Under the pieces are notes generated by a model. The model saw nothing but the letters and a program-made list of their open reading frames with translations. It was not told the origin of the DNA and did no database searches. Source: Candidatus Algichlamydia australiensis (GTDB taxonomy: Bacteria > Chlamydiota > Chlamydiia > Chlamydiales > JAJFMI01). From it: a stretch of 64,000 bases of DNA. Made by a program: the position numbers and the translations under genes. The stretch is from NCBI GenBank assembly GCA_033977065.1, contig JAXCHI010000002.1, positions 358,866-422,865 on the forward strand, given 5' to 3'. Below are positions 1 to 64,000 of this stretch, piece after piece. Positions within the stretch are counted from its first letter, which is position 1; each line of letters begins with the position of its first letter.

Positions 1-24
1 GATTAGCTATACTTTGATCTATCT

Positions 25-109
25 GGAAGAGTGGCAGAGTGGCCGAATGCGTCTGTCTTGAAAACAGAAGTGCCGCAAGGTACCGGGGGTTCGAATCCCT
101 CCTCTTCCG
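25..109 (+). tRNA. tRNA-Ser(TGA), long variable arm, CCA not encoded
   Basis: Acceptor stem GGAAGAG/CTCTTCC plus G discriminator; anticodon arm TCTGT-CTTGAAA-ACAGA; variable arm GTGCC-GCAA-GGTAC; T-loop GGTTCGAATCC. Confidence 0.96.
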
Positions 110-702
110 AATTTATCGATACAATCTTCAATAATAAAATTGTGATACATGCGAATTTGGGATGAGAACCCAAGGGGTTCGACGGCCAGCATTGCTGGAC
201 GGGGCTTTCGAACGAAGAGAGAAAGAGCCCGAAGGGCCGGAGGACGTAGTCCGTAGCCAATCCCTCCTCTTCCGAATTTATCGATACAATCTTCAATAAT
301 AAAATTGTGATACATGCGAATTTGGGATGAGAACCCAAGGGGTTCGACGGCCAGCATTGCTGGACGGGGCTTTCGAACGAAGAGAGAAAGAGCCCGAAGG
401 GCCGGAGGACGTAGTCCGTAGCCAATCCCTCCTCTTCCGAATTTATCGATACAATCTTCAATAATAAAATTGTGATACATGCGAATTTGGGATGAGAACC
501 CAAGGGGTTCGACGGCCAGCAATGCTGGACGGGGCTTTCGAACGAAGAGAGAAAGAGCCCGAAGGGCCGGAGGACGTAGTCCGTAGCCAATCCCTCCTCT
601 TCCGAATTTATCGATACAATCTTCAATAAAACAATTAGGATACAGGTAAGCTTGGGATGAGAACCCGTGGGTTCGACGGCCAGCATTGCTGGACGGGGCT
701 TC
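94..702 (+). repeat. tRNA-linked tandem repeat: three near-identical 165-bp units plus a degenerate partial fourth unit
   Basis: AATCCCTCCTCTTCCG (the last 16 nt of the tRNA) recurs at 94, 259, 424 and 589, period 165. Unit 3 differs by one base; unit 4 diverges and stops near 702. Confidence 0.95.
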
Positions 703-921
703 CAAGCTTATGGGAGATCAAAAGACTGCTCACGAGATACTCATTGAGTTTTTTAGAATTTTCGGCTCGACCTATCGGTACAGCAGTTATTCAGTGCTTC
801 CTTAAGGAAGTTATTTAAGAATTATTTATTTTTTGGTATCATTGTTGTCTAAAGGATGTTTTGTATCCTAAAAATCCATTTAATTATAGAATTATAACTA
901 TTTTTATAAAAAGGTTTTTTT

Positions 922-1917
922 ATGAATAAAGAGATAAATATTGAGTTAATAGGTGTTGGAAAATACTTACCTTCAAGAAAGGTTGCAGCTTCTGGAATTG
1001 ATAATACATTAAAAACGAAATTAGGCTGGTCTCTCAATGCAACAGGAGTAAAATATCGTTTCTTTTCAGATGGTGAAACTTCTTCTGAAATGGGTGCTAA
1101 AGCAATAAATGAAGCAATAAAAAACACTAATATTTCCAAATTTGATTTTGACGCACTCGTTAGCGTAGGTGGAACAACACAGCAGCCAATTCCTTGTACA
1201 GCATCATTAATTGCAGCTCAACTTGGCTTAAGAAAAGGATTGATTGCTTTTGATGTTAACGCTACTTGTTTAGGATTTCTTGTTGCACTTGATCTTTTAG
1301 CAAAACAAATTTCTCTTGGCTGTTATAACAGAGTGGCACTTGTTGCTTCTGAAATTGCTTCTGAAGGTCTAAACTGGCAGCAAAAAGAGAGTGCAGCTCT
1401 TTTTGGTGACGGCGCTGCAGCCGTTATTATTGGTCCAGGAAAAAAAGGAGGGAGCAAAATCATTGCAAGCCACTTTGAAACCTATTCTGAAGGTGTAGAG
1501 TTTTGCCAAATTCGCGGTGGTTCCGCAAAGCTACATGCAAAGTATCACTCTAAAGAAAATAGCTCAGAATACTTGTTTGATATGCATGGCTCTAGCTTAT
1601 TTAAGCTGGTCATGAAAAAATTGCCTAGTTTTCTTAAGGATCTTCTTGCGCAAGCAAATCTTGCTTTAAGTGATATTGATCTTGTAATTCCCCACCAAGC
1701 AAGTTTATCTGCTCTGACTTTGTTAAGAAAACGTCTTGGCCTTTCTGAAAAAAAATTCTTTATTAACGTTCACGAGCACGGAAATATTATTTCAGCTTCT
1801 ATTCCATTAGCTTTGCATGATGCACTTAATCAAGATCGAATTCAACGTGGTAATAAAGTTCTGCTTCTAGGTTCTTCAGCAGGAGTCTCTTTAGGAGGAG
1901 TGGTTCTTGAGTATTAG
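922..1917 (+). CDS. 3-oxoacyl-ACP synthase III (FabH/OleA-like condensing enzyme)
   Basis: Cys-His-Asn triad motifs DVNATCLGF, PHQAS and HGNIISAS; FGDGAAA. Confidence 0.9.
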   Translation: MNKEINIELIGVGKYLPSRKVAASGIDNTLKTKLGWSLNATGVKYRFFSDGETSSEMGAKAINEAIKNTNISKFDFDALVSVGGTTQQPIPCTASLIAAQLGLRKGLIAFDVNATCLGFLVALDLLAKQISLGCYNRVALVASEIASEGLNWQQKESAALFGDGAAAVIIGPGKKGGSKIIASHFETYSEGVEFCQIRGGSAKLHAKYHSKENSSEYLFDMHGSSLFKLVMKKLPSFLKDLLAQANLALSDIDLVIPHQASLSALTLLRKRLGLSEKKFFINVHEHGNIISASIPLALHDALNQDRIQRGNKVLLLGSSAGVSLGGVVLEY

Positions 1918-3058
1918 CAAAACCATTCTTATTACTGGAGCTCGAGCTCCAGTTGCGTTAGACTTGGCCCGTTTGTTATCTGCAAGCGGTGCTCGGGTTA
2001 TGGTTGCTGAGACGAGTAAAAAACATTTATGCCGTTTTTCAAATGCAGTAGAGAGGAGTTTTGTGGTTCCTGCTCCCATTTACAGTTCAAAACATTTTAC
2101 AAATGCAATTATTGAACTTGTTAAATGCCATCAAATTGATGTGATTGTACCAATGTGCGAAGAAGTATTCTTTTTAGCAGAAAGGCATAGTGACATTTCT
2201 TCAATTTGTACTCTTCTCTGCGATCCATTATCAAAACTTGAGCCTCTTCATAACAAAGAGAAATTTATTAAATTATTAGAGAATATAGGCTTGCCTTTTC
2301 CTGAAACTGTTTTGTTAACATCTAAAAATGCTGTCAAATCTGCGGCTGAAAGATGGAAAAAAACAGTATTTAAACCAGTCTATTCTCGTTTTGCTCGGCA
2401 AGTAGTAATTTGTGAAGGAGAAAATACAGCTAAGGCAGAGTCTATCATCCCTACAAAAAGTCAACCATGGATCGCTCAAGAATTTATTGAAGGTAGGCGT
2501 CTTTGTTCTTATGGCTTTGCGCGTAATGGCAAGCTCTTAGCCCATGTCACCTATCCTGTAGAATATTGTGTAGGTGAAACGGGATCTGCTCTTGCTTTTA
2601 GAAGTATTGAACATTCACTATCATTTCAATTTGTCCAAAATTTAGTTAAGTTTCTTAATTTTACAGGTCAAATCAGTCTAGATTTTATCGAAAGGCATGA
2701 TGGAACTCTTGTCGCAATTGAATGTAACCCACGAGCAACTAGTGGCCTGCATCTATTCAATTCATCTGACAAACTTCCTTCTGCCATGATTGAAGGTAAG
2801 CATGTCGCATATTTACCTGAAGGTCGAAAAGGACAACTGTTAATTCCTCTGCTTTTATTGGGAGGGATAAAGTTAAAGCCTAAAAAATTATTAAATATAT
2901 TTTTCTTTGGTAGAGATGTAATATTTTCCCTAAAAGATATTTTACCTGCTCTCTTCTCACCCTTGCTTCTGATCTATTACGCTTTGCAAGGATATAGAAA
3001 AAACATGACGATTACAGAGGTATCTACATATGATATCGAATGGAATGGGGGTTTATGA
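1907..3058 (+). CDS. ATP-grasp domain protein
   Basis: N-terminal ILITGAR; HNKEKF, VFKPVYSR, AQEFIEG and IECNPR ATP-grasp motifs; TTG start overlaps the upstream gene. Confidence 0.85.
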   Translation: MSISKTILITGARAPVALDLARLLSASGARVMVAETSKKHLCRFSNAVERSFVVPAPIYSSKHFTNAIIELVKCHQIDVIVPMCEEVFFLAERHSDISSICTLLCDPLSKLEPLHNKEKFIKLLENIGLPFPETVLLTSKNAVKSAAERWKKTVFKPVYSRFARQVVICEGENTAKAESIIPTKSQPWIAQEFIEGRRLCSYGFARNGKLLAHVTYPVEYCVGETGSALAFRSIEHSLSFQFVQNLVKFLNFTGQISLDFIERHDGTLVAIECNPRATSGLHLFNSSDKLPSAMIEGKHVAYLPEGRKGQLLIPLLLLGGIKLKPKKLLNIFFFGRDVIFSLKDILPALFSPLLLIYYALQGYRKNMTITEVSTYDIEWNGGL

Positions 3059-4047
3059 GAGTAGCTGTCACAGGTGCAACGGGTTTTTTAGGACAACAAA
3101 TTGTTGCGAAATTACTAAAGAAAAAGTGTGATGTTATCGCTTTAGGTCGCAATAAAAAAATTGGCTCAAATCTTGGAGAAATGGGCGCAAGGTTTGTGAA
3201 AGCAGACTTAAATTCTTGGAAGGAGATGGCTTGTGCTTTTGATGGTTGTTCTGCTGTCATTCACTCTGCTGCACTCTCTTCCCCATGGGGTTCAAAAAGA
3301 GCTTTTTATGAAGCTAATGTTCTTGGAACTCGAAATGTTTTAAGAGCAATAGAATTTTCTAATGTTCAACGAATCGTCCATATCTCAACTCCAAGCGTAT
3401 ATTTTGATTATACAGATCGTTTGCAGATTTCTGAAGATGAGCAATTACCGCGAAAGATGGTGAATCAATATGCTCGATCAAAGTTGGAAGCTGAAAAAAT
3501 TGTTATGAAGGCTTTTGAGCAAGGGCTTGAGACAATAATCATTAGGCCTCGCGCACTATTCGGCCCTGGCGATACAACTCTTTTTCCTCGACTAATTAAG
3601 GCAAATAATTTGATTGGTATTCCTATTACAAATCCTAAACCAATTTTGACAGACCTGACGTATGTCGAAAACGCAGCAGACGCTGCTTTGCTCTGTTTAA
3701 ACGCTTCTCGAATTTGTTTGGGAAAAGCTTATAACATTACAGATGGGGAGCCCACTTCATTAGAAGAGCTCCTCAAAGGCCTATTTTCTTCGTTGAATGT
3801 TTTTTTTCGTAAGCGACGAGTCCCATACTCACTTGCATTTGGTTTGGCTCTTTTTTCGGAAGGAATTGGAACTTTGATTGGCAAAGAACCAAGTTTAACA
3901 AGATATGGAATAGGGGTTCTTAGTAGGAGCATGACCCTCGATATATCACGAGCCAAAATGGAACTTGGGTACCATCCACAGGTTCGTACTCAAGAAGGGA
4001 TTGCACGCTTCATATGCTGGTGGAAATCGGGTGGTGCTAATGGTTAA
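3055..4047 (+). CDS. NAD-dependent epimerase/dehydratase (extended SDR, 3-beta-HSD/OleD-like)
   Basis: VTGATGFLG, YARSK (YxxxK), IRPRALFGPGD; ATGA overlap at 3055-3058 supports this start. Confidence 0.9.
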   Translation: MRVAVTGATGFLGQQIVAKLLKKKCDVIALGRNKKIGSNLGEMGARFVKADLNSWKEMACAFDGCSAVIHSAALSSPWGSKRAFYEANVLGTRNVLRAIEFSNVQRIVHISTPSVYFDYTDRLQISEDEQLPRKMVNQYARSKLEAEKIVMKAFEQGLETIIIRPRALFGPGDTTLFPRLIKANNLIGIPITNPKPILTDLTYVENAADAALLCLNASRICLGKAYNITDGEPTSLEELLKGLFSSLNVFFRKRRVPYSLAFGLALFSEGIGTLIGKEPSLTRYGIGVLSRSMTLDISRAKMELGYHPQVRTQEGIARFICWWKSGGANG

Positions 4048-4861
4048 AGTTACTCTACTCAATACCGGATACTGCAGAGCTTGGGGGAAAATTGCAGTAA
4101 ATTGTTGGAGCTGGCAGAGACGTTCTTTTCCTGCAATAGTAGCTATGATAGAGCATCCAAAAGAAGGAATTATTTTATTTGATACTGGTTACAGTGAGTC
4201 ATTTTTTTCTGCGACAAAGAAATTTCCTTACCGTTTTTATCGTTGGATTACACCCATATACCATAAGAATCAAGAATCGGTGAAGCATCAGCTTGAAGCT
4301 CGCGGATTTGGAGCTGACGATGTGCGCGCAATTTTTATTTCTCATTTTCATGCAGATCATCTATGTGGACTGTGTGATTTTGATAAGGCTAAGTTCTTTT
4401 GCTCAGGCACATCTGCAAGAGAAATTAAAAACCTTAGAGGAGTTTTTGCTTTGCGAAAAGGGTTCTTACCAGACCTTCTTCCTAATGACTTTTTTACTAG
4501 GACACAATATCTAGAAAATCTTCAGCTAAAAAATGTTGGGATACCCAACTCCCCATTTGAAATGGGAATTGATTTATTTCATGATCGCTCTATTGTAGCT
4601 ATTTTTTTACCAGGTCACGCTCAAGGGCAGATGGGCTTACTTATTGATCAAAAAACATTTCTAATCGCAGATGCCGTGTGGAATTGTGAAGCTGTCAGAA
4701 AGAATATTCCTCCTCATAATCTGGCTCACCTTCTCCATGAGAATAAAAAAGCTTATCTTGAGACATTTAATAAACTGCATCAGCTTTCACGTTCTCATCC
4801 GGAAATACGACTTGTTCCAACGCATTGCCCGTCGGTTTTAGAAAGTAAAGGGGGAGTATGA
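4040..4861 (+). CDS. Metallo-beta-lactamase-fold hydrolase
   Basis: LFDTG, SHFHADH (HxHxDH), PGHA, IADA and PTH metal ligands; ATG at 4040 overlaps the SDR end. Confidence 0.88.
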   Translation: MVKVTLLNTGYCRAWGKIAVNCWSWQRRSFPAIVAMIEHPKEGIILFDTGYSESFFSATKKFPYRFYRWITPIYHKNQESVKHQLEARGFGADDVRAIFISHFHADHLCGLCDFDKAKFFCSGTSAREIKNLRGVFALRKGFLPDLLPNDFFTRTQYLENLQLKNVGIPNSPFEMGIDLFHDRSIVAIFLPGHAQGQMGLLIDQKTFLIADAVWNCEAVRKNIPPHNLAHLLHENKKAYLETFNKLHQLSRSHPEIRLVPTHCPSVLESKGGV

Positions 4862-6186
4862 AAACCCCAATTCTTCCATTTATTTACAGTTATTTTAATG
4901 CCTGTCGCTCTGTAAGAAGATTTCCTTCAAAAAAGGTTTTAAAATCCTGGCAGGAAAAGCAAGTGCAACGCCACTTACACTGGTTAAGAGGGCATTCTCC
5001 CTACTATGCGCAGCGGTTGAAAAGGGTAAACATTTCTGATTGGCGACAACTGGAGACAGTAAGCAAGTCTGAGATGATGGAGAATTTTGATCGGATAAAC
5101 ACAGCTTCATTAAAAAAAGAGAAATTATTAAATTTCGCCCTTGCCAACGAAGAGAGTAGAGACTTTGGAAAAGAGGTGGGCAGATTTACTGTTGGGCTCT
5201 CATCAGGTACATCTGGTAACAAGGGATTATTCGTTGTATCTGAAAAAGAGAGGTCTTGTTGGGCAGGATATATCTTGGCACGCATGTTACCAAGGCCTCT
5301 ATGGCATAAGCAAAGAATTGCTCTTTTTTTACGCTCAGGAGGCCCCCTTTATCAAAGTACAGGTGGAGTGAGAATACAATTCCAATATTTTGATATATTT
5401 AAATCCCTTGATGAGCACTTAGACGCTTTGCAAGAGTATCAGCCTACTCTTATCGTGGGGCCACCATCTGTACTGAAATTTCTCGCTGAAAAAATTTCAG
5501 CTGATAAGCTTTTAATTAAGCCAGAGAAAATCGTTTCAGTAGCTGAAGTATTGGATCCAATTGATCAAATCCGTATTGAGAATGCCTTTGGTTTCCCGAT
5601 TCATCAGGTCTATCAAGCTACTGAAGGGTGCATTGCCTCAACTTGTTCTCATGGTACCCTGCACTTACATGAGGATCTAATGTGCATTGAAAAAGAAGTA
5701 GTTGACCTATCGTTTAATCGCTTCGTACCGATTATCACAGATTTTTCCCGCACTACTCAACCAATTGTGCGATATAGACTAGATGACATTTTAGTTGAGA
5801 AAAAGACCCCATGCCCCTGTGGATCTATATTTACCCAACTTGAAAGCATTGAGGGACGTTGTGATGATACGCTGGTATTTGAATCTAAAGATAAAAATAC
5901 TTGTGTAGCGATTTACCCCGATTTTTTTAGACGATGTGTTGCTTTTTCCTCTAACCAAATATTTGAGTATCGAATTGTCCAAACAAATTTTGACCAGCTA
6001 CTAATCGAGTTTTCTTCCCTTTCTAAGGAACGAGAGAGAATAAAGAAAAAGATCTATAAAGAGTTAGTACAGCTTTTTACTCAAAAAAATGTTGCCATAC
6101 CAGATATAAGCTATTCTTTATGGAAACCGCATCCAGTTCATCAAAAAATGAGGCGTGTGTTTCGGAAATTTGATATTTATGAGTGA
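4858..6186 (+). CDS. Adenylate-forming enzyme (F390 synthetase / PaaK-like family)
   Basis: SSGTSG loop, YQATEG, RYRLDD and EGRCDD motifs; ATGA overlap with the MBL gene. Confidence 0.87.
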   Translation: MKTPILPFIYSYFNACRSVRRFPSKKVLKSWQEKQVQRHLHWLRGHSPYYAQRLKRVNISDWRQLETVSKSEMMENFDRINTASLKKEKLLNFALANEESRDFGKEVGRFTVGLSSGTSGNKGLFVVSEKERSCWAGYILARMLPRPLWHKQRIALFLRSGGPLYQSTGGVRIQFQYFDIFKSLDEHLDALQEYQPTLIVGPPSVLKFLAEKISADKLLIKPEKIVSVAEVLDPIDQIRIENAFGFPIHQVYQATEGCIASTCSHGTLHLHEDLMCIEKEVVDLSFNRFVPIITDFSRTTQPIVRYRLDDILVEKKTPCPCGSIFTQLESIEGRCDDTLVFESKDKNTCVAIYPDFFRRCVAFSSNQIFEYRIVQTNFDQLLIEFSSLSKERERIKKKIYKELVQLFTQKNVAIPDISYSLWKPHPVHQKMRRVFRKFDIYE

Positions 6187-7327
6187 TATTCAGCTTTATT
6201 CATTTGATGAATGCAACACGATTCCATTTCCTTCTACATATGAAGGAGAGTACGCAAGAGGATTTTTTGAAGCATTTATGAAAGAGGGGGCTAAGAAATT
6301 CATCTCAAACATTGAAACGCAAATTTATTGTCTTAAAATCGATGATCACTTTTTCCCCGTAACAGTAAATAAAGCAGAGTATGATAACTCATATGTTACT
6401 TCGCCATTTGGAATCATCAAATACGCTCAAGAAGAATTGAAACGGTTTGACCACTGGTTTCTTACTCCTTTGTTAAAACCAATACTGAGAATAATAGGTA
6501 AATTTTTAAAAAAGGGTAAAATTAATCAAGTTGTTTCAGTCAATAATTGGCTATTGTCTACAAACCTTTATCCTCAAATAATACCAAAACAAATCAGTGA
6601 AGCTGTAGTGCTGCTTCAAAAAAGGTTCCCATCACATTGTATTCTCTGGCGTTCGATAAATCGAACCTATCCTCATAATTTACTAGAACACTTTAAAGAG
6701 CTACCTTGCCGCTTACTTTTTTCTAGGCAAATATATTTTTATAATCCATTTAATAAAAACTCATTAAACTCTAAGCAAAGGTGGAATATCAAAAATGATC
6801 GTAAGTTAATCCAACTTAATGATTATGAAGTTGTAACTGGCGATAAGATAAAAACTGAAGATATACCAAGGATAAAAGAGTTGTATGATCTACTCTACCT
6901 TAAAAAGTATACAGCACTAAATCCACAGTTTACAGAAGAGTTTATTCGTCTAGCTATAGATAAAAAACTTTTGACAATTATCGCCATTCGTAAAAATAGA
7001 AAAATTGATGGGATTATAGGGTATTTCACAAAAGAAAATGTAATGACAACACCCCTTTTAGGATATGATACCGCTTTGCCCCAAAAAGTCGGTCTTTATC
7101 GTATGCTTACTGCCATTTGTATTGATGAGGCGGATCGTAATAGAATTTTACTCCATCATAGTTCTGGAGCCGCCCATTTTAAGAGGGTACGTGGGATGAC
7201 AGCCGACCGTGAGTATACCGCAGTTTTTCATAAACATCTCTTTAAAAGACGCCAGATAATATGGGCTTTACTTACCTCATTTTTTAACAAAGTTGGAGAG
7301 CCAATTCTAACTCAATTTAAGCTTTAA
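6179..7327 (+). CDS. GNAT/FemAB-like acyltransferase-fold protein
   Basis: C-terminal TPLLGYD...GLYRML...HHSSGAAHFKRVRG pattern; overlaps the upstream gene. Confidence 0.65.
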   Translation: MSDIQLYSFDECNTIPFPSTYEGEYARGFFEAFMKEGAKKFISNIETQIYCLKIDDHFFPVTVNKAEYDNSYVTSPFGIIKYAQEELKRFDHWFLTPLLKPILRIIGKFLKKGKINQVVSVNNWLLSTNLYPQIIPKQISEAVVLLQKRFPSHCILWRSINRTYPHNLLEHFKELPCRLLFSRQIYFYNPFNKNSLNSKQRWNIKNDRKLIQLNDYEVVTGDKIKTEDIPRIKELYDLLYLKKYTALNPQFTEEFIRLAIDKKLLTIIAIRKNRKIDGIIGYFTKENVMTTPLLGYDTALPQKVGLYRMLTAICIDEADRNRILLHHSSGAAHFKRVRGMTADREYTAVFHKHLFKRRQIIWALLTSFFNKVGEPILTQFKL

Positions 7328-7374
7328 TATTATTCGCTCAAGTTGCTACCCCTTTCCTATAGAGTAACTTGAGT

Positions 7375-7590
7375 TTATTCTTCCCAGAATTCTTTATGAA
7401 CGGCTACGCCTCTAGTTGAGGTAGAGTCAACAACAGCGATTTTGTGGATATGCAGGGCTTTCATAACGCCTAGGGCCAAGATAGCGTTTGATGCGTCGAC
7501 GCTTGCGAAGGGATTTTTGATTTCTTCATTGCTTTTCCCAGTTGCGGTTTTGAGATATTCGCGCAGATCCTTCCTTTTGATTTCATCTCC
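7375..7590 (-). pseudogene. 3' remnant of a probable Ppx/GppA-like (ASKHA) phosphatase gene
   Basis: Startless open frame GDEIKRKDLREYLK...SNAILALGVMKALHIHKIAVVDSTSTRGVAVHKEFWEE* with an in-frame stop directly upstream; resembles Ppx C-terminal helices. Confidence 0.4.
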
Positions 7591-7679
7591 TTAAGAAGGG
7601 GCCAATTTCAATAAATATTGTATTTAACTTATAATTAATTACTTAAGTACTGCTCTCTAGAAAAAAATATGAAAAATCA

Positions 7680-7739
7680 TTGACAAGCACTAGATTTTCC
7701 TGGAAAATCTAGTGTATAGACTAGATATTCTGGAAAACT
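7680..7739 (+). promoter_or_regulatory. Sigma70-type promoter overlapped by a palindromic operator
   Basis: TTGACA at 7680-7685; perfect 13-bp inverted repeat CACTAGATTTTCC-T-GGAAAATCTAGTG at 7688-7714; degenerate second copy CTAGATATTCTGGAAAACTA running into the ATG. Confidence 0.6.
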
Positions 7740-8915
7740 ATGATTACAAGGTTATTAAAAGAAAAGTTAGATAGAGCATTGTCTAGAGGAAAGAGCGTGT
7801 TGCTTTTAGGTCCTCGTCAAACAGGTAAGACAACTTTAATTAAGAAGTATAAAGCTGATTTAGTAATCACGCTTTTGCTGTCTAAAGTAAGAAGGCGATA
7901 TGAAGTAGACCCCGACCAATTAATTCGAGAAGTACAGGCTTTGCATAAGAAAAATGGCAAACCGCCTTTGATTATTATCGATGAAGTACAAAAAGTACCT
8001 CCTCTTATGGATGGAGTTCAGTATTTAATTGACGAAAACTTGGGGCAATTTATTCTTACTGGGTCTTCTGCACGAAAATTACGTACAGGTCAACATGTGA
8101 ATCTTCTTCCAGGACGCGTTATTCAAATGCGTCTTGATCCATTTACTATAAATGAGTTCATGCATGAGAGTATTGAAGAGTATTTAAAGTATGGTTCGCT
8201 TCCTGCAATCTCATTAGAAAAAGATTCGACAAATCGAGAAGAAGAATTAGATTCTTATGTGGATTTATATCTTGAGGATGAAGTTCGCGCTGAAGCACTG
8301 GTGCGCGACATCGGTTCATTTGAAAATTTTTTGCGATTGGCAGCAATAGAATCTGGAAATATTGTCAATTTCGGAAAAATTTCCCAAGATGTAGGAGTAG
8401 CGAGTAGTACAATTTCTGCTTACTACCAAATTTTAGAAGATTGCCTTATTGTCGAGCGCATCGAGCCTTATACAGAAAGTGTAATACGCAAGAAATTAAT
8501 TCGTTCTCCTATTTATCTTTTTTTCGATTTGGGTCTGCGTCGATTGGCTGCTGCAGAACAAGCTGTTTTGCCTCAAAAGCATTTGGGAGCTTTATTTGAG
8601 CAATTTATTGGTCTAGAGCTTGTTCGCTGGGCGCGTTTACAGAAGAAAAAGATTTCCATACATTTTTGGCGGGACGCTAATGGCCCTGAAGTAGATTGGG
8701 TTGTTAAATGTGGAGAGTCGCTCATTCCTATAGAAGTCAAATGGACAGAAGCACCTTCACCTCGAGATGCAAAGCATCTTGAACTTTTTTTAAGAGAGTA
8801 TCCCGAAGCAAAAAAAGCATTTGTTGTTTGTAGAGTAGACAGGCCACAACAGTTGAAAGAGGGAATTCAAGCTATTTCATGGAAAAAACTCTATGAGGTA
8901 CTTCAACTGGAATAG
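7740..8915 (+). CDS. AAA_14 ATPase with DUF4143 and C-terminal nuclease-like domain
   Basis: Walker A GPRQTGKT, Walker B IIIDEVQ, FILTGSS, FFDLG, EVDWV...IEVK. Confidence 0.9.
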   Translation: MITRLLKEKLDRALSRGKSVLLLGPRQTGKTTLIKKYKADLVITLLLSKVRRRYEVDPDQLIREVQALHKKNGKPPLIIIDEVQKVPPLMDGVQYLIDENLGQFILTGSSARKLRTGQHVNLLPGRVIQMRLDPFTINEFMHESIEEYLKYGSLPAISLEKDSTNREEELDSYVDLYLEDEVRAEALVRDIGSFENFLRLAAIESGNIVNFGKISQDVGVASSTISAYYQILEDCLIVERIEPYTESVIRKKLIRSPIYLFFDLGLRRLAAAEQAVLPQKHLGALFEQFIGLELVRWARLQKKKISIHFWRDANGPEVDWVVKCGESLIPIEVKWTEAPSPRDAKHLELFLREYPEAKKAFVVCRVDRPQQLKEGIQAISWKKLYEVLQLE

Positions 8916-9477
8916 CATGTCCACAATTAGGAACTAATTGAGACTCTATTCCCATTCGCAAAAGCCTTTCATGAATGGGCAAATATTTTTCATCTAACTC
9001 CCCAAAAACAAACCTTACGGGCATCTCGGGAAGTTTTTCCCAGAGGTTTGGTTGTTTGGAGAGGCGGTAGTGAGCAAAGAGTTTGTGCGCCTCTTCTAAA
9101 TTTACCTGTTTGCGTCTCTGTAACATTTCAGGGAAATTTTTTGAATTGCGCAAAGAAGCGAAGAGAGGCTGCGCGTACCACTTTTCGATAAAGTCGGATT
9201 GCTTCATGACAGCAAGCCATTTTTTTTCCCAGAGAATGCGCTTGGGAATTTCTGAAGGATCAATTCCAGGATTTGCTGAGATGGCAATGACTTCCTTGAC
9301 TGCTTCAGGATATTGGTGGGTAAACATGAGCGCAATTCGTCCGCCCATAGAATAACCAATCAGAGTAAGATTTTTTCCATAGGAAAGAAGATCTGAAAGT
9401 TTTTCAGGAAGAGGAATGGCGTTGCAATTCGGAAAATCTTCCGGAGCACCGAGAAAACCAGGAAGAAATATTTTCAT
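8872..9477 (-). CDS. menH: Alpha/beta hydrolase, MenH (SHCHC synthase)-like
   Basis: LPGFLG, GYSMGGRIA nucleophile elbow, WYAQPLF, GELDEKY, GH. Confidence 0.65.
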   Translation of the reverse strand: MKIFLPGFLGAPEDFPNCNAIPLPEKLSDLLSYGKNLTLIGYSMGGRIALMFTHQYPEAVKEVIAISANPGIDPSEIPKRILWEKKWLAVMKQSDFIEKWYAQPLFASLRNSKNFPEMLQRRKQVNLEEAHKLFAHYRLSKQPNLWEKLPEMPVRFVFGELDEKYLPIHERLLRMGIESQLVPNCGHAIPVEVPHRVFSMK

Positions 9478-10157
9478 TTATATTTGTATTGTGAGAGGTA
9501 TTTTTTAAAGAGGTCGGGGTGGTTTTCTTGCACGGCAAGTTCGATTTTTTCAATTTGTTCTATCGTCATTTTTTTGGTATGAAATTGAAGGTCTTCTCCT
9601 TTTGACTGCGCGCCGCCCATCCGGCGGTAGTAGCGTATCAGGCGGTCGCGGTGGTAATTAAAATCTTCCATGTAACGGGTGAGATATTTGGGATCAGCTT
9701 CAAGAAAATGAAGAACTTTTTTCAGTTCAAGTTCAGGGTCACGCATAAGGTCTTCATAGTAGATTAGCAGACGATCTTTTTCTGGCCATTTTTCGTAAGT
9801 GTAGAGATTGGCAAAGTAGTCGTAGCTTCCTTCAATCGCTTTCAAAGTCTTTTCAAAGTTTTGAAAGTGGCGCGTAATCGCCTCGCGATAGTTGCGCACA
9901 ATCAATAGCATCCGATCGCCCTCTTCTCGAACTGCGGGCCCTCGCTGAAAGTTATGCGTGTGGATTAACGGCTCGTTTGCAGGATTTGCTCCAAGATCAA
10001 ACCACTTCCAATTCGTTTTTTGGCCGCCCACGTACCAATTGCGCTTTGTAAGATATTCTAGGCTGTAGAGCATAAAGTGTGTCCCAGAGCGTGGCGCTGT
10101 TACCAGGTAGTCTTTTGCGAAGAGGGTAAATGGTAAAAGAAAAAAAAGTACTTTCAT
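9474..10157 (-). CDS. Sulfotransferase-domain protein with signal-peptide-like N-terminus
   Basis: 5'-PSB-like APRSGTH, 3'-PB-like IVRNYREA, YEDL...L..VLHFL; hydrophobic N-terminus MKVLFFLLPFTLFA. Confidence 0.7.
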   Translation of the reverse strand: MKVLFFLLPFTLFAKDYLVTAPRSGTHFMLYSLEYLTKRNWYVGGQKTNWKWFDLGANPANEPLIHTHNFQRGPAVREEGDRMLLIVRNYREAITRHFQNFEKTLKAIEGSYDYFANLYTYEKWPEKDRLLIYYEDLMRDPELELKKVLHFLEADPKYLTRYMEDFNYHRDRLIRYYRRMGGAQSKGEDLQFHTKKMTIEQIEKIELAVQENHPDLFKKYLSQYKYK

Positions 10158-10172
10158 GTTTCTACTCTATTC

Positions 10173-12626
10173 TTATCCAATAATTTTTCTCCACAAAAGC
10201 GAGTAAAGTGGTTCATCTTTCAAAAATCTTATTTCTCGCATTAATTCGTTGTATCGCACTTCATCAATTGCTTTACCTTTCCAGATTGCTAGTTCTTTTT
10301 TTTGCTCTTCTGTGAATTTGCAATCAAGTGTTCCAATACGGTCCAATCTTGCTACATATATACCAACTTTTCCATAGTTAGCTTCTGCAAACGCTTTTGC
10401 AGCCAATCTGTGGATGATTTGAGCGGAAGCAGCTTTGTCTCCATTTTGCTCGTATATATTTGCTAACTTCCAAGCAAGTTTCGCGCTTAAAACGTAAGAG
10501 TACAATTTCTTAAGTGTCTCTTCTTCTTGTTCTGGTTGTTTTTTTATCAACCATTTTGCACATTCAACTGCAAGCTGTTCATATTGAATTTCCTTCACTT
10601 CACAAAGTAGGGTAAAAAGTCCTCTTTTTAGAAGAGTTGAATTTGGAAGATCTGCATAAGCATTCATATAAATTTCAATAGCCTTACGCGTTTGTGCTTC
10701 TTTCTGCTCCTCATTTTCATTTGCTTTTTTTAGACAATTTTCAGCCCATATTACATAGAGTTCTTGAAGCTTTTCTTGAGTTAGTATCCCTTTAAAAGTC
10801 TCGCACGAGGGGGTAATCAGTTGAATAAAGTACTCGTCATAATTGCTTTCTTGCACTTCCTTATAGAAATGAGTAACAAATTCATCGATAATCGGGGAGT
10901 GAGATGGTCCTTCTAATTCTATTCCAAATGCTTCAAATCCATGTTCTGGGTGAATCTCTGCGACCATTGATTCTATCTGATCGAGAAGAATCTCATTATA
11001 GTTAGAATTTTTACTATTTATGATTTTTTCTGCTAGAAGAACGCGTAAGGAGATGTTTGTGGGAAACGCCTTAACAGCGTTCATTAAAATAGTAATTTCC
11101 TTTTTAGGAGCACAGTTTCCTGTCCATACCAAGTAAAGCCTTATGAGTTTTTGATCATCCCAAACACGTTGAAAAAGTTGAATATTGTCGTTGATAACTT
11201 GAAAATAGTACTCATCGAAATTTTGTTCGTAGACATAGGTGTAAATTTCATTCATCATACGGTCGAGATAGAAAGAGTCTCTTTCATCTATTGAGTATTG
11301 ATGCTCGATCCATCTCACTTCTTGAAGAAGGCGATCTGTGCATTTTGGTTGTTTACATCTAAACAAAAAGAACAAGAACTTTAAGTGAAGGTAGGAATAC
11401 AAAGGCAGTACCTGTAAGCTTTTTTCGTAGATAGAAAGAGTGTTTTTGGTTCGAATTGAATGGTTAATAAGCTCAGCTTCCCAATCAAGAGGTTCAGCTA
11501 CAGAGGTAGATTGAGCACAAGATTTTGCACATGCATGATACTCTCGAGCGATTTCTACATCAGTGTAGGGTTTCCCCCGAGCTGCGATCATGCTGGAGAT
11601 CTTGTATAGATGGTCAGTGGGATTTTGGCTCAATTCAAAAGCTTTTTCGTTGTAAAAAACCGCATTTTGATATTGCTTTAGTTCAAAAAATCTGCGGGCG
11701 ATTTCTCTACATAAAATAAGTTCCTCTTTTTGTGCAAATGAGCTATTTTCCTCAAGTGTTTTGTAGCGAATGATATAGGGGAGAGGATTTTTCTCTGCTT
11801 TTTTGGTTGCTCTATTAAAATATTCAAGAGAAATTAATGGATTTTTTGGATCGTAGGTACGCAAAAATGCAAACAACAAGATAAGCATTTTTCCCTCATC
11901 CTTTGGAGCAATTTCCACAAGTTTTTCAAATGCAGCACTGGATTTGGGATCAATATTTAAAATTTTATAGCATATTTTGCGGCAGTAAGTTGCGTCAATG
12001 TCTTTCTTCAGTAAAGTTGTGTACCAGCTTAGTGCCTCTTTATTTTTATCAATAGATTGCAAGAAATCTGCTAATAGCTCTAAAGCTGAGATCGATTGGT
12101 CATTTGATAAGTAGGATTGGTAGAGAGCATTTTCTGTTTTTTGATCATTTTTACAAACAAAATGCAATATGGCCAGGTAAAGATGAGCGAGTTCTTTATC
12201 TTGTTGCAATCCTTTTGAATACTCTTTGTCTGTTGCAAGCTTAATCTGGTTTTCTAAACTTTTACAAAGGTTTTGATATACTTCTATCCAATCACTACTA
12301 TTATCTTTAAAGTTATCAGGAAGATTTGGGACTGTGCTGTTTTCCCTGCGTATCCAGTTGCTTATGCGTTTCATTGTTTCAGATACACGAGGAATAAACC
12401 GCTTTTCTAGCTCTTCTTGTGTTACCCAATCGGTGTCGTATTCTTTAAAAACAGGAAACTGTTTTGGATGTGCACCGATTTCTACGTCGAGCACGTTAAA
12501 CGTTCCCAATTCATGACCATAGACAAAAATGCGAAATGTATCTGGCTCCGGACCTAATTGGAATAGGCAAGCTCCTGAAGGATGGAAGAAGGCTTTTTTG
12601 TAGGGAAAAGCATTTGTGACAAGCAT
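10173..12626 (-). CDS. Large alpha-helical / TPR-like hypothetical protein
   Basis: 817-aa ORF with TPR-like helices (A..YY.KA..L.P pattern); no recognisable enzyme motif. Confidence 0.7.
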   Translation of the reverse strand: MLVTNAFPYKKAFFHPSGACLFQLGPEPDTFRIFVYGHELGTFNVLDVEIGAHPKQFPVFKEYDTDWVTQEELEKRFIPRVSETMKRISNWIRRENSTVPNLPDNFKDNSSDWIEVYQNLCKSLENQIKLATDKEYSKGLQQDKELAHLYLAILHFVCKNDQKTENALYQSYLSNDQSISALELLADFLQSIDKNKEALSWYTTLLKKDIDATYCRKICYKILNIDPKSSAAFEKLVEIAPKDEGKMLILLFAFLRTYDPKNPLISLEYFNRATKKAEKNPLPYIIRYKTLEENSSFAQKEELILCREIARRFFELKQYQNAVFYNEKAFELSQNPTDHLYKISSMIAARGKPYTDVEIAREYHACAKSCAQSTSVAEPLDWEAELINHSIRTKNTLSIYEKSLQVLPLYSYLHLKFLFFLFRCKQPKCTDRLLQEVRWIEHQYSIDERDSFYLDRMMNEIYTYVYEQNFDEYYFQVINDNIQLFQRVWDDQKLIRLYLVWTGNCAPKKEITILMNAVKAFPTNISLRVLLAEKIINSKNSNYNEILLDQIESMVAEIHPEHGFEAFGIELEGPSHSPIIDEFVTHFYKEVQESNYDEYFIQLITPSCETFKGILTQEKLQELYVIWAENCLKKANENEEQKEAQTRKAIEIYMNAYADLPNSTLLKRGLFTLLCEVKEIQYEQLAVECAKWLIKKQPEQEEETLKKLYSYVLSAKLAWKLANIYEQNGDKAASAQIIHRLAAKAFAEANYGKVGIYVARLDRIGTLDCKFTEEQKKELAIWKGKAIDEVRYNELMREIRFLKDEPLYSLLWRKIIG

Positions 12627-12682
12627 AAAAGACTCCTGAAAAATTTAAAGATTAGATTGGAATTTACTACTCTTTAAGAAAT

Positions 12683-15401
12683 CTATGCAAGATCTTTTTC
12701 AAATAAAAGGATTTTTTGTTCAGGATCAGCAAAGGTCGAGGTGAAGCCGCGCTTTTTGAGCATGGCAATTAGACCACTATTTTCATTGAGGACTTGCGCT
12801 TTGAGAACGTTTATTCCTTCGCGTTTTGCCATGTCGATTGTAAAGTCGAGAAGAAGGGTACCAAGGCCTTTTCCCTGGAAATCATCCGTGATGATGAGTT
12901 TGAAGAGAGCAGCGTCTGTGCCAGGCCAGCGGCTCAAGCGTGATACGGCTATGATGTTCTGATTATTCTCTGCAACAATTGCCATCTCTTGCTCGTAGTC
13001 AGCAGAGCAGATATGGATAAGGCGATTGTGTGCGGTGCGCTCTTCAAGCGAGATAAATTGGAAGTAGCGAGAGCGTACGGAGTCTTCGGAAAGTTTTCGA
13101 TGAAACTCGCTCATGGCAGGCTCATCTTCCGGACGAACGGGGCGAAGTATCAGGGGTGTTTTGTCTTTGAGAGTAGCCTCTTGAATGTATTCCACAGGGT
13201 AGGGACGGATGGCAAGGTTGGAGAGTTTTTTTGAACCGGGTGGGTGCAAAATGATGCGCGCATCTAAGGCAATAATTTCGTTTTCGTTTGCAAGAAGGGG
13301 ATTGATATCACACTCTTTAATATGGGGCTGCTCAGCTATCATGCGCGAGAAGCTCACGAGAAGCGTTTCCAGATCGTTCATATTAACGCTGCCGCGCCCA
13401 CGTACGCCTTGCAGTGCGGTATAAATTTTTGTCTCCTCCATCATACGGCGAGCGAGTGTAGCGTTGAGAGGAGGTAGAGCGAGTGTGGAGTCTTTAAAGA
13501 CTTCAACGAGCTGGCCACCAGAACCAAAAAGGAGCACGGGACCAAACTGTTCATCCATGGTGCTTCCTAAAATAATTTCATAGCCTTCCAGCTTTACCAT
13601 GCGCTGGATAGTGACTCCTTGAAAGTGCTCGGCACCTTTGAGTTTTGTAACGGAATTTTTGATCGAATTAAATCCGTCGATGACTTCTTGAGCATTTTTG
13701 AGATTGAGAAGTACGCCCCCAACATCTGTTTTGTGGGTAATCGTTTCAGAGTGGAGTTTGGCAACAACGGGGTAGGTAAGTTGTTCGGCTGCTTGTTTGG
13801 CTTCATCGGCAGTTTCGCAAATGATTGTTTCTACGACAGGAATGCCGTACGCTTTTAAGAGATCTTTTGACTCCATTTCGGTCAGAAGATCGCGGCCCTC
13901 TTTGAGCGCTTGTGAAATGATTTTTTCAGGTAGCTCAGGTTTTTCTGTAATATTGTCGCGAATTGGAGGGGTTTCGTAGAGCGCTTTGAGCTCAAAAGAG
14001 TGTTTCCACATTTTTGCAAATGTTTTAGCTGCCTCATCGGGATAGGGAAAGCAAGGGATTCCGCTCTCTTTTAGGATCTGCGCGCCTTTTTCTACGCTTT
14101 TTCCGCCCATCCAGCTGGCAAGCAGAGGCTTGCCAGGAATGTTCGCGTGAGGTTTAAGGAGTTCTGCTGTCTTCTCGGGCTCGGTCATATCTTGTGGTGA
14201 GAGCACGACGAGAAGGCCATCTGTATTGGGATCTTTTGCAACAATATTAACAGACTCGGTGTAGCGAGAAGCGTCAGCGTCGCCCAAAAGATCGACAGGG
14301 TTGCCGCGGCTCCAGGCTGCGGGCAGAAATTTATCTAGGCTGGCAAGTGTGTCTGGGTGGAGTTCGGTGAGTTCAGCACCGAACGTTGCAGCGCTATCAG
14401 TTGCGAGTACAGCGGGACCACCAGCATTTGTGAGAATGGTCAGATTGGGACTCTTCGGCTCTGGTTGTTTCGGCCAGCACGAGTGCCATATTGAAGAGCT
14501 CTTCAATTGTATCGACGCGCATTACGCCGGCTCTTTTGAAGGCAGCATCAAGCACATCATCGCTTCCTGCCATCGAGCCTGTGTGGGAAGCCGCGGCTTG
14601 TGCAGCTACTTCTGTTCGGCCTGATTTAATCACGACGATAGGCTTTGTAAGCGCAACGCGGCGCGCTGCTGCCAAAAAGGAGCGCGGATCACCGATCGAT
14701 TCCATGTAGATTAAAATACTTTTTGTGTGGTGATCATCTCCCAGGTAATTGATGAGGTCGCCCCACTGCACGTCTGCCATAGACCCGATCGAAACAAAGG
14801 AGCTAAAGCCAATTTTCTCCTTTAAGCTCCAATCTAAAACGGCTGTACACATGGCGCCAGACTGGCTGATGAAGGCGACATTACCGGGGTAGGCCATGTC
14901 AGCCGCAAAGGTGGCGTTGAGTCCCAAGATGGGATTCATGACGCCAAGGCAGTTGGGGCCGATAATGCGCATGCCAGCTCTTCTTGCAATGGTGAGAACT
15001 TCTTGCTCCAGTTTTTCCCCGGGAGGGCCGAGTTCTTTGAATCCCGCAGAGATAATGATGGCTGCCGGTATTTTTTTGTCAGCGCACTCTTGCATAAGAG
15101 CTGGCACGGTTTTGGCAGGGGTGATGATGACAACTAAATCAATCTCCCCGTCCACGTTGCCAACGTTTTTATAGCATTTTATGCCTAAAACCTCTTCGCG
15201 TTTAGGGTTAATAGGCAGGATCTCTCCACCGAAGTCGGTGGTTTTTAGATTTTGCATAAGTGTACGACCTACGCTTCCTTGCTTTTCGGTCGCTCCGATA
15301 ATGGCAACTCGTTTAGGGTGGAAAATTTTATCTAGGGGCTGAAGAGGCGCGCCAAGATAGTTTTGTGAAGGATCAGTATTTTTATCAATGGGGTCGTACA
15401 T
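12683..15401 (-). pseudogene. Bifunctional acetate-CoA-ligase-like / GNAT protein (Pat/YfiQ-type lysine acetyltransferase), split by one frameshift
   Basis: ORF 14397-15401 has the CoA-binding domain ([17 protein letters not shown]). ORF 12683-14506 continues with TNAGG, an ATP-grasp-like region (HKTDVGGV, DINPL) and GNAT (QGKGLG). Removing one base near 14471 joins them into about 905 aa. Confidence 0.85.
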
Positions 15402-15499
15402 ACTAATATTATTAGTATTTATTAATTAAAATATCAATTAGTTTTATCAAAAAAAATAATTACTAACCAAAATTTAAAACTTAAGTTTTAAAGTATTAG

Positions 15500-15596
15500 T
15501 TTCTTCCTCATCCATATTACTATGGGCTATGGACTCGTTGCTCGAAACACTGCTGCTTTGACTTTGGCTCGCTTTGTCCCCCTTAGCAAAATTTTC
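15500..15596 (-). repeat. Partial, degenerate copy of the palindromic element at 54311-54485
   Basis: Reverse complement AAAATTTTGCTAAGGGGGACAAAGCGAGCCAAAG...TCGAGCAACGAGTCCATAGCCCATAGTAATATGGATGAGG aligns with about 54327-54424. Confidence 0.75.
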
Positions 15597-15749
15597 TATT
15601 GCAAAACACTTGCTATATTCGATTGTAAATAGTTGGTCGATAGATGGTTGAAGTAAGAGGGTATCTACAAATGAACTTTCGTCGAATTTTTGGATTATTT
15701 TGGCCGATTTTTCGGTTGAAATGAACCAAAAAATCGGCTGAATTTTAAT

Positions 15750-16382
15750 TCAAAGACACTCTCTAAGCGAGAGAAGCTTCTCTAAAGGTTTTTCAGGAAT
15801 AATATGACCTCCGTCATATTCTACCAAGGTTATATTAGACGAAGGATTCTCTTGCATCTTTTTGTAGTAGTTTTTGGCTAGGTTATAGTGAGCTTTATCT
15901 TGTTTTCCGATTAAGAGAAAAATTGTATTTTTCTGATTGGTCTTTTCTGGATAAATACCAGCTCCGATAACGATTAAGGGTACTTCTACTGATTTGATTT
16001 CAGCTAGCTTCAGAAGAAAAAAGCCTCCGTTTGAAAATCCGATATAACCAGAGACATTTACACCCGGAATCTGCTGCCTAATATTGGTATACGTTTCTAG
16101 TACTTCTTCCTTGGTATGATGAGGCCAACAAAGTTTGTTTTGGTACTCTGAACACCTTTTTTGAGGAGGAATAGCAATGATTCCAATGCCGAGATTTTTG
16201 CCAATTTCGTCCAAAATTTTTCGGTTACTTATTTCTGGAATTGAATTGAAACAGTCTGTTAGTCCACACAGATAAATCCAGTATTTTTTTGCATTTGGGC
16301 TCCCAAGTATAATTTCTTTATCACGTTTTTGACAGGAACAAAAACTACCGAATACAACTAAAATAATAAAAAAATGCCTCAT
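15750..16382 (-). CDS. Alpha/beta-hydrolase (esterase-like) lipoprotein
   Basis: Signal peptide with Cys; GFSNGG elbow, IGKQD, DGGH. Confidence 0.7.
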   Translation of the reverse strand: MRHFFIILVVFGSFCSCQKRDKEIILGSPNAKKYWIYLCGLTDCFNSIPEISNRKILDEIGKNLGIGIIAIPPQKRCSEYQNKLCWPHHTKEEVLETYTNIRQQIPGVNVSGYIGFSNGGFFLLKLAEIKSVEVPLIVIGAGIYPEKTNQKNTIFLLIGKQDKAHYNLAKNYYKKMQENPSSNITLVEYDGGHIIPEKPLEKLLSLRECL

Positions 16383-16468
16383 AGATATTCTTTAGGAAAC
16401 GCTAGACAACTCCACCATACTCCAAACTCGTTAAGAATTCCAAAAATAGTACAACATAACGGAAATAA

Positions 16469-17605
16469 TTAAATATTAATTTTTCTGTTGCAGAGTACAA
16501 GTGTTTCGACATGAGACGTTTGAGGGAAGAGGTCGAAGGGTTGGACGGTGTTAACTGTAAAGATTTTGTTAAGTTGAGAGAGGTCCCGGGAGAGGGTAGC
16601 GGGATCACAGGAAATATAGAGAAGTTTTTTTGGCGGGTGAGTGAGGATCGTTTCAAGGACTTGTGGATGAAGACCTCCGCGTGGGGGATTAAGAAAAATT
16701 GTGTCAAAGGTTCCAAGTGTGGGAATTTTCTGTTCGAGAAGGTCACAGTGAAAGGTGACGTTTTTCATGTTATTGAGTTGAGCGTTTACGCGGGCATTTT
16801 GAATGGCTGTGCGGCCCGATTCTACGCCGATTACTTCCTGAGCGTGCTTAGCAGCAAGAAGAGTAAGGGTGCCGACACCGCAGTAGGCGTCAAGAACGCG
16901 AGAGGTAGGCGTCAAGGAAGCAAGTTTAAGAGTATGGTTATAGAGTTGTAAGGCCTGTTTGGGATTGATTTGGAAAAAGTCTTTTGGACCGATGCGAAAG
17001 GTTAAATTATTGAGGGTTTCAGTGAGGAAAGGACGATCGGGTTTGCCATTGCAGATGAGCATGGTTTCATCTGTTGTATGCGAGGTCCGGATGATGGCTT
17101 CACGGCAATTTTTGACTTGTGGAAGTTTTGCATCACCGGTGGGATTGTGGATGTAGCATTTTGTAATGGGGACAGTTGTGTGAGAATGTTTTTTATGAAA
17201 ACCACCCTTGTGCAGATGGATCTTATGACGGTAGTAGAGGGGATCGGGAGAAGCGATACAAGGTTCGACGGGATAGTTGATTTTTCCGATACGCGTAAGA
17301 GTCTCTTGAACGCGTTTGCTCTTCCATTTGAGTTGTTCGGGGTAAGTTAGATGCATGAGCTGGCAGCCTCCGCAGGTGCCAAATAGCGGACAGATAGGTT
17401 CTGTTCGGTGAGGAGAGGGGGTGAGAACTTTTTGAAGTTTTGCGCGAGCGAATTTTTTTTTGGATTGGATGATGGTGACTTCAACTGTTTCATCAGGAAG
17501 TGCACCATCAACAAAGACTGCTTTGCCATCAAGAAATCCAACCCCCTCTCCTGATGAGGAGAGATCTTCTATTTTAAGAGGCGATTTCGACAAGTTTAAT
17601 TTCAA
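16469..17605 (-). CDS. rlmD: 23S rRNA (uracil-C5)-methyltransferase RlmD/RumA
   Basis: TRAM domain, [11 protein letters not shown]e-S motif, [34 protein letters not shown]. Confidence 0.9.
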
Positions 17606-18005
17606 AAGTCAGGTCACGTCCAGCTAAAGGATGGTTGGCATCAAGTGTCACTTTATCATCACCAACTTTCGTTACTGTTACAAGCGCTTGAAAACCTTCG
17701 TCTGATTTTACTTCAAGCTGCTGGCCAACTTCAGGCGCAATATGAGGAGGAAACTGGGAGCGCTCTACCTCAGTTACGAGCTCATCTTGACGCGGCCCGT
17801 ACGCCTCTTTTGACTCAATTGTTACTTTTTTACTGTCGCCAACACTCATGCCCGTTACAGCGGTTTCAAAGCCTGGAATGACATCGCCACTGCCGAGAGT
17901 AAATTCTAGAGGATCGCGATCAGCTGAACTATCAAAAACCATCCCATCAGGAAGTGTGCCTGTGTAATGAACTTTTACTTTATCACCTTGTTTTGCTTCT
18001 GCCAT
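17574..18005 (-). CDS. FKBP-type peptidyl-prolyl isomerase (SlyD/SlpA-like, no His-rich tail)
   Basis: [10 protein letters not shown]...FDSS...VIPGFE...LDANHPLAG; probable ATG at 18005. Confidence 0.9.
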
Positions 18006-18081
18006 TTCATTCTCCGGGTAAAGGATCATTCTGCCTGGGTAACAGTTGTAAAGCAAGAGAAAAGGAGATATTCTACAAGGA

Positions 18082-19029
18082 ATGGAAAAACTACGTGTAG
18101 CTATTCTCTACGGCGGAAAATCTGCTGAGCACGATGTCTCAATTCTATCTGCCATGCAAATATTTGAGGCGATTGATCGGGAAAAATTTGATCCTATCCC
18201 CATTTTAATTGGAAGGGATGGAAAATTTGCTATTGAAAAGTTGCTTTCTGGGATCGATGTAGTCTTTCCCGTTTTGCATGGACCATTTGGAGAAGATGGG
18301 AGTATGCAGGGATTTTTAGAGATTTTGGGGTTGCCCTATGTTGGTTGTGGCGTAGCAAGTAGTGCGATTGCTATGGATAAGGAGCTAACAAAAAAAATAC
18401 TATGTAGTGAAGATTTACCTACCGCGCGCTATCTTGCTGCTAAAAGTGCAAGTTGTTTTTCATTTGACCAGGTGAAAAGAGAGTTGGGGCTCCCTTTTTT
18501 TCTTAAACCTGTTCATTTAGGCTCCTCTGTTGGAATAGAAAAAATAGAAGAGGAGGCGCAATTTTTGCCAGCATTGCAGGCTGCGCTTGCACATGATTGC
18601 CGTGTGATTTTTGAAGAGTTTATTGAGGGAAGAGAGGTTGAGTGCGCTATTTTAGGAAATAAGAGTCCTCGCGCTTCTTTGCCAGGTGAAATTGTGCTTC
18701 CTCAAGGTGCCTACTATGATTTTTCGTTAAAGACTTCACGATCAGGTGATGTCGGCTACTCTGTTCCCGCAGATTTACAAGCGTCGATCCAAGAAGAGGT
18801 TAAGAGCATGGCAATCCGCGCTTTTCAAGCAATTGGAGGAAGGGGAATGGCGCGGGTAGATTTCTTTTTACTCCCCGACGGAAGGCTCTATGTTAATGAG
18901 ATCAACCCCATCCCCGGCTTTACCAAGACCAGCCTCTACCCCCAAATGTGGGAGGCAAGCGGTTATGAATTCAAAAAAATTATTTCTGAATTAATTTATC
19001 TTGCTAATAGTCAATTAGTTAAAAATTAA
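18082..19029 (+). CDS. ddl: D-alanine--D-alanine ligase
   Basis: [43 protein letters not shown]. Confidence 0.93.
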
Positions 19030-19088
19030 TAAGATTTTCACATTTTATTTATAAAATGCTATAATTATTTATATAATAACGGCATATT

Positions 19089-20543
19089 ATGAATAGAATA
19101 CAAAGGGACGTATTACAGGCGTGCTTGGTCACTCTCTCTCCTCAAGGGGTAGATCGCATACGAAATAATCTCACTTTAAAAGAGCAGGAGCTGCTTCGAG
19201 GGGGGTATTTTTTTGATTTGCCTATGCGCGAAATTGATGCAGGGCGCTTTCACTCACTTCTTCTTCATTTGAGTGGGAAACCGCAAAGATTTTCTTTAAT
19301 CGAGCGTATTAAGAGGATTTTTCACATAAATAATCCCGCAGCTATGAAACAATTTTATCACGATATAGAGAGCGGGAAGGTATTACCTATTGGTGAAATG
19401 ACCAAATTTATGATGAGCCGGAATGGGGATCCTAAAGAGGCAAAAGTTGAGAAGGAACGTCTTATAGAGCTCTACAAAGAGATGAAGAACAATCCTGATG
19501 CTTCTGAAGAAGAAAAAAGTGCTGTTTTCCAAAAAATTATTTTTTTCTCTCATCTAGAAGATTTTCCTCCAGCAAAAAACCTTATGGTTGAACTAAATTT
19601 TGACCTTGAGGATTCTATTGAAATTGAAGAAAACGAAGTAGAAAATTTCTTTGACGTTCGGGCGTATGAGCTAGAATTAAAAGACTTGAAAGAGAAAGAG
19701 TCGAGTGAAGATTTACAGAAGCAGTTACAAGACGCGATTAGCGAATTGAGAGGGTATAAGGACTCTTATGCCGAAAACGTTCGATCAAAGTACATAGAAT
19801 TTCTACTTGAAATGCGTGCAAAGGATGCAATAGTCCCTGAACGGAGTTTGTTTTCTGAAAGAGTAAGCATGAGATCGGGCGAATGGGGAAGTTTTGTCAA
19901 TCGAGTTTCTACGCGAGAAGAGAGTGTAGTCTATGCAGATGAACCTTTTGAAAGAGAAAGTAATGAAGAGGGTGAAATTGAAGGAGATCCCTTTGCAGAC
20001 TTCTCTATGGATATGATTTCGGATGGAGAAGAGGAGAGATTAATTGACATCCCTCTACCTAAAAATCAAGGGCCACCTGATGAAGACCAATCTTCTATTC
20101 GCAATTCAGCGTTTGGTCTTAATCCAAATGAATTTGTAGAGTTGAATCTTGACGATCCGCCTCAAAGTCAATTTAATCACATTTTACAGTGTGTGAAAAG
20201 TGCTGTGATGAACTTTTTTGAGCGCTTCAAAAAGCGAGAAGTCTCTTTTGATCTGAGAAGACATGAAAGTCATCTTCTTGAAGAAGAGCTTGAGGCTGAA
20301 GTGAAGCAGCCAGAAAGAGCACTAACTGAATCTGAGCAAAAATGGTCTCCAATTGAAGAGACAAAAAAGCTCTTTAAAAACACGATGGATCTTGTTGGAG
20401 TATCTTTTGCTAAAAAAGAAGAGCTCGTTGTTGATCAGAAAGAGAAGACAAAATCTCGTACCGAAACTGAGCGGCAGAGATCTTACTTAGCGAGCATAAA
20501 AGGTCTCTTTCAATCTACCTTAGCCTCTGTAGGTGGAGGGTAG
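19089..20543 (+). CDS. Acidic, helical hypothetical protein (possible secreted effector)
   Basis: 484-aa ORF, Glu-rich, AT-rich upstream promoter region, no family motif. Confidence 0.7.
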   Translation: MNRIQRDVLQACLVTLSPQGVDRIRNNLTLKEQELLRGGYFFDLPMREIDAGRFHSLLLHLSGKPQRFSLIERIKRIFHINNPAAMKQFYHDIESGKVLPIGEMTKFMMSRNGDPKEAKVEKERLIELYKEMKNNPDASEEEKSAVFQKIIFFSHLEDFPPAKNLMVELNFDLEDSIEIEENEVENFFDVRAYELELKDLKEKESSEDLQKQLQDAISELRGYKDSYAENVRSKYIEFLLEMRAKDAIVPERSLFSERVSMRSGEWGSFVNRVSTREESVVYADEPFERESNEEGEIEGDPFADFSMDMISDGEEERLIDIPLPKNQGPPDEDQSSIRNSAFGLNPNEFVELNLDDPPQSQFNHILQCVKSAVMNFFERFKKREVSFDLRRHESHLLEEELEAEVKQPERALTESEQKWSPIEETKKLFKNTMDLVGVSFAKKEELVVDQKEKTKSRTETERQRSYLASIKGLFQSTLASVGGG

Positions 20544-21744
20544 CAAATAACCCGGCAAGCGCTGCACATCCTGCTCCTACCATTAGTGGCAATCCCAATA
20601 AAAGTCCTGCAAGTTGGCCTCCAATAATTGCTGTGAAAGCCTCAGAAAAGACCATAGCAGATTGATTGAGCCCCAGCGCTTCGCCTTGTATCTCTTTTGG
20701 CGCGTTCTCAGATACACGCAGAGCTCCATAAGTGATTCCCCATGCAATTCCAAAACTGGGAGGAATAAGCGTGACTAGAAGAGCGTAGGGCGATGCGGGA
20801 ATAATTACAATAATGAGACCGATAGCAACTAAAAAAGAGGTGACAATAAAAACTCGCGAGGCAGTTAAATTTTTAAATAATCTAGCTTGGAAAAGAGGAG
20901 CTAGAGCAATCGGGATCGAGTTATAGGACATAATTTCAGCAAGCGATGAGGCGGAGTAATCGTACTTTTGAACAAGAAAGACGGGTAAGAAGCTGAAAAA
21001 GAAAAAAATCGCCATAAAGAGAAGGGTGTTGACGCCAAGAATGGGACGGAGTTGGCGGTTGCGTAGCCCTCGAAATAAAGTAGTAAAGACTTGAAAGAGT
21101 TTCAGCTCTCCTTCTCTGTTGCTGCTCGCCTTTCTTGGAAAACTTTTTAAAATATAAAAAAATGTAAAAAAGCTTACGACCGCTGCTACCCAAAAAGGAG
21201 TCGCATAAGTAAAGGAGCTGACAAGGTTGGGGTCGGACAGTTTTCCTCCCATGAAAGGGCCAATTACCCATGCGAGTGAAGAGAGGGACATAGTCCAGCT
21301 AAAGCATTTGCGCTTCTCCGCTTCAGAAGTGGCAATGTCTGCTAAAGTTGCTTGTGCAATAACAATATTTCCTTCTACGAGTCCACTTAAAAATCGAGAG
21401 AGAAAGAGTAGAAAAGGGAGAGAGTGGGTAACGGAGATAGCAGAGCCGACATAGGCTGGAATGATAGCAGCAAGCGAGTAGAGCAGTACTCGTTTACGCC
21501 CAAAATAATCGGAGAGTTTCCCGATAAGAGGACAACCTATCAGTTGCCCTATGGGATACATACTAAGCAGAAGACCCAAATAAATATTTCGAATTTCAGG
21601 GGATAAAGAGCCGACAAAAAAAATTGAATCCTCTTCTAAAAAAAGGGGAGGAAAAATGGGAAAGGTAATAGAGAAGCCGAGATAGCCTAGAAAGACTACT
21701 GTTGATATAGGGAGGATTTCCTTGAATTTCATACGGCCTACCAT
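20515..21744 (-). CDS. MFS transporter (TetA/DHA1-like)
   Basis: Motif A GKLSDYFGRK, IGPFMGG, about 12 hydrophobic segments. Confidence 0.9.
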   Translation of the reverse strand: MVGRMKFKEILPISTVVFLGYLGFSITFPIFPPLFLEEDSIFFVGSLSPEIRNIYLGLLLSMYPIGQLIGCPLIGKLSDYFGRKRVLLYSLAAIIPAYVGSAISVTHSLPFLLFLSRFLSGLVEGNIVIAQATLADIATSEAEKRKCFSWTMSLSSLAWVIGPFMGGKLSDPNLVSSFTYATPFWVAAVVSFFTFFYILKSFPRKASSNREGELKLFQVFTTLFRGLRNRQLRPILGVNTLLFMAIFFFFSFLPVFLVQKYDYSASSLAEIMSYNSIPIALAPLFQARLFKNLTASRVFIVTSFLVAIGLIIVIIPASPYALLVTLIPPSFGIAWGITYGALRVSENAPKEIQGEALGLNQSAMVFSEAFTAIIGGQLAGLLLGLPLMVGAGCAALAGLFATLHLQRLR

Positions 21745-21779
21745 TATACTAAAGATGAAGAATTTTTGCTGGATCTCTT

Positions 21780-22220
21780 ATGACAACATCTACAACAATT
21801 GACAATCTGCCCAAAACCGAGCATCTGCGATATGCAGAAGAGCAGATTGAATTTGATCCTAAGTTTATTCAAGAAGCTTTTATTGGAGGCTTAGCAGCCG
21901 CTCCTGAGATTACCAATGGGTATAAACCTCTTTTGGATCTGTTGCTTGGATTTCATAAGACAAATGCTCCTTTTGCACACTTTGCCGAGCCGCCCGTTTT
22001 ACGTAAGCGGAAAAAACACAGGCGTAAACTCTTTTCTCGTAGAGGAATTTTAGCTGATATCGATAGTGAGGATCTCCCTGAAGATATGGAGGGGTTTGAG
22101 CTCTCTGATGGTTCAACCCGAGATAGGGAGCTTTTGGAGGCTTTTTTAAAAGATTTGCGGTACATAGATGCGCTGGTATTGGAGGCCTATGGTAAGATAG
22201 ACCGCCTCCAAATGGGGTGA
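21780..22220 (+). CDS. Chlamydial conserved hypothetical protein (DUF5399-like)
   Basis: N-terminal TIDNL...RYA and FAHFAEPP...RKLFS pattern recalled from chlamydial proteins; family call unverified. Confidence 0.5.
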   Translation: MTTSTTIDNLPKTEHLRYAEEQIEFDPKFIQEAFIGGLAAAPEITNGYKPLLDLLLGFHKTNAPFAHFAEPPVLRKRKKHRRKLFSRRGILADIDSEDLPEDMEGFELSDGSTRDRELLEAFLKDLRYIDALVLEAYGKIDRLQMG

Positions 22221-22245
22221 GGTGCAAATTTCCAGGGCTAAAGTT

Positions 22246-22351
22246 TTTCGGCTCCATCTCGCTGCGCCAAATCGCAATTCAGCCGCCAAGCCGTGTTAGT
22301 TCACACTTTCATGGCGGCTGAATTGCGATTTTGCTTTGCGAGATAAAGCCG
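22246..22351. repeat. Long hairpin / palindromic element
   Basis: Perfect 20-bp IR AAATCGCAATTCAGCCGCCA (22269-22288) / TGGCGGCTGAATTGCGATTT (22312-22331) with outer imperfect pairing. Confidence 0.8.
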
Positions 22352-22435
22352 CTAGGCCGCTTCGCGCATCATTAGATTTTTTATGAAAAAACCGTGAACT
22401 AACTTTGACGCATAAGGAGTCGCTGAACAGCTGCT

Positions 22436-22556
22436 CTTTTCGATAAAATATCAAAAATTGAGAAAAAATTTTTTTTGGAGAACGGAGCTAGCTTAGCAAA
22501 AGCTAGCGAGTTCGAAAAAGAAATTTGAGCCAATTTTTGGTGTTTTAGTGGAAAGT
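22436..22556. repeat. Second long imperfect hairpin element
   Basis: TAAAATATCAAAAATTG pairs with CAATTTTTGGTGTTTTA (G-U wobbles on + strand); apex GCTAGCT-TAGCAAA-AGCTAGC. Confidence 0.65.
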
Positions 22557-22560
22557 CTGA

Positions 22561-22800
22561 TCAGTGACGCATCAGGTCACGGTGCATCTCTTTCATCTTT
22601 CTGAGATGCTTGTCCATCATTCGACGCATGTCCGATGCAATGGCGCGAAGAATTTGCTTGCAAATTCTTTTGTTAATTTCGCCCTCTTCAAGCTCTTCGC
22701 AGCCTTTCAAAAAGTTTTCTCTACCGTGGTCAGAGAAGATGCTCATCTTCTCCTTGACCTCATTAGGAAGTGGAGGCTGTGACAGCGGGGTAGTCGTCAT
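22561..22800 (-). CDS. Small hypothetical protein downstream of the secretin
   Basis: 79-aa ORF with GAGGAG RBS upstream; overlaps the secretin 3' end. Confidence 0.55.
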   Translation of the reverse strand: MTTTPLSQPPLPNEVKEKMSIFSDHGRENFLKGCEELEEGEINKRICKQILRAIASDMRRMMDKHLRKMKEMHRDLMRH

Positions 22801-24304
22801 AATCTGGTTTCTCCTCTTCGTAGTACTCTAGAGTTTGCTCAAGTTGAGAATTTTTTCGGTTGAAGTTATGGATTAACTCTTGCTGCGCAGTTACTCTTTC
22901 ATGCTCTTGAGCCGTGTGGATGATTTGTGGGCGCACAAAGATAAGAAGATTGCGCTTTTTCTCTTCTGTTACTGTTCTAGAGAAGGCGCGGCCGATCACA
23001 GGAAGTCCTCCAAGGCAGGGGAGTCCCGATTTACTTTTTACTTTATTTGTACGTGCCATTCCAGAGACAACAAGGAAGCATTTATCTGGTACGCATGTGC
23101 TTGTAACCATGTTTGCTTCTGATGTCTGTACTCCAGAGCCTGATATAGATGTTGGACTCGCTTGAGAAACGTCTTGAATGATATCTAGGGAAATAACATC
23201 GTCGTCGCCCAGTTTTGGCTTAATCTCAAGAGATACACCTACTTTTTTATATTCAATATTTGAAGTAGTCTGCTGTGTACTTCCTATGGTCTGTGTTGTT
23301 GCTCCATTAAAAGGGATATTTTCCCCTTGGAAAACACGAGATGATCTGTTGTCTTGCGCCAAGATCTTTTGATTGAGAATAATGCTTGTATCAGACTCAG
23401 TTTGCAGCGCAGAAACAAGAGATCCAATAGAGAGGAAGGACTTTCCTTTATGAAAGATGAGATCACCAATAATACTTAGATCAAAACCTTTTCCGAAAGG
23501 AATGGATCTGCTACCACTTGCATGAGAGTTGCTGAAACCGGGGACACCGGAAGAGGAGCTTCCACTTCCTGAATATTTTCCATGACCCATTTTAGCACTC
23601 CACTCAAGTCCAAAGTCGAGGCTGTTGTTGAGGTCTGTCTCAATAACTAAGACCTCAATAAATACTTGTTTTAAAGGTATATCAAGCGTTTTGACGAGAT
23701 TGATGAGCTGGTTTGTTGTATCAACGTCACCTTTAAAGAGTAGTGAATTTGTCGATTTCACATATTGCATATTGCGAATAGCTTTTGCAAGTTCGGGTGA
23801 ACTCGCGTCATTGGCAAATTGCTTGATTGCTTCTTGGATCTCATGCCCGTCATGATATTGCAATTTGTAGGTGTGAAAGGAGTCTTCCCCATAAAAGCCG
23901 CAGGCTTGTGAGGGATCTGTACCATGGATGGCTTGTGAAATTCTTGCTAATTTTGCACGATGCTTTTCTCTTTGGTAGAAGGCTTTTTCCTCTTCAGTCA
24001 TGCGGCAGATGGCGAGATACCCTTCGACGCCTGTTGTCTCAATTTGATAGCCGTGCTGAAAAAGAATATTGCTAAGAGCTGCTAAGATATCGCTCTTACT
24101 GCTTCCTTTTCCCGAAACAAGTGTGACTCTAAAATTAAGATCACCCTCATTATAAGCAAAGTTTACGTTACAAATACGGCTGACAAAGTGGAGGAATTCA
24201 CCTGCTGCAACATTATTAAAGTTAATGCGATGAACGGGGCCCTCTTCACTAAATAGCGAGAGAGGAATGAGTAGAAAAAGAAACTTTTGAAACAGCCTTT
24301 TCAT
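22763..24304 (-). CDS. Secretin (type II/III secretion outer-membrane ring; short CdsC/GspD-like paralog)
   Basis: Signal peptide, N0 INFNNV...FVSRI, QVFIEVLVIE, DFGLEW, GLPCLGGLPVIGRAF, LLIFVRPQII. Confidence 0.88.
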   Translation of the reverse strand: MKRLFQKFLFLLIPLSLFSEEGPVHRINFNNVAAGEFLHFVSRICNVNFAYNEGDLNFRVTLVSGKGSSKSDILAALSNILFQHGYQIETTGVEGYLAICRMTEEEKAFYQREKHRAKLARISQAIHGTDPSQACGFYGEDSFHTYKLQYHDGHEIQEAIKQFANDASSPELAKAIRNMQYVKSTNSLLFKGDVDTTNQLINLVKTLDIPLKQVFIEVLVIETDLNNSLDFGLEWSAKMGHGKYSGSGSSSSGVPGFSNSHASGSRSIPFGKGFDLSIIGDLIFHKGKSFLSIGSLVSALQTESDTSIILNQKILAQDNRSSRVFQGENIPFNGATTQTIGSTQQTTSNIEYKKVGVSLEIKPKLGDDDVISLDIIQDVSQASPTSISGSGVQTSEANMVTSTCVPDKCFLVVSGMARTNKVKSKSGLPCLGGLPVIGRAFSRTVTEEKKRNLLIFVRPQIIHTAQEHERVTAQQELIHNFNRKNSQLEQTLEYYEEEKPDYDDYPAVTASTS

Positions 24305-24362
24305 GTTATTGCCAACCCTTTATGATGACAATTCTAACAGATGAAAAAGATCTTGTATAGCT

Positions 24363-26219
24363 CTATTTTTTTATTTCAAAAGTTTTTGTATAAAAATTGT
24401 ATTCCTCTTCAAGCGCTCGCATGATGTTTTCACTTTTGCGAAAACCGTGCTGTTCACCTTCAAAAAGAATGTACTTGTAAGGAGTTCCGTTCTTTTCAAG
24501 TGCGTCAGCAACAGCTTCTGCTTGGTTAGGAGGAACAATTTTGTCTTCATCACCTTGCAAAATTAGCAAGGGTGTCTGCAGCTCATCTACTCTGTGGATA
24601 GGAGAGCGTTCACGATAGAGCTCTTTTTTTTCAGGGTAGGGACCGATTAAGTTGTGATTGTAAAAATGTTCAAATTTATGGTTGCATGCGTCTAGAAGTT
24701 CCAAGTCGCAGATACCAAAAAGAGAGCATCCAGCATGGAAATAGTTCTCAAAAGTTAAGGCTGCTATTGTTGTATAGCCTCCTGCGCTGCCTCCACGAAT
24801 AGCGAGGCGATTTTCATCCGCTAAGCCTTGGTTAACTAAATATTTGGCTCCTGCAATCGCATCTTGGACATCTACAATGCCCCAATTTCCATTAAGACGT
24901 TTGCGGTATTCACGTCCATAGCCTGTACTTCCACCGTAGTTCACATCGAGAACAGCGTAGCCACGAGTTGTCCAAAATTGTGTAACTAAACTAAAAATTG
25001 CGGGAGTCATCGAGGTAGGACCGCCGTGTATCCTTACGATAAGAGGGGGTTTCTCGTTTTGAGGCGCTTTAAAATTAGGATTTTTAGGGGCATAGTAGAA
25101 GCCGTAGGCCTCCTTTCCTCCAGCAGTTGGGAAGGCAATAGATTGGGGAATAGAGACGCTTTCATCTTTTAGGACGTTTTCTTTACTTACTTGGAGTCTT
25201 TCGGTCTTTTTTGTCTCTTTATCATACAGATAAAGTGCTGCAGGATTTGTTGGTCCAGCTCCTATAAATGCAATTTTTTCGCCCACTTTATGTAGGTTGC
25301 TGTAGTAGGTGTAGGGCAGGTCAAGATCAATAAGAGTTTTTGTTTCTGGGTTGAAAATAGCGAGGTGATCCTCTCCTTTGACTGTGTAAATAGCAATGAT
25401 TGAGTCTTCGTCAAAAATGAGACGTGAGGCTCCAAAAATCCACTGCGGCTCTCCAAAGTCTCCCTGGATATGAGTTGTGAGTGGCTCTATTTCTCCACTA
25501 TCATAGCAATACAAGCTCCAAAAACCCTCTTTGTCATCTGTATAGTAGAGTTTTCCATCAGGTCCCCATTTAGGTAGAGCAATAGAGGAATTTTCACCAG
25601 CAATGATCTGATCATTTCCAGCAAAGTCGTTGAGGTGTAGCTCTGTTGCGTCCCAGGGAAGATTGGGATGGTTCCACGCAAGATAGGAAAACTGCTCTCC
25701 ATCAGGACTGATTCCAATACAAGAGTAAAAATCGTGGCCCTCAATCAGTTTTTTTGGTTCTGATCCTCCCTCAAGAGCAACAGATACAATGTAATTTTCA
25801 ATTTCATCGCTGTGTTCTTCACAGATAGCGTAGACCGTTCCTCGTTTTAAGTCGATTACTGGCTCTGCATAGCGGCGATTGTCTGTTGGAGTCAGTTGTT
25901 TGACGTTGCCATTCTGATCGAGGTGATATAGAGATTGTGTTTTGTCATCAATAAAGACAATATGGTTGCCAGCAGCAGTATAGGCGCCTCCTCCATACTC
26001 ATGAACACGCGTGCGTACATTGACATCGCTTAAAAGTTCCTCTTTTCCTTTTGGAGAGTAGCGCATAAGGGCATTACGTCCCTTTTCTTGCGGCCTTCCT
26101 TCTAGCCAGTAAAGATACTCTCCATCAGAAACAACTGTTCCCAAACGAAGGGCTTTTTCAACTACTACTTCTGCTGAGACTGGGCTGTCCCACGCGCCAT
26201 ATGAGATGTCAATATTCAT
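24363..26219 (-). CDS. S9 family peptidase (prolyl oligopeptidase / acylaminoacyl peptidase)
   Basis: YGAWDSP, HEYGGG, HGGPT, GGSAGG, QGDEDKIV, EQHGF. Confidence 0.92.
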   Translation of the reverse strand: MNIDISYGAWDSPVSAEVVVEKALRLGTVVSDGEYLYWLEGRPQEKGRNALMRYSPKGKEELLSDVNVRTRVHEYGGGAYTAAGNHIVFIDDKTQSLYHLDQNGNVKQLTPTDNRRYAEPVIDLKRGTVYAICEEHSDEIENYIVSVALEGGSEPKKLIEGHDFYSCIGISPDGEQFSYLAWNHPNLPWDATELHLNDFAGNDQIIAGENSSIALPKWGPDGKLYYTDDKEGFWSLYCYDSGEIEPLTTHIQGDFGEPQWIFGASRLIFDEDSIIAIYTVKGEDHLAIFNPETKTLIDLDLPYTYYSNLHKVGEKIAFIGAGPTNPAALYLYDKETKKTERLQVSKENVLKDESVSIPQSIAFPTAGGKEAYGFYYAPKNPNFKAPQNEKPPLIVRIHGGPTSMTPAIFSLVTQFWTTRGYAVLDVNYGGSTGYGREYRKRLNGNWGIVDVQDAIAGAKYLVNQGLADENRLAIRGGSAGGYTTIAALTFENYFHAGCSLFGICDLELLDACNHKFEHFYNHNLIGPYPEKKELYRERSPIHRVDELQTPLLILQGDEDKIVPPNQAEAVADALEKNGTPYKYILFEGEQHGFRKSENIMRALEEEYNFYTKTFEIKK

Positions 26220-26244
26220 GCATCAATATTTACAATTTTTTGTT

Positions 26245-26685
26245 TTAAAGATCAAGAAGCAGATGAGAAAGGTCGGCAGCAATTAGACCGGCAAGGGAGT
26301 AGAGAAAGATTTCTCGATGCGCTTTGATAAAACTGACAAAGGGTTGGTGTCCCATATTCAAAATGTAAAAGATGGCGAGTATAATGAGTGCAAGCCAAAT
26401 CACACGTGTTATAGTCCCTAAAATTGGCATGTGTGAAAGACCACGATGACGAAAGAGACGGCTGTATGGACGAAAGGGGAGAGTTAACAGCCCACGCAGA
26501 GAGCCCACTTTGATCTGGTAAGCCAAATCGAGATCGGGGCTTAAAAAGAGCGTGCCATATGAAAAGATGGCTCCAAATGCGATGAGGGGAATGGGTTCTA
26601 AGTGCAGGTAGTAGTAGCCGCCTGCTAAAAACAGCGGTAGAGCAATAAGTAAATTAAAGGTGGAATGTGTACGATAGTTAGCCAT
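26245..26685 (-). CDS. Putative metal-binding membrane protein (DUF2227-like)
   Basis: YRTHS, LSPDLD, HRGLSH and SHLLLD motifs with hydrophobic segments. Confidence 0.75.
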   Translation of the reverse strand: MANYRTHSTFNLLIALPLFLAGGYYYLHLEPIPLIAFGAIFSYGTLFLSPDLDLAYQIKVGSLRGLLTLPFRPYSRLFRHRGLSHMPILGTITRVIWLALIILAIFYILNMGHQPFVSFIKAHREIFLYSLAGLIAADLSHLLLDL

Positions 26686-27397
26686 GAATCATTAAATCTT
26701 TTGTTGCTTCATAAATCTCTTTTTCTACGTCAAATTCCTCATTTGTCAAGGAGAATTCTCCAATATCAATTTCAAAAATTTCTCCTTCGATGACTCCGAG
26801 ATTGCGCTCACAGTTATTATCCGCATCATGGATTCCTTTATCAATTCGATTTTGAATAAAGATTTTAAGTTTAGCAAGCATTTTTTGGCGCACTTCTTCT
26901 GGTTTATCTTCGAGATAAGCGAGAAGAGGGGTACCCTGACGCTGGATCAGAAACTCTGCTTGGTCCAGATCAAGTGTAAAAGGTCTATGAAAGTTATCTG
27001 TGAGGTGAAGCTTTCTCTTTAAGTGTTGGCTTTTGGTAAGGTGAAGATAGAGAAGTTGCGTCTCTTCTCTTAGCCTTTCGTAAGCAATTTTATAACTTGA
27101 AAAGGTTTTTTTACGAAGCTCGTCTCGTCTCTTTTTTGGTCTAAGACCGGTTGTATCCATATGTTTTTGTTTAAAAAACTTGATTACATATTGCTCATCA
27201 TCTGATGAGAAGACGTAGCACTCTTTTCCACTGGCAAGATAGTGGTAGGATTGAGAAAGAATCTGGTTGAGCTTATCTGCGGGAAGATCTGTAGCAACGT
27301 CCCACTCCTCTTGGTAGGGATGGTGCGATTCGATTTTATGCACAGTAAACCCTTTCATTTGCAAAAGAGAGAGAGTAAAGAGAAAAAAAAAGTTCAT
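26678..27397 (-). CDS. Kinase-like family protein, paralog 4
   Basis: YLASGKECYVF...YVIKFFK; GIHDADNNCERNLG; EIDIG; hydrophobic N-terminus. Confidence 0.65.
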   Translation of the reverse strand: MNFFFLFTLSLLQMKGFTVHKIESHHPYQEEWDVATDLPADKLNQILSQSYHYLASGKECYVFSSDDEQYVIKFFKQKHMDTTGLRPKKRRDELRKKTFSSYKIAYERLREETQLLYLHLTKSQHLKRKLHLTDNFHRPFTLDLDQAEFLIQRQGTPLLAYLEDKPEEVRQKMLAKLKIFIQNRIDKGIHDADNNCERNLGVIEGEIFEIDIGEFSLTNEEFDVEKEIYEATKDLMIHG

Positions 27398-28212
27398 GTG
27401 GATTTTACAATTTGATCGATGCGTCTTTTGATTTGTTGCGATAATTCCGGAGCGTATGTCGAAACAAAATCGAGAATTTGGGCGGAGACTTCTTGGAGTT
27501 CTTTTTGGATATTTACAGGCAGGGCACTCTCAGAATCAATTGCAAAATCTCCAATATCGATTTCAATTGCTCTATTTCCAATAAAGCCATAATTTTTAAA
27601 GAGCTGTCTGTCATGGTCACTAATGCCTTTTTTGGCACGTGTCTTAATGAGCTCTAAGTAAGAACAGAGTGCAGAGAGCGCTCTCTCTTTCTGTTTTTTT
27701 TCTAGTAATTCTTCTATGTAGGCAAAGCCCACTTTTGCTCTTCTTTGCAGTAGAAACTCAAATTTGTCAGCATTAAGTGTATGAGTTTTCTTATGTTGGT
27801 CAATAATGGTGATAAATTTTTTAAGGTGGCTTGTCTTAGTCAAATGAAGATAGAGTGTGCCTGTGAGCTCAGGTAGAGTTTCGTAGGCGATCTTGTAACT
27901 ATTATACGATTTATTCCTCTCTTTTATGCGACGCTCTTTCTTCTCTTTTGAAAGGGGAAGAAGGGAGTGTGTGCGCATGTGTTTTTGCTTAAAAAATTTA
28001 AGAACATACTCTCCATCTTCAGATGCGAAAGCATAGGTGTGATTGCCGCTACCAAGGTAGGTAAATGGTTGAGAGAGGATTTCTTGAAGGAAAGCGTCAT
28101 CACCTTCTGTTACCCACTCTTGTTGTTTTGGGTGTTTTGAAGAAATTTTTTTTATGGAAAACCCCTGTTCTCTCATGGAAAAAAGGAGCATAAATAAGAT
28201 AAATTTAGTCAT
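27394..28212 (-). CDS. Kinase-like family protein, paralog 3
   Basis: YLGSGNHTYAF...YVLKFFK; GISDHDRQLFKNYG; EIDIG; hydrophobic N-terminus. Confidence 0.65.
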   Translation of the reverse strand: MTKFILFMLLFSMREQGFSIKKISSKHPKQQEWVTEGDDAFLQEILSQPFTYLGSGNHTYAFASEDGEYVLKFFKQKHMRTHSLLPLSKEKKERRIKERNKSYNSYKIAYETLPELTGTLYLHLTKTSHLKKFITIIDQHKKTHTLNADKFEFLLQRRAKVGFAYIEELLEKKQKERALSALCSYLELIKTRAKKGISDHDRQLFKNYGFIGNRAIEIDIGDFAIDSESALPVNIQKELQEVSAQILDFVSTYAPELSQQIKRRIDQIVKST

Positions 28213-30317
28213 ACTTCAAGTTCGCTCTCTTCGTAATCCTCCATCAAGTTGGCGCTTCTAGTGAGTTTCTTTTTCGGAGATTTGTTATGCGCGCGCCACT
28301 CCTTGAAAGCTTCACGTACCTTTGACTCTAGTATTTTTTCACTTTTTCCGTCGATACGTATCATAAATGAGAGAACTTGAAAGAGGGTAAAGTTGTGTGC
28401 TGTAGATACAAGATCCCCTTCAAGTTTTAATTTTTCAATTGGAGGGATGATGAAGTCTCGAATATTTTCTTTAGGTGCAGCCACAATTGTCATGTAGTAG
28501 GAATGGTGGATTTCTTTGCGCACCATGGGAATTGCTTCTGAAGAGTTGGAGCGCACCACGGAATGAAAAAACTTAAAAAATGTTTTTATGACAGCTGGGG
28601 GGAGAACAGTCTGCATATAGGTGGGGTTAAGAGAGTAAAAGAAAGGCTCAAAAAGAAAGTGAGTGGGAACATCCTCTTCATCAAAGAGTTTTTTTACTCG
28701 AGAAAGAGCGTCTACTTGTTTCGCTACAAGTGTTCCATTTGAGTCTCGAACTTCTCCGAAAATTTTAATTAATAACTCAATTACACCCTGTCTTGCGCGG
28801 TAGACATCGGAGGAGAGCTCTGTTGAGTATTTTTTCGCATCCATAGCAATGTCAAAGATGATCGCCTCTTTGGTGTGCTTTTTGCGGATAAGTCCCACTT
28901 TGTGCACATCAACTTTTTCAAGGCGAACAAAATCTTCGCGATGCTCTTCGAGCAGCTCTCGTATAGATCTATGTTCTGATTTCACAACCCGGACAAGAAG
29001 TACTGTAAAAATCAAGTTATTGCGATCAGATTTAAAGTAATTTACAGATACTTGGGGAGGGTCATTAACAGTACGCAGTTGTCTTGCTAGGTGAACAATA
29101 TTTTTAAAGGCGTCTTCTTCGTTGCGATGCCAACGAATTTTATGGTGGTAAAAGAGGCGCTCTTTTATTTCTGCGGGTAGCATTTTGCGAAGTGTCCACA
29201 TCTCTAAATCTGTAAAGGGTTGGCCATTATTTTTACAGACCTCGATATACATCAATTTAAAACGCTCACCGAGTCGACGGTGCTCGTAGTAGGACTCTTC
29301 TACTTTTACAGCGTTTGGAAGCCAGATGCGAATAATCTCAGCAAGGCGCTCTTCTTCAAGAGGAATGTTTGTTGGAAGAAGGTTGTGTCCAATGCAGATG
29401 GCCATGACAGAGCGATGGTCCGGATCGGGGAGAACGACTTGAAATGTTCGCAAAGCGAAGTGTTGATCATCGGGGCTCTCCTCATGCTCCTGCAAAAGAG
29501 TTTTACGAAAAAGATGAAAGTAACAGAGGATGCGTATGATATGTTTCGGAGCTCTTGCATATACAAATTTTTCTGCAAAGAGAAGAAGATGGCGTTTTGT
29601 CTCCTTAAATAGGGTGTGGTCATTAGGATTTGACATCTCCATAATTCGCGCAATCCCAGCGCGGATTTCATCGACACGCACCTCTCCAATCGCTGCAGAC
29701 ATTGAATCTTGTAAAAGTTTGTGTACGTGTGCTCCTACCTCCGAAGGAAACTCTTCGATTACTTGTCCAAGTCTCTCTTTTAGTAATTCGACACGCTCAT
29801 CAAAAGTTAAGTCGGGAATTTTGACAATCGTCCGCGTCTGATCTACAGCAATTAAGTTTGTACGAATTTCCTTCCCGACAATTGGGCTGTTATGCGCAAT
29901 ATTTTTTATAGTTTTTTCCCCGGGAGCTTCCACAGTTAGTTCTTTAACAAAGAAAACTCTATTTGGAAAATTTACAAAAATAAAATTGTAGCTAAAGGCT
30001 GTGGTAACAGGAAGGACTTGTCCAGGTAAGACCCAACGACTACAAATTTCTGTTACGTAGCGACCAAGGCCTTTGCACTGGTCAAGAGGAACAATAAAAG
30101 AGAAGTGTGTTGAGGGGATCGCATCTTCAGAGTAGACAATATGAACAAGGGGCATTGTCTCCAAAATACGATCAAAAATCGTATCGGGATCTCCCTCCAT
30201 TATTTTTTTAAGGGGAAGAGCTTCTCCGACAATGCGCTCGATCTGCGGACTAAAATCACGATCCTCGAAAATCTTAGGGAGCTGCTGCTTGATTCGTAAG
30301 ATTTCGGGATATTTCAT
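28209..30317 (-). CDS. Large conserved hypothetical protein co-transcribed with oppA
   Basis: 702-aa ORF starting 4 bp after the oppA stop; ATGA overlap with the next gene. Confidence 0.75.
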   Translation of the reverse strand: MKYPEILRIKQQLPKIFEDRDFSPQIERIVGEALPLKKIMEGDPDTIFDRILETMPLVHIVYSEDAIPSTHFSFIVPLDQCKGLGRYVTEICSRWVLPGQVLPVTTAFSYNFIFVNFPNRVFFVKELTVEAPGEKTIKNIAHNSPIVGKEIRTNLIAVDQTRTIVKIPDLTFDERVELLKERLGQVIEEFPSEVGAHVHKLLQDSMSAAIGEVRVDEIRAGIARIMEMSNPNDHTLFKETKRHLLLFAEKFVYARAPKHIIRILCYFHLFRKTLLQEHEESPDDQHFALRTFQVVLPDPDHRSVMAICIGHNLLPTNIPLEEERLAEIIRIWLPNAVKVEESYYEHRRLGERFKLMYIEVCKNNGQPFTDLEMWTLRKMLPAEIKERLFYHHKIRWHRNEEDAFKNIVHLARQLRTVNDPPQVSVNYFKSDRNNLIFTVLLVRVVKSEHRSIRELLEEHREDFVRLEKVDVHKVGLIRKKHTKEAIIFDIAMDAKKYSTELSSDVYRARQGVIELLIKIFGEVRDSNGTLVAKQVDALSRVKKLFDEEDVPTHFLFEPFFYSLNPTYMQTVLPPAVIKTFFKFFHSVVRSNSSEAIPMVRKEIHHSYYMTIVAAPKENIRDFIIPPIEKLKLEGDLVSTAHNFTLFQVLSFMIRIDGKSEKILESKVREAFKEWRAHNKSPKKKLTRSANLMEDYEESELEV

Positions 30318-30321
30318 CTCT

Positions 30322-31860
30322 TTACTTTACCTCAATATCGCTACACTGCGGCGGGCTAGTGGAGCAGATGTAAAAGTCATTTATTTTTGGATTCAAAAGA
30401 TAGTAGTCGCTCCAGTGAAAGAGTGAGTATACAGGAACTTCTTCACTCATGACTTCTTCTGCCCTATCTAGAAGTTTGGATCGCTCTTCAGATGTTTTTG
30501 CATAAGCTGAAGCTTCCAAGCACTCTATAAATTCAGGGGATTCCCATCCTGGAATATTCATAGCTGAGTTTTTATGTTTAAAAGGATCCAAAATATTGAT
30601 GGGGTCGTTGTATTGTGCAATCCATTTTCCATGTGCTGTAACATAGTTGCGTGAACGAATTTTTTTAAGGTAGTGCTTAAAGTCCAGTCCCTCAAGAACT
30701 ACAGTAATACCTAGTTTTTCGCGTAATTGCTCTTGGATAACTTGCACAACTTTATCATGCATCTCGCTAATTGCATAGAGAAGAGGAATTTCTGGAAGAG
30801 ATTCAAGTCCCTCTTCTCTTAGACCCTCTTCAAAAATAGCTCTAGCATCACCTGCAATGTTAGCAGGGTAGGTAGAATCTTCTGACTTGAGAAGCGGAGG
30901 AACTACGCCAGTTGCTACCTTAGCAGGAAGGGGCGCAAGAGCCTGTACAATGGCTTCACGATCAATGGCAAGCGAGATTCCCTTACGAATTTTTTTATTG
31001 TGGAAGGGAGGAATCCTGTTATTGAAATAGAAGCGCGCTGTTGCCGGGAAAGGTTTTAGCCGCGCCTTGTTTTCCTGAATGTAGTGTCCTACTAAGTCTA
31101 TGGGGAGTTGACACATCACGCCACCAACGAAGTCGAGCTCACCTTGTTCAAACATTTTTAAGGCTGTACTCTCACTCTCTACCACAAAAAGTTTTAGAGT
31201 GTCGACTTGGATCTTCTCTTGGTTGTGAAACTTGGGGTTTGCTTTTAAAACAAGCTGGTCATTGTGAAGCCATGTCTTGAGAAGAAAGGGACCGCTTGTA
31301 AGAAATCCTCCATTTGAATGAATTTTCATTGGAAAGAAGGTGCAAAATGAAGTGAGTCGTAAGAAATAAGGAGTGGGGCGGTTTAATGTAATTTTTAGTG
31401 TACGCTCATCAAGTGCAGAGATTCCCACTTCACTTGGATCACACTTACCCTCTTTCATTTCGCGGGCGTTTTTTATCGGATAGAGAAGAGGTGCATTTGG
31501 TGCGGGGAAGGTTGGAGCAAGAATCTCTTTCCAGCTACGCGCAAAGTCTTCTGCTGTAATCAATGAGCCGTCTGACCAGTAACCCTCTCTCAGAGTAAAA
31601 GTATATTCTGTACCATCTTCTGAGATGGAAATCTCTTCAGCAAGATCATTTTCTACTTTGTTATCTTTCGAGATGTGGGTCAATCCTGAATAGAGTAAAA
31701 AATGCAGAGCTGAGGAGGTCGTGTCTCCACTTTTTCGTGTATCTAGTGTTGGCGGGTTTTGGTTCAGAGCGATGCGAATCGTCTTTCCGCAATTTTTATC
31801 ACTGCTAGAGCAACCAGCAAAAAAGAGTGCTATGACTAAGAAAAAGTTTAAAATTTTCAT
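30322..31860 (-). CDS. oppA: Peptide ABC transporter substrate-binding lipoprotein (OppA family)
   Basis: Lipobox FAGC; PPTLD, YTFTLR...WSDG..ITAEDF, SGPF, AIDRE. Confidence 0.88.
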   Translation of the reverse strand: MKILNFFLVIALFFAGCSSSDKNCGKTIRIALNQNPPTLDTRKSGDTTSSALHFLLYSGLTHISKDNKVENDLAEEISISEDGTEYTFTLREGYWSDGSLITAEDFARSWKEILAPTFPAPNAPLLYPIKNAREMKEGKCDPSEVGISALDERTLKITLNRPTPYFLRLTSFCTFFPMKIHSNGGFLTSGPFLLKTWLHNDQLVLKANPKFHNQEKIQVDTLKLFVVESESTALKMFEQGELDFVGGVMCQLPIDLVGHYIQENKARLKPFPATARFYFNNRIPPFHNKKIRKGISLAIDREAIVQALAPLPAKVATGVVPPLLKSEDSTYPANIAGDARAIFEEGLREEGLESLPEIPLLYAISEMHDKVVQVIQEQLREKLGITVVLEGLDFKHYLKKIRSRNYVTAHGKWIAQYNDPINILDPFKHKNSAMNIPGWESPEFIECLEASAYAKTSEERSKLLDRAEEVMSEEVPVYSLFHWSDYYLLNPKINDFYICSTSPPQCSDIEVK

Positions 31861-31928
31861 ACTTGACCTTAAGGGTTTAAGTTGAATATATTGAACTCCG
31901 TTTAAATTGAAAACAAAAAACGATTAAG

Positions 31929-32486
31929 ATGCAAAAAGTGTTAGGTGGATGCTTTGAGTGGCTTGGATTAATAGAGAGGCCTGTTTCCAAGGAAGAGTCG
32001 GATGTTTATATTGAAGCTCAATGCGACGCATGGGATAAGGCAGAGCCAACTGCAAATATTCGTATAAACTATTGGAAAATTGAAGAATTTGCCTCTCCAT
32101 ATATAGGGAGTTTTATTACTTCAGAAATAGCGATTTTCGATAAAAACACTCGTAATAGTTTTAATTTTGCAGAAAAACATAGAGTGATTTATTCTCTGGC
32201 TGGGCTCTCTTATGTGAATCCTAATGAGTTTGCTCAAACATGGAAAAACTTGATCGCCTCTTTAGAGGATGGTGGAACACTTGTCGTGACTTTTCCCTAC
32301 GATCACTTTCAGCCGTATGATAGGATAAGGAAGGAAACTACAAAAACTTGGAATGTCAAAAACCTCATGCACGTTCGTACGATTTTAAAAGGTGTGGGAG
32401 ACATTCTCTATTGTGAATATGGAAGACCAACAGGGAGAGCAAGAGAAGTTCAATGTGTGGTCAAACGTCGGGTACCAGGCCCATGA
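31929..32486 (+). CDS. Hypothetical protein, possibly a degenerate class I methyltransferase fold
   Basis: SLAGLSYV...WKNLIASLEDGGTLVVTF resembles methyltransferase motifs II-III; motif I not evident. Confidence 0.5.
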   Translation: MQKVLGGCFEWLGLIERPVSKEESDVYIEAQCDAWDKAEPTANIRINYWKIEEFASPYIGSFITSEIAIFDKNTRNSFNFAEKHRVIYSLAGLSYVNPNEFAQTWKNLIASLEDGGTLVVTFPYDHFQPYDRIRKETTKTWNVKNLMHVRTILKGVGDILYCEYGRPTGRAREVQCVVKRRVPGP

Positions 32487-33343
32487 TCCGGAGTGTCATA
32501 AAAAGAAGTGAGCTGGCTCTCCACATGTGGGATAATCTCGGGATAGTTCTCTTCTAGCCACGGCATCACCTTGGCACGAATTTTCAAAATCTCTTTTGTA
32601 TAAAAACGCCTCTTATCACGACTTTTGTTGGGAGAAAAGCCCACCGCATCAACTTGCACGGCTTGTCCATCAATAAACCCGAAGTTGTGAATCAGGTGGG
32701 GATCTTTGTCATTGAATCCTAAAAGCGCGCGTTTTTCCGAAATATCGAGAAGGGCATCAAGAGCAAGCTTGGCCTCTTCGTGAGCGCCTTTCTTGCGCAG
32801 AGATAGAAGATATTGTGGAACAGAGGTTGCGCACTTTTGCAGATGAAATTGGGTGCTGTTGAGGTCGAGGTAGTGATGAATATTTAGCTTATCAACAAGG
32901 TGTGCTTTCAGTGCGGGATCTTCTGTTTTCCCCAAGTGAACATAAAATACGCGCGTCTCATCTCGAAACTCTTTATGACTAAATAAACAGCTGGTGAGGG
33001 TGTCATGAAAGGATTCAATCCTTTTAAGTTTTCGCTTTTTGTCGAAAAGAGAGGCAATATTGCCAAAGCGGTGGTTTTTAAATAATTTCAGTATGGTCTG
33101 TTTGTCTTCGCTTAAAAAGACATAGCACTGCGAGCCGCTGGAGAGGTATGTAAAGGGTTGGGTAAAAATCTCTTTCAAAGCTGCTTCACAACTTGGTGTG
33201 ACATAGGCGGGTTCAAATGTGAAGTCGGAGCGTACGCGCGTTAATGTAAAACCATCAGTTGCCGCATGGCAAAGGCGCTCTACTCCAAAAATGAGGGCGG
33301 CTGAGCTAATAAAAAATAGAGTATTACGGAAAAATTTCTTCAT
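32450..33343 (-). CDS. Kinase-like family protein, paralog 2
   Basis: YLSSGSQCYVF...TILKLFK; GFNDKDPHLIHNFG; QVDAVG; N-terminal TM anchor. Confidence 0.65.
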   Translation of the reverse strand: MKKFFRNTLFFISSAALIFGVERLCHAATDGFTLTRVRSDFTFEPAYVTPSCEAALKEIFTQPFTYLSSGSQCYVFLSEDKQTILKLFKNHRFGNIASLFDKKRKLKRIESFHDTLTSCLFSHKEFRDETRVFYVHLGKTEDPALKAHLVDKLNIHHYLDLNSTQFHLQKCATSVPQYLLSLRKKGAHEEAKLALDALLDISEKRALLGFNDKDPHLIHNFGFIDGQAVQVDAVGFSPNKSRDKRRFYTKEILKIRAKVMPWLEENYPEIIPHVESQLTSFYDTPDHGPGTRRLTTH

Positions 33344-34160
33344 AAATAGGGGGAAATAGTTGGGGGAATTGTGCAGCTAGTGGACGTGTAATTCTGTAAA
33401 GTTCTTCTGGGTCATCAACTCTATTTTTTGAAAAACGTCCAATATCAATTTGCACAAGTTTGCCCTCGACAATTCCAAAGTTCGTTTTAAAGTCAGGATC
33501 TTTATCAAATATTCCTTTTGCAATCCGCTTCTGTGTAAGAAGTAGGGCGTCACGCAGGAGTTTTTCTGCTTTGTACTTTTCGTCTTGCGCCATGAATTTT
33601 TCTATCTCTTCATACGCAAGCTTCCCTCTTTTTTGAAGAACAAACTCAAACTGATTGGGGTCAATTCTATGCAAAATTCCGATTTTATCTTTTAGGGTAA
33701 TAGGAGAGAGAAGGTCATCTGTCTTATTGAGGTGGAGGGCAATGAGCGCTGTCTCTTCTTTTAGATTATCATATGCAATCTTCATACTGGAAAAGGTCGC
33801 TTCCTGGAGAGCTCTTTTTTTCTCTATTTTTTTCGACCGATAGGCATCTAATTGTGAGGGTAGGGGGATCTTCTCTAAAAGAGGAGGGATACGCATATGC
33901 TGATGTTTGAAAAATTTTAGTACGTATTTTCCATCTGCACTTGCAAAGACGTAGCATTGGGCGCCGCATGAGAGATAGGAAAACTCCTGTTTTAAGATCT
34001 CTTCCCAGCCCGCAGGGTTTTCAACCTCCCACTTAGAATTAGATCTTAATGGAGAAGTGATGTTGACAAGAGCAAAGCCATCCGTTTTGGCATGAGCAAA
34101 GCGCTCAACCCCCCAAAAAAGTGGTAGTGAAAAAATAAGAATCACTATTTTTTTCTTCAT
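33324..34160 (-). CDS. Kinase-like family protein, paralog 1
   Basis: YLSCGAQCYVF...YVLKFFK; GIFDKDPDFKTNFG; QIDIG; N-terminal TM anchor. Confidence 0.65.
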   Translation of the reverse strand: MKKKIVILIFSLPLFWGVERFAHAKTDGFALVNITSPLRSNSKWEVENPAGWEEILKQEFSYLSCGAQCYVFASADGKYVLKFFKHQHMRIPPLLEKIPLPSQLDAYRSKKIEKKRALQEATFSSMKIAYDNLKEETALIALHLNKTDDLLSPITLKDKIGILHRIDPNQFEFVLQKRGKLAYEEIEKFMAQDEKYKAEKLLRDALLLTQKRIAKGIFDKDPDFKTNFGIVEGKLVQIDIGRFSKNRVDDPEELYRITRPLAAQFPQLFPPIYEEIFP

Positions 34161-34201
34161 TACACTTTCTAGTATACAGCATAGCTGATATATCCGGACA
34201 T

Positions 34202-35695
34202 ATGAACAGGTCGACTACGATTCTCTCTCTTATTGCAATTGCAACTGCGACTTCTATGGTCTTTTTAGATGTGACCATCATTCCTGTGGCACTTCCAACC
34301 ATTGTCAAGGAGTTGCGAATTTCACAGACAGATGCGCAGTGGATCATCAACAGTTACTTGCTTGCTGTTGCTACGCTTGTCTTTGTGGGTGGCAAGCTTG
34401 GAGACTTTTGGGGACATCGCAAAATTTTGTGCATAGGACTTCTTGTTTTTGCGATCGCTTCTGCTATTGGAGGGATGGCGACAAGTGGTCATTGGTTGAT
34501 CATCAGTCGCTCCATACAAGGAGTAGGCGGAGCTATGATGGGACCTGCAGCGCTCTCTCTTATCATTGATACCTTTCCGGAGCATTTGCGGGGTCGCTAC
34601 CTGGGAATTGTTGTGGGATTTAGCTCTCTTTTTCTTACCCTTGGGCCCTTTATTGGGGGAGCATTTACACAATTTTTTTCTTGGCGCTGGCTCTTTTGGA
34701 TCAATCTCCCTATCGCCATTACAGGAACGACTCTTGCTCTGATCTTTATTCCTAGGTCAAAGAGAGTAAAGGTCTCTTTTGATCTTATTGGGACTTTTAC
34801 ATTTTGTGGCGCTCTTATCACCCTTGTTTTAGCCTTAATGCAGGGCAAGAGTTGGGGGTGGACATCGCGAGGAGTGATCGCACTTTTTGGCCTCTCCCTT
34901 CTCTTCACTTCTATACTTGTTATTACAGAGCTTAAAGCAAAAAAACCTTTTTTTGATCGTAAACTCTTTTCCATTCGTAGGTTTTGTGGTGGAAATCTTG
35001 TGATTCTGCTTACCCAGTTTCTGCTTACGATGACCATTTTTTGGGCGATCTATTTTCAGGAGACTTTAGACTATACCCCCATGCAAGCGGGTTCAATGAC
35101 ACTGTTTGCTACCTTCCCACTTCTGATTTTTGCTCCAATGGCTGGGCATCTTGTTGACCGTTTTGGACCAAGGCTCCCCATGGCTATAGGATTCATTTTA
35201 ATGACTTTTGGATTGATCTGGTTTTTCTTCTTTTTAAATCAAGGTGAGGCGCTCTTGATTGTGCCCTCTCTTTTAACATTTGGAGCGGGAATTGCGCTTG
35301 TTATGACTCCCAACTCTACAGCTACACTCTCTTCAGTTCCTGAAGGAAAGAGGGGAGAAGCATCGGGAATTTATAATACGATGCGCTATGTTGGAGCGAC
35401 GCTTGGTGTTGCGGTGCTTGGAGCGTTAGTCACAAACCTTGGACACTTCTTATTTGTTCGAGGGCTCGATCAATTAGCAGCGAGCAGAGGTGTTAACCCT
35501 CAGCAGTTTGCACAATTAACAACAGAAATGCACCCCTCAATGGTTGAAATAGAGAGCCCTTTTCGAAGTGAGGTCATTGCAACTTATCTAAGAGCAAACT
35601 ATTTTAGTTATTCTATTGCAACTTTATTTGCTGCTTTGATTTCTGTTATTGCCCTAGTTATTACTTTTGTGTATTTTAAAAATAAAAAACGATGA
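34202..35695 (+). CDS. MFS transporter, DHA2 (EmrB/QacA) family
   Basis: LDVTIIPVALPTI, WIINSYLL, GKLGDFWG, WRWLFWINLP; 14-TM pattern. Confidence 0.9.
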   Translation: MNRSTTILSLIAIATATSMVFLDVTIIPVALPTIVKELRISQTDAQWIINSYLLAVATLVFVGGKLGDFWGHRKILCIGLLVFAIASAIGGMATSGHWLIISRSIQGVGGAMMGPAALSLIIDTFPEHLRGRYLGIVVGFSSLFLTLGPFIGGAFTQFFSWRWLFWINLPIAITGTTLALIFIPRSKRVKVSFDLIGTFTFCGALITLVLALMQGKSWGWTSRGVIALFGLSLLFTSILVITELKAKKPFFDRKLFSIRRFCGGNLVILLTQFLLTMTIFWAIYFQETLDYTPMQAGSMTLFATFPLLIFAPMAGHLVDRFGPRLPMAIGFILMTFGLIWFFFFLNQGEALLIVPSLLTFGAGIALVMTPNSTATLSSVPEGKRGEASGIYNTMRYVGATLGVAVLGALVTNLGHFLFVRGLDQLAASRGVNPQQFAQLTTEMHPSMVEIESPFRSEVIATYLRANYFSYSIATLFAALISVIALVITFVYFKNKKR

Positions 35696-36477
35696 AGATT
35701 GCATTATCAATATTAGCACTGCCAGCTTTAATTTTAGCACAAACGATTCAGGTTGTGCCTGTTGCCCCCACTCCATTTCCTGAACAAGTAGAAACACGCA
35801 TTGTATTTCCAAAGCCGGGTGAAGTTGAGCGTCGTCAACCCCTCTCAATTCAAGTGCGAATTGATGGTTTTTCTCTTGGAGCTGCGAGCCAATTCCCCCG
35901 CGCAAACGTGTTACAAAACGATCCCAAAGGGCAATCTCTCCATGTAGTTGTAGATGATAATCCCTACCTCTCTCATTACCAGGCTTCTGAAGACTCCTTT
36001 GATGAAGATCGCTCATTTTATGATAAGACCGTAACATTTAAGCTCCCTGAAAATTTAAAAGCGGGCCAGCATGTTTTACGAATTTTTCCAGTTCGCTCTT
36101 TTGGTGAATCGATTAAAGCAAAAAAAGCCTTAGCAACTCGCATCTTCTATGTCGGTGCAAAAACTCCAACAATTGACTTTGACCCGACCAAACCATTTCT
36201 GACTTATAACGCTCCGCAAGGGAGCTATTCAGCAGCAAAATCAGACCCCATTCTTCTTGATTTTGAGGTAACAAACGCCAGACTTTCTCAAGATGGGTAT
36301 AAGATTCGCCTCTCTGTCGATGATAAAGAGATCGAGACTCTCACTATGTGGGTGCCCTACTATCTCTATAATGTGCCTAAAGGAACGCATAAAGTGCGTT
36401 TAGAGCTTTTAGACCCTAATAATCAGAAGGTTCCGGGTTTATTTAACGATACTACACGTGAAATTACTGTTAATTAA
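35692..36477 (+). CDS. Exported beta-rich hypothetical protein
   Basis: Signal peptide, two beta-sandwich-like halves (G.H.LR..., GTHKVRLELLD); ATGA overlap. Confidence 0.75.
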   Translation: MKIALSILALPALILAQTIQVVPVAPTPFPEQVETRIVFPKPGEVERRQPLSIQVRIDGFSLGAASQFPRANVLQNDPKGQSLHVVVDDNPYLSHYQASEDSFDEDRSFYDKTVTFKLPENLKAGQHVLRIFPVRSFGESIKAKKALATRIFYVGAKTPTIDFDPTKPFLTYNAPQGSYSAAKSDPILLDFEVTNARLSQDGYKIRLSVDDKEIETLTMWVPYYLYNVPKGTHKVRLELLDPNNQKVPGLFNDTTREITVN

Positions 36478-36539
36478 CTTGTAATAATAATTAATATTAT
36501 TAAATAATGTTATTAGAGAACTAATAATATTGTTTTGTA

Positions 36540-38648
36540 ATGTCTAAAAAGCCAAAAAAAAGCGGAATGTCCGTAGCGGAAGCGGTAGAGAATCTCTCTA
36601 GCATGGCCGAAATGGATGAAAAAGCTCTTAAAGAAGAGCGCGCTCGCAAGGGCACAATTGATCCTTTTGAGAAACATCTTTGGCTTGATCTATCTGATGA
36701 AGAGAAGACCTATCAAACTGTAAAAGAGACATTTAATACAGTTCATCGCTATTTAAAGCGCGTCTACCGCGATGGCCACCGCGATGAAGAGACCCAGCGT
36801 GGGGTGCACGCTATCATGGAGCTTGCTGGTGAGGCAGTGACCAAGATGGATCGCTGCACAGGATTGTTTAAAAGTGCACATAAAGATGAAGATCTTACCG
36901 CTCTTCCCGAGTACCAAGACCTGCAGCGCTTCTACTATGAAAAAATTATGAAGCGTTTTGAGCGCGAACTTGTTGCAGAGGCTTCCTGGCAAGAAGAGTG
37001 GGGAGAGGGAGTAGAAGAAGACCTTACAGACATTGAGCGACGCGGCTTAAAAGAGCTTGAGCAAGTGCGAAAAGATCGCAAGTATGAACTCTTTTATATT
37101 CGCAAAGAAGATGGAAAACCCTTCTTTAATCGCAACCTTGTCCGACACATTCGGCTTGTGACCGATTTCGATGAGATGCTCATTGATAAGTATGGTGATG
37201 ACCCCTTAATTAAAATTCGTTCCATACAAGATCGCGACTGCCACCATTCGGCAAAAGAAATTTGTGAGGCGGCTGAAAAACCCATCCAGAAATTTTGCAA
37301 AGATGCTTTTAAATTCAAGGATTATTGGCTAGGGCGCTGCACACTAAAAGCTTACATGGCCCTGAATCTTGCTGCTAACCACCGCAATCTTCTCTCCAAT
37401 ACTTCGGGAAAGAGCTGTATTGGCTACTTTAAAGACTTTTTGGATTATCTTCGTGAAGCTGTCTCTTCCGTTGAGTATGTAAAACTTTTAGGACAATCAA
37501 AAGAGAATCTCGACGCCTTGCGCAGTTCAACCCTCAATCTTCTCCATCGCTTTTCTCACGCATTTTATACCCACATGGGCAAACGAGATGATGCAATTGG
37601 CTACATTTTCCAAATGATTTATCAGAGTGGTCGTCGCCGTAAAACAGAGTATCCGGTAAAGCCTCTCACGCTTTGGAATAATATTTTAGAAAATCACGAT
37701 GACATCCGTAATCTTTTGCGTAAGTATCCAAACGGGCCTCTTTTGCGCTTGATCGACCTTTTTGAAGAGCGCGAGCAGACGATCGGCTTTGATCCCATGT
37801 TTTTGGAAAACTATCCTTCACACCTTTTTGACTTTCAGCTAGGAAAAAAGAGAGTTTCCCTCCTTCGCATTCCTGCACCTGTTTATCAAGAGCAAATTGC
37901 CTCAGCAAAAATTTTAAACGAGTTCAAAGCCTTTCTTCGTGAGTGTGGTAAAAAGCGCTTGCTGCTCATCAATCTTCAAGACCGCACCTCATGGGAGGAG
38001 CACGGCAGAGCGGAAAGCATAGAAAAAGTGGCGCAAGATTTTCCTGAAAATCTGACCGTCATTACGCTGCCGAAAAACACTCCGTTCTATCAACAGATCG
38101 ATGAGTACCTGCACCTGGATAAAAGCAAAGAGTTTCTTTCCCTCTTGCTTGAACAGATAAAGGGAGGGGAGGAGTGTGGTTTTTACTTTCCTAAAAGCCT
38201 CGACCGCAAAGAACTTTTGCAGTTTGTAGAAAAGTTGCTCCCTTACATTCACAAAGCTTTTTTTGAAAAAAAAGCAGAACTGAATCGAAAAGAGCGACTC
38301 GACTTTGTTGAAATTACCTGGCAGTTTCTCATCATAAAACTTGTGGAGATGGTGGCGCCTGCTTACATGAGCTTTACCTGTAAAGATGCCATCGACGTGG
38401 GGCAGATTCAGACAATGCACTTCTACTCATTTTTAAAACTGATGAAGGAAAAAGAGTTTTCCGAAGAGGAGAATGACTTTATTCTCTGGATGGTCTTTGC
38501 GCCCGCACTTATCATCCGTAATCGTATTGTCGACATTCACCGCCTCAGCCGCGCGCTTAGCTCCCTCTCGCTCTTTTCGTCTGAGCTTGAGGGCAAAACG
38601 CGCAAAAAGTCTGAAGCAGTTAAGTTTTTCAAAGCCTCACTTCTTTAA
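36540..38648 (+). CDS. Conserved hypothetical protein (702 aa)
   Basis: Long clean ORF; C-terminal SFTCKDAIDVG loosely resembles a phosphatase CKxxxDR loop but lacks the Arg. Confidence 0.8.
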   Translation: MSKKPKKSGMSVAEAVENLSSMAEMDEKALKEERARKGTIDPFEKHLWLDLSDEEKTYQTVKETFNTVHRYLKRVYRDGHRDEETQRGVHAIMELAGEAVTKMDRCTGLFKSAHKDEDLTALPEYQDLQRFYYEKIMKRFERELVAEASWQEEWGEGVEEDLTDIERRGLKELEQVRKDRKYELFYIRKEDGKPFFNRNLVRHIRLVTDFDEMLIDKYGDDPLIKIRSIQDRDCHHSAKEICEAAEKPIQKFCKDAFKFKDYWLGRCTLKAYMALNLAANHRNLLSNTSGKSCIGYFKDFLDYLREAVSSVEYVKLLGQSKENLDALRSSTLNLLHRFSHAFYTHMGKRDDAIGYIFQMIYQSGRRRKTEYPVKPLTLWNNILENHDDIRNLLRKYPNGPLLRLIDLFEEREQTIGFDPMFLENYPSHLFDFQLGKKRVSLLRIPAPVYQEQIASAKILNEFKAFLRECGKKRLLLINLQDRTSWEEHGRAESIEKVAQDFPENLTVITLPKNTPFYQQIDEYLHLDKSKEFLSLLLEQIKGGEECGFYFPKSLDRKELLQFVEKLLPYIHKAFFEKKAELNRKERLDFVEITWQFLIIKLVEMVAPAYMSFTCKDAIDVGQIQTMHFYSFLKLMKEKEFSEEENDFILWMVFAPALIIRNRIVDIHRLSRALSSLSLFSSELEGKTRKKSEAVKFFKASLL

Positions 38649-38781
38649 AAAAGTTAATGAGGACCGGGAATATTATATTTTGAAAAAGATAAACTTGATT
38701 CAGTACTTAGACTAGCGACAGATGTTATTAGATCTCTCTGCATTTCAAGAATTTTTAAGATAGTCTTTTCCATTTCAGCTT

Positions 38782-39889
38782 GGCCTTGTTGCGTAAATAG
38801 CTGCGGATAAAGACTTTCTTGTCAAAATTTCAGTAAGACTTTAAATTTTTGTTAATCACTACGAAGATTTAGAGGTTACATGAAAGAGACAAATAAAAAG
38901 TACATCATCCGCAACTGGTCTGAATATAACAAATCCCTGAAAAAAAGAGGAAGCATCACTTTTTGGTTGTCGCCAGATGCTATTGAGAAATGGCTCTCAG
39001 ACGGAAAATCTAAAAGAGGAAGACCCGAAATATATTCTGATGATGCCATTCTTTGCGCCTTGATTATCAAGTCAGTTTACCACCTGCCCTATAGGGGATT
39101 AGCAGGTTTTTTGGAAACTCTAATGATTCTATTAGGAGTGGCGCTACCAGTGCCGTGTTACACCCGTATATGTAGGAGGGCAGGGAAACTCGGAAAAGAA
39201 GTAGCAAAAATAAGCAAAAAGCAGCCGGCAGATATCGTCATTGATTCAACAGGATTAAAAGTATACGGAGAAGGCGAATGGAATGCACGTAAACACGGTA
39301 AGAAAAAGAGAAGAACCTGGCGCAAACTGCATTTAGCGACATGTCCTGATAGCCACGAAATAGTTTTAAGCAAACTAGGAAAGAATAGTGAAGGAGACAG
39401 CCAAGCTGGAAGAAAAATCATGAAAAAGCTGCCTAAAAAAGTAAAAAGAGTCTATGGAGATGGAGCCTACGATACAAAAGAGAGCTATAGGGAATTAAAA
39501 AAGCAAACCGATAATCCCGCCGCAGAAAAATGGAGTGAGGCACGAATTAGAAAAAGAGCCGTGGATGAGAGATAGAAATGAAGCGTTAGAGGCAATTAAA
39601 GGACTAGGAGGAGACGAAGAAGGAAGAAAAATTTGGAAGAAATTAATAGGATATCATAGGCGATCAATGGCAGAAACAGCGATGTATCGATTCAAAACGA
39701 TATTTGGTGACAAACTGAAAACCCGCAAGCTAAAAAATCAAAGAGCAGAAGCATACGCGAAGAGTGTAGCGATGAATAAAATAAGCAGTCTAGGGATGCC
39801 GAAAGGCGAATGGATAACAATCTGAGTAAGAGAAAGAAAAAAAGAAACGGGCCACGACTTTCTTCAATTGCTATTTACGCAACAAGGCC
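38782..39889 (+). mobile_element. IS5-family (IS903 group) insertion sequence, 1108 bp
   Basis: 20-bp TIRs GGCCTTGTTGCGTAAATAGC; 9-bp target duplication TTTCAGCTT at 38773-38781 and 39890-39898. Confidence 0.93.
38880..39825 (+). pseudogene. IS903-like transposase, frameshifted near 39505
   Basis: NWSEYNKSL..RGSITFW, IDSTGLKVYGEGEW, WRKLH and GDGAYD in one frame; IIPP and GYHRRSMAETAM in the +1 frame. Confidence 0.88.
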
Positions 39890-40012
39890 TTTCAGCTTTA
39901 AGCTCTGGATTTTCAATATGATCTGATATTTCTATTAGTGATTCTGCTATTGCTTGTAAACTCATATTTTCCTCCTTTAATAAGAAGTATAAATTAGGAA
40001 CAAATTAAGAGG

Positions 40013-40038
40013 AAGGGGGGAATAAATATTTCCCCCTT
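40013..40038. terminator. Possible intrinsic terminator hairpin
   Basis: AAGGGGGGAATA-AA-TATTTCCCCCTT just past the stop of 40051-41487. Confidence 0.4.
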
Positions 40039-40050
40039 TATATTTTTTTA

Positions 40051-41487
40051 TTAGGCCATTCCCAATCGTTGCCATATGCTTAGATTTTCTTGCTTTGGAT
40101 CCGTGATTGTTTCTGTCCTTGTTTTAAGATCAGTCATCATTTCTTGATGACGAACTTGTTGCTCTTCAGTTAGAGAGCTAAATAATGTTTCTAGAGATTT
40201 AAGAGTTTTCTTTAAACTTTCTTTTTGTTCATCATCAACTCCCTTTTCTGAGAATGAATGTAAAGACTCCTCAAGAATCTTAGCATTTTTTGCAAAATTA
40301 GACTCTATTTCAACTTGTTGGATTGCAGTAGTTAGTTTATTTACTTCTTCGTGGTATTCAGTTCTTACTCTTACCGGCAAGGCGTTGTATTTATCAGTCA
40401 GCTCTTTAAATTTAGTATTTAATTCAGTTGCTATTTCTTCAGCATCCTCGGCAGCGGGATCATAGTTTTCTATCATATTAGCTAATGTTTCAAGTCCACT
40501 TTTAAAAGTTTTAGTAGTGTCCTCAAAGACACCTACTCCTCTACCAATTCGTGCAAATATGCTTGGCTCATCTTGATCAAAGCCTATATTTTTTGCTGCA
40601 GTAGCGAGGGTGCTATTTAGTTCAGCAATCTGCTTTTTAACTTCCTCTTTCCATGTTTTTAGTTCTCCACTCAGTTTTTCTGTTGCTTTTAGCGCATCTT
40701 CAATTTCTTTTCGGGTAGCTGGGTGCAATCCTTCAAACCGTTTTATCACTCCTTCAAACTGCTTTATCACTTCATCAGGAAATGCAAGATCGTCAATTGC
40801 GTCTTCAAGCCTTTTAAGCAGTGCATTTGCACTTTCCCAGTTCTTGCTGAGTTCTTGGTGTTTTACAGCCCATTTTGTACGCTCTCTTTCTATTTCTTTC
40901 TCGTCGTTGTCACTTTGCTCAGCACCACTTTCGTTCACTAGAGCAGCTGCAGCTTCCAAAGTCGTTGTGATAGTTTTGTTGTGCGTTTCCATCTCTGCCT
41001 TCATTTCTGCATGCTGGTTAGCAAAAAGTGGTTTCTCACAGATAGGAGAAAAATCTTCTAATTTTGGCTTTTCGTCAATTTTATTAAACAGGTTTCTATA
41101 AGAAATTATGAATTCTTGAACTTTTTCTTTCGTTGCTTCTGCCTTTAAGCTCGTTGCTGTTTTTTCAAAAAGTTCTAAGATCGCTTGAGCTTTTTCTTTA
41201 TTGTAAGAGAGCACCCCAGAGTACGCCCTCAGATGTTGCAGTGTGAGATCGGGAGCTTGAATACCAAACCTTCCATAAGTATTGAGTTCGTCATCTGGAA
41301 CAACTTCTCTTGCCTTAAGTTCTTGATGTATTGATCTGAGTTTAGGAAGGGTTTCATTAATGGTTTTGGCAGCCCAGTTTTCTGTTTTTTCTAAGTCATG
41401 TTGAGCTTCATCACGCAATTCTTTAGCCGCATCATGTGCTATATTTCTGAATTCTGAGTAGACTGCTTCTGCTGTTTTAAGTCCCAT
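40051..41487 (-). CDS. Coiled-coil hypothetical protein
   Basis: 478-aa E/K/A-rich helical ORF with GGAGG RBS. Confidence 0.75.
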   Translation of the reverse strand: MGLKTAEAVYSEFRNIAHDAAKELRDEAQHDLEKTENWAAKTINETLPKLRSIHQELKAREVVPDDELNTYGRFGIQAPDLTLQHLRAYSGVLSYNKEKAQAILELFEKTATSLKAEATKEKVQEFIISYRNLFNKIDEKPKLEDFSPICEKPLFANQHAEMKAEMETHNKTITTTLEAAAALVNESGAEQSDNDEKEIERERTKWAVKHQELSKNWESANALLKRLEDAIDDLAFPDEVIKQFEGVIKRFEGLHPATRKEIEDALKATEKLSGELKTWKEEVKKQIAELNSTLATAAKNIGFDQDEPSIFARIGRGVGVFEDTTKTFKSGLETLANMIENYDPAAEDAEEIATELNTKFKELTDKYNALPVRVRTEYHEEVNKLTTAIQQVEIESNFAKNAKILEESLHSFSEKGVDDEQKESLKKTLKSLETLFSSLTEEQQVRHQEMMTDLKTRTETITDPKQENLSIWQRLGMA

Positions 41488-41571
41488 CTTTTTCCTCCAA
41501 TAATTTTTTGTGCTTCTGAAGTAAAGATTAGATCAAGAAAAATATTTGGTCAACAAAATGTTAACAAAAAC

Positions 41572-42144
41572 TTAATTTTTCGAGAGATCGTCAGGGATCA
41601 TAGAAAAACTAGCGTACTTGCCACCCATCTCCCTAAGAAGGGTACGCCAGAGAGTTTCGGGAGGGGTTTCAAAAGTGTGCTTTGAAGAGGCGGGATGGAT
41701 AAACCAATTCCCGGCGAGATATTCGCGTTCTAAAAATCCAGCGTTCCAGCCGCTGTAGCCAAAGCAGAGAAGAAGATGAGGGCCGTTTTCATCCATAAGA
41801 GCTTGCTGCAAAAAAGTGAGTTCACCGCCAAGGTGGAGATTTTCAGCCAGTTTTAGAGTGTCACCTGTAGCGTGTGAACTGTTGTGCAAAAGCATCATCT
41901 GTTCCGGTTGCATGGGGCCACCAGAGCGTAGCGCTATGTGTGGGTTGGCGATATTACCAAGAGCAGAGACCTCTTCGGGAAGGGTAAGAGGAAGAGGTTT
42001 ATTCACAATGAGGCCAAAGGAGCCTGAAGGGGAGTGTTCGCAAAGAAGAATGACGCTGCGAAAGAAGAGGCCTTCAGAAATATCAGGGCTAGCAACTAAA
42101 AAATTGCCCGCGGCAAGACTGCGGTTACTGGGGGCAGGGTTCAC
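41572..42144 (-). CDS. YqgE/AlgH family protein (DUF179)
   Basis: [15 protein letters not shown]...[23 protein letters not shown]. Confidence 0.9.
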
Positions 42145-43357
42145 AGTTGACTACTTGGTTTTGCTTGGCATCCATGAGCTGCTCGTTGTAGAGTTTGAGG
42201 TTGGCTTCCATCGCCTCAACGCCACGCATGAGTTCGGCAAAATCTTCTTTGAAGAGAGGGGTCTGTAAGACACGCGCTCTCTCCTCTGTCTGTTGTGCAC
42301 GCTCGATTAGCATAGAGAGTCGCGCCATCGAAGAGTTAATCAGGTCGATCTCTTTTTCAAAGTAATCTTTAAACTGCTCAGGAGTGTTGAGCGCGCTCAA
42401 CATCGAGGCGCGTTTGACACGCGTGCGCTGCCACTGTTTATTTAGATTAAAGAGTACACCATACTGGTTCATATCGTTTAAGAGGGTATCTACTTTGCTC
42501 ATCAGCGATGTAACCCGCAAATAGAGGTCATCATCTTGCATGATTTTTCCCAAAGTCCCTTTACCATCCGCAAGATTGTTAGCCACATCTTCAATCGAGT
42601 AGCTCGCATCTTTAAAGTTGCGGATCATAATTCCTGTATTGGCAAAAGTATTCTCTTCTTCTAGGGTGTTCATTGCGGTCGAGAGATCGCTCATTGCAGA
42701 GGAGAAATTAACTGTAGCAGTATCCATATCTTCGATGAGGCCGGTGCTATTTGCCTTTCCGATGGCGATTGCGGCCTCGCTCATCGCATCATCAAAGGAG
42801 CGTACCGCGCTACCAAGTGCTTGGCCATTATCGTCGATCCAATTGCTGATCTTTCCAAAAGCATCATCCATTTTATCAGCTAAGGTGGAGAGTTCATTTA
42901 AAGCAAACTCAAAGGGATCAGCAGAGTCTGCGTAGAGAGGCTCCTTGCCCGTTGCGCGCTTAGCAATAAAGCCTTTGGGAATCTCTTTTGGAATAATATT
43001 AATGGATTTTTCACCCAGAAGACCTGAAGTTTGGATCGTGATCTCATCTGTTGTATAGATCACAGCAGAGGAGTCGAGGTGAGCAACGAGTTGGTAAAAG
43101 TAGACGCCGCCAAGAGTGTCTGTTGTTTGCTGACGAGCATCAGGAATTTGTTGAATGGCAACAACCTCTCCAATTGGTTTACCTGCCAAAGAGACGCGTG
43201 TACCAACATTAAGACCGTTTACATTGGAAAAACGAAAGAGGAGAGTCTGCTTTCCGTCGCCGACCGAGGGCTCAAAAAAGAGCACCATACCGATCAAGAG
43301 ACCGCAAGCAATAGCCACAAAAAGGCCGATGAGCATTGTTTTAATTTTGTCTTTCAT
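42125..43357 (-). CDS. mlaD: MlaD/MCE-domain protein with long helical region
   Basis: N-terminal [33 protein letters not shown]; follows mlaEF. Confidence 0.85.
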
Positions 43358-43517
43358 ACTCTTCTCTTCTAGAGGCAATCTCTAAATTTTTGCACTTGCT
43401 GTTCGTTTTTCTTTTTGAATAAATTTATCATTCGGATTCCGCCAACTTTACGAAGTTGCCTTCATCCTCCATAATAAATTTCTTCTAAAAACAAAACCAC
43501 CCCTCAAATTCAAAAAT

Positions 43518-44291
43518 TCAGAGATCACCTCTAAATTTCCTTGGATCCTCTTTCAACGTTCTTCTCAAGAAGTCGATAATGGGATCCTCAATCTTTAAAA
43601 ACTCTTCTGGTTTCGCAATATACGCGATTTTTCCATCCTTGTGAAGGGCGAGGCGATCCCCGACATAGAGCGCAGAGATAATATCATGTGTGACTACAAT
43701 ACTTGTCGCCTTGAGCTCCTTCTGTGTTTTAACAATCAACTCATTGATATGCATCGCTGTAATCGGATCAAGACCCGTTGTGGGTTCATCGTAAAGTAAA
43801 TATTCGGGGCGATAGACGATGAGCCGTGCCAATCCCGCTCTTTTTCGCATCCCTCCGGAGAGCTCAGAGGGCATTTTTTTACCGACGTCGTGCAGTTCGA
43901 CCATTCCTAGCGCCTCATTTACGCGCTGCTCAATTACCTCTTCCGGGTACTTTTCTCCTGTAGCAGGATCACCGTGCTCGCGCAGATAAAATGCGACATT
44001 TTCAAAAATATTCATCGAATCAAAGAGTGCTGCTCCTTGAAAGAGCATACCCATATGACGGATGGAATCGAAAAGTTCCTCTCCTTCCAATTCTGAAACG
44101 CATTTTCCATCAACAAAAATCTTTCCTTGATCAGGTCGTGTAATGCCTAAAATATGTTTCAGCAAGACACTTTTTCCAACACCAGACCGGCCTAAGATCA
44201 CAAGTGTTTCGCCCTTCTCAACTTTTAAGTTTAGCCCCTCTAGTACCTGCTGACTGCCATACTTTTTGAAAAGATCCTTTGCCTCCATCAT
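43518..44291 (-). CDS. mlaF: ABC transporter ATP-binding protein MlaF
   Basis: GRSGVGKS, FQGAALFDS, LSGGMRKR, YDEPTTGLD, VTHD. Confidence 0.9.
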   Translation of the reverse strand: MMEAKDLFKKYGSQQVLEGLNLKVEKGETLVILGRSGVGKSVLLKHILGITRPDQGKIFVDGKCVSELEGEELFDSIRHMGMLFQGAALFDSMNIFENVAFYLREHGDPATGEKYPEEVIEQRVNEALGMVELHDVGKKMPSELSGGMRKRAGLARLIVYRPEYLLYDEPTTGLDPITAMHINELIVKTQKELKATSIVVTHDIISALYVGDRLALHKDGKIAYIAKPEEFLKIEDPIIDFLRRTLKEDPRKFRGDL

Positions 44292-45079
44292 GATAAGAAC
44301 CCATTGAGTTGCGTGTTGATGACATTGAGACCTACAGTGATGAAGAAGTTAAAAAAGAGAATACAGGTGTAGCAGATCACAACGCAGTTGGTAGTCGCAC
44401 GTCCCACACCGGCAGCTCCACCAGTTGTCGTTACCCCGCGGTAGCAGCAGATTGTGACAATCAAAACCCCAAAAAAGATCGCTTTTACAATTCCTGTGAA
44501 GAGGTCAAAGTGGGTGATGTAGTCGGGCATGGGATCAAAGAAACTTGCTGCAGTCATATCAAAAAAGTAGACAGAGATGAGATAGCCACCAAAAATGCCC
44601 ATGATGATACTAAAGATGGTGAGAAGAGGAAGCATGAAAAAGCCGGCTAAGTAGCGCGGTGCTAAAAGATAGCGATTGGGATTGACTGCCATCGACTGCA
44701 AGGCATCAATCTGCTCGGTGACCCGCATCGTACCCAGCTCAGCGCACATCGCTGCACCAACGCGACCTGTCACCATGAATGCAGTCAACACAGGACCTAG
44801 CTCAGTGATCATCGCCTTGCCAACCATTAAGCCTGTGGCTCCTGCTAAACCTTTATCAGCTAGTTGGTAAAAAGACTGCGCAGCCAAAACAAGTCCTGTT
44901 GAAAAACCTGTTAGCGCCACAACAGAGAGCGACATCACTCCAATTTCATAGAGTTGTTCGCGAATGAGTGTCCAGTTAGGAGGACGACGAACAGTCGCTG
45001 AAATAACAGTCATGATGAGCTCGACATACTCTCCCAATGATTCGAGGAAAGTAAAGCGCCGAATTAGAAAACCCCACAT
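44288..45079 (-). CDS. mlaE: ABC transporter permease MlaE
   Basis: ELGPVLTAFMVTGRVGAAMCAELGTMRVTEQIDAL, GGAAGVGRATT. Confidence 0.92.
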   Translation of the reverse strand: MWGFLIRRFTFLESLGEYVELIMTVISATVRRPPNWTLIREQLYEIGVMSLSVVALTGFSTGLVLAAQSFYQLADKGLAGATGLMVGKAMITELGPVLTAFMVTGRVGAAMCAELGTMRVTEQIDALQSMAVNPNRYLLAPRYLAGFFMLPLLTIFSIIMGIFGGYLISVYFFDMTAASFFDPMPDYITHFDLFTGIVKAIFFGVLIVTICCYRGVTTTGGAAGVGRATTNCVVICYTCILFFNFFITVGLNVINTQLNGFLS

Positions 45080-45122
45080 GGCCTCATCTTACAATCGAGC
45101 CCTCTCTAAAGCAAACTTAATT

Positions 45123-45644
45123 TTACTGACCCATTGTGTAGACTTGGGTAATCATCTGCGCAAGTCTTGAGCAGGTCTCGTCATTTCCATGCTTTGCCCG
45201 CTCAAGTGTTTGTTTTTCTCCGGAGGCTTTTTCAACACCTCTCTGCGCCTTTTGCTGATCTGCTTGTGATTCTCCAGACAGAGCATTGAACCAAGCTGAT
45301 GCTCCTTCTCCAGCAGATCTGCCTATGCTTGAAATAATGGAAGAATCGATCGGAGAACCCAAAACAGCACTAGCTACAATAGCAGCTACTGTAAATATTT
45401 CAGAGCCTCGAGCGACTGCACCAATTTGTTGGTAGTGCTTCGTGCTCTTAACTTTTCCGTAAAGCTCTGCTCTTGCTTTGTCAGATAGATCGTCACCAAT
45501 GACTTGAAATAGGGCAGCCATTTGGTCTGTCTGCATGAGATAGGTAATGAGTTGCACAAGTGCATTTAAATCTTTTTTTTCTGGCTGGGTCAATCCCTCT
45601 ACTTGCTCTTGTCTTGGTCTAATTGGTGTTAACTCTCCACTCAT
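45123..45644 (-). CDS. Putative T3SS translocator-like protein (short CopD-like)
   Basis: Central hydrophobic segment plus C-terminal helix; last gene of the LcrH operon. Confidence 0.5.
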   Translation of the reverse strand: MSGELTPIRPRQEQVEGLTQPEKKDLNALVQLITYLMQTDQMAALFQVIGDDLSDKARAELYGKVKSTKHYQQIGAVARGSEIFTVAAIVASAVLGSPIDSSIISSIGRSAGEGASAWFNALSGESQADQQKAQRGVEKASGEKQTLERAKHGNDETCSRLAQMITQVYTMGQ

Positions 45645-45647
45645 AAT

Positions 45648-46367
45648 CTAAGCTCCTCTTGCCATGATTTTACTTTTTATTGCTGCGTCTTCTCTTTGCA
45701 AAGTAAGAAATTTTCTAATGGAGTCTGTTAAATATTTCATCAGTTCTTCTAACTGTTGCTGACTCTGCTCCACATCTTTTTGCATTTCAAAACTCAGCGC
45801 ATCGCTCTCAGTTTTCTCTCTATCAATCATCTTCGTTTTATATCCTGATAAACCACTCATGACAGAAGAAGCTCCCAAGATGGTAGGATAGACTCCTTTT
45901 TTTAAAGTTTCTGCTAGTTGGTTTCCATTGCGAACGGGATAATACTTTATAGCTGTAGCCACAAGTCCAGTTGCAAGTATTCCCATAGTAAAAGGGCTTT
46001 TCAATTGGGCTGTCCAAGTGCTATTCGGAATTGATTGAATAAGCTTTTCACTCTTCTCTCTTTCGTTTTCAGACCATCTCTTCATTATCGACTCTTGATC
46101 TCTTGAGGAATTCCAGAGTTCTGCTTTTATTATCCTTTCAAATCCATTTGCAAAATTTTGGAGACCAGTTGAAAGACTGGGAAGTGGGAGTTCTGGTATC
46201 GCATTGTGCTTATAAGGAGCGACGCTTTTAGGTCCACCATTTGAGAAAGTTACATCGCTTTTTTTCGGAGTAGCAGACTTTTTTTGTGAAAAAATTTTTG
46301 TAAAGTGAGGTGCAAGAGTATTGCCCAGAATTTTAGATAGTGGGCTGGCTCGGACGGGTGTTGTCAT
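45648..46367 (-). CDS. Putative T3SS translocator-like protein (short CopB-like)
   Basis: PELPLP chaperone-binding-like motif, two hydrophobic segments flanked by coiled coils; overlaps the lcrH 3' end. Confidence 0.55.
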   Translation of the reverse strand: MTTPVRASPLSKILGNTLAPHFTKIFSQKKSATPKKSDVTFSNGGPKSVAPYKHNAIPELPLPSLSTGLQNFANGFERIIKAELWNSSRDQESIMKRWSENEREKSEKLIQSIPNSTWTAQLKSPFTMGILATGLVATAIKYYPVRNGNQLAETLKKGVYPTILGASSVMSGLSGYKTKMIDREKTESDALSFEMQKDVEQSQQQLEELMKYLTDSIRKFLTLQREDAAIKSKIMARGA

Positions 46368-46818
46368 CGCTCCTCCTTAGCATTGCAATTTTTCCTCTGA
46401 GCTCTTCGTGCTGAGCTTTATCTCCTAAGCGCTCTTCTGTTGCACGAAGGGCACGTTCTCCTTCGTCAAAGTCTCCCAGAGAGTAAAGACATTCGCCTGC
46501 ATGAAAGTGGGGGACGGGGTCATTCTCATCAAACATGGCCGAAAGAGAGTAGCCAGTAAGCGCTTCTTTGTAGTGCTCGGTCATTTGGCAAGCGCAGGCA
46601 AAGGCGTGCCAATTTTTTCTTTCATAGGGTTGGGCAAGAATCAAGTGCTGGAAGATTTTGCGCGCTTGCGCGTAGTCACCAAATTTATAGAGACTATGTC
46701 CCAAAGAATAGAGAAGTGCCATGTCATCATTAGTAAACTCAGGAGTAATGGGCTGCCCATTCTCTATCTGGCTACGAATCTGATCCAAGGCTTTTTCTAA
46801 TATCTCTGTTTCCATCAC
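46333..46818 (-). CDS. Class II T3SS chaperone, SycD/LcrH family
   Basis: Three TPRs: LYSLGHSLYKFGDY..A..IFQHL, W...ACACQM, DPVPHFHAGECL. Confidence 0.88.
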   Translation of the reverse strand: MMETEILEKALDQIRSQIENGQPITPEFTNDDMALLYSLGHSLYKFGDYAQARKIFQHLILAQPYERKNWHAFACACQMTEHYKEALTGYSLSAMFDENDPVPHFHAGECLYSLGDFDEGERALRATEERLGDKAQHEELRGKIAMLRRSDDNTRPSQPTI

Positions 46819-46825
46819 TTCATTT

Positions 46826-47734
46826 TTACTTCTGATTATTTGTCAGGACTCTTGCAAGCTCTTGGTTTCTCTTAGCACAGAAAACAAGGGCCTCATGCAT
46901 AATTTTACTCAATTGGATAGAGAGCTCGAGAGTTCGTGTTACGTTAGGAAGCTCTTTTTGTGATCCTTCAAGAAGACGTTTGCAAGCTGATTCAAACTTT
47001 TTGCAGGTCTCTTTACTTGCATCCTTTGTAAAGTCAAATTCGTCCATTAAGCTACTAAGCTCTTCAACTTGTTTACGAACATAGGGAGCAGCATCATCTG
47101 GAATCTCTTTGAGTAGTTGTCGCAATTCAGCCCACTCATTAGAGATCTCATCAATGGAGAAAGTTTTTCCATTATCGCCATCTGTACGAACCTTCTCAAG
47201 AAATCTATGAAGAGTTTGGACGCGCCCCTCAATTTTAGTAATTTTTTCTTGGCAATCAGCCATCGTCTTCTTTGTACTTTTGTCAGCTGACCTTGAAAGG
47301 TCAACAAGACTTTTGCGCAAGTTTTGAGGTTTCATGGCGGCAAGACCAATGAGAGAGCCAAAGTTTCCAAAAGCGTCTGCAACAACCATTTCTTGTTCAT
47401 CAAGAGATTTGCGGAAATCCTGGAGTAAAACCCCCAGATTATTCAAATCGATTTTTCTTGGGCAATCAAGCGCCCATTCAGGAAGGGCTTGTATGAGAGC
47501 TTTTGCTTTCTCAAAGGTCTCTCCTTCAAAATGGAGGTTGGAGGTATTGGTTATGAGTAGACGGTGATAGTGTTTTAATTCATGACTCTCAGGGATTTTC
47601 TCTGTTTTGAGTTCCTTGATAAAAAGCTCATTGATGCGTCGAAACTCTATGAGTGCCTCAACATTAATTTTCTTTGGCTCTCTTTGGAGTCTTTCCTGCT
47701 CATTGAAGTGGGTTGAATGAATGGAAGTTGCCAT
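46826..47734 (-). CDS. Helical hypothetical protein, first gene of the LcrH operon
   Basis: Probable ATG at 47734, just downstream of a promoter; stop 7 bp before lcrH. Confidence 0.7.
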   Translation of the reverse strand: MATSIHSTHFNEQERLQREPKKINVEALIEFRRINELFIKELKTEKIPESHELKHYHRLLITNTSNLHFEGETFEKAKALIQALPEWALDCPRKIDLNNLGVLLQDFRKSLDEQEMVVADAFGNFGSLIGLAAMKPQNLRKSLVDLSRSADKSTKKTMADCQEKITKIEGRVQTLHRFLEKVRTDGDNGKTFSIDEISNEWAELRQLLKEIPDDAAPYVRKQVEELSSLMDEFDFTKDASKETCKKFESACKRLLEGSQKELPNVTRTLELSIQLSKIMHEALVFCAKRNQELARVLTNNQK

Positions 47735-47764
47735 TATCTCACTCTTAATTTTCTCTTTGCCGTA

Positions 47765-47792
47765 AGTATAAGTTTTGCGAAAAGAAAATTCA
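47765..47792 (-). promoter_or_regulatory. Sigma70/66-type promoter of the LcrH operon
   Basis: TTGAAT-N16-TATACT on the minus strand, 30 bp upstream of ATG 47734. Confidence 0.5.
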
Positions 47793-47854
47793 AGGGGATA
47801 AATTTTTTCAAAAAGGGAAGGATTTGTTGCGCGTCTTGACTGCGACAGGAAAAA

Positions 47855-48688
47855 ATGAGTAGTATTGCTTACATGTTTACAAAACTTTTCGTTAGTCTTA
47901 CTTTGATGAGTGGCCTTGTCGCCCGCACAATTCCAGAAAAAGAGCAAGAGAAGTGGAGATTTATCTCCGCTTATCGACGTAACTCCAAAGGCGAAGCTTT
48001 TGTCGGACCCAATAAAAAGCGCATGCGCTCGTATGCATTACTGAATACGGAGACAGGTGACATCTATAGAGAAGTTTCTGAAGAGGCGATGAGCTTAAAA
48101 TGCTTTGAAATTGCGCTTACCTCTTTTCCCTACACCGTTATAAATGCATCGCTGCACTTTTTCAAAACGTTTTGGGATATGGGAGCTGTTGGGTACAATA
48201 CTTATAATGATTTGTACCAGAAGTGGAATGAAAATTTAGGAGAGGACTTTTCTAAGATCCTTGAAAAAAACGGGGTTGATTTTTGTAGCCGCATTGGTCG
48301 CGACCTCTATGAGCTCTCCTCATTTCCATTTTTTTCTTTAGCAATATTTGCAAGTGGTATTCGCGGAATGGTGATGGATCCGTATGATGCTGCTGAAACG
48401 ATTGCTTGGTTAGAAGAGTGGTGGCATTTAGGAAACCCCGCAAGGAATAACGATTTATTGCGTCACTTCTCAACTGTTTGTGAAGAAAAATCTGACTGGT
48501 CTCTCTACCTTGCTTATTGCATTCAAAAAATAGGAAATGTAGATGATTTAGCCGAAAATGGGTTACCTAAGTGGGAGATTGTTGAGTATCGGAAAAATCA
48601 AAAAGAATTTGACTGGTTTGAAGAAGAACCTTGCCCTCTACTTCCCCTCATTCCGAGGTCTCCTCCTCAATCCAATCGAGCTGGGTAA
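47855..48688 (+). CDS. Exported or membrane hypothetical protein
   Basis: 277-aa ORF with signal-like N-terminus and two hydrophobic stretches. Confidence 0.7.
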   Translation: MSSIAYMFTKLFVSLTLMSGLVARTIPEKEQEKWRFISAYRRNSKGEAFVGPNKKRMRSYALLNTETGDIYREVSEEAMSLKCFEIALTSFPYTVINASLHFFKTFWDMGAVGYNTYNDLYQKWNENLGEDFSKILEKNGVDFCSRIGRDLYELSSFPFFSLAIFASGIRGMVMDPYDAAETIAWLEEWWHLGNPARNNDLLRHFSTVCEEKSDWSLYLAYCIQKIGNVDDLAENGLPKWEIVEYRKNQKEFDWFEEEPCPLLPLIPRSPPQSNRAG

Positions 48689-49052
48689 TAGGACGTACTT
48701 CTATCTGTGATTCAGCTAAAAGAAATTGTTTGCCGGCAATTTCCACTAGATAGAGCATCGACTTTGGGCTTAAGGGGCGCTTTTCCAAAACTTTGATATT
48801 TTTCATCAGGTTCATTTTTGTTGCTCGGAAGCCAGTAAGTCTTCGAAGCAAGTAGTACACAATCGCAATGAAAATAAGAATTCCAACCAGCGTAAGGATG
48901 GTTTTCCAAAAGAGCCCACCATACTCAATACTCTCCGGCATCGCGACAGGTGTCTCCTCAATTGGGGGAGGTGGCGTTGGTTCCTGCTGCTCTTCAGCTA
49001 AAGCCCCAACAAACGGAGTTATAAAAAGTAGTAAAGTAAAGATTTTTCTCAT
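48648..49052 (-). CDS. FliO/FliZ-like membrane protein
   Basis: Signal peptide, TM helix, then IKVLEKRPLSPKSMLYLVEIAGKQFLLAES (FliO domain pattern). Confidence 0.75.
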   Translation of the reverse strand: MRKIFTLLLFITPFVGALAEEQQEPTPPPPIEETPVAMPESIEYGGLFWKTILTLVGILIFIAIVYYLLRRLTGFRATKMNLMKNIKVLEKRPLSPKSMLYLVEIAGKQFLLAESQIEVRPITQLDWIEEETSE

Positions 49053-49120
49053 TTTTAAGCCTCTTCCTCCTACTCTACCCTCAATAGAATTTCTTTTGGG
49101 AAAAAAATGATTTTTAAGAT

Positions 49121-49975
49121 ATGATTAACTTCATGGAAAAGCGCGGCGTATTAGCATTAGACATTGATGGAACTCTTTCAGGGAGTGATCATCACATCCC
49201 GGATGGGGTAGCACATTTTTTAAAAGATCTTTCCCACGATTGGGAAATCTTCTTGATTACGGGAAGAAGTTTTACTTTTGCAGAGACGACCATTACAAAG
49301 TTGGAGTTTCCTTTCTATCTTGCGGTGCAAAATGGGGCGGATATCATGCGCATGCATGATAAGAGTCTGCTTTTGCGCAACTATATTGACGGAGAGACTC
49401 TAAAAAATCTCGATGAACTTCTTCATGATGAACCGGAAGATTTTCTTCTCTACTCTGGTTACGATCTCGGTGATTACTGCTACTACCGTCCCAAGCGTTT
49501 TTCAGAAGGCCTTCTCGATCATTTTGAGGAGTTAAAGCGCTTTTCTCCGACCGATTGGCACGAAATTGAGTCATTGCAAATTAAAGAACAGCAAGCTTTT
49601 CCTCTTGTAAAGTATTTTGGAAAGGAGGCGGATGCTTTCCGTGTACAAGATAAAATTGCGACTATTAAGAATTTGACTGTAAGCGTGATTCGAGATCCTC
49701 TTAATCCAGATTATCACATGGCGATGATCACTCATGTCGACGCCAATAAAGGAACGAGCCTAAAAAAACTTCTTACACATGCCGGCATGCATGGTCCCAT
49801 TATTGCAGCTGGTGATGATAATAATGATGAGCCGATGCTCAATCTTGCTGACTGCAAGATTGTTATGGGAACAGCCCCACCGCATCTTTTGCGCACAGCA
49901 GATATTGTAGCAGCTGCATCAACAGAGATGGGCATTATTGACGCCTTGCAAAAAGCGACTTCAAACAAGTATTGA
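49121..49975 (+). CDS. HAD-IIB (Cof-like) hydrolase
   Basis: ALDIDGTL, ITGR, QNGA, NKG, AGDDNNDEPML. Confidence 0.9.
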   Translation: MINFMEKRGVLALDIDGTLSGSDHHIPDGVAHFLKDLSHDWEIFLITGRSFTFAETTITKLEFPFYLAVQNGADIMRMHDKSLLLRNYIDGETLKNLDELLHDEPEDFLLYSGYDLGDYCYYRPKRFSEGLLDHFEELKRFSPTDWHEIESLQIKEQQAFPLVKYFGKEADAFRVQDKIATIKNLTVSVIRDPLNPDYHMAMITHVDANKGTSLKKLLTHAGMHGPIIAAGDDNNDEPMLNLADCKIVMGTAPPHLLRTADIVAAASTEMGIIDALQKATSNKY

Positions 49976-49979
49976 TCTC

Positions 49980-50990
49980 ATGAACCAACGCGAACTGATT
50001 CAGCTTGCTGTTAAAAGCGGGGAGAGCTTCTACCACCCCGAAAGCCGATTTCTTCACCACAAAGAGCGCATTCCTCTCTATCAAAATTTTTGCTACGTTT
50101 TGGCACTGCTCCGTATGAAGCAGGGAGAGACGGTTGAGCTCGCATCGGATTTGCTTGAGAGGCTTCTTGCTTTTCAAGCGGAAGGCTTCCCTATCTATCT
50201 TGATCAATTCCCTAAATGTTACTCCTCTGAACATCAACATAAGATTTTCCTTACGCTCGATGCGATCTACAAGCATTTTCACTCCATTATGAAGCCGGAG
50301 TTAAAGGAAAAGGTGGAGCGCGCTGTTGCAAAGCAATCGGGATTTCAGGTTGACTCTCTAGCACCTATATTCCACCCTAAAACGTTTCGGGTTGTGGGAG
50401 AGCATTGTCGCAGAGGTTCTGACCCAAAAGGAACCTTTGAAGATCTTGTCCTGGGCTGCTACTTGGGTAAACTTTCACGTTGGGTAAAAGAGGATCCTTG
50501 GCTTCTTGTGGAAGCTGCCCGTATTTTTCCTCAAGAGCAAGAAAATCTTATAGAAGGGGACATTCTAATCGATCCTACAGGGTATGAAATAAGCTGGGGT
50601 GACTCAGAGCAAAACCACTCCTTGCTACTTCCAGGCTTTGATGAAAACCTCTGCTTTACTTATTCGGAAGAGGTTCCAGAGGGCAAGAGCGATCGAATGG
50701 AGGTCAATCTCTATCTCAACTATCACCCCGATAACAGTATTTTAGTGAACGGAAAAAAAGCGACAACTTTTCAGATGAGTGATTGCGTTGAAATTCATTC
50801 AAAGAATAGAAAAATCAAATTAGAGTTCGCACCCGGTGAGGGGCGTTTCTTTGGGCATATCAGCCGCTATAACAGACCAACGCAAGAGAGGCGTAAAGAG
50901 ATGTTCGAATCTTACGATTGGCGCATTGCTGTTCGCACCATCTCTCGCTCAAAAAATTGCAGCTTGTCTGTTCGTTACTCTACTTCTTGA
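49980..50990 (+). CDS. Conserved hypothetical protein
   Basis: Clean ORF from ATG 49980, 4 bp after the HAD stop. Confidence 0.75.
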   Translation: MNQRELIQLAVKSGESFYHPESRFLHHKERIPLYQNFCYVLALLRMKQGETVELASDLLERLLAFQAEGFPIYLDQFPKCYSSEHQHKIFLTLDAIYKHFHSIMKPELKEKVERAVAKQSGFQVDSLAPIFHPKTFRVVGEHCRRGSDPKGTFEDLVLGCYLGKLSRWVKEDPWLLVEAARIFPQEQENLIEGDILIDPTGYEISWGDSEQNHSLLLPGFDENLCFTYSEEVPEGKSDRMEVNLYLNYHPDNSILVNGKKATTFQMSDCVEIHSKNRKIKLEFAPGEGRFFGHISRYNRPTQERRKEMFESYDWRIAVRTISRSKNCSLSVRYSTS

Positions 50991-51124
50991 ATTCTTTTTT
51001 TTGCTTCGATCCAAGAGACAACCTCTTCTTTGCCTTCCTCAATATCATGAAGGATTAGAGATGCATTTACAATATCGAACAGATCTTCTAAGTCGTAAAT
51101 GTTTTTTTCAGAATTGCTATCCAT
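50975..51124 (-). CDS. Small acidic protein resembling an antitoxin C-terminal half
   Basis: MDSNSEKNIYDLEDLFDIVNASLILHDIEEGKEEVVSWIEAKKRIQEVE; ATG 4 bp after the fabI stop. Confidence 0.4.
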   Translation of the reverse strand: MDSNSEKNIYDLEDLFDIVNASLILHDIEEGKEEVVSWIEAKKRIQEVE

Positions 51125-51128
51125 AGAT

Positions 51129-52022
51129 TTAGTCCGAAAAGGCAGGACTATCGCTTGCGATACCCATTGCGTGAAGGCCATTATCTACATAGAGTGTAAC
51201 GCCTGTAATCGCTGAGCTCTCAGGGCCAAGCAAAAATTTCGCTGCGTGGCCGATCTCTGACGAGGTAAGATCTTTTTGTAGAGGGGCGTTAGAGTGAGCA
51301 TAGTTGATCATTTTATCGATAAAACCGATGGCGCGTGCGGCACGTGAACCGAGGGCTCCTGCGGAAATCGAGTTAACGCGCAGGTTCCATTTGCGTCCCG
51401 CTTCCCATGAGAGTGTGCGTGTATCGCTCTCTAGAGCTGCTTTTGCTGAGCTCATGCCGCCTCCATACCCGGGAACAGCACGCTCAGAAGCAAGGTAGGT
51501 GAGGTTGAGGACAGAGCCTCCAGAGTTCATAATCGGGCCAAAGTGCGCAAGTAAGCTAACGAATGAGTAGGAGGAGCTGCTAATTGCGGCAAGATAGCCT
51601 TTACGTGAAGTTTCTAAAAGGGGATTTTTAACTTCGGGTCCGTTGGCAAGGGAGTGGACGAGAATATCAATTTTTCCAAAATCTTTTTCTACCGCTCTTA
51701 CAACATCTGAAATGGCGAAAGGATCTGAATCTTTAAAACGCTTGTTATTGAGGATCTCTTCTGGTACATCCTCCATCGTATCAAAGGTGGCGTCAAGTGA
51801 GTAGATTTTTGCAAACTCCATGAGCGAACCATCGGAGAGTTTGCGTGAAGCATCAAACTTTCCATTTTTCAAGCTCATGTTGAATATCTTTAAGATAGGT
51901 GTCCAAGTACCAACAAGAATCTCACAACCCGCTTCAGCAAGTTCTTTTGCAATTGCCCAACCATAACCTTGATCATCGCCAATACCGGCGATAAATGCGC
52001 GTTTTCCTTTCAAATTTTTCAT
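51129..52022 (-). CDS. fabI: Enoyl-ACP reductase (chlamydial/plant-type FabI)
   Basis: [43 protein letters not shown]. Confidence 0.95.
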
Positions 52023-52258
52023 GAGAGTTTTCTTGCGACCATGCGACGGTAGCCTTCTGCTGTCAGGAGGCGCTCGCCTTTTTTTGTTGTTGTTCTTTTT
52101 TTAGGTGCCGGCGCAGCGGCTGTCTTTGTTGCTGTAGTTGGAGATTTTTTAGGGGTAGTTTTTTTTGGTGCTGTTTTTGCAGGTACGCGTCTTTTTACAG
52201 GGGCTTTTGTCTTTTTAGCCTCTTCGCTAGACTTTTTTTTAAGTAATTTCTTTAACAT
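52019..52258 (-). CDS. Small Lys/Ala/Thr/Pro-rich basic protein (histone H1-like)
   Basis: 79 aa, PKK/AKT-type repeats, GGTGAGG RBS, ATGA overlap with fabI. Confidence 0.65.
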
Positions 52259-52277
52259 ATCCTCACCTTCTAAAAAT

Positions 52278-52342
52278 AGTATACACATATTCCTTATGTC
52301 TGGTCAATAAAAATTGCATTTGAATCCCGTATAAGTTAGAAT
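52278..52342. promoter_or_regulatory. Back-to-back divergent promoters
   Basis: Minus strand TTGACC-N18-TATACT (52307-52278); plus strand TTGCAT-N17-TAGAAT (52314-52342). Confidence 0.5.
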
Positions 52343-52366
52343 AGAGGGGAATTTTGGAGAAATTTT

Positions 52367-52786
52367 ATGACACAAGTTGAAGTAGAGTTAAAAGAAAAAC
52401 TTACGTGTATCTGCCGCTCGGAAGAGGGGGATCTCATTGAGACTCATGGACCTAAGGCGTATGGAGGAATTGGAGAAAAGTTCAATCCTACAGATCTTTT
52501 GGCAGCCTCGCTCGGCTCCTGTATCTTAACAATTATGGGAGTTTATGCGGGACAGCTCGGCGTGAGCATTGAAGGTGCTAAGCTTAAGTTGATTAAGGAG
52601 ATGCAAGATGCTCCTCGTCGCGTCAAAAAAGTTGTTATAGAGATCGACTGCCCCCAGGAGTTTGAGCCAAAGATTACAGACCAGCTTGAAAAGGCAGCTC
52701 GTCACTGTCCTGTTCACCTCAGTCTTCATCCTGACATTGAGCAAGAAATCACTTTCAAATGGGGATCGCTCGTTGCAAGTCGGTAG
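52367..52786 (+). CDS. OsmC family protein
   Basis: GG.G...NPTDLLAASLGSC...A.HCPVHLSL, two conserved Cys. Confidence 0.9.
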   Translation: MTQVEVELKEKLTCICRSEEGDLIETHGPKAYGGIGEKFNPTDLLAASLGSCILTIMGVYAGQLGVSIEGAKLKLIKEMQDAPRRVKKVVIEIDCPQEFEPKITDQLEKAARHCPVHLSLHPDIEQEITFKWGSLVASR

Positions 52787-53636
52787 TTTTCGCGAATTTT
52801 TGCAGAAGGCTCCAGATCACAAGCAGCTTGCAGTTGCTCTAAAAAATGATGAGGAGCGCGGAGCGCTCTTACATTTTTTAGCAAAGCGATTTTTTCCTCA
52901 TGCAGAACGCGCTGCGGGTGATTTTTCCCCCTCTCTTTTTGGGGGAGAAGAGTATGCATTAATTGAGCAAGTGGGTAAGCAAAAGGCTGAAGGGTTTCCA
53001 AATGATTTAATTCTTATTCTTGGAAGCAAAACAGCAACCCCTCTAAAAAACTTTCCAAATGCGCTCTTTCTCAATTTAGAAAAAGAGAGTTTTCGTGCGC
53101 GCGAGGAGCGCTACGTTCAATTTGTACTGCATGAACTTGGTGAGATAACGTCGCAAGCTGCAGCTCTGCTCGTTTCGCATGTCGGTTGCGATTTTGGCCT
53201 GATTACTCAGGAGATAGAAAAATTGCGGCTTGTGGAGCAAAAGCCGATTGATCTCGATGCGATTCACAATTTGGTTCCTAATAAAGAGGATGCCGTCCTT
53301 TGGAAAATTTCTGAGGAACTTATTTTTGAAAGAAAAGTTCCTCAAGTTACCAACATGCAAACGCGTGAGCTTCTCATTCTGATTGGTCAGATGCGGTCAC
53401 ATTTAGAGACGGGGTTAAAAATTAAAGAGCTCGATGGCAAAGCTTTGGCTCCCTATTTCCCCAAGTTGCAAAGCTGGATTTTAGATCGCTATGTAAGGCT
53501 ATCAGCTAAAATTCCTGCGCGTTATTTTCAAAAAGGACTGGCTGAATTGCTCGACCTTGAAATCAAATCTAAGAGTACCACTATTGATCCCAAACTGTTA
53601 CTCGACCACTTTTTAGTTAGATGGCAGGTGAATTAG
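52773..53636 (+). CDS. holA: DNA polymerase III delta subunit-like
   Basis: PSLFGG, AAALLVSHVG.D...I.QEIEKL, WKISE, LLDLEIKSK; probable TTG start at 52773. Confidence 0.7.
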   Translation: MQVGSFREFLQKAPDHKQLAVALKNDEERGALLHFLAKRFFPHAERAAGDFSPSLFGGEEYALIEQVGKQKAEGFPNDLILILGSKTATPLKNFPNALFLNLEKESFRAREERYVQFVLHELGEITSQAAALLVSHVGCDFGLITQEIEKLRLVEQKPIDLDAIHNLVPNKEDAVLWKISEELIFERKVPQVTNMQTRELLILIGQMRSHLETGLKIKELDGKALAPYFPKLQSWILDRYVRLSAKIPARYFQKGLAELLDLEIKSKSTTIDPKLLLDHFLVRWQVN

Positions 53637-54364
53637 TCTTACTTCCTAATTTGCTTTCTGAGAAGAGCAATCCGAAAGAGCAGCTACCTGAAAATCTTGG
53701 TGCTATTTTTTCAACTCTTGATGGACTGATTGTAGAGAATGCTAAATCAGCGCGTCGCTTTATTGTGCGCTTTTCTAGAGATCTTCTTCAACTACCGATG
53801 GAAACGCTTAACGAACATACGCAAAATTTAAAAGGCCTTCTTTCTCCAATGAAAAAGGGAGAAAAGTGGGGGCTACTTTCTGAAGCAGGGCTTACTTGCA
53901 TCGCCGATCCAGGAGCAAAGCTTGTAGAGTTAGTACGCAAACAGGGGATCTCTGTTCGCGCCCTTCCAGGGCCCTCCTCCATCTTTATGGGACTAATGCT
54001 CTCGGGGTTTTCTGGGCAATCCTTCACTTTCCACGGCTACCTACCAAGACGCAGACCACTTCTCGATCAGCGATTAGAAGTTTTAGTTCGTCGCTCTCAA
54101 AAGGAGGGAACAACGCAAATCTTTATCGAAGCGCCTTACCGCAATAATCAACTTTTTGCCACTCTTCTTGAGCTTCTGCCAAATGATGCGAATCTCTGCG
54201 TTGCTTGTGATCTTACAGATCCCAATGAGTGGGTAGAAACTCTCTCTGTTTCTCTTTGGAAAAAACGAAAAGCGCCCGATTTACACAAGCGCCCTACTTT
54301 GTTTTTATTTAACTCAATACTGGACAAAAATTTTGCCAAAGGGAGCAAAGCGAACCAAAATTGA
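53621..54364 (+). CDS. Tetrapyrrole-methylase-family SAM methyltransferase (RsmI-like)
   Basis: LLSEAGLTCIADPG, PGPSS, FTFHGYLP, FIEAPYRN; last 17 codons come from an inserted repeat. Confidence 0.88.
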   Translation: MAGELVLLPNLLSEKSNPKEQLPENLGAIFSTLDGLIVENAKSARRFIVRFSRDLLQLPMETLNEHTQNLKGLLSPMKKGEKWGLLSEAGLTCIADPGAKLVELVRKQGISVRALPGPSSIFMGLMLSGFSGQSFTFHGYLPRRRPLLDQRLEVLVRRSQKEGTTQIFIEAPYRNNQLFATLLELLPNDANLCVACDLTDPNEWVETLSVSLWKKRKAPDLHKRPTLFLFNSILDKNFAKGSKANQN

Positions 54365-54485
54365 ATCGAAGCGGCAGCGATTCGAGCGACGAATCCATAG
54401 CCCATAGCGCTATGGATAAGGAGGAGAATCGATTTGATGAAGGTGCAGCTCTCCCATTGGTGAAATTTTTCTCCAGTACTGAGTT
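54311..54485 (+). repeat. 175-bp palindromic element / MITE (family A)
   Basis: Imperfect 30-35-bp TIRs AACTCAATACTGGACAAAAATTTTGCCAAAGGGAG / CTCCCATTGGTGAAATTTTTCTCCAGTACTGAGTT; inner hairpin TCCATAGC...GCTATGGA; second partial copy at 15500. Confidence 0.75.
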
Positions 54486-54548
54486 TAATTCATCTCGACA
54501 AAAATAATTGTATTAATTATTGGTTAGTTTAATTAACCAGTAGTTAGC

Positions 54549-55844
54549 ATGCGTAAAATATTCCGTAATATAATATCTCCTCTTTTATTGATAACATTGT
54601 GCCCACCAGCAGTCATGCTTGTCTGGTATACATGCACTCATCTTGGTGGCTCTCTTACAGATCTTTTTAGAATGATGGTAAATGATGGGGTGCACACAAC
54701 CGTATGTAATATCTGGCTCCCCCACTTTTTTGGTTCACCTATGGCGTGGAGACTCATTGCCATTTTCATGGCAAGCCAACTTCTTTTTATGAGAATTATT
54801 CCGGGCAAAAAATTTCTAGGTCCGATAACTCCCAAAGGCAACATCCCGATCTATAAGGAGAATGGTGTTGCCTGCTTTTTGCTTACTCTAGGACTTTTTT
54901 CCCTCTTTTCTTTTGGATTAAATCTCTTTTCCGCTTCGATTATCTTTGATCATTTTGGAGACATACTAGGAGCGATGACACTCTTTAGCCTTATCTTCTG
55001 TCTACTGCTCTACTTTAAAGGTCTCTACGCACCTTCTTCATCTGACAATGGTAGCTCCGGCAATCCCATTATGGATTACTACTGGGGAACGGAACTCTAC
55101 CCACGTATCCTTGGCTGGGATGTAAAAATGTTTACGAACTGCCGTTTTGGAATGATGAGCTGGGGATTGATCTTGGTCTCCTATGCCGCTAAACAGCACG
55201 AACTCTATGGTATTTCAGATGCGATGATCGTTGCAGTGAGCTTACAGCTTCTCTATATTGGAAAGTTTTTCTTTTGGGAGGGAGGTTATCTGCGCTCACT
55301 TGATATTATGCATGACCGTGCCGGTTTTTACATTTGTTGGGGCTGTCTTGTCTGGGTACCCTGCATCTATACCTCGCCAACGCTCTACCTTGTGCATCAC
55401 CCCAATCACCTCGGTCCGCTCTTTGCAAGTCTCATTTTTGGGCTTGGGGTGATTTCAATTTTGACAAATTATATGGCTGATCGCCAGCGCATGCGTGTGC
55501 GCAATTCCAATGGCAAGAGCAATGTTTTTGGTAAGAAACCTGTACTTATTTGCGCAAAGTACAAGGCCACAACAGGAGAGCAGAAAGATAGTCTTCTTCT
55601 TGCGTCAGGGTTTTGGGGCATTTCGCGCCACTTTCACTATGTACCGGAAATTTTAGGAGCTTTTTTCTGGTCAGCACCAGCGCTCTTTACAGGTTTTCTA
55701 CCTTATTTCTATCTTGTCTTCTTGATTATTTTGTTAACAGACCGCGCGATGCGCGATGACCAGCGCTGCCATGCCAAATATGGCAAATATTGGGATCGTT
55801 ATTGTGAGAAAGTGCCGTACAAAATCATTCCATTTATTTTTTGA
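54549..55844 (+). CDS. Sterol reductase, ERG4/ERG24 family (7-dehydrocholesterol reductase-like)
   Basis: YYWGTELYPRI, DVKMFTNCRFGMM, DIMHDRAGFYICWGCLVWVP, LLASGFWGISRHFHY, DRAMRDDQRC..KYG. Confidence 0.92.
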   Translation: MRKIFRNIISPLLLITLCPPAVMLVWYTCTHLGGSLTDLFRMMVNDGVHTTVCNIWLPHFFGSPMAWRLIAIFMASQLLFMRIIPGKKFLGPITPKGNIPIYKENGVACFLLTLGLFSLFSFGLNLFSASIIFDHFGDILGAMTLFSLIFCLLLYFKGLYAPSSSDNGSSGNPIMDYYWGTELYPRILGWDVKMFTNCRFGMMSWGLILVSYAAKQHELYGISDAMIVAVSLQLLYIGKFFFWEGGYLRSLDIMHDRAGFYICWGCLVWVPCIYTSPTLYLVHHPNHLGPLFASLIFGLGVISILTNYMADRQRMRVRNSNGKSNVFGKKPVLICAKYKATTGEQKDSLLLASGFWGISRHFHYVPEILGAFFWSAPALFTGFLPYFYLVFLIILLTDRAMRDDQRCHAKYGKYWDRYCEKVPYKIIPFIF

Positions 55845-55856
55845 ATATGGATCTCA

Positions 55857-56032
55857 TAACCTACTCCCAAAAAATTGATTCATGCTAAAACAGACTTTCT
55901 CCATGAACAAAAAAGAAAAAAAGCAGATTCACTGAAAGAACAGATCATCCGAATTTTTAAGCAAAGAGAAGTTGGTGATAAAATAGATAAGCTATGCCAT
56001 CAACATAACTTCTCGGAGCTTACCTACTATAT
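55857..56032 (+). mobile_element. IS3-family (IS407-like) left-end remnant with degraded orfA
   Basis: Frameshifted KSRFTE/EQIIRIFKQREVGDKIDKLCHQHNFSELTYY, an orfA HTH pattern; cut off by the MITE at 56033. Confidence 0.65.
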
Positions 56033-56192
56033 GAACCTATCCAACTAAACATGCTTTTGCCTTTTTCCACATTTTTGGCTGGATTTTGAGCTATTTTTTC
56101 AAACAACTTAATTAAGTTGTTTTCAAAAAGATCCCAAAATCCTTCTCAAAACTGAGAAAAAATTTCAAAAGCAGCTTTAGTTGGATAGGTTC
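56033..56192 (+). mobile_element. 160-bp MITE (family B), copy 1
   Basis: Perfect 17-bp TIR GAACCTATCCAACTAAA; central palindrome AAACAACTTAATTAAGTTGTTT; identical by eye to 58218-58377. Confidence 0.85.
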
Positions 56193-56950
56193 TTGTAGCA
56201 ATCCCTCTCCAGCGCTTAAGGTGTAGAAATGTATTTTCCACCAAATGTCGGAGCCTATAGAGATCTTTATCGAAATGCCAGGGTTGTCTCCAGTTTGACT
56301 TTGGTAGAATGACAGGGTTTATGCCCTGTTGCCTAAGCTGGCAAAGTATCGCATCGCTCTCATATGCTTTGTCTGCGAGAAGGTGCTCCGCTTGAATGCC
56401 TTCAATCAAAGCCCTGGCTTGCGTGCTATCATGGCGGGCACCTTCTGTAATAATAATTCTGACCGGCATACCATGCGCATCCACGGCCAAATGCAATTTC
56501 GTGTTGAGCCCCTTTTTGTGCGACTCGTCTCCTAATTGCCTCCTCTTGCTCCTGCAGCGTGTGGATGAACCTTGATGTGGCTCGCATCTATCATCAGCCA
56601 CTCGTAATCGGGTTCATCAATTAACTTCTCAAGAAGCGACTCTCATATTCCCTTGTCACGCCACCTACAAAAACGTCGATGCGTATTCTTCCAATCACCA
56701 TAACTTGGGGGTAAGTCACGCCAAGGGGCTCCCTTTCTAAGAATCCAAAAAAACCCGTTGATAGATAACCAATTATCCTTGGCAACCGATCCCCAGCCCC
56801 CCTTCCTCCCCGGCAACAAGGGCTCCAATTTACACCATAACTTTTCGGAAATGTCGTGTCGATGATGGGCTAAATTCTGCATTAGTTCTTCTCCTTCGAG
56901 GGTTAAAGCTTAGCAGAATATCAAATTTAAAGTTTCTTGACGACACTATC
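56193..56950 (-). mobile_element. IS5-family element (IS427-like), degraded and 3'-truncated
   Basis: ILRKGAPWRDLP..YGDWKNTHRRF, GLNTKLHLAVD, LLADKAYESD, YRLRHLVEN; premature TGA at 56643 and frameshifts; left end GATAGTGTCGTCAAG at 56950 flanked by TA; right end replaced by the MITE. Confidence 0.85.
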
Positions 56951-57900
56951 TAGCTTTCGTGTGAATATTCTGATATATCGTCTGGAACAGATGTACCTTC
57001 GCTTCCAGAAGATGGATCACTTTCCAGCTGAATAACTAGCCTGGATTCCAAATAGTTTTTAAAATTTTTGACATCTCTATTTTTACTTGGGTAATTTTTA
57101 TTTTTTTCAATTGCATTTAGCAGTTTTCTTATCTCGTCATTGGTAATTTTGACTGTTTTGTTATCGATACAATTATGTGTATTACCTGAAAAACCGATTT
57201 TGTACGGATTTATAGACTTATGGGCTAATAATATTCCGGCAATTTCTATTTCGCCATACATAAGAGCATATGTGAGTAACGTTTGAGGTCTTGGTGAGCT
57301 ACACGTAACGTTTGGATCAACATTTTTGCCTCGTGCCTTAAGTATCATTTTTACACATTCTATAACAGACTTGTGTAACTCATCTTTTTCTGCTTGACTA
57401 TACAATCCTCTATACCAATCTTTTTTAGAACCAAACATAGAAGCTGCCTCAATTAGCCAATGTATAGCCGTTTGGGGGTGCTTTGGCGTGTTTGGTGCGC
57501 TTGTTTGAGAAATTAGTGGAGCCCTAGGAAGTACCGATGGATTGGGTATTGCTCCATTTGCTAGCAATAATTCAATTATGGACTGTGTGTTTTTGCCAAA
57601 ATTCATTGCCGCCGCTCCAATTATATCAGAGCCTTCAAGAGAATTTATTTTGAGTGTTTCTCTCAAAGCTATAATGTAATTTTTATTTGCAAGTATGTCA
57701 TAGGTATCAACACCCTCTACAAATTCATCAAAAAGGTCGAAACCCTTTTGCTCAAGATCGTAAACTGCGGACCATGCTTCGGCATCGTTGCTTGCCCTCA
57801 ATAAATCTATATAAAGATCGTTTTCATCTTTATCTGATGAGTCTTCGAACTGAGAATAATTAGAATAATTTTCTTGGCTTGAAAAGCTATTTGATATCAT
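56950..57900 (-). CDS. Ankyrin-repeat-like protein (possible effector)
   Basis: SIIELLLANGAIPN, QTAIHW, DPN...TLLTYALMYGEIEIAGILLAH; Ser/acidic N-terminus; AGGAGG RBS. Confidence 0.65.
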   Translation of the reverse strand: MISNSFSSQENYSNYSQFEDSSDKDENDLYIDLLRASNDAEAWSAVYDLEQKGFDLFDEFVEGVDTYDILANKNYIIALRETLKINSLEGSDIIGAAAMNFGKNTQSIIELLLANGAIPNPSVLPRAPLISQTSAPNTPKHPQTAIHWLIEAASMFGSKKDWYRGLYSQAEKDELHKSVIECVKMILKARGKNVDPNVTCSSPRPQTLLTYALMYGEIEIAGILLAHKSINPYKIGFSGNTHNCIDNKTVKITNDEIRKLLNAIEKNKNYPSKNRDVKNFKNYLESRLVIQLESDPSSGSEGTSVPDDISEYSHES

Positions 57901-57933
57901 GCTTCCTCCTTTTTTTGATTTTTCTTAATTTTA

Positions 57934-58143
57934 GGCCTTGTTGCGTAAATAGCTGTGGATAAAGACTTTCTTATCAAAATTTCAGTAAAACTCTAAATTT
58001 TTGTTAGAAAAACGAAGATTTAGGCGTTACATGAAAGCGACAAACAAAAAACTCAAAATCTGCAACCGGCCTGAATATAACAAATCCCTGAAAAAAAGAG
58101 AAAGACCAAAAATTTACTCCGACGGTGCAATTCTTTGCGCCTT
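57934..58143 (+). mobile_element. Truncated, internally deleted copy of the IS903-like element
   Basis: Same left TIR GGCCTTGTTGCGTAAATAGC and leader as 38782; 69-bp deletion between the two AAAAGAGGAAG repeats of the full copy. Confidence 0.85.
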
Positions 58144-58217
58144 TTTTAGAAAAATTTATTCGGAAAAAACAGATTATAATCTTGATGGCTACCTTTTCAA
58201 GATTAAGGAAAGTATAT

Positions 58218-58377
58218 GAACCTATCCAACTAAACATGCTTTTGCCTTTTTCCACATTTTTGGCTGGATTTTGAGCTATTTTTTCAAACAACTTAATTAA
58301 GTTGTTTTCAAAAAGATCCCAAAATCCTTCTCAAAACTGAGAAAAAATTTCAAAAGCAGCTTTAGTTGGATAGGTTC
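58218..58377 (+). mobile_element. 160-bp MITE (family B), copy 2
   Basis: Direct, apparently identical repeat of 56033-56192. Confidence 0.85.
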
Positions 58378-58450
58378 ATGTGTTTCTATAGTTTTTATGT
58401 TAGTCACCGCAATTTGTGGGAGAATTGCGGTGAAATGAAAGGGGGGCAGA

Positions 58451-58715
58451 CATGATGAGCTCGATATGGATTGCAATCCTTCGCTCAATCTCGCTTCATT
58501 TGTGACCACATGGATAGAGCCAGAAAGGCAGAAGATCATGATGGAGAAGGTGCATAAAAACTTTATCAATCATGATGAGTACCCGCAAACAGAAGCGATC
58601 CACCAACGCTTCATCAATATGCTTACGCGCCTTTTCAACTCCCCGAAAGAGCGCAAATCGATTGGAACCTGTAGGCTCATGTGAAGCTATTAAGCTCGCT
58701 CTTTTTGCGCACAAG
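58451..58715 (+). pseudogene. Glutamate decarboxylase (GadB/GAD) fragment
   Basis: HDELDMDCNPSLNLASFVTTW.EPE...KNFINHDEYPQT..IHQRFINML, then after a frameshift VGSCEAIKLA; both ends missing. Confidence 0.8.
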
Positions 58716-58845
58716 GGGAAGAAAGCTAAGGATACTAAACATAATAGATATTTTTTCCAGAGAGTATGTAGGAATAAAAGTAGGGAGAATACTACCTTCA
58801 TTGAAAGTGATTGAGGAACTGGAGAAATTACGAGAAGTAAAGAGT
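58716..58845 (+). mobile_element. IS3-family (IS407-like) orfB fragment
   Basis: GRKLRILNIIDIFSREYVGIKVGRILPSLKVIEELEKL, an rve integrase-core pattern. Confidence 0.7.
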
Positions 58846-58861
58846 GCTGGTACCCACCAGA

Positions 58862-60314
58862 GGGAGTGTACAAATAACTGTGTAAACAAAGAAAAGCACC
58901 CCATCCCTGGAGAGCTTTAAAATGAATTGTAGAGGGCTTATGTCAAGGCTATAGCGCAGCGGGCCTTGACATAAGAAACTCAAAATTCATTAAAAAAGTG
59001 ACCAGGATGGGGCGCGTATATGTTATTATTATTTGTTTACATAGGAGTACCTCATGAATAAAAAGGTAAAGTTTGATCTAGAAAAAGAGATGCAAGGCTG
59101 CAAAACCATGGAAGATCTTATTGGGATAAATGGCCTTGTTCAAAAGCTGATTGGAGGCATGGTTGAACAAATGCTTGAACAAGAGCTCGAGGACCATCTC
59201 GGCTATGCCAAGCATGACTCTTTAGGTGATGGCTCGGGTAATAGTAGAAATGGTAGGTCTAGTAAAACGGTCCACTCTTCTTCTGGCCCTGTTCCAATAC
59301 AGATCCCTCGGGACCGCAATGGAGACTTTGAACCCCAGATTGTTAAAAAGGGCCAACGCTCTATTTCTTCTTTCGACGAGAAGATTATTTCCATGTATGC
59401 ACGTGGCTTAAGCACTCGCGATATCCAGGAGCATGTGATGGAAATTTATGGAGCTAACATCTCTCCAACATCTATTTCTAACATTACAAACAAAGTGATG
59501 GATGTTGCTCGTGAGTGGCAGAGTAGGCCTTTAGAAAGGGTTTACCCTATCGTCTATTTTGATGCGATTCACTTCAAGGTGCGCCAGAATGGAAAAGTGG
59601 TAAGCAAGGCTGCCTACACCTGTTTAGGTATTGACCTTAATGGAAAAAAAGATGTTTTAGGTCTTTGGATTGGAGAGAGCGAAGGAGCACGTTTTTGGCT
59701 CGGTGTTTTTACAGAGCTAAAAAACCGCGGTGTAGAAGATATCTTTATTGCGTGTATCGACGGACTTAAAGGACTGCCTGACGCCATTCAATCAATCTTT
59801 CCAGAAACCGAAGTGCAGCTCTGCGTTATCCACATGATACGCAACTCTATCAAGTACGTGGCTCATAAGAACTCTAAAGAGTTTATGGCAGACTTAAAAC
59901 CTGTCTATCGTGCTGTTTCTGAAGAACAGGCTGAGACAAAACTTTTGGAGTTTCAGGAGAAATGGTCTACTAAGTATCCTCTTGCCCTACAGCCATGGAT
60001 ACGCCATTGGGAAAACATCAAAACGTTTTTCAAGTTTCCTGAAGAAATTAGACGTGTCATTTATACCACAAATGCAGTAGAATCGCTTCATAGGCAGTTT
60101 AGGAAAACCACCAAGACCAGGAGTGTTTTTCCTAATAGCGATGCTCTGCTGAAGATGCTTTTTTTAACAGTAAGGGGGCTATCTGAAAAGTGGACCGTTA
60201 TGCCGGTTAGAAATTGGAGAAGCGCTGTTTCTCAATTTGCAATTTTGTATGGCAAAAGAGCAGGTTTTGATTTAGAATGAGAATTGCCGTTTACACAGTT
60301 TGATTTACACTCTC
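58862..60314 (+). mobile_element. IS256-family insertion sequence
   Basis: 26-bp imperfect TIRs GGGAGTGTACAAATAACTGTGTAAAC / GTTTACACAGTTTGATTTACACTCTC; no matching flanking duplication seen. Confidence 0.9.
59054..60280 (+). CDS. IS256-family transposase, intact
   Basis: RNG, PRDR.G.FEP, MYARGLSTRDI, YFDAI, DGLKGL, QLCVIH, YTTNAVES; AGGAG RBS. Confidence 0.95.
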   Translation: MNKKVKFDLEKEMQGCKTMEDLIGINGLVQKLIGGMVEQMLEQELEDHLGYAKHDSLGDGSGNSRNGRSSKTVHSSSGPVPIQIPRDRNGDFEPQIVKKGQRSISSFDEKIISMYARGLSTRDIQEHVMEIYGANISPTSISNITNKVMDVAREWQSRPLERVYPIVYFDAIHFKVRQNGKVVSKAAYTCLGIDLNGKKDVLGLWIGESEGARFWLGVFTELKNRGVEDIFIACIDGLKGLPDAIQSIFPETEVQLCVIHMIRNSIKYVAHKNSKEFMADLKPVYRAVSEEQAETKLLEFQEKWSTKYPLALQPWIRHWENIKTFFKFPEEIRRVIYTTNAVESLHRQFRKTTKTRSVFPNSDALLKMLFLTVRGLSEKWTVMPVRNWRSAVSQFAILYGKRAGFDLE

Positions 60315-62915
60315 CTAGATTGCGATGTGGGTCTCTTTGTGTCGATAGTAGGGGTCTTCACAAATATTAGAGCCTACCCAAGAGTGGTGCGTGACTGCAC
60401 TACCTCGGCCCGTAACCCATTCGCAGCACTTCATTTCAATGCTTACAGTTTTGCTCATTTCGATCGCTTTATTCAGCTCTTCTTTCAGCAGCTTTGTTTT
60501 CGCCCCCGAAAGAACTTTATCAGCTAGCGCTTCAAGAGAAGGTTCCCCTTGAATCAAAGCCCTAACCGTCTCTGTCCGTGTAAAAAATTCGCCAGTTGTA
60601 TTTTCAGTAAATACCTCCTCCAGCTCCTCCAGCTTTTCTTTGACGCTAGCTCTTATAGAGCAATCATGGGCTGAAAAACCCGATGCCGTCTCTAACTCAT
60701 GAGCAACATTTGCAAGTTTATCTCTTGCATTGCGAAGTTTGGAGTTCATTTTTACTGACTTTTCACTATCTACAAGCATTGGTAAAAGGCTGTTGATTGG
60801 ACGTTTTAATGGATCTCTTTTTTTCAATTTTTTATTTAAATCTATAAGCTTCTTGCGAAATTCTTCTTTGTCCTTAGCAAATGTTTCTTCATCCAATGTA
60901 TCGGCTGTTATTGGATGGATGTCTTGAGTAATTCTTTTTAGTTGATCTGTTTTTTCTTTGATCTCTTTTGCAAGATCTATGCATTTTTGCCACCACTCTG
61001 CATTCTTAGGGCACTCATTTAGTAATAAGTTAAATTCTTCAGATGTTTTTCCCCATTCATCCAAACCCTTCCTAAGGTTTTCTGTTATTTTTTTCATTAT
61101 TCTCTTAGAAGGGTTTTCTAAAAGATCTTCAATATCAGAAAACTGAGAGAGCAATTTTTTTAAATGAGAGGTCAAATCTTCTGCAGTTGTTAGAAATGCA
61201 ACTGTTGTCTTACACGGTCCGTAATAGCGCGGTTTGCATATGAGATCATGAGCTACTTGTGCAATATTTACAATCTCTTCTCCAAATGGATTTTCGCTTT
61301 GGGCAAGCAGAATAAGCATGAATGTTGTAAGTTTATAAATGATTAGATCTTCCCTAGCACGCTTTTTTGCGTATTCTGAATCTAGAAAATAAACGCCTCT
61401 CTTATCCTTTACAACCTTTGAAGCTAATTGAAACTTTGTTTCCTCTAACCTCATTTTTTTTATCATGATAAGAAGGATTTTGCTCAGGTGTTGCTGTCCT
61501 ATTTCGTAAATGGCTGGAGTCGGGTTGATCAACTGATTACTTAGCCGACCAAAACCCTCCTGAAGGAGTCTTTTTACGTGCCCAAAAACCTCCTCTTCAT
61601 GCTGGCGAGCGGTGTTTAAAAAAATTGGTGAGTCATCGATGCTTTTAAAATTTTTCCAATAGGTGTGAAGATCTTTTAATTTTTTGAGTTTCACCTCCTG
61701 CCTTTTTACTGTTTCAAAGCTTGGTTTAAAACATTCTCGATCAAGCTTTATCTCCTCTTCGAGAAGTGCAAAAAGCGCTTTTCGGTAATTGCTATTAAAC
61801 AGGTATGATTTTTCATCAATAGCAGGATTGTGTTCCAACCTCATTACTTTCGCTAGAACTTGCCAAAGAGAGAGTTTAACATCGTCTAGCCCTTTAATGG
61901 GCCTTTCCGAATAGATTCGAGTAATCCACCCCTGTACTGAAGCGATCTGATCCTCCACAATTGTTCTAGCAAGGTCTTCAATCTTGGCTTCATAAGCGCG
62001 GTGGAGCATTGCCCACCTTTTAAATTCAGTATTGGAATCAACAAATGATTCAAGAGCTCGAACTTGTTGATCGAGTGTTTTGAGCCCTTGTTGAATTTCT
62101 GTAAGACCTCGGTGCATTGAATCGGAACAGTAGCCTAAATTGCAAAATTCTCTCTGAATTGTTCTGGCTAAAGTCTGGATATCGCTTTTAGTGCTTTTTA
62201 TTTGTTTTTCTGTATCTGCATTTGGCGGATGGCTTCGTAAGTCGATAACTTCTTTCAACTTCTGAAAAAACGGATCAATTTCTTTTCCAGATCCTTTTTC
62301 TATTTGCAATCTGCTTTCTCTTATCTTTTTTAAGGACTCAGCAAAATTAACAAAAAATCTATTTAGCTGAGTTTGTTGAAGAGGAGGAACTTTAAATTTA
62401 CAGGTTTCAAATTGCTGCTCAATCTCTATTAATTGCAGTATCGCCTCTTCTAGAAAAGCTCTTTCACTTTGCAAATTTCTGCTATGCCCCCTAACGGTGA
62501 GTCCTCCGCTATGAAAACAGAAACCCTCATCAATACTTGGTGAGGGGACAAATGTACTTTTCATGAGTTTGTATGCAACATGATTGACAATAAGTTTTTC
62601 GCCGTTCCAAAACTCCTCTACAGAACCTTGGTCGCTTTTCTCTGTTGTTTTTCTTAAAATGCCGATTTCTCTTTTGCGATTTAATCCCCCCTGCGCAACT
62701 TCACTTTCGAAATAGGTTATTGAAGAGAAGGGATTATAGAGAGGGTAGTAGTGAGGTCCTCCTAGTCTATTATTCTTACGCAAAAGAATAATTTGTCTTT
62801 GGCTGTTACCGAAGCGAAGCACACCGTAATCGGGCCCTATTTCAGGAGAAGAACTTAAACCTAGCTCTTTCAAGCAGTCTCCTAAACTTGAACTGTTTGC
62901 ACGTAATTTATCCAT
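60315..62915 (-). CDS. Large coiled-coil hypothetical protein (866 aa)
   Basis: Long ORF with no family motif; stop abuts the IS256 right end. Confidence 0.75.
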   Translation of the reverse strand: MDKLRANSSSLGDCLKELGLSSSPEIGPDYGVLRFGNSQRQIILLRKNNRLGGPHYYPLYNPFSSITYFESEVAQGGLNRKREIGILRKTTEKSDQGSVEEFWNGEKLIVNHVAYKLMKSTFVPSPSIDEGFCFHSGGLTVRGHSRNLQSERAFLEEAILQLIEIEQQFETCKFKVPPLQQTQLNRFFVNFAESLKKIRESRLQIEKGSGKEIDPFFQKLKEVIDLRSHPPNADTEKQIKSTKSDIQTLARTIQREFCNLGYCSDSMHRGLTEIQQGLKTLDQQVRALESFVDSNTEFKRWAMLHRAYEAKIEDLARTIVEDQIASVQGWITRIYSERPIKGLDDVKLSLWQVLAKVMRLEHNPAIDEKSYLFNSNYRKALFALLEEEIKLDRECFKPSFETVKRQEVKLKKLKDLHTYWKNFKSIDDSPIFLNTARQHEEEVFGHVKRLLQEGFGRLSNQLINPTPAIYEIGQQHLSKILLIMIKKMRLEETKFQLASKVVKDKRGVYFLDSEYAKKRAREDLIIYKLTTFMLILLAQSENPFGEEIVNIAQVAHDLICKPRYYGPCKTTVAFLTTAEDLTSHLKKLLSQFSDIEDLLENPSKRIMKKITENLRKGLDEWGKTSEEFNLLLNECPKNAEWWQKCIDLAKEIKEKTDQLKRITQDIHPITADTLDEETFAKDKEEFRKKLIDLNKKLKKRDPLKRPINSLLPMLVDSEKSVKMNSKLRNARDKLANVAHELETASGFSAHDCSIRASVKEKLEELEEVFTENTTGEFFTRTETVRALIQGEPSLEALADKVLSGAKTKLLKEELNKAIEMSKTVSIEMKCCEWVTGRGSAVTHHSWVGSNICEDPYYRHKETHIAI

Positions 62916-62954
62916 TTCTCAAAAATAGTATTATTTTTGATTTTTTCTTTCAAT

Positions 62955-63119
62955 TAGATAGTGTCGTCAAAAGGCTATAATCAGATTATTTTTCATGTTT
63001 ACAGCTTATTTTTGTGCGGAAATTGAAGCTGAATTTGTAAATTCCGCTTCATTTGAGCACAAAAATGGAGCCCAAACATGAAAAATAAGATGGTTGTATG
63101 CTTTTGACGACGCTATCTA
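62955..63119. mobile_element. About 161-bp fully palindromic MITE (family C) flanked by TA, sharing ends with the IS5 element
   Basis: TA-GATAGTGTCGTCAAAAG ... CTTTTGACGACGCTATC-TA; inner arms TTATTTTTCATGTTT/AAACATGAAAAATAA; the end matches the IS end at 56937-56952. Confidence 0.85.
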
Positions 63120-63127
63120 GTAAATAG

Positions 63128-64000
63128 TCAGATAATTTCTGTGGCGATGGTGTCGTAAAAGAGTAAGCCTTGTGAAGAGAGGCGAGCATGATTCTCTTTT
63201 AGGTCGATATAAGTGTTTTCAGTCAGTGTTCTATGGGTCTTGGTGGGGAGCTTACCCCAGCGCTCTTCAAATGCAGAAATGTTTACACCTTTTAAAAGTC
63301 GCAAATGAATAGCCAAGAGCTCGTTGAGATTATCTGGATAGGGGAGTTTTTCGCGAAAATCTATGCGGGTTTTAGAATTGAGATACTTTGGAAAGTTGCA
63401 GGCGTTGCGGTAGCGCTCTCCATTTGTAAAGCTAAAAGCAGAGGGGCCAAGTCCAATGAACGGCTCACCTGTCCAGTAACCTGTGTTGTGGATGGCCTCG
63501 TAGCCAGGTTTGGCAAAAGCAGAAATTTCATAACGCTGCAAGCCAAGTGCGCTGAGTTTTTCAATCGCAAGATCGAGCATTTCTTTGCAGGTTTCTGATG
63601 GCGCGATTTGTCTCTGTAGCTGCTCTTTTTTTCGATAGAAGGCAGTGTCGGGTTCAATCGTCAGATTGTAAAGAGAGAGGTGGGTAATGGGAAGTTCTTG
63701 CAATTGATCTAAGGTCTTTTGCCACGAATTAAGTGTTTGCGTTGGCAATTCATACATTAAGTCTATGGTAATATTTTGAATTCCTGCTTGATACGCGTTG
63801 TGAACGGCTTTTTTTGCCTGTGCAGAATTGTGGGTGCGTCCTAAAATTTTTAGTTCAGAGTCATTAAGAGATTGAATTCCGATGGAGATGCGGTTGATGC
63901 CGATTGAGGCGAGATCATGTGCGAGCTTTTCAGTAAGTTGTTCAGGATTGGCTTCAATGGTGATTTCCCGATGGGGGAGGATTGATGGTAGCAATTAAGG
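63128..64000 (-). CDS. hemW: Radical SAM heme chaperone HemW (HemN-like), 5' end outside the window
   Basis: EITIEANP, NRISIGIQS, LGRTH, IDLMY.LP.QT, HLSLYNLTIEP, YEISAFA, HNTGYW. Confidence 0.88.

What the first reader, a model, noticed from the sequence alone, without database searches (positions are those of the whole stretch)
922..7327. Six-gene translationally coupled biosynthetic operon with Ole-like logic plus ATP-grasp and GNAT
Seen: FabH-like, ATP-grasp, SDR, MBL hydrolase, adenylate-forming and GNAT-like genes all overlap by 4-11 bp and keep their catalytic motifs. Known: OleA (thiolase-fold condensation), OleD (SDR), OleC (adenylate-forming beta-lactone synthetase) and OleB (hydrolase) make olefins via beta-lactones, and ATP-grasp and GNAT/Fem enzymes commonly form amide bonds. 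I recall related FabH-SDR-MBL-adenylate clusters in free-living bacteria without an assigned product. Inference: an uncharacterised pathway for an acylated, amide- or lactone-containing lipid or signal in a probable intracellular symbiont. There is no ACP, regulator or exporter in the operon.
Basis: partly seen in the sequence, partly recalled or inferred. Interest (0 to 1): 0.75.

Follow-up and report, generated by a model that had tools for sequence, protein, structure and literature searches.

The report
Conserved orphan lipid-type biosynthetic operon
Six tightly packed genes in a chlamydia-like bacterium form a real operon that also occurs in many free-living bacteria; it probably builds a small modified fatty-acid-like molecule whose identity nobody has yet determined.

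Summary
Six + strand genes (922-7327) overlap by 11, 4, 8, 4 and 8 bp and keep their catalytic residues. They encode a FabH-type ketosynthase, an ATP-grasp ligase, a 3beta-HSD/OleD-like SDR, an MBL hydrolase, a TIGR02304 'F390 synthetase-related' adenylate-forming enzyme and a tandem-GNAT (Fem/MprF-like) protein.

The host is a Chlamydiales bacterium. The same gene order recurs in 38 of 80 loci fetched from other phyla. The constant core is ketosynthase + SDR + MBL + adenylating enzyme. That core alone sits in 674 of 5426 complete E. coli genomes, next to PAP2, hydroxylase and desaturase genes.

Natural fusions link the ATP-grasp with the GNAT, the SDR with the MBL, and PAP2 with the adenylating enzyme.

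The Ole analogy is only partly right. The ketosynthase is FabH/CorB-like, lacks the OleA/NocG glutamate, and scores far below OleA relatives. The SDR scores well under the OleD cutoff.

Most likely a carboxylic acid is activated, extended by one Claisen condensation, released and reduced to a beta-hydroxy acid. The ATP-grasp/GNAT pair then amidates or aminoacylates it. The product is unknown. Ten literature searches found no description of the cluster.

The parts
815..842 (+). promoter-like site (TTAAGA-16-TATCAT with upstream TG) about 80 bp before g1; weak evidence only
   Evidence: The number of such sites in 1-9000 equals the shuffle expectation (23 found against a mean of 22.8), so this is a position, not a demonstrated promoter.
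922..1917 (+). g1: FabH-type ketosynthase III (331 aa), Cys116-His258-Asn288 triad
   Evidence: NF005541, 401.3 bits against cutoff 402; FabH subfamily, 240 bits; best solved relatives 4v2p 'ketosynthase', CorB, FabH; triad invariant in 22 of 22 aligned homologues
1907..3058 (+). g2: ATP-grasp carboxylate-amine ligase (383 aa, TTG start), PRK06849 family
   Evidence: ATP-grasp_3, E 1e-9; PRK06849, 348 bits, below cutoff 406; AF2 pLDDT 93; Foldseek: L-amino acid ligases 3vot and RizA, PurK, PylC; TM about 0.6
3055..4047 (+). g3: extended SDR of the 3beta-HSD/OleD/NSDHL type (330 aa; alternative start 3040)
   Evidence: 3Beta_HSD, E 6e-37; OleD models 220 and 215 bits, cutoff 580; HpnA 151 bits; NSDHL, 87.6 bits; S111/Y139/K143 invariant in 73 sequences
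4040..4861 (+). g4: metallo-beta-lactamase-fold hydrolase (273 aa; alternative start 3965), full binuclear metal site
   Evidence: Lactamase_B, E 8e-13; weak AttM and pyridoxolactonase hits; HxHxDH, H193 and D211 invariant, H262 in at least 90%, 76 sequences; a fused SDR-MBL form exists
4858..6186 (+). g5: TIGR02304 'F390 synthetase-related' PaaK-type adenylate-forming enzyme (442 aa)
   Evidence: 484 bits, cutoff 252; PaaK 4r1l, 37 bits; 494 representatives at E<=1e-30
6179..7327 (+). g6: tandem-GNAT (Acetyltransf_6/FemAB_like-related) transferase (382 aa; alternative start GTG 6155)
   Evidence: 19 of 33 homologues hit Acetyltransf_6, 5 of 33 FemAB_like; pLDDT 92.4; MprF C-domain, FemX, Sba18/Sbb17, VipF
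7336..7374 (+). terminator-like hairpin (12-bp stem) followed by UUUAUUCUU, just after the g6 stop codon
   Evidence: -15.5 kcal/mol; z -3.23; 0 of 200 shuffles fold as well

Best explanation
What is shown. This is one instance of a widespread but experimentally uncharacterised biosynthetic gene cluster. Its constant core is a FabH-type ketosynthase (g1), a 3beta-HSD/OleD-like reductase (g3), an MBL hydrolase (g4) and a PaaK/F390-type adenylate-forming enzyme (g5). The ATP-grasp ligase (g2) and the tandem-GNAT protein (g6) are an optional pair that works together.

The proposed route (inferred step by step, not shown):
1. g5 activates a carboxylic acid, probably fatty or otherwise hydrophobic, as an acyl-adenylate and passes it to a thiol (CoA or the g1 cysteine).
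2. g1 extends it by one Claisen condensation with an already acidic methylene donor. That donor is malonyl-ACP/CoA from housekeeping FAS II or a beta-ketoacyl thioester, because g1 lacks the glutamate base needed to deprotonate a plain acyl chain.
3. g4 and g3 act back to back. g4 hydrolyses the thioester or a lactone, and g3 reduces the 3-oxo group, giving a stable 3-hydroxy acid.
4. g2 (acyl-phosphate chemistry) and g6 (acyl-CoA or aminoacyl-tRNA donor) attach amino acid or acyl groups.

The product would be an amide-containing, lipid-like amphiphile. In other lineages the same core is dressed instead by lipid glycosyltransferases (GT21), PAP2 enzymes, desaturases or hydroxylases, or sulfotransferases.
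For: Real, coupled operon with intact catalytic residues.

Conservation across the 80 loci anchored on g5 (best 80 of at least 582 relatives in GTDB species genomes):
- 38 have the order 1-2-3-4-5-6.
- 19 have 1-2-3-4-5.
- 70 hold g1, g3, g4 and g5 together; 6 of the other 10 are cut by contig ends.
- g2 is in 62 and g6 in 46.

Core alone. E. coli carries KS-SDR-MBL-F390 followed by PAP2, a 'sterol desaturase family' gene and an acyl-CoA desaturase, between narI and purU. This is in 674 of 5426 complete genomes. Its proteins are 35-40% identical to g1, g3, g4 and g5. Ketogulonicigenium and Paracoccus plasmids carry the core with a divergent TetR regulator and a sulfotransferase.

Fusions:
- g2-g6: 15 proteins of 750-870 aa. 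In P0241 residues 3-382 match g2 (35%, E 2e-62) and residues 413-763 match g6 (37%, E 6e-82).
- g3-g4: an Atlas cluster of 634 aa and 53 members, TM 0.94 to g4.
- PAP2_3-g5: P0260, 642 aa.

Lipid context:
- GT21 occurs in 4 loci (L017, L018, L027, L071), all of which lack g2.
- PAP2_3 lies upstream in L037.
- A fatty-acid desaturase lies in L075, and an MFS-acyltransferase-AMP-binding fusion in L066.

Chemistry:
- g1 is closest to 4v2p, CorB and FabH.
- g1 has I90, P91 and C92 at the positions 24-26 residues before the catalytic Cys, where NocG, PpyS and OleA have Glu.
- The nearest named families of g3 act on 3-oxo/3-hydroxy acids: OleD and NSDHL.
- The fold of g2 matches L-amino acid ligases.
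- The fold of g6 matches Fem/MprF/Sba18-type transferases.
Against: - No substrate or product is known for any member, so the order of steps and the starter acid are inference.
- The best, though weak, named relatives of g4 are lactonases (AttM 55 bits, 4-pyridoxolactonase 31 bits), not thioesterases. The MBL-thioesterase idea rests on my recollection of PqsE.
- PaaK-type enzymes need not make CoA esters. F390 synthetase adenylylates a hydroxyl group (established knowledge).
- The g5-PAP2 fusion could mean that g5 acts late, on a membrane lipid, rather than first.
- No ACP or CoA-handling gene is in the operon.
- The donor of g6 (acyl-CoA or aminoacyl-tRNA) cannot be told from the fold.
- The lipid-type accessory genes are in other lineages, not in this window.
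Confidence: 0.45

Rival explanations
1. Ole-like beta-lactone route. g1 joins two acyl chains head to head, g3 reduces the 2-alkyl-3-oxo acid as OleD does, g5 closes a beta-lactone as OleC does, and g4 opens or decarboxylates it. g2 and g6 then add amide groups.
For: - The best named family for g3 is OleD (220 and 215 bits, E 4e-65).
- The best named relatives of g4 are lactonases.
- An adenylate-forming enzyme follows in the operon.
- g3 and g4 occur fused, which fits consecutive steps around a hydroxy acid or lactone.
Against: - g1 scores about 54 bits to the OleA chains against 204 to 4v2p and 179 to FabH.
- g1 has no Glu at the base position.
- g3 is far under the OleD cutoff of 580.
- g5 belongs to the PaaK/F390 branch; its AMP-binding score of 28 bits is below the cutoff. 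By my recollection no beta-lactone synthetase is known in that branch.
- g4 is not an OleB-type alpha/beta hydrolase.
Confidence: 0.15
2. Pyrone or lactone signal route. g1 works like CorB or MxnB and fuses two beta-ketoacyl chains into an alpha-pyrone or related lactone. g4 is a lactonase that opens or tunes it. The product is a diffusible signal or antibiotic.
For: - The two best solved relatives of g1 are 4v2p (deposited as 'ketosynthase'; MxnB by my recollection) at 203.6 bits and CorB at 181.9 bits.
- g4 is lactonase-like.
Against: - The margin over ordinary FabH is small (Aquifex FabH 178.8 bits).
- No PKS or carrier proteins that could supply beta-ketoacyl chains are nearby.
- The accessory genes in variants (GT21, PAP2, desaturases) fit a membrane lipid better than a pyrone.
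Confidence: 0.1
3. Pseudopeptide route. g5 activates an amino acid or aryl acid. g1, g3 and g4 make a gamma-substituted beta-hydroxy (statine-like) acid. g2 (L-amino-acid-ligase-like) and g6 (Fem-like, aminoacyl-tRNA-dependent) add amino acids to give a small protease-inhibitor-type peptide.
For: - The best structural matches of g2 are L-amino acid ligases (3vot, 4wd3).
- g6 matches FemX and the aminoacyl-tRNA-dependent peptide synthases Sba18/Sbb17.
- g2 and g6 occur fused.
Against: - The core occurs without g2 and g6 in many genomes and then sits with lipid enzymes.
- Nothing in g5 points to amino acid substrates.
Confidence: 0.1
4. Salvage or degradation module rather than biosynthesis. The genes would take up and remodel an external lactone, acyl-amide or lipid, for instance one from the host.
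For: - MBL lactonase-like enzymes often degrade signals (family names).
- The host is an intracellular-type bacterium.
Against: - A condensing ketosynthase with an intact triad, plus two ATP-dependent ligases, is an anabolic set.
- The cluster is common in free-living soil bacteria.
Confidence: 0.05

Closest known systems
OleABCD olefin / beta-lactone pathway
   Same: A thiolase-fold condensing enzyme, a 3beta-HSD-type reductase, an adenylate-forming enzyme and a hydrolase sit in one operon. The best named family for g3 is OleD.
   Different: g1 is FabH/CorB-like and lacks the Glu base. g5 is PaaK/F390-type, not OleC-type. The hydrolase is an MBL, not an alpha/beta hydrolase. There are extra ATP-grasp and tandem-GNAT genes.
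PqsA/PqsD/PqsE steps of alkylquinolone synthesis (recalled from the literature, not read here)
   Same: An acid-activating ligase, a FabH-like condensing enzyme that uses malonyl-CoA, and an MBL-fold enzyme that releases a beta-keto acid. PqsD is a detectable relative of g1 (97.6 bits).
   Different: There is no anthranilate pathway context. Here a reductase is fused or adjacent to the MBL. g4 shows no specific similarity to PqsE in my searches (one search lists only lactonases).
CorB / MxnB head-to-head pyrone ketosynthases
   Same: They are the closest solved structures to g1, with the same Cys-His-Asn triad and a hydrophobic residue at the OleA-Glu position (alignment).
   Different: Those enzymes work on carrier-bound PKS chains inside large assembly-line clusters. 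None is present here.
NocG / PpyS non-decarboxylative ketosynthases (PMC9486936, passages read)
   Same: Stand-alone FabH-like enzymes paired with a fatty-acid-activating enzyme.
   Different: They need a catalytic Glu (NocG E100, 25 residues before C125). The g1 family has I90, P91 and C92 at those positions.
L-amino acid ligases, and Fem/MprF/Sba18-type aminoacyl transferases
   Same: The g2 and g6 models superpose on them.
   Different: Sequence identity is 7-19% and TM-scores are 0.42-0.62. No peptidoglycan or phosphatidylglycerol context. The donor and acceptor are unknown.
NCBIfam TIGR02304 / PRK07204 / PRK06849 (computational families without a tested function)
   Same: g5 passes the TIGR02304 cutoff. 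g1 misses PRK07204 by 0.7 bit. g2 scores 348 of the 406 bits needed for PRK06849.
   Different: These are names, not functions. No experiment is attached to them in the ten literature searches I ran.

Membership tests
OleA (head-to-head thiolase) | Catalytic Glu about 24-26 residues before the active-site Cys (OleA E117/C143, as quoted in PMC9486936) | tested here: not met
   g1 has I90, P91 and C92 at positions -26 to -24 from C116, nearly invariant in 22 homologues. The register is inferred from spacing and from the printed 4v2p alignment, not from a direct OleA alignment.
OleA (head-to-head thiolase) | Closer in sequence to OleA than to FabH | tested here: not met
   The chains I take to be Xanthomonas OleA (3row, 3s21, 4ku2 and others; identity recalled, deposited as 'synthase III') score about 50-55 bits with partial matches. 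Aquifex FabH scores 179 and E. coli FabH 133.
OleD (2-alkyl-3-oxoalkanoate reductase) | Score at or above the NCBIfam equivalog cutoff | tested here: not met
   220.2 and 214.7 bits against cutoffs of 580. OleD is still the best named relative.
OleC-type beta-lactone synthetase | Class I ANL (AMP-binding, PF00501) enzyme | tested here: not met
   PF00501 scores 28 bits, below the cutoff of 29.9, over 87 residues only. g5 is TIGR02304/PaaK-like.
OleB | Alpha/beta-hydrolase fold | tested here: not met
   g4 is Lactamase_B. No alpha/beta hydrolase lies in the operon.
FabH (KAS III) | Cys-His-Asn triad and a score above the subfamily cutoff | tested here: inconclusive
   The triad is present and invariant. 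NF006829 scores 240 against 249 and TIGR00747 scores 229 against 292, both just below cutoff.
TIGR02304 F390 synthetase-related | Score above the trusted cutoff, full length | tested here: met
   484.3 bits against 251.9, covering residues 8-438 of 442.
Conserved KS-(ATP-grasp)-SDR-MBL-F390-(GNAT) cluster | Same six genes in the same order in unrelated genomes | tested here: met
   38 of 80 loci have 1-2-3-4-5-6, and 70 of 80 hold the four core genes. The B. mycoides plasmid p237 is annotated with the same six genes.
Fem / MprF aminoacyl-tRNA-dependent transferases | Tandem-GNAT fold | tested here: met
   Foldseek probability 1.0 to MprF C-domains, FemX and Sba18/Sbb17, with TM 0.42-0.51.
Fem / MprF aminoacyl-tRNA-dependent transferases | Use of aminoacyl-tRNA as donor | not testable with these tools
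   The fold is shared with acyl-CoA users (VipF, N-myristoyltransferase).
Bacterial ceramide pathway (Spt, bCerS, CerR) | PLP-dependent serine palmitoyltransferase in or near the cluster | tested here: not met
   No aminotransferase-fold gene was found in the window operon or among the neighbours scanned. An Atlas neighbour of g6 is fused to an alpha-oxoamine synthase, which is only a lead.

The most novel reading that the evidence does not exclude
The cluster family makes a sphingolipid-like membrane lipid without serine palmitoyltransferase. A FabH-type ketosynthase would supply the C-C bond, and the SDR would play the 3-keto reductase.

The optional genes mirror the later sphingolipid enzymes:
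- tandem GNAT, like an N-acyltransferase;
- GT21, like ceramide glucosyltransferase;
- PAP2_3, like phospho-headgroup transferases;
- FA-hydroxylase-family and desaturase genes, like sphingoid hydroxylases and desaturases.

These correspondences are recalled from general knowledge of the families, not tested here. A chlamydia would then make its own mimic of a host lipid class that its pathogenic cousins steal (also recalled).
Probability: 0.08. Interest if true: 0.85.

Novelty: new variant of a known kind. Interest (0 to 1): 0.55.

Why it matters
The window itself holds one more copy of a cluster that is common but orphan.
- At least 582 relatives of g5 were found in species genomes.
- g5 has 494 representatives at 50% identity with E<=1e-30.
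- The four-gene core is in about one in eight complete E. coli genomes, including Nissle 1917 and urinary isolates.
- The six-gene form sits on a conjugative Bacillus mycoides plasmid.

A product has not been assigned in any paper my searches reached. Finding it would annotate thousands of genes at once. It could also reveal a new lipid or signal class in well-studied bacteria.

For chlamydia biology, a complete small-molecule operon in a Chlamydiales genome is unusual. It lies next to a tRNA gene whose 3' end is repeated, and so hints at acquired chemistry for life inside a host.

Tried and rejected
Literature. Ten searches were run. None returned a paper describing this gene combination.
- 'TIGR02304', 'F390 synthetase-related' and 'PRK06849' gave 0 papers.
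- 'F390 synthetase' with 'synthase III' gave one paper, on ladderane genomics (PMC2649909). The passages I read concern a different cluster.
- One search was badly framed (min_terms 1) and wasted.
- Subscription journals and preprint supplements were not searchable.

Complex prediction of g2 with g6. The result was 'no answer' (score 0.00). It counts neither for nor against binding.

Sequence search of g2 and of the g6 profile against PDB sequences. Nothing useful came back, so folds were needed.

Sulfotransferase link. The window has a sulfotransferase at 9474-10157 on the minus strand. The alphaproteobacterial clusters also have one beside the core. The proteins are not detectably related, and the window's gene is in another, opposite-strand unit. 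I do not count it as part of the operon.

Donor of a horizontal transfer. In the g5 tree the window protein groups only with two unnamed metagenome proteins (67% and 54% identical) on a long branch. No donor can be named. The tree has 84 rows; 2 of the 80 loci were left out because their g5 is truncated. It was a quick search, rooted at the midpoint.

GC content of the operon (0.38-0.41) does not differ from that of the window.

bCerS and CerR. I could not confirm the domain family of bCerS from the passages I read, so the ceramide parallel stays a recollection.

Not checked.
- Whether other Chlamydiota carry the operon.
- antiSMASH, MIBiG and cblaster comparisons, which were not available.


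Full report
**1. What is in the sequence**

The stretch 922-7327 is filled by six + strand ORFs with no non-coding gap. I chose the start codons that agree with the N-termini of homologues. With those starts the genes are g1 922-1917, g2 1907-3058 (TTG), g3 3055-4047, g4 4040-4861, g5 4858-6186 and g6 6179-7327. The junctions then overlap by 11, 4, 8, 4 and 8 bp. The longest-ORF rule gives earlier starts for g3, g4 and g6 (3040, 3965, 6155).

Upstream lies an AT-rich 220-bp spacer with one promoter-like site (815-842). Such sites are no commoner here than in shuffled sequence. Directly after the g6 stop codon there is a 12-bp hairpin with a U-rich tail (7336-7374; z -3.2).

Nothing like an ACP, regulator or transporter fits inside the operon. 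The large minus-strand ORFs at 3-705 are artefacts of a tandem repeat.

**2. What the six proteins are**

- **g1** is a FabH-type ketosynthase. It scores 401.3 bits on NF005541 against a cutoff of 402 and 240 bits on the FabH subfamily model. Its best solved relatives are 4v2p, deposited as 'ketosynthase' (MxnB by my recollection), at 203.6 bits; CorB at 181.9; Aquifex FabH at 178.8; E. coli FabH at 132.6; and PqsD at 97.6. The chains I take to be OleA score about 54 bits. C116, H258 and N288 are invariant in 22 aligned homologues.
- **g2** is an ATP-grasp enzyme (ATP-grasp_3, E 1e-9; PRK06849, 348 bits). No PDB sequence matches it. A confident model (pLDDT 93) superposes best on the L-amino acid ligases 3vot and RizA, then PurK, PylC and GAR synthetase, at TM about 0.6.
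- **g3** is an extended SDR of the 3beta-HSD type. Its best named families are OleD (220 bits, cutoff 580) and HpnA (151 bits). Its best solved relative is NSDHL (87.6 bits). S111, Y139 and K143 are invariant in 73 sequences.
- **g4** is an MBL-fold hydrolase with all metal ligands conserved. It has only weak named relatives, all of them lactonases.
- **g5** is a full-length member of TIGR02304, 'F390 synthetase-related' (484 bits, cutoff 252). It is a distant relative of phenylacetate-CoA ligases.
- **g6** has no family above threshold. Of its homologues, 19 of 33 hit Acetyltransf_6 and 5 of 33 hit FemAB_like. Its model (pLDDT 92.4) is a tandem GNAT resembling MprF C-domains, FemX, the aminoacyl-tRNA-dependent peptide synthases Sba18/Sbb17, and VipF.

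**3. Host and setting**

A chlamydial-type FabI in the window (NF004957, 510 bits) is 89% identical to proteins named 'MAG: Chlamydiales bacterium' and 76% identical to Simkaniaceae.

The operon lies about 800 bp downstream of tRNA-Ser(UGA) at 24-110. The gap is filled by 3.7 copies of a 165-bp unit, each starting with the last about 17 nt of that tRNA. That pattern recalls integration-site duplications. However, the GC content of the operon equals that of the window. The g5 tree places the window protein only with two unnamed metagenome proteins on a long branch. No transfer donor can be named.

**4. Conservation**

I built an alignment from 18 of the 120 listed g5 homologues, picked by hand. 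tBLASTn with the six window proteins (hits covering at least 40% of the query) gave these orders:

| Gene order | Loci |
|---|---|
| 1-2-3-4-5-6 | 38 |
| 1-2-3-4-5 | 19 |
| 1-3-4-5 | 7 |
| 3-4-5-1 | 3 |
| single variants and contig-end fragments | 13 |

All four of g1, g3, g4 and g5 are present in 70 of 80 loci, and 6 of the other 10 are truncated by contig ends. g2 is in 62 loci and g6 in 46. The loci come mostly from Paenibacillaceae and Bacillaceae. Others come from cyanobacteria, Bdellovibrionota, a Victivallaceae MAG, proteobacterial MAGs and a Legionellales MAG. These 80 are the ones most like the query, so the proportions need not hold for the whole family.

Tight or overlapping junctions are typical of the family. 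g5 has 494 representatives at 50% identity with E<=1e-30 among 1.84 billion.

**5. Variants tell what belongs together**

I scanned neighbours in two batches, both chosen by hand. The first was 39 of 160 ORFs from 12 loci. The second was 44 of 83 immediate co-directional neighbours. I left out short ORFs, second-downstream ORFs, near-duplicates and ORFs already scanned.

- A classical SDR of about 290 aa follows g5 or g6 in many Paenibacillaceae: 21 of the 44 ORFs, plus L004.
- GT21 lipid-type glycosyltransferases occur in L017, L018, L027 (two copies) and L071, all of which lack g2.
- GT28-like enzymes occur in L071 and L076.
- Rieske oxygenases occur in L011 and L056.
- PAP2_3 lies upstream in L037.
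- A fatty-acid desaturase lies in L075.
- An MFS-acyltransferase-AMP-binding fusion lies in L066.

In plasmid and E. coli collections:
- A conjugative B. mycoides plasmid carries all six genes.
- Ketogulonicigenium and Paracoccus plasmids carry the core with a TetR regulator and a sulfotransferase.
- E. coli carries KS-SDR-MBL-F390-PAP2-'sterol desaturase family'-acyl-CoA desaturase between narI and purU. This is in 674 of 5426 complete genomes, including Nissle 1917. Its proteins are 35-40% identical to the window's core proteins.

**6. Fusions**

A search for longer relatives of g6 found 15 proteins of 750-870 aa. Of these, 14 carry an ATP-grasp Pfam domain. In P0241 the N-terminal half is a g2 homologue (35%, E 2e-62) and the C-terminal half a g6 homologue (37%, E 6e-82). 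P0245 behaves likewise.

The ESM Atlas holds a 53-member cluster of 634-aa proteins that combine 3Beta_HSD/Epimerase with Lactamase_B, at TM 0.94 to g4. P0260 (642 aa) is a PAP2_3 domain fused to a g5 homologue.

I read these as three functional couples: g2 with g6, g3 with g4, and g5 with a membrane lipid-phosphate enzyme.

**7. Mechanism**

*Shown.* This is a conserved operon with intact active sites. It has a four-gene core, an optional g2/g6 pair, and lipid-type decorations in other lineages.

*Inferred.*
- g1 lacks the glutamate that NocG (E100, 25 residues before C125), PpyS and OleA (E117/C143) use to deprotonate a plain acyl chain (PMC9486936, passages read). The g1 family has I90, P91 and C92 at those positions. 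The nucleophile should therefore be malonyl- or beta-ketoacyl-thioester, as in FabH, CorB or MxnB.
- The nearest named relatives of g3 (OleD, NSDHL) both handle 3-oxo/3-hydroxy acids.
- The g3-g4 fusion suggests that release and reduction are consecutive.
- g5 either supplies the starter (PaaK-like) or acts late on the lipid, as the PAP2 fusion hints.
- g2 and g6 then form amide or ester bonds.

I put 0.45 on this beta-hydroxy-acid-then-amidation scheme, 0.15 on the Ole-like beta-lactone scheme, 0.10 on a pyrone or lactone signal, 0.10 on a statine-like pseudopeptide, and 0.05 on salvage or degradation. The rest is unassigned.

**8. Comparison with the known**

The operon works somewhat like Ole (condense, reduce, adenylate, hydrolyse) and somewhat like PqsA/D/E (activate, condense with malonyl, MBL release; recalled, not read here). 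It fails the membership tests for OleA, OleB, OleC and OleD.

It is a member of the computational families TIGR02304, PRK07204 and PRK06849, which carry no tested function. None of my ten literature searches found the cluster described. Subscription journals, MIBiG and antiSMASH were out of reach.

**9. Verdict**

The operon is ordinary in the sense that it is one copy of a common cluster. It is interesting because that cluster is orphan, widespread (including in familiar E. coli strains), and here sits in a chlamydial genome.

Noticed in passing
window 94-701 (with tRNA-Ser at 24-110): A tandem array of 3.7 copies of a 165-bp unit (96% matches). Each unit begins with the last about 17 nt of the adjacent tRNA-Ser(UGA). 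The array fills the gap between the tRNA and the operon and creates spurious 227-aa ORFs on the minus strand. It may be repeated att-like junctions of an integrated element, or a local satellite.
   Followed up: partly
L081 (E. coli NZ_CP141085.1) 6191-13072; 674 of 5426 complete E. coli genomes: A seven-gene cluster lies between narI and purU: KS III, SDR, MBL, F390-related, PAP2, 'sterol desaturase family' and acyl-CoA desaturase. It is present in Nissle 1917 and urinary isolates. My searches found no function for it in print. The record is labelled a plasmid but carries chromosomal genes (nar, purU, hns).
   Followed up: partly
window 12683-15401, minus strand: Two overlapping ORFs (14397-15401 and 12683-14506) together match one ADP-forming acyl-CoA synthetase/Pat-type acetyltransferase. 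The first covers profile positions 1-294, the second continues from position 288 and adds a GNAT domain. This looks like a frameshifted or split gene.
   Followed up: no
window 7740-8915 (+), 8872-9477 (-), 9474-10157 (-): Downstream of the operon lie an AAA_14/DUF4143 ATPase, a short MenH-like alpha/beta hydrolase (201 aa, matching only profile positions 70-242 of 252) and a sulfotransferase with a signal-peptide-like N-terminus. That sulfotransferase is unrelated to the ones beside the alphaproteobacterial clusters.
   Followed up: partly
window 38880-39575 and 59054-60280: IS5-family and IS256-family transposase genes, which suggest a mobile-element-rich region in a chlamydial genome.
   Followed up: no
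L083 (Pseudomonas amygdali megaplasmid pMPPla107) 7905-11493: A g5 homologue and a g2 homologue sit close together without the ketosynthase, SDR or MBL, among dozens of hypothetical genes. The adenylating enzyme and the ATP-grasp can therefore travel as a pair in another context.
   Followed up: no
L031 and L038 (Brevibacillus) around 9000-10000: The g3/g4 region is replaced by short ORFs or a partial g4 (patterns 1-2-5-6 and 1-2-4-5-6). This may be decay of the core in these genomes.
   Followed up: no
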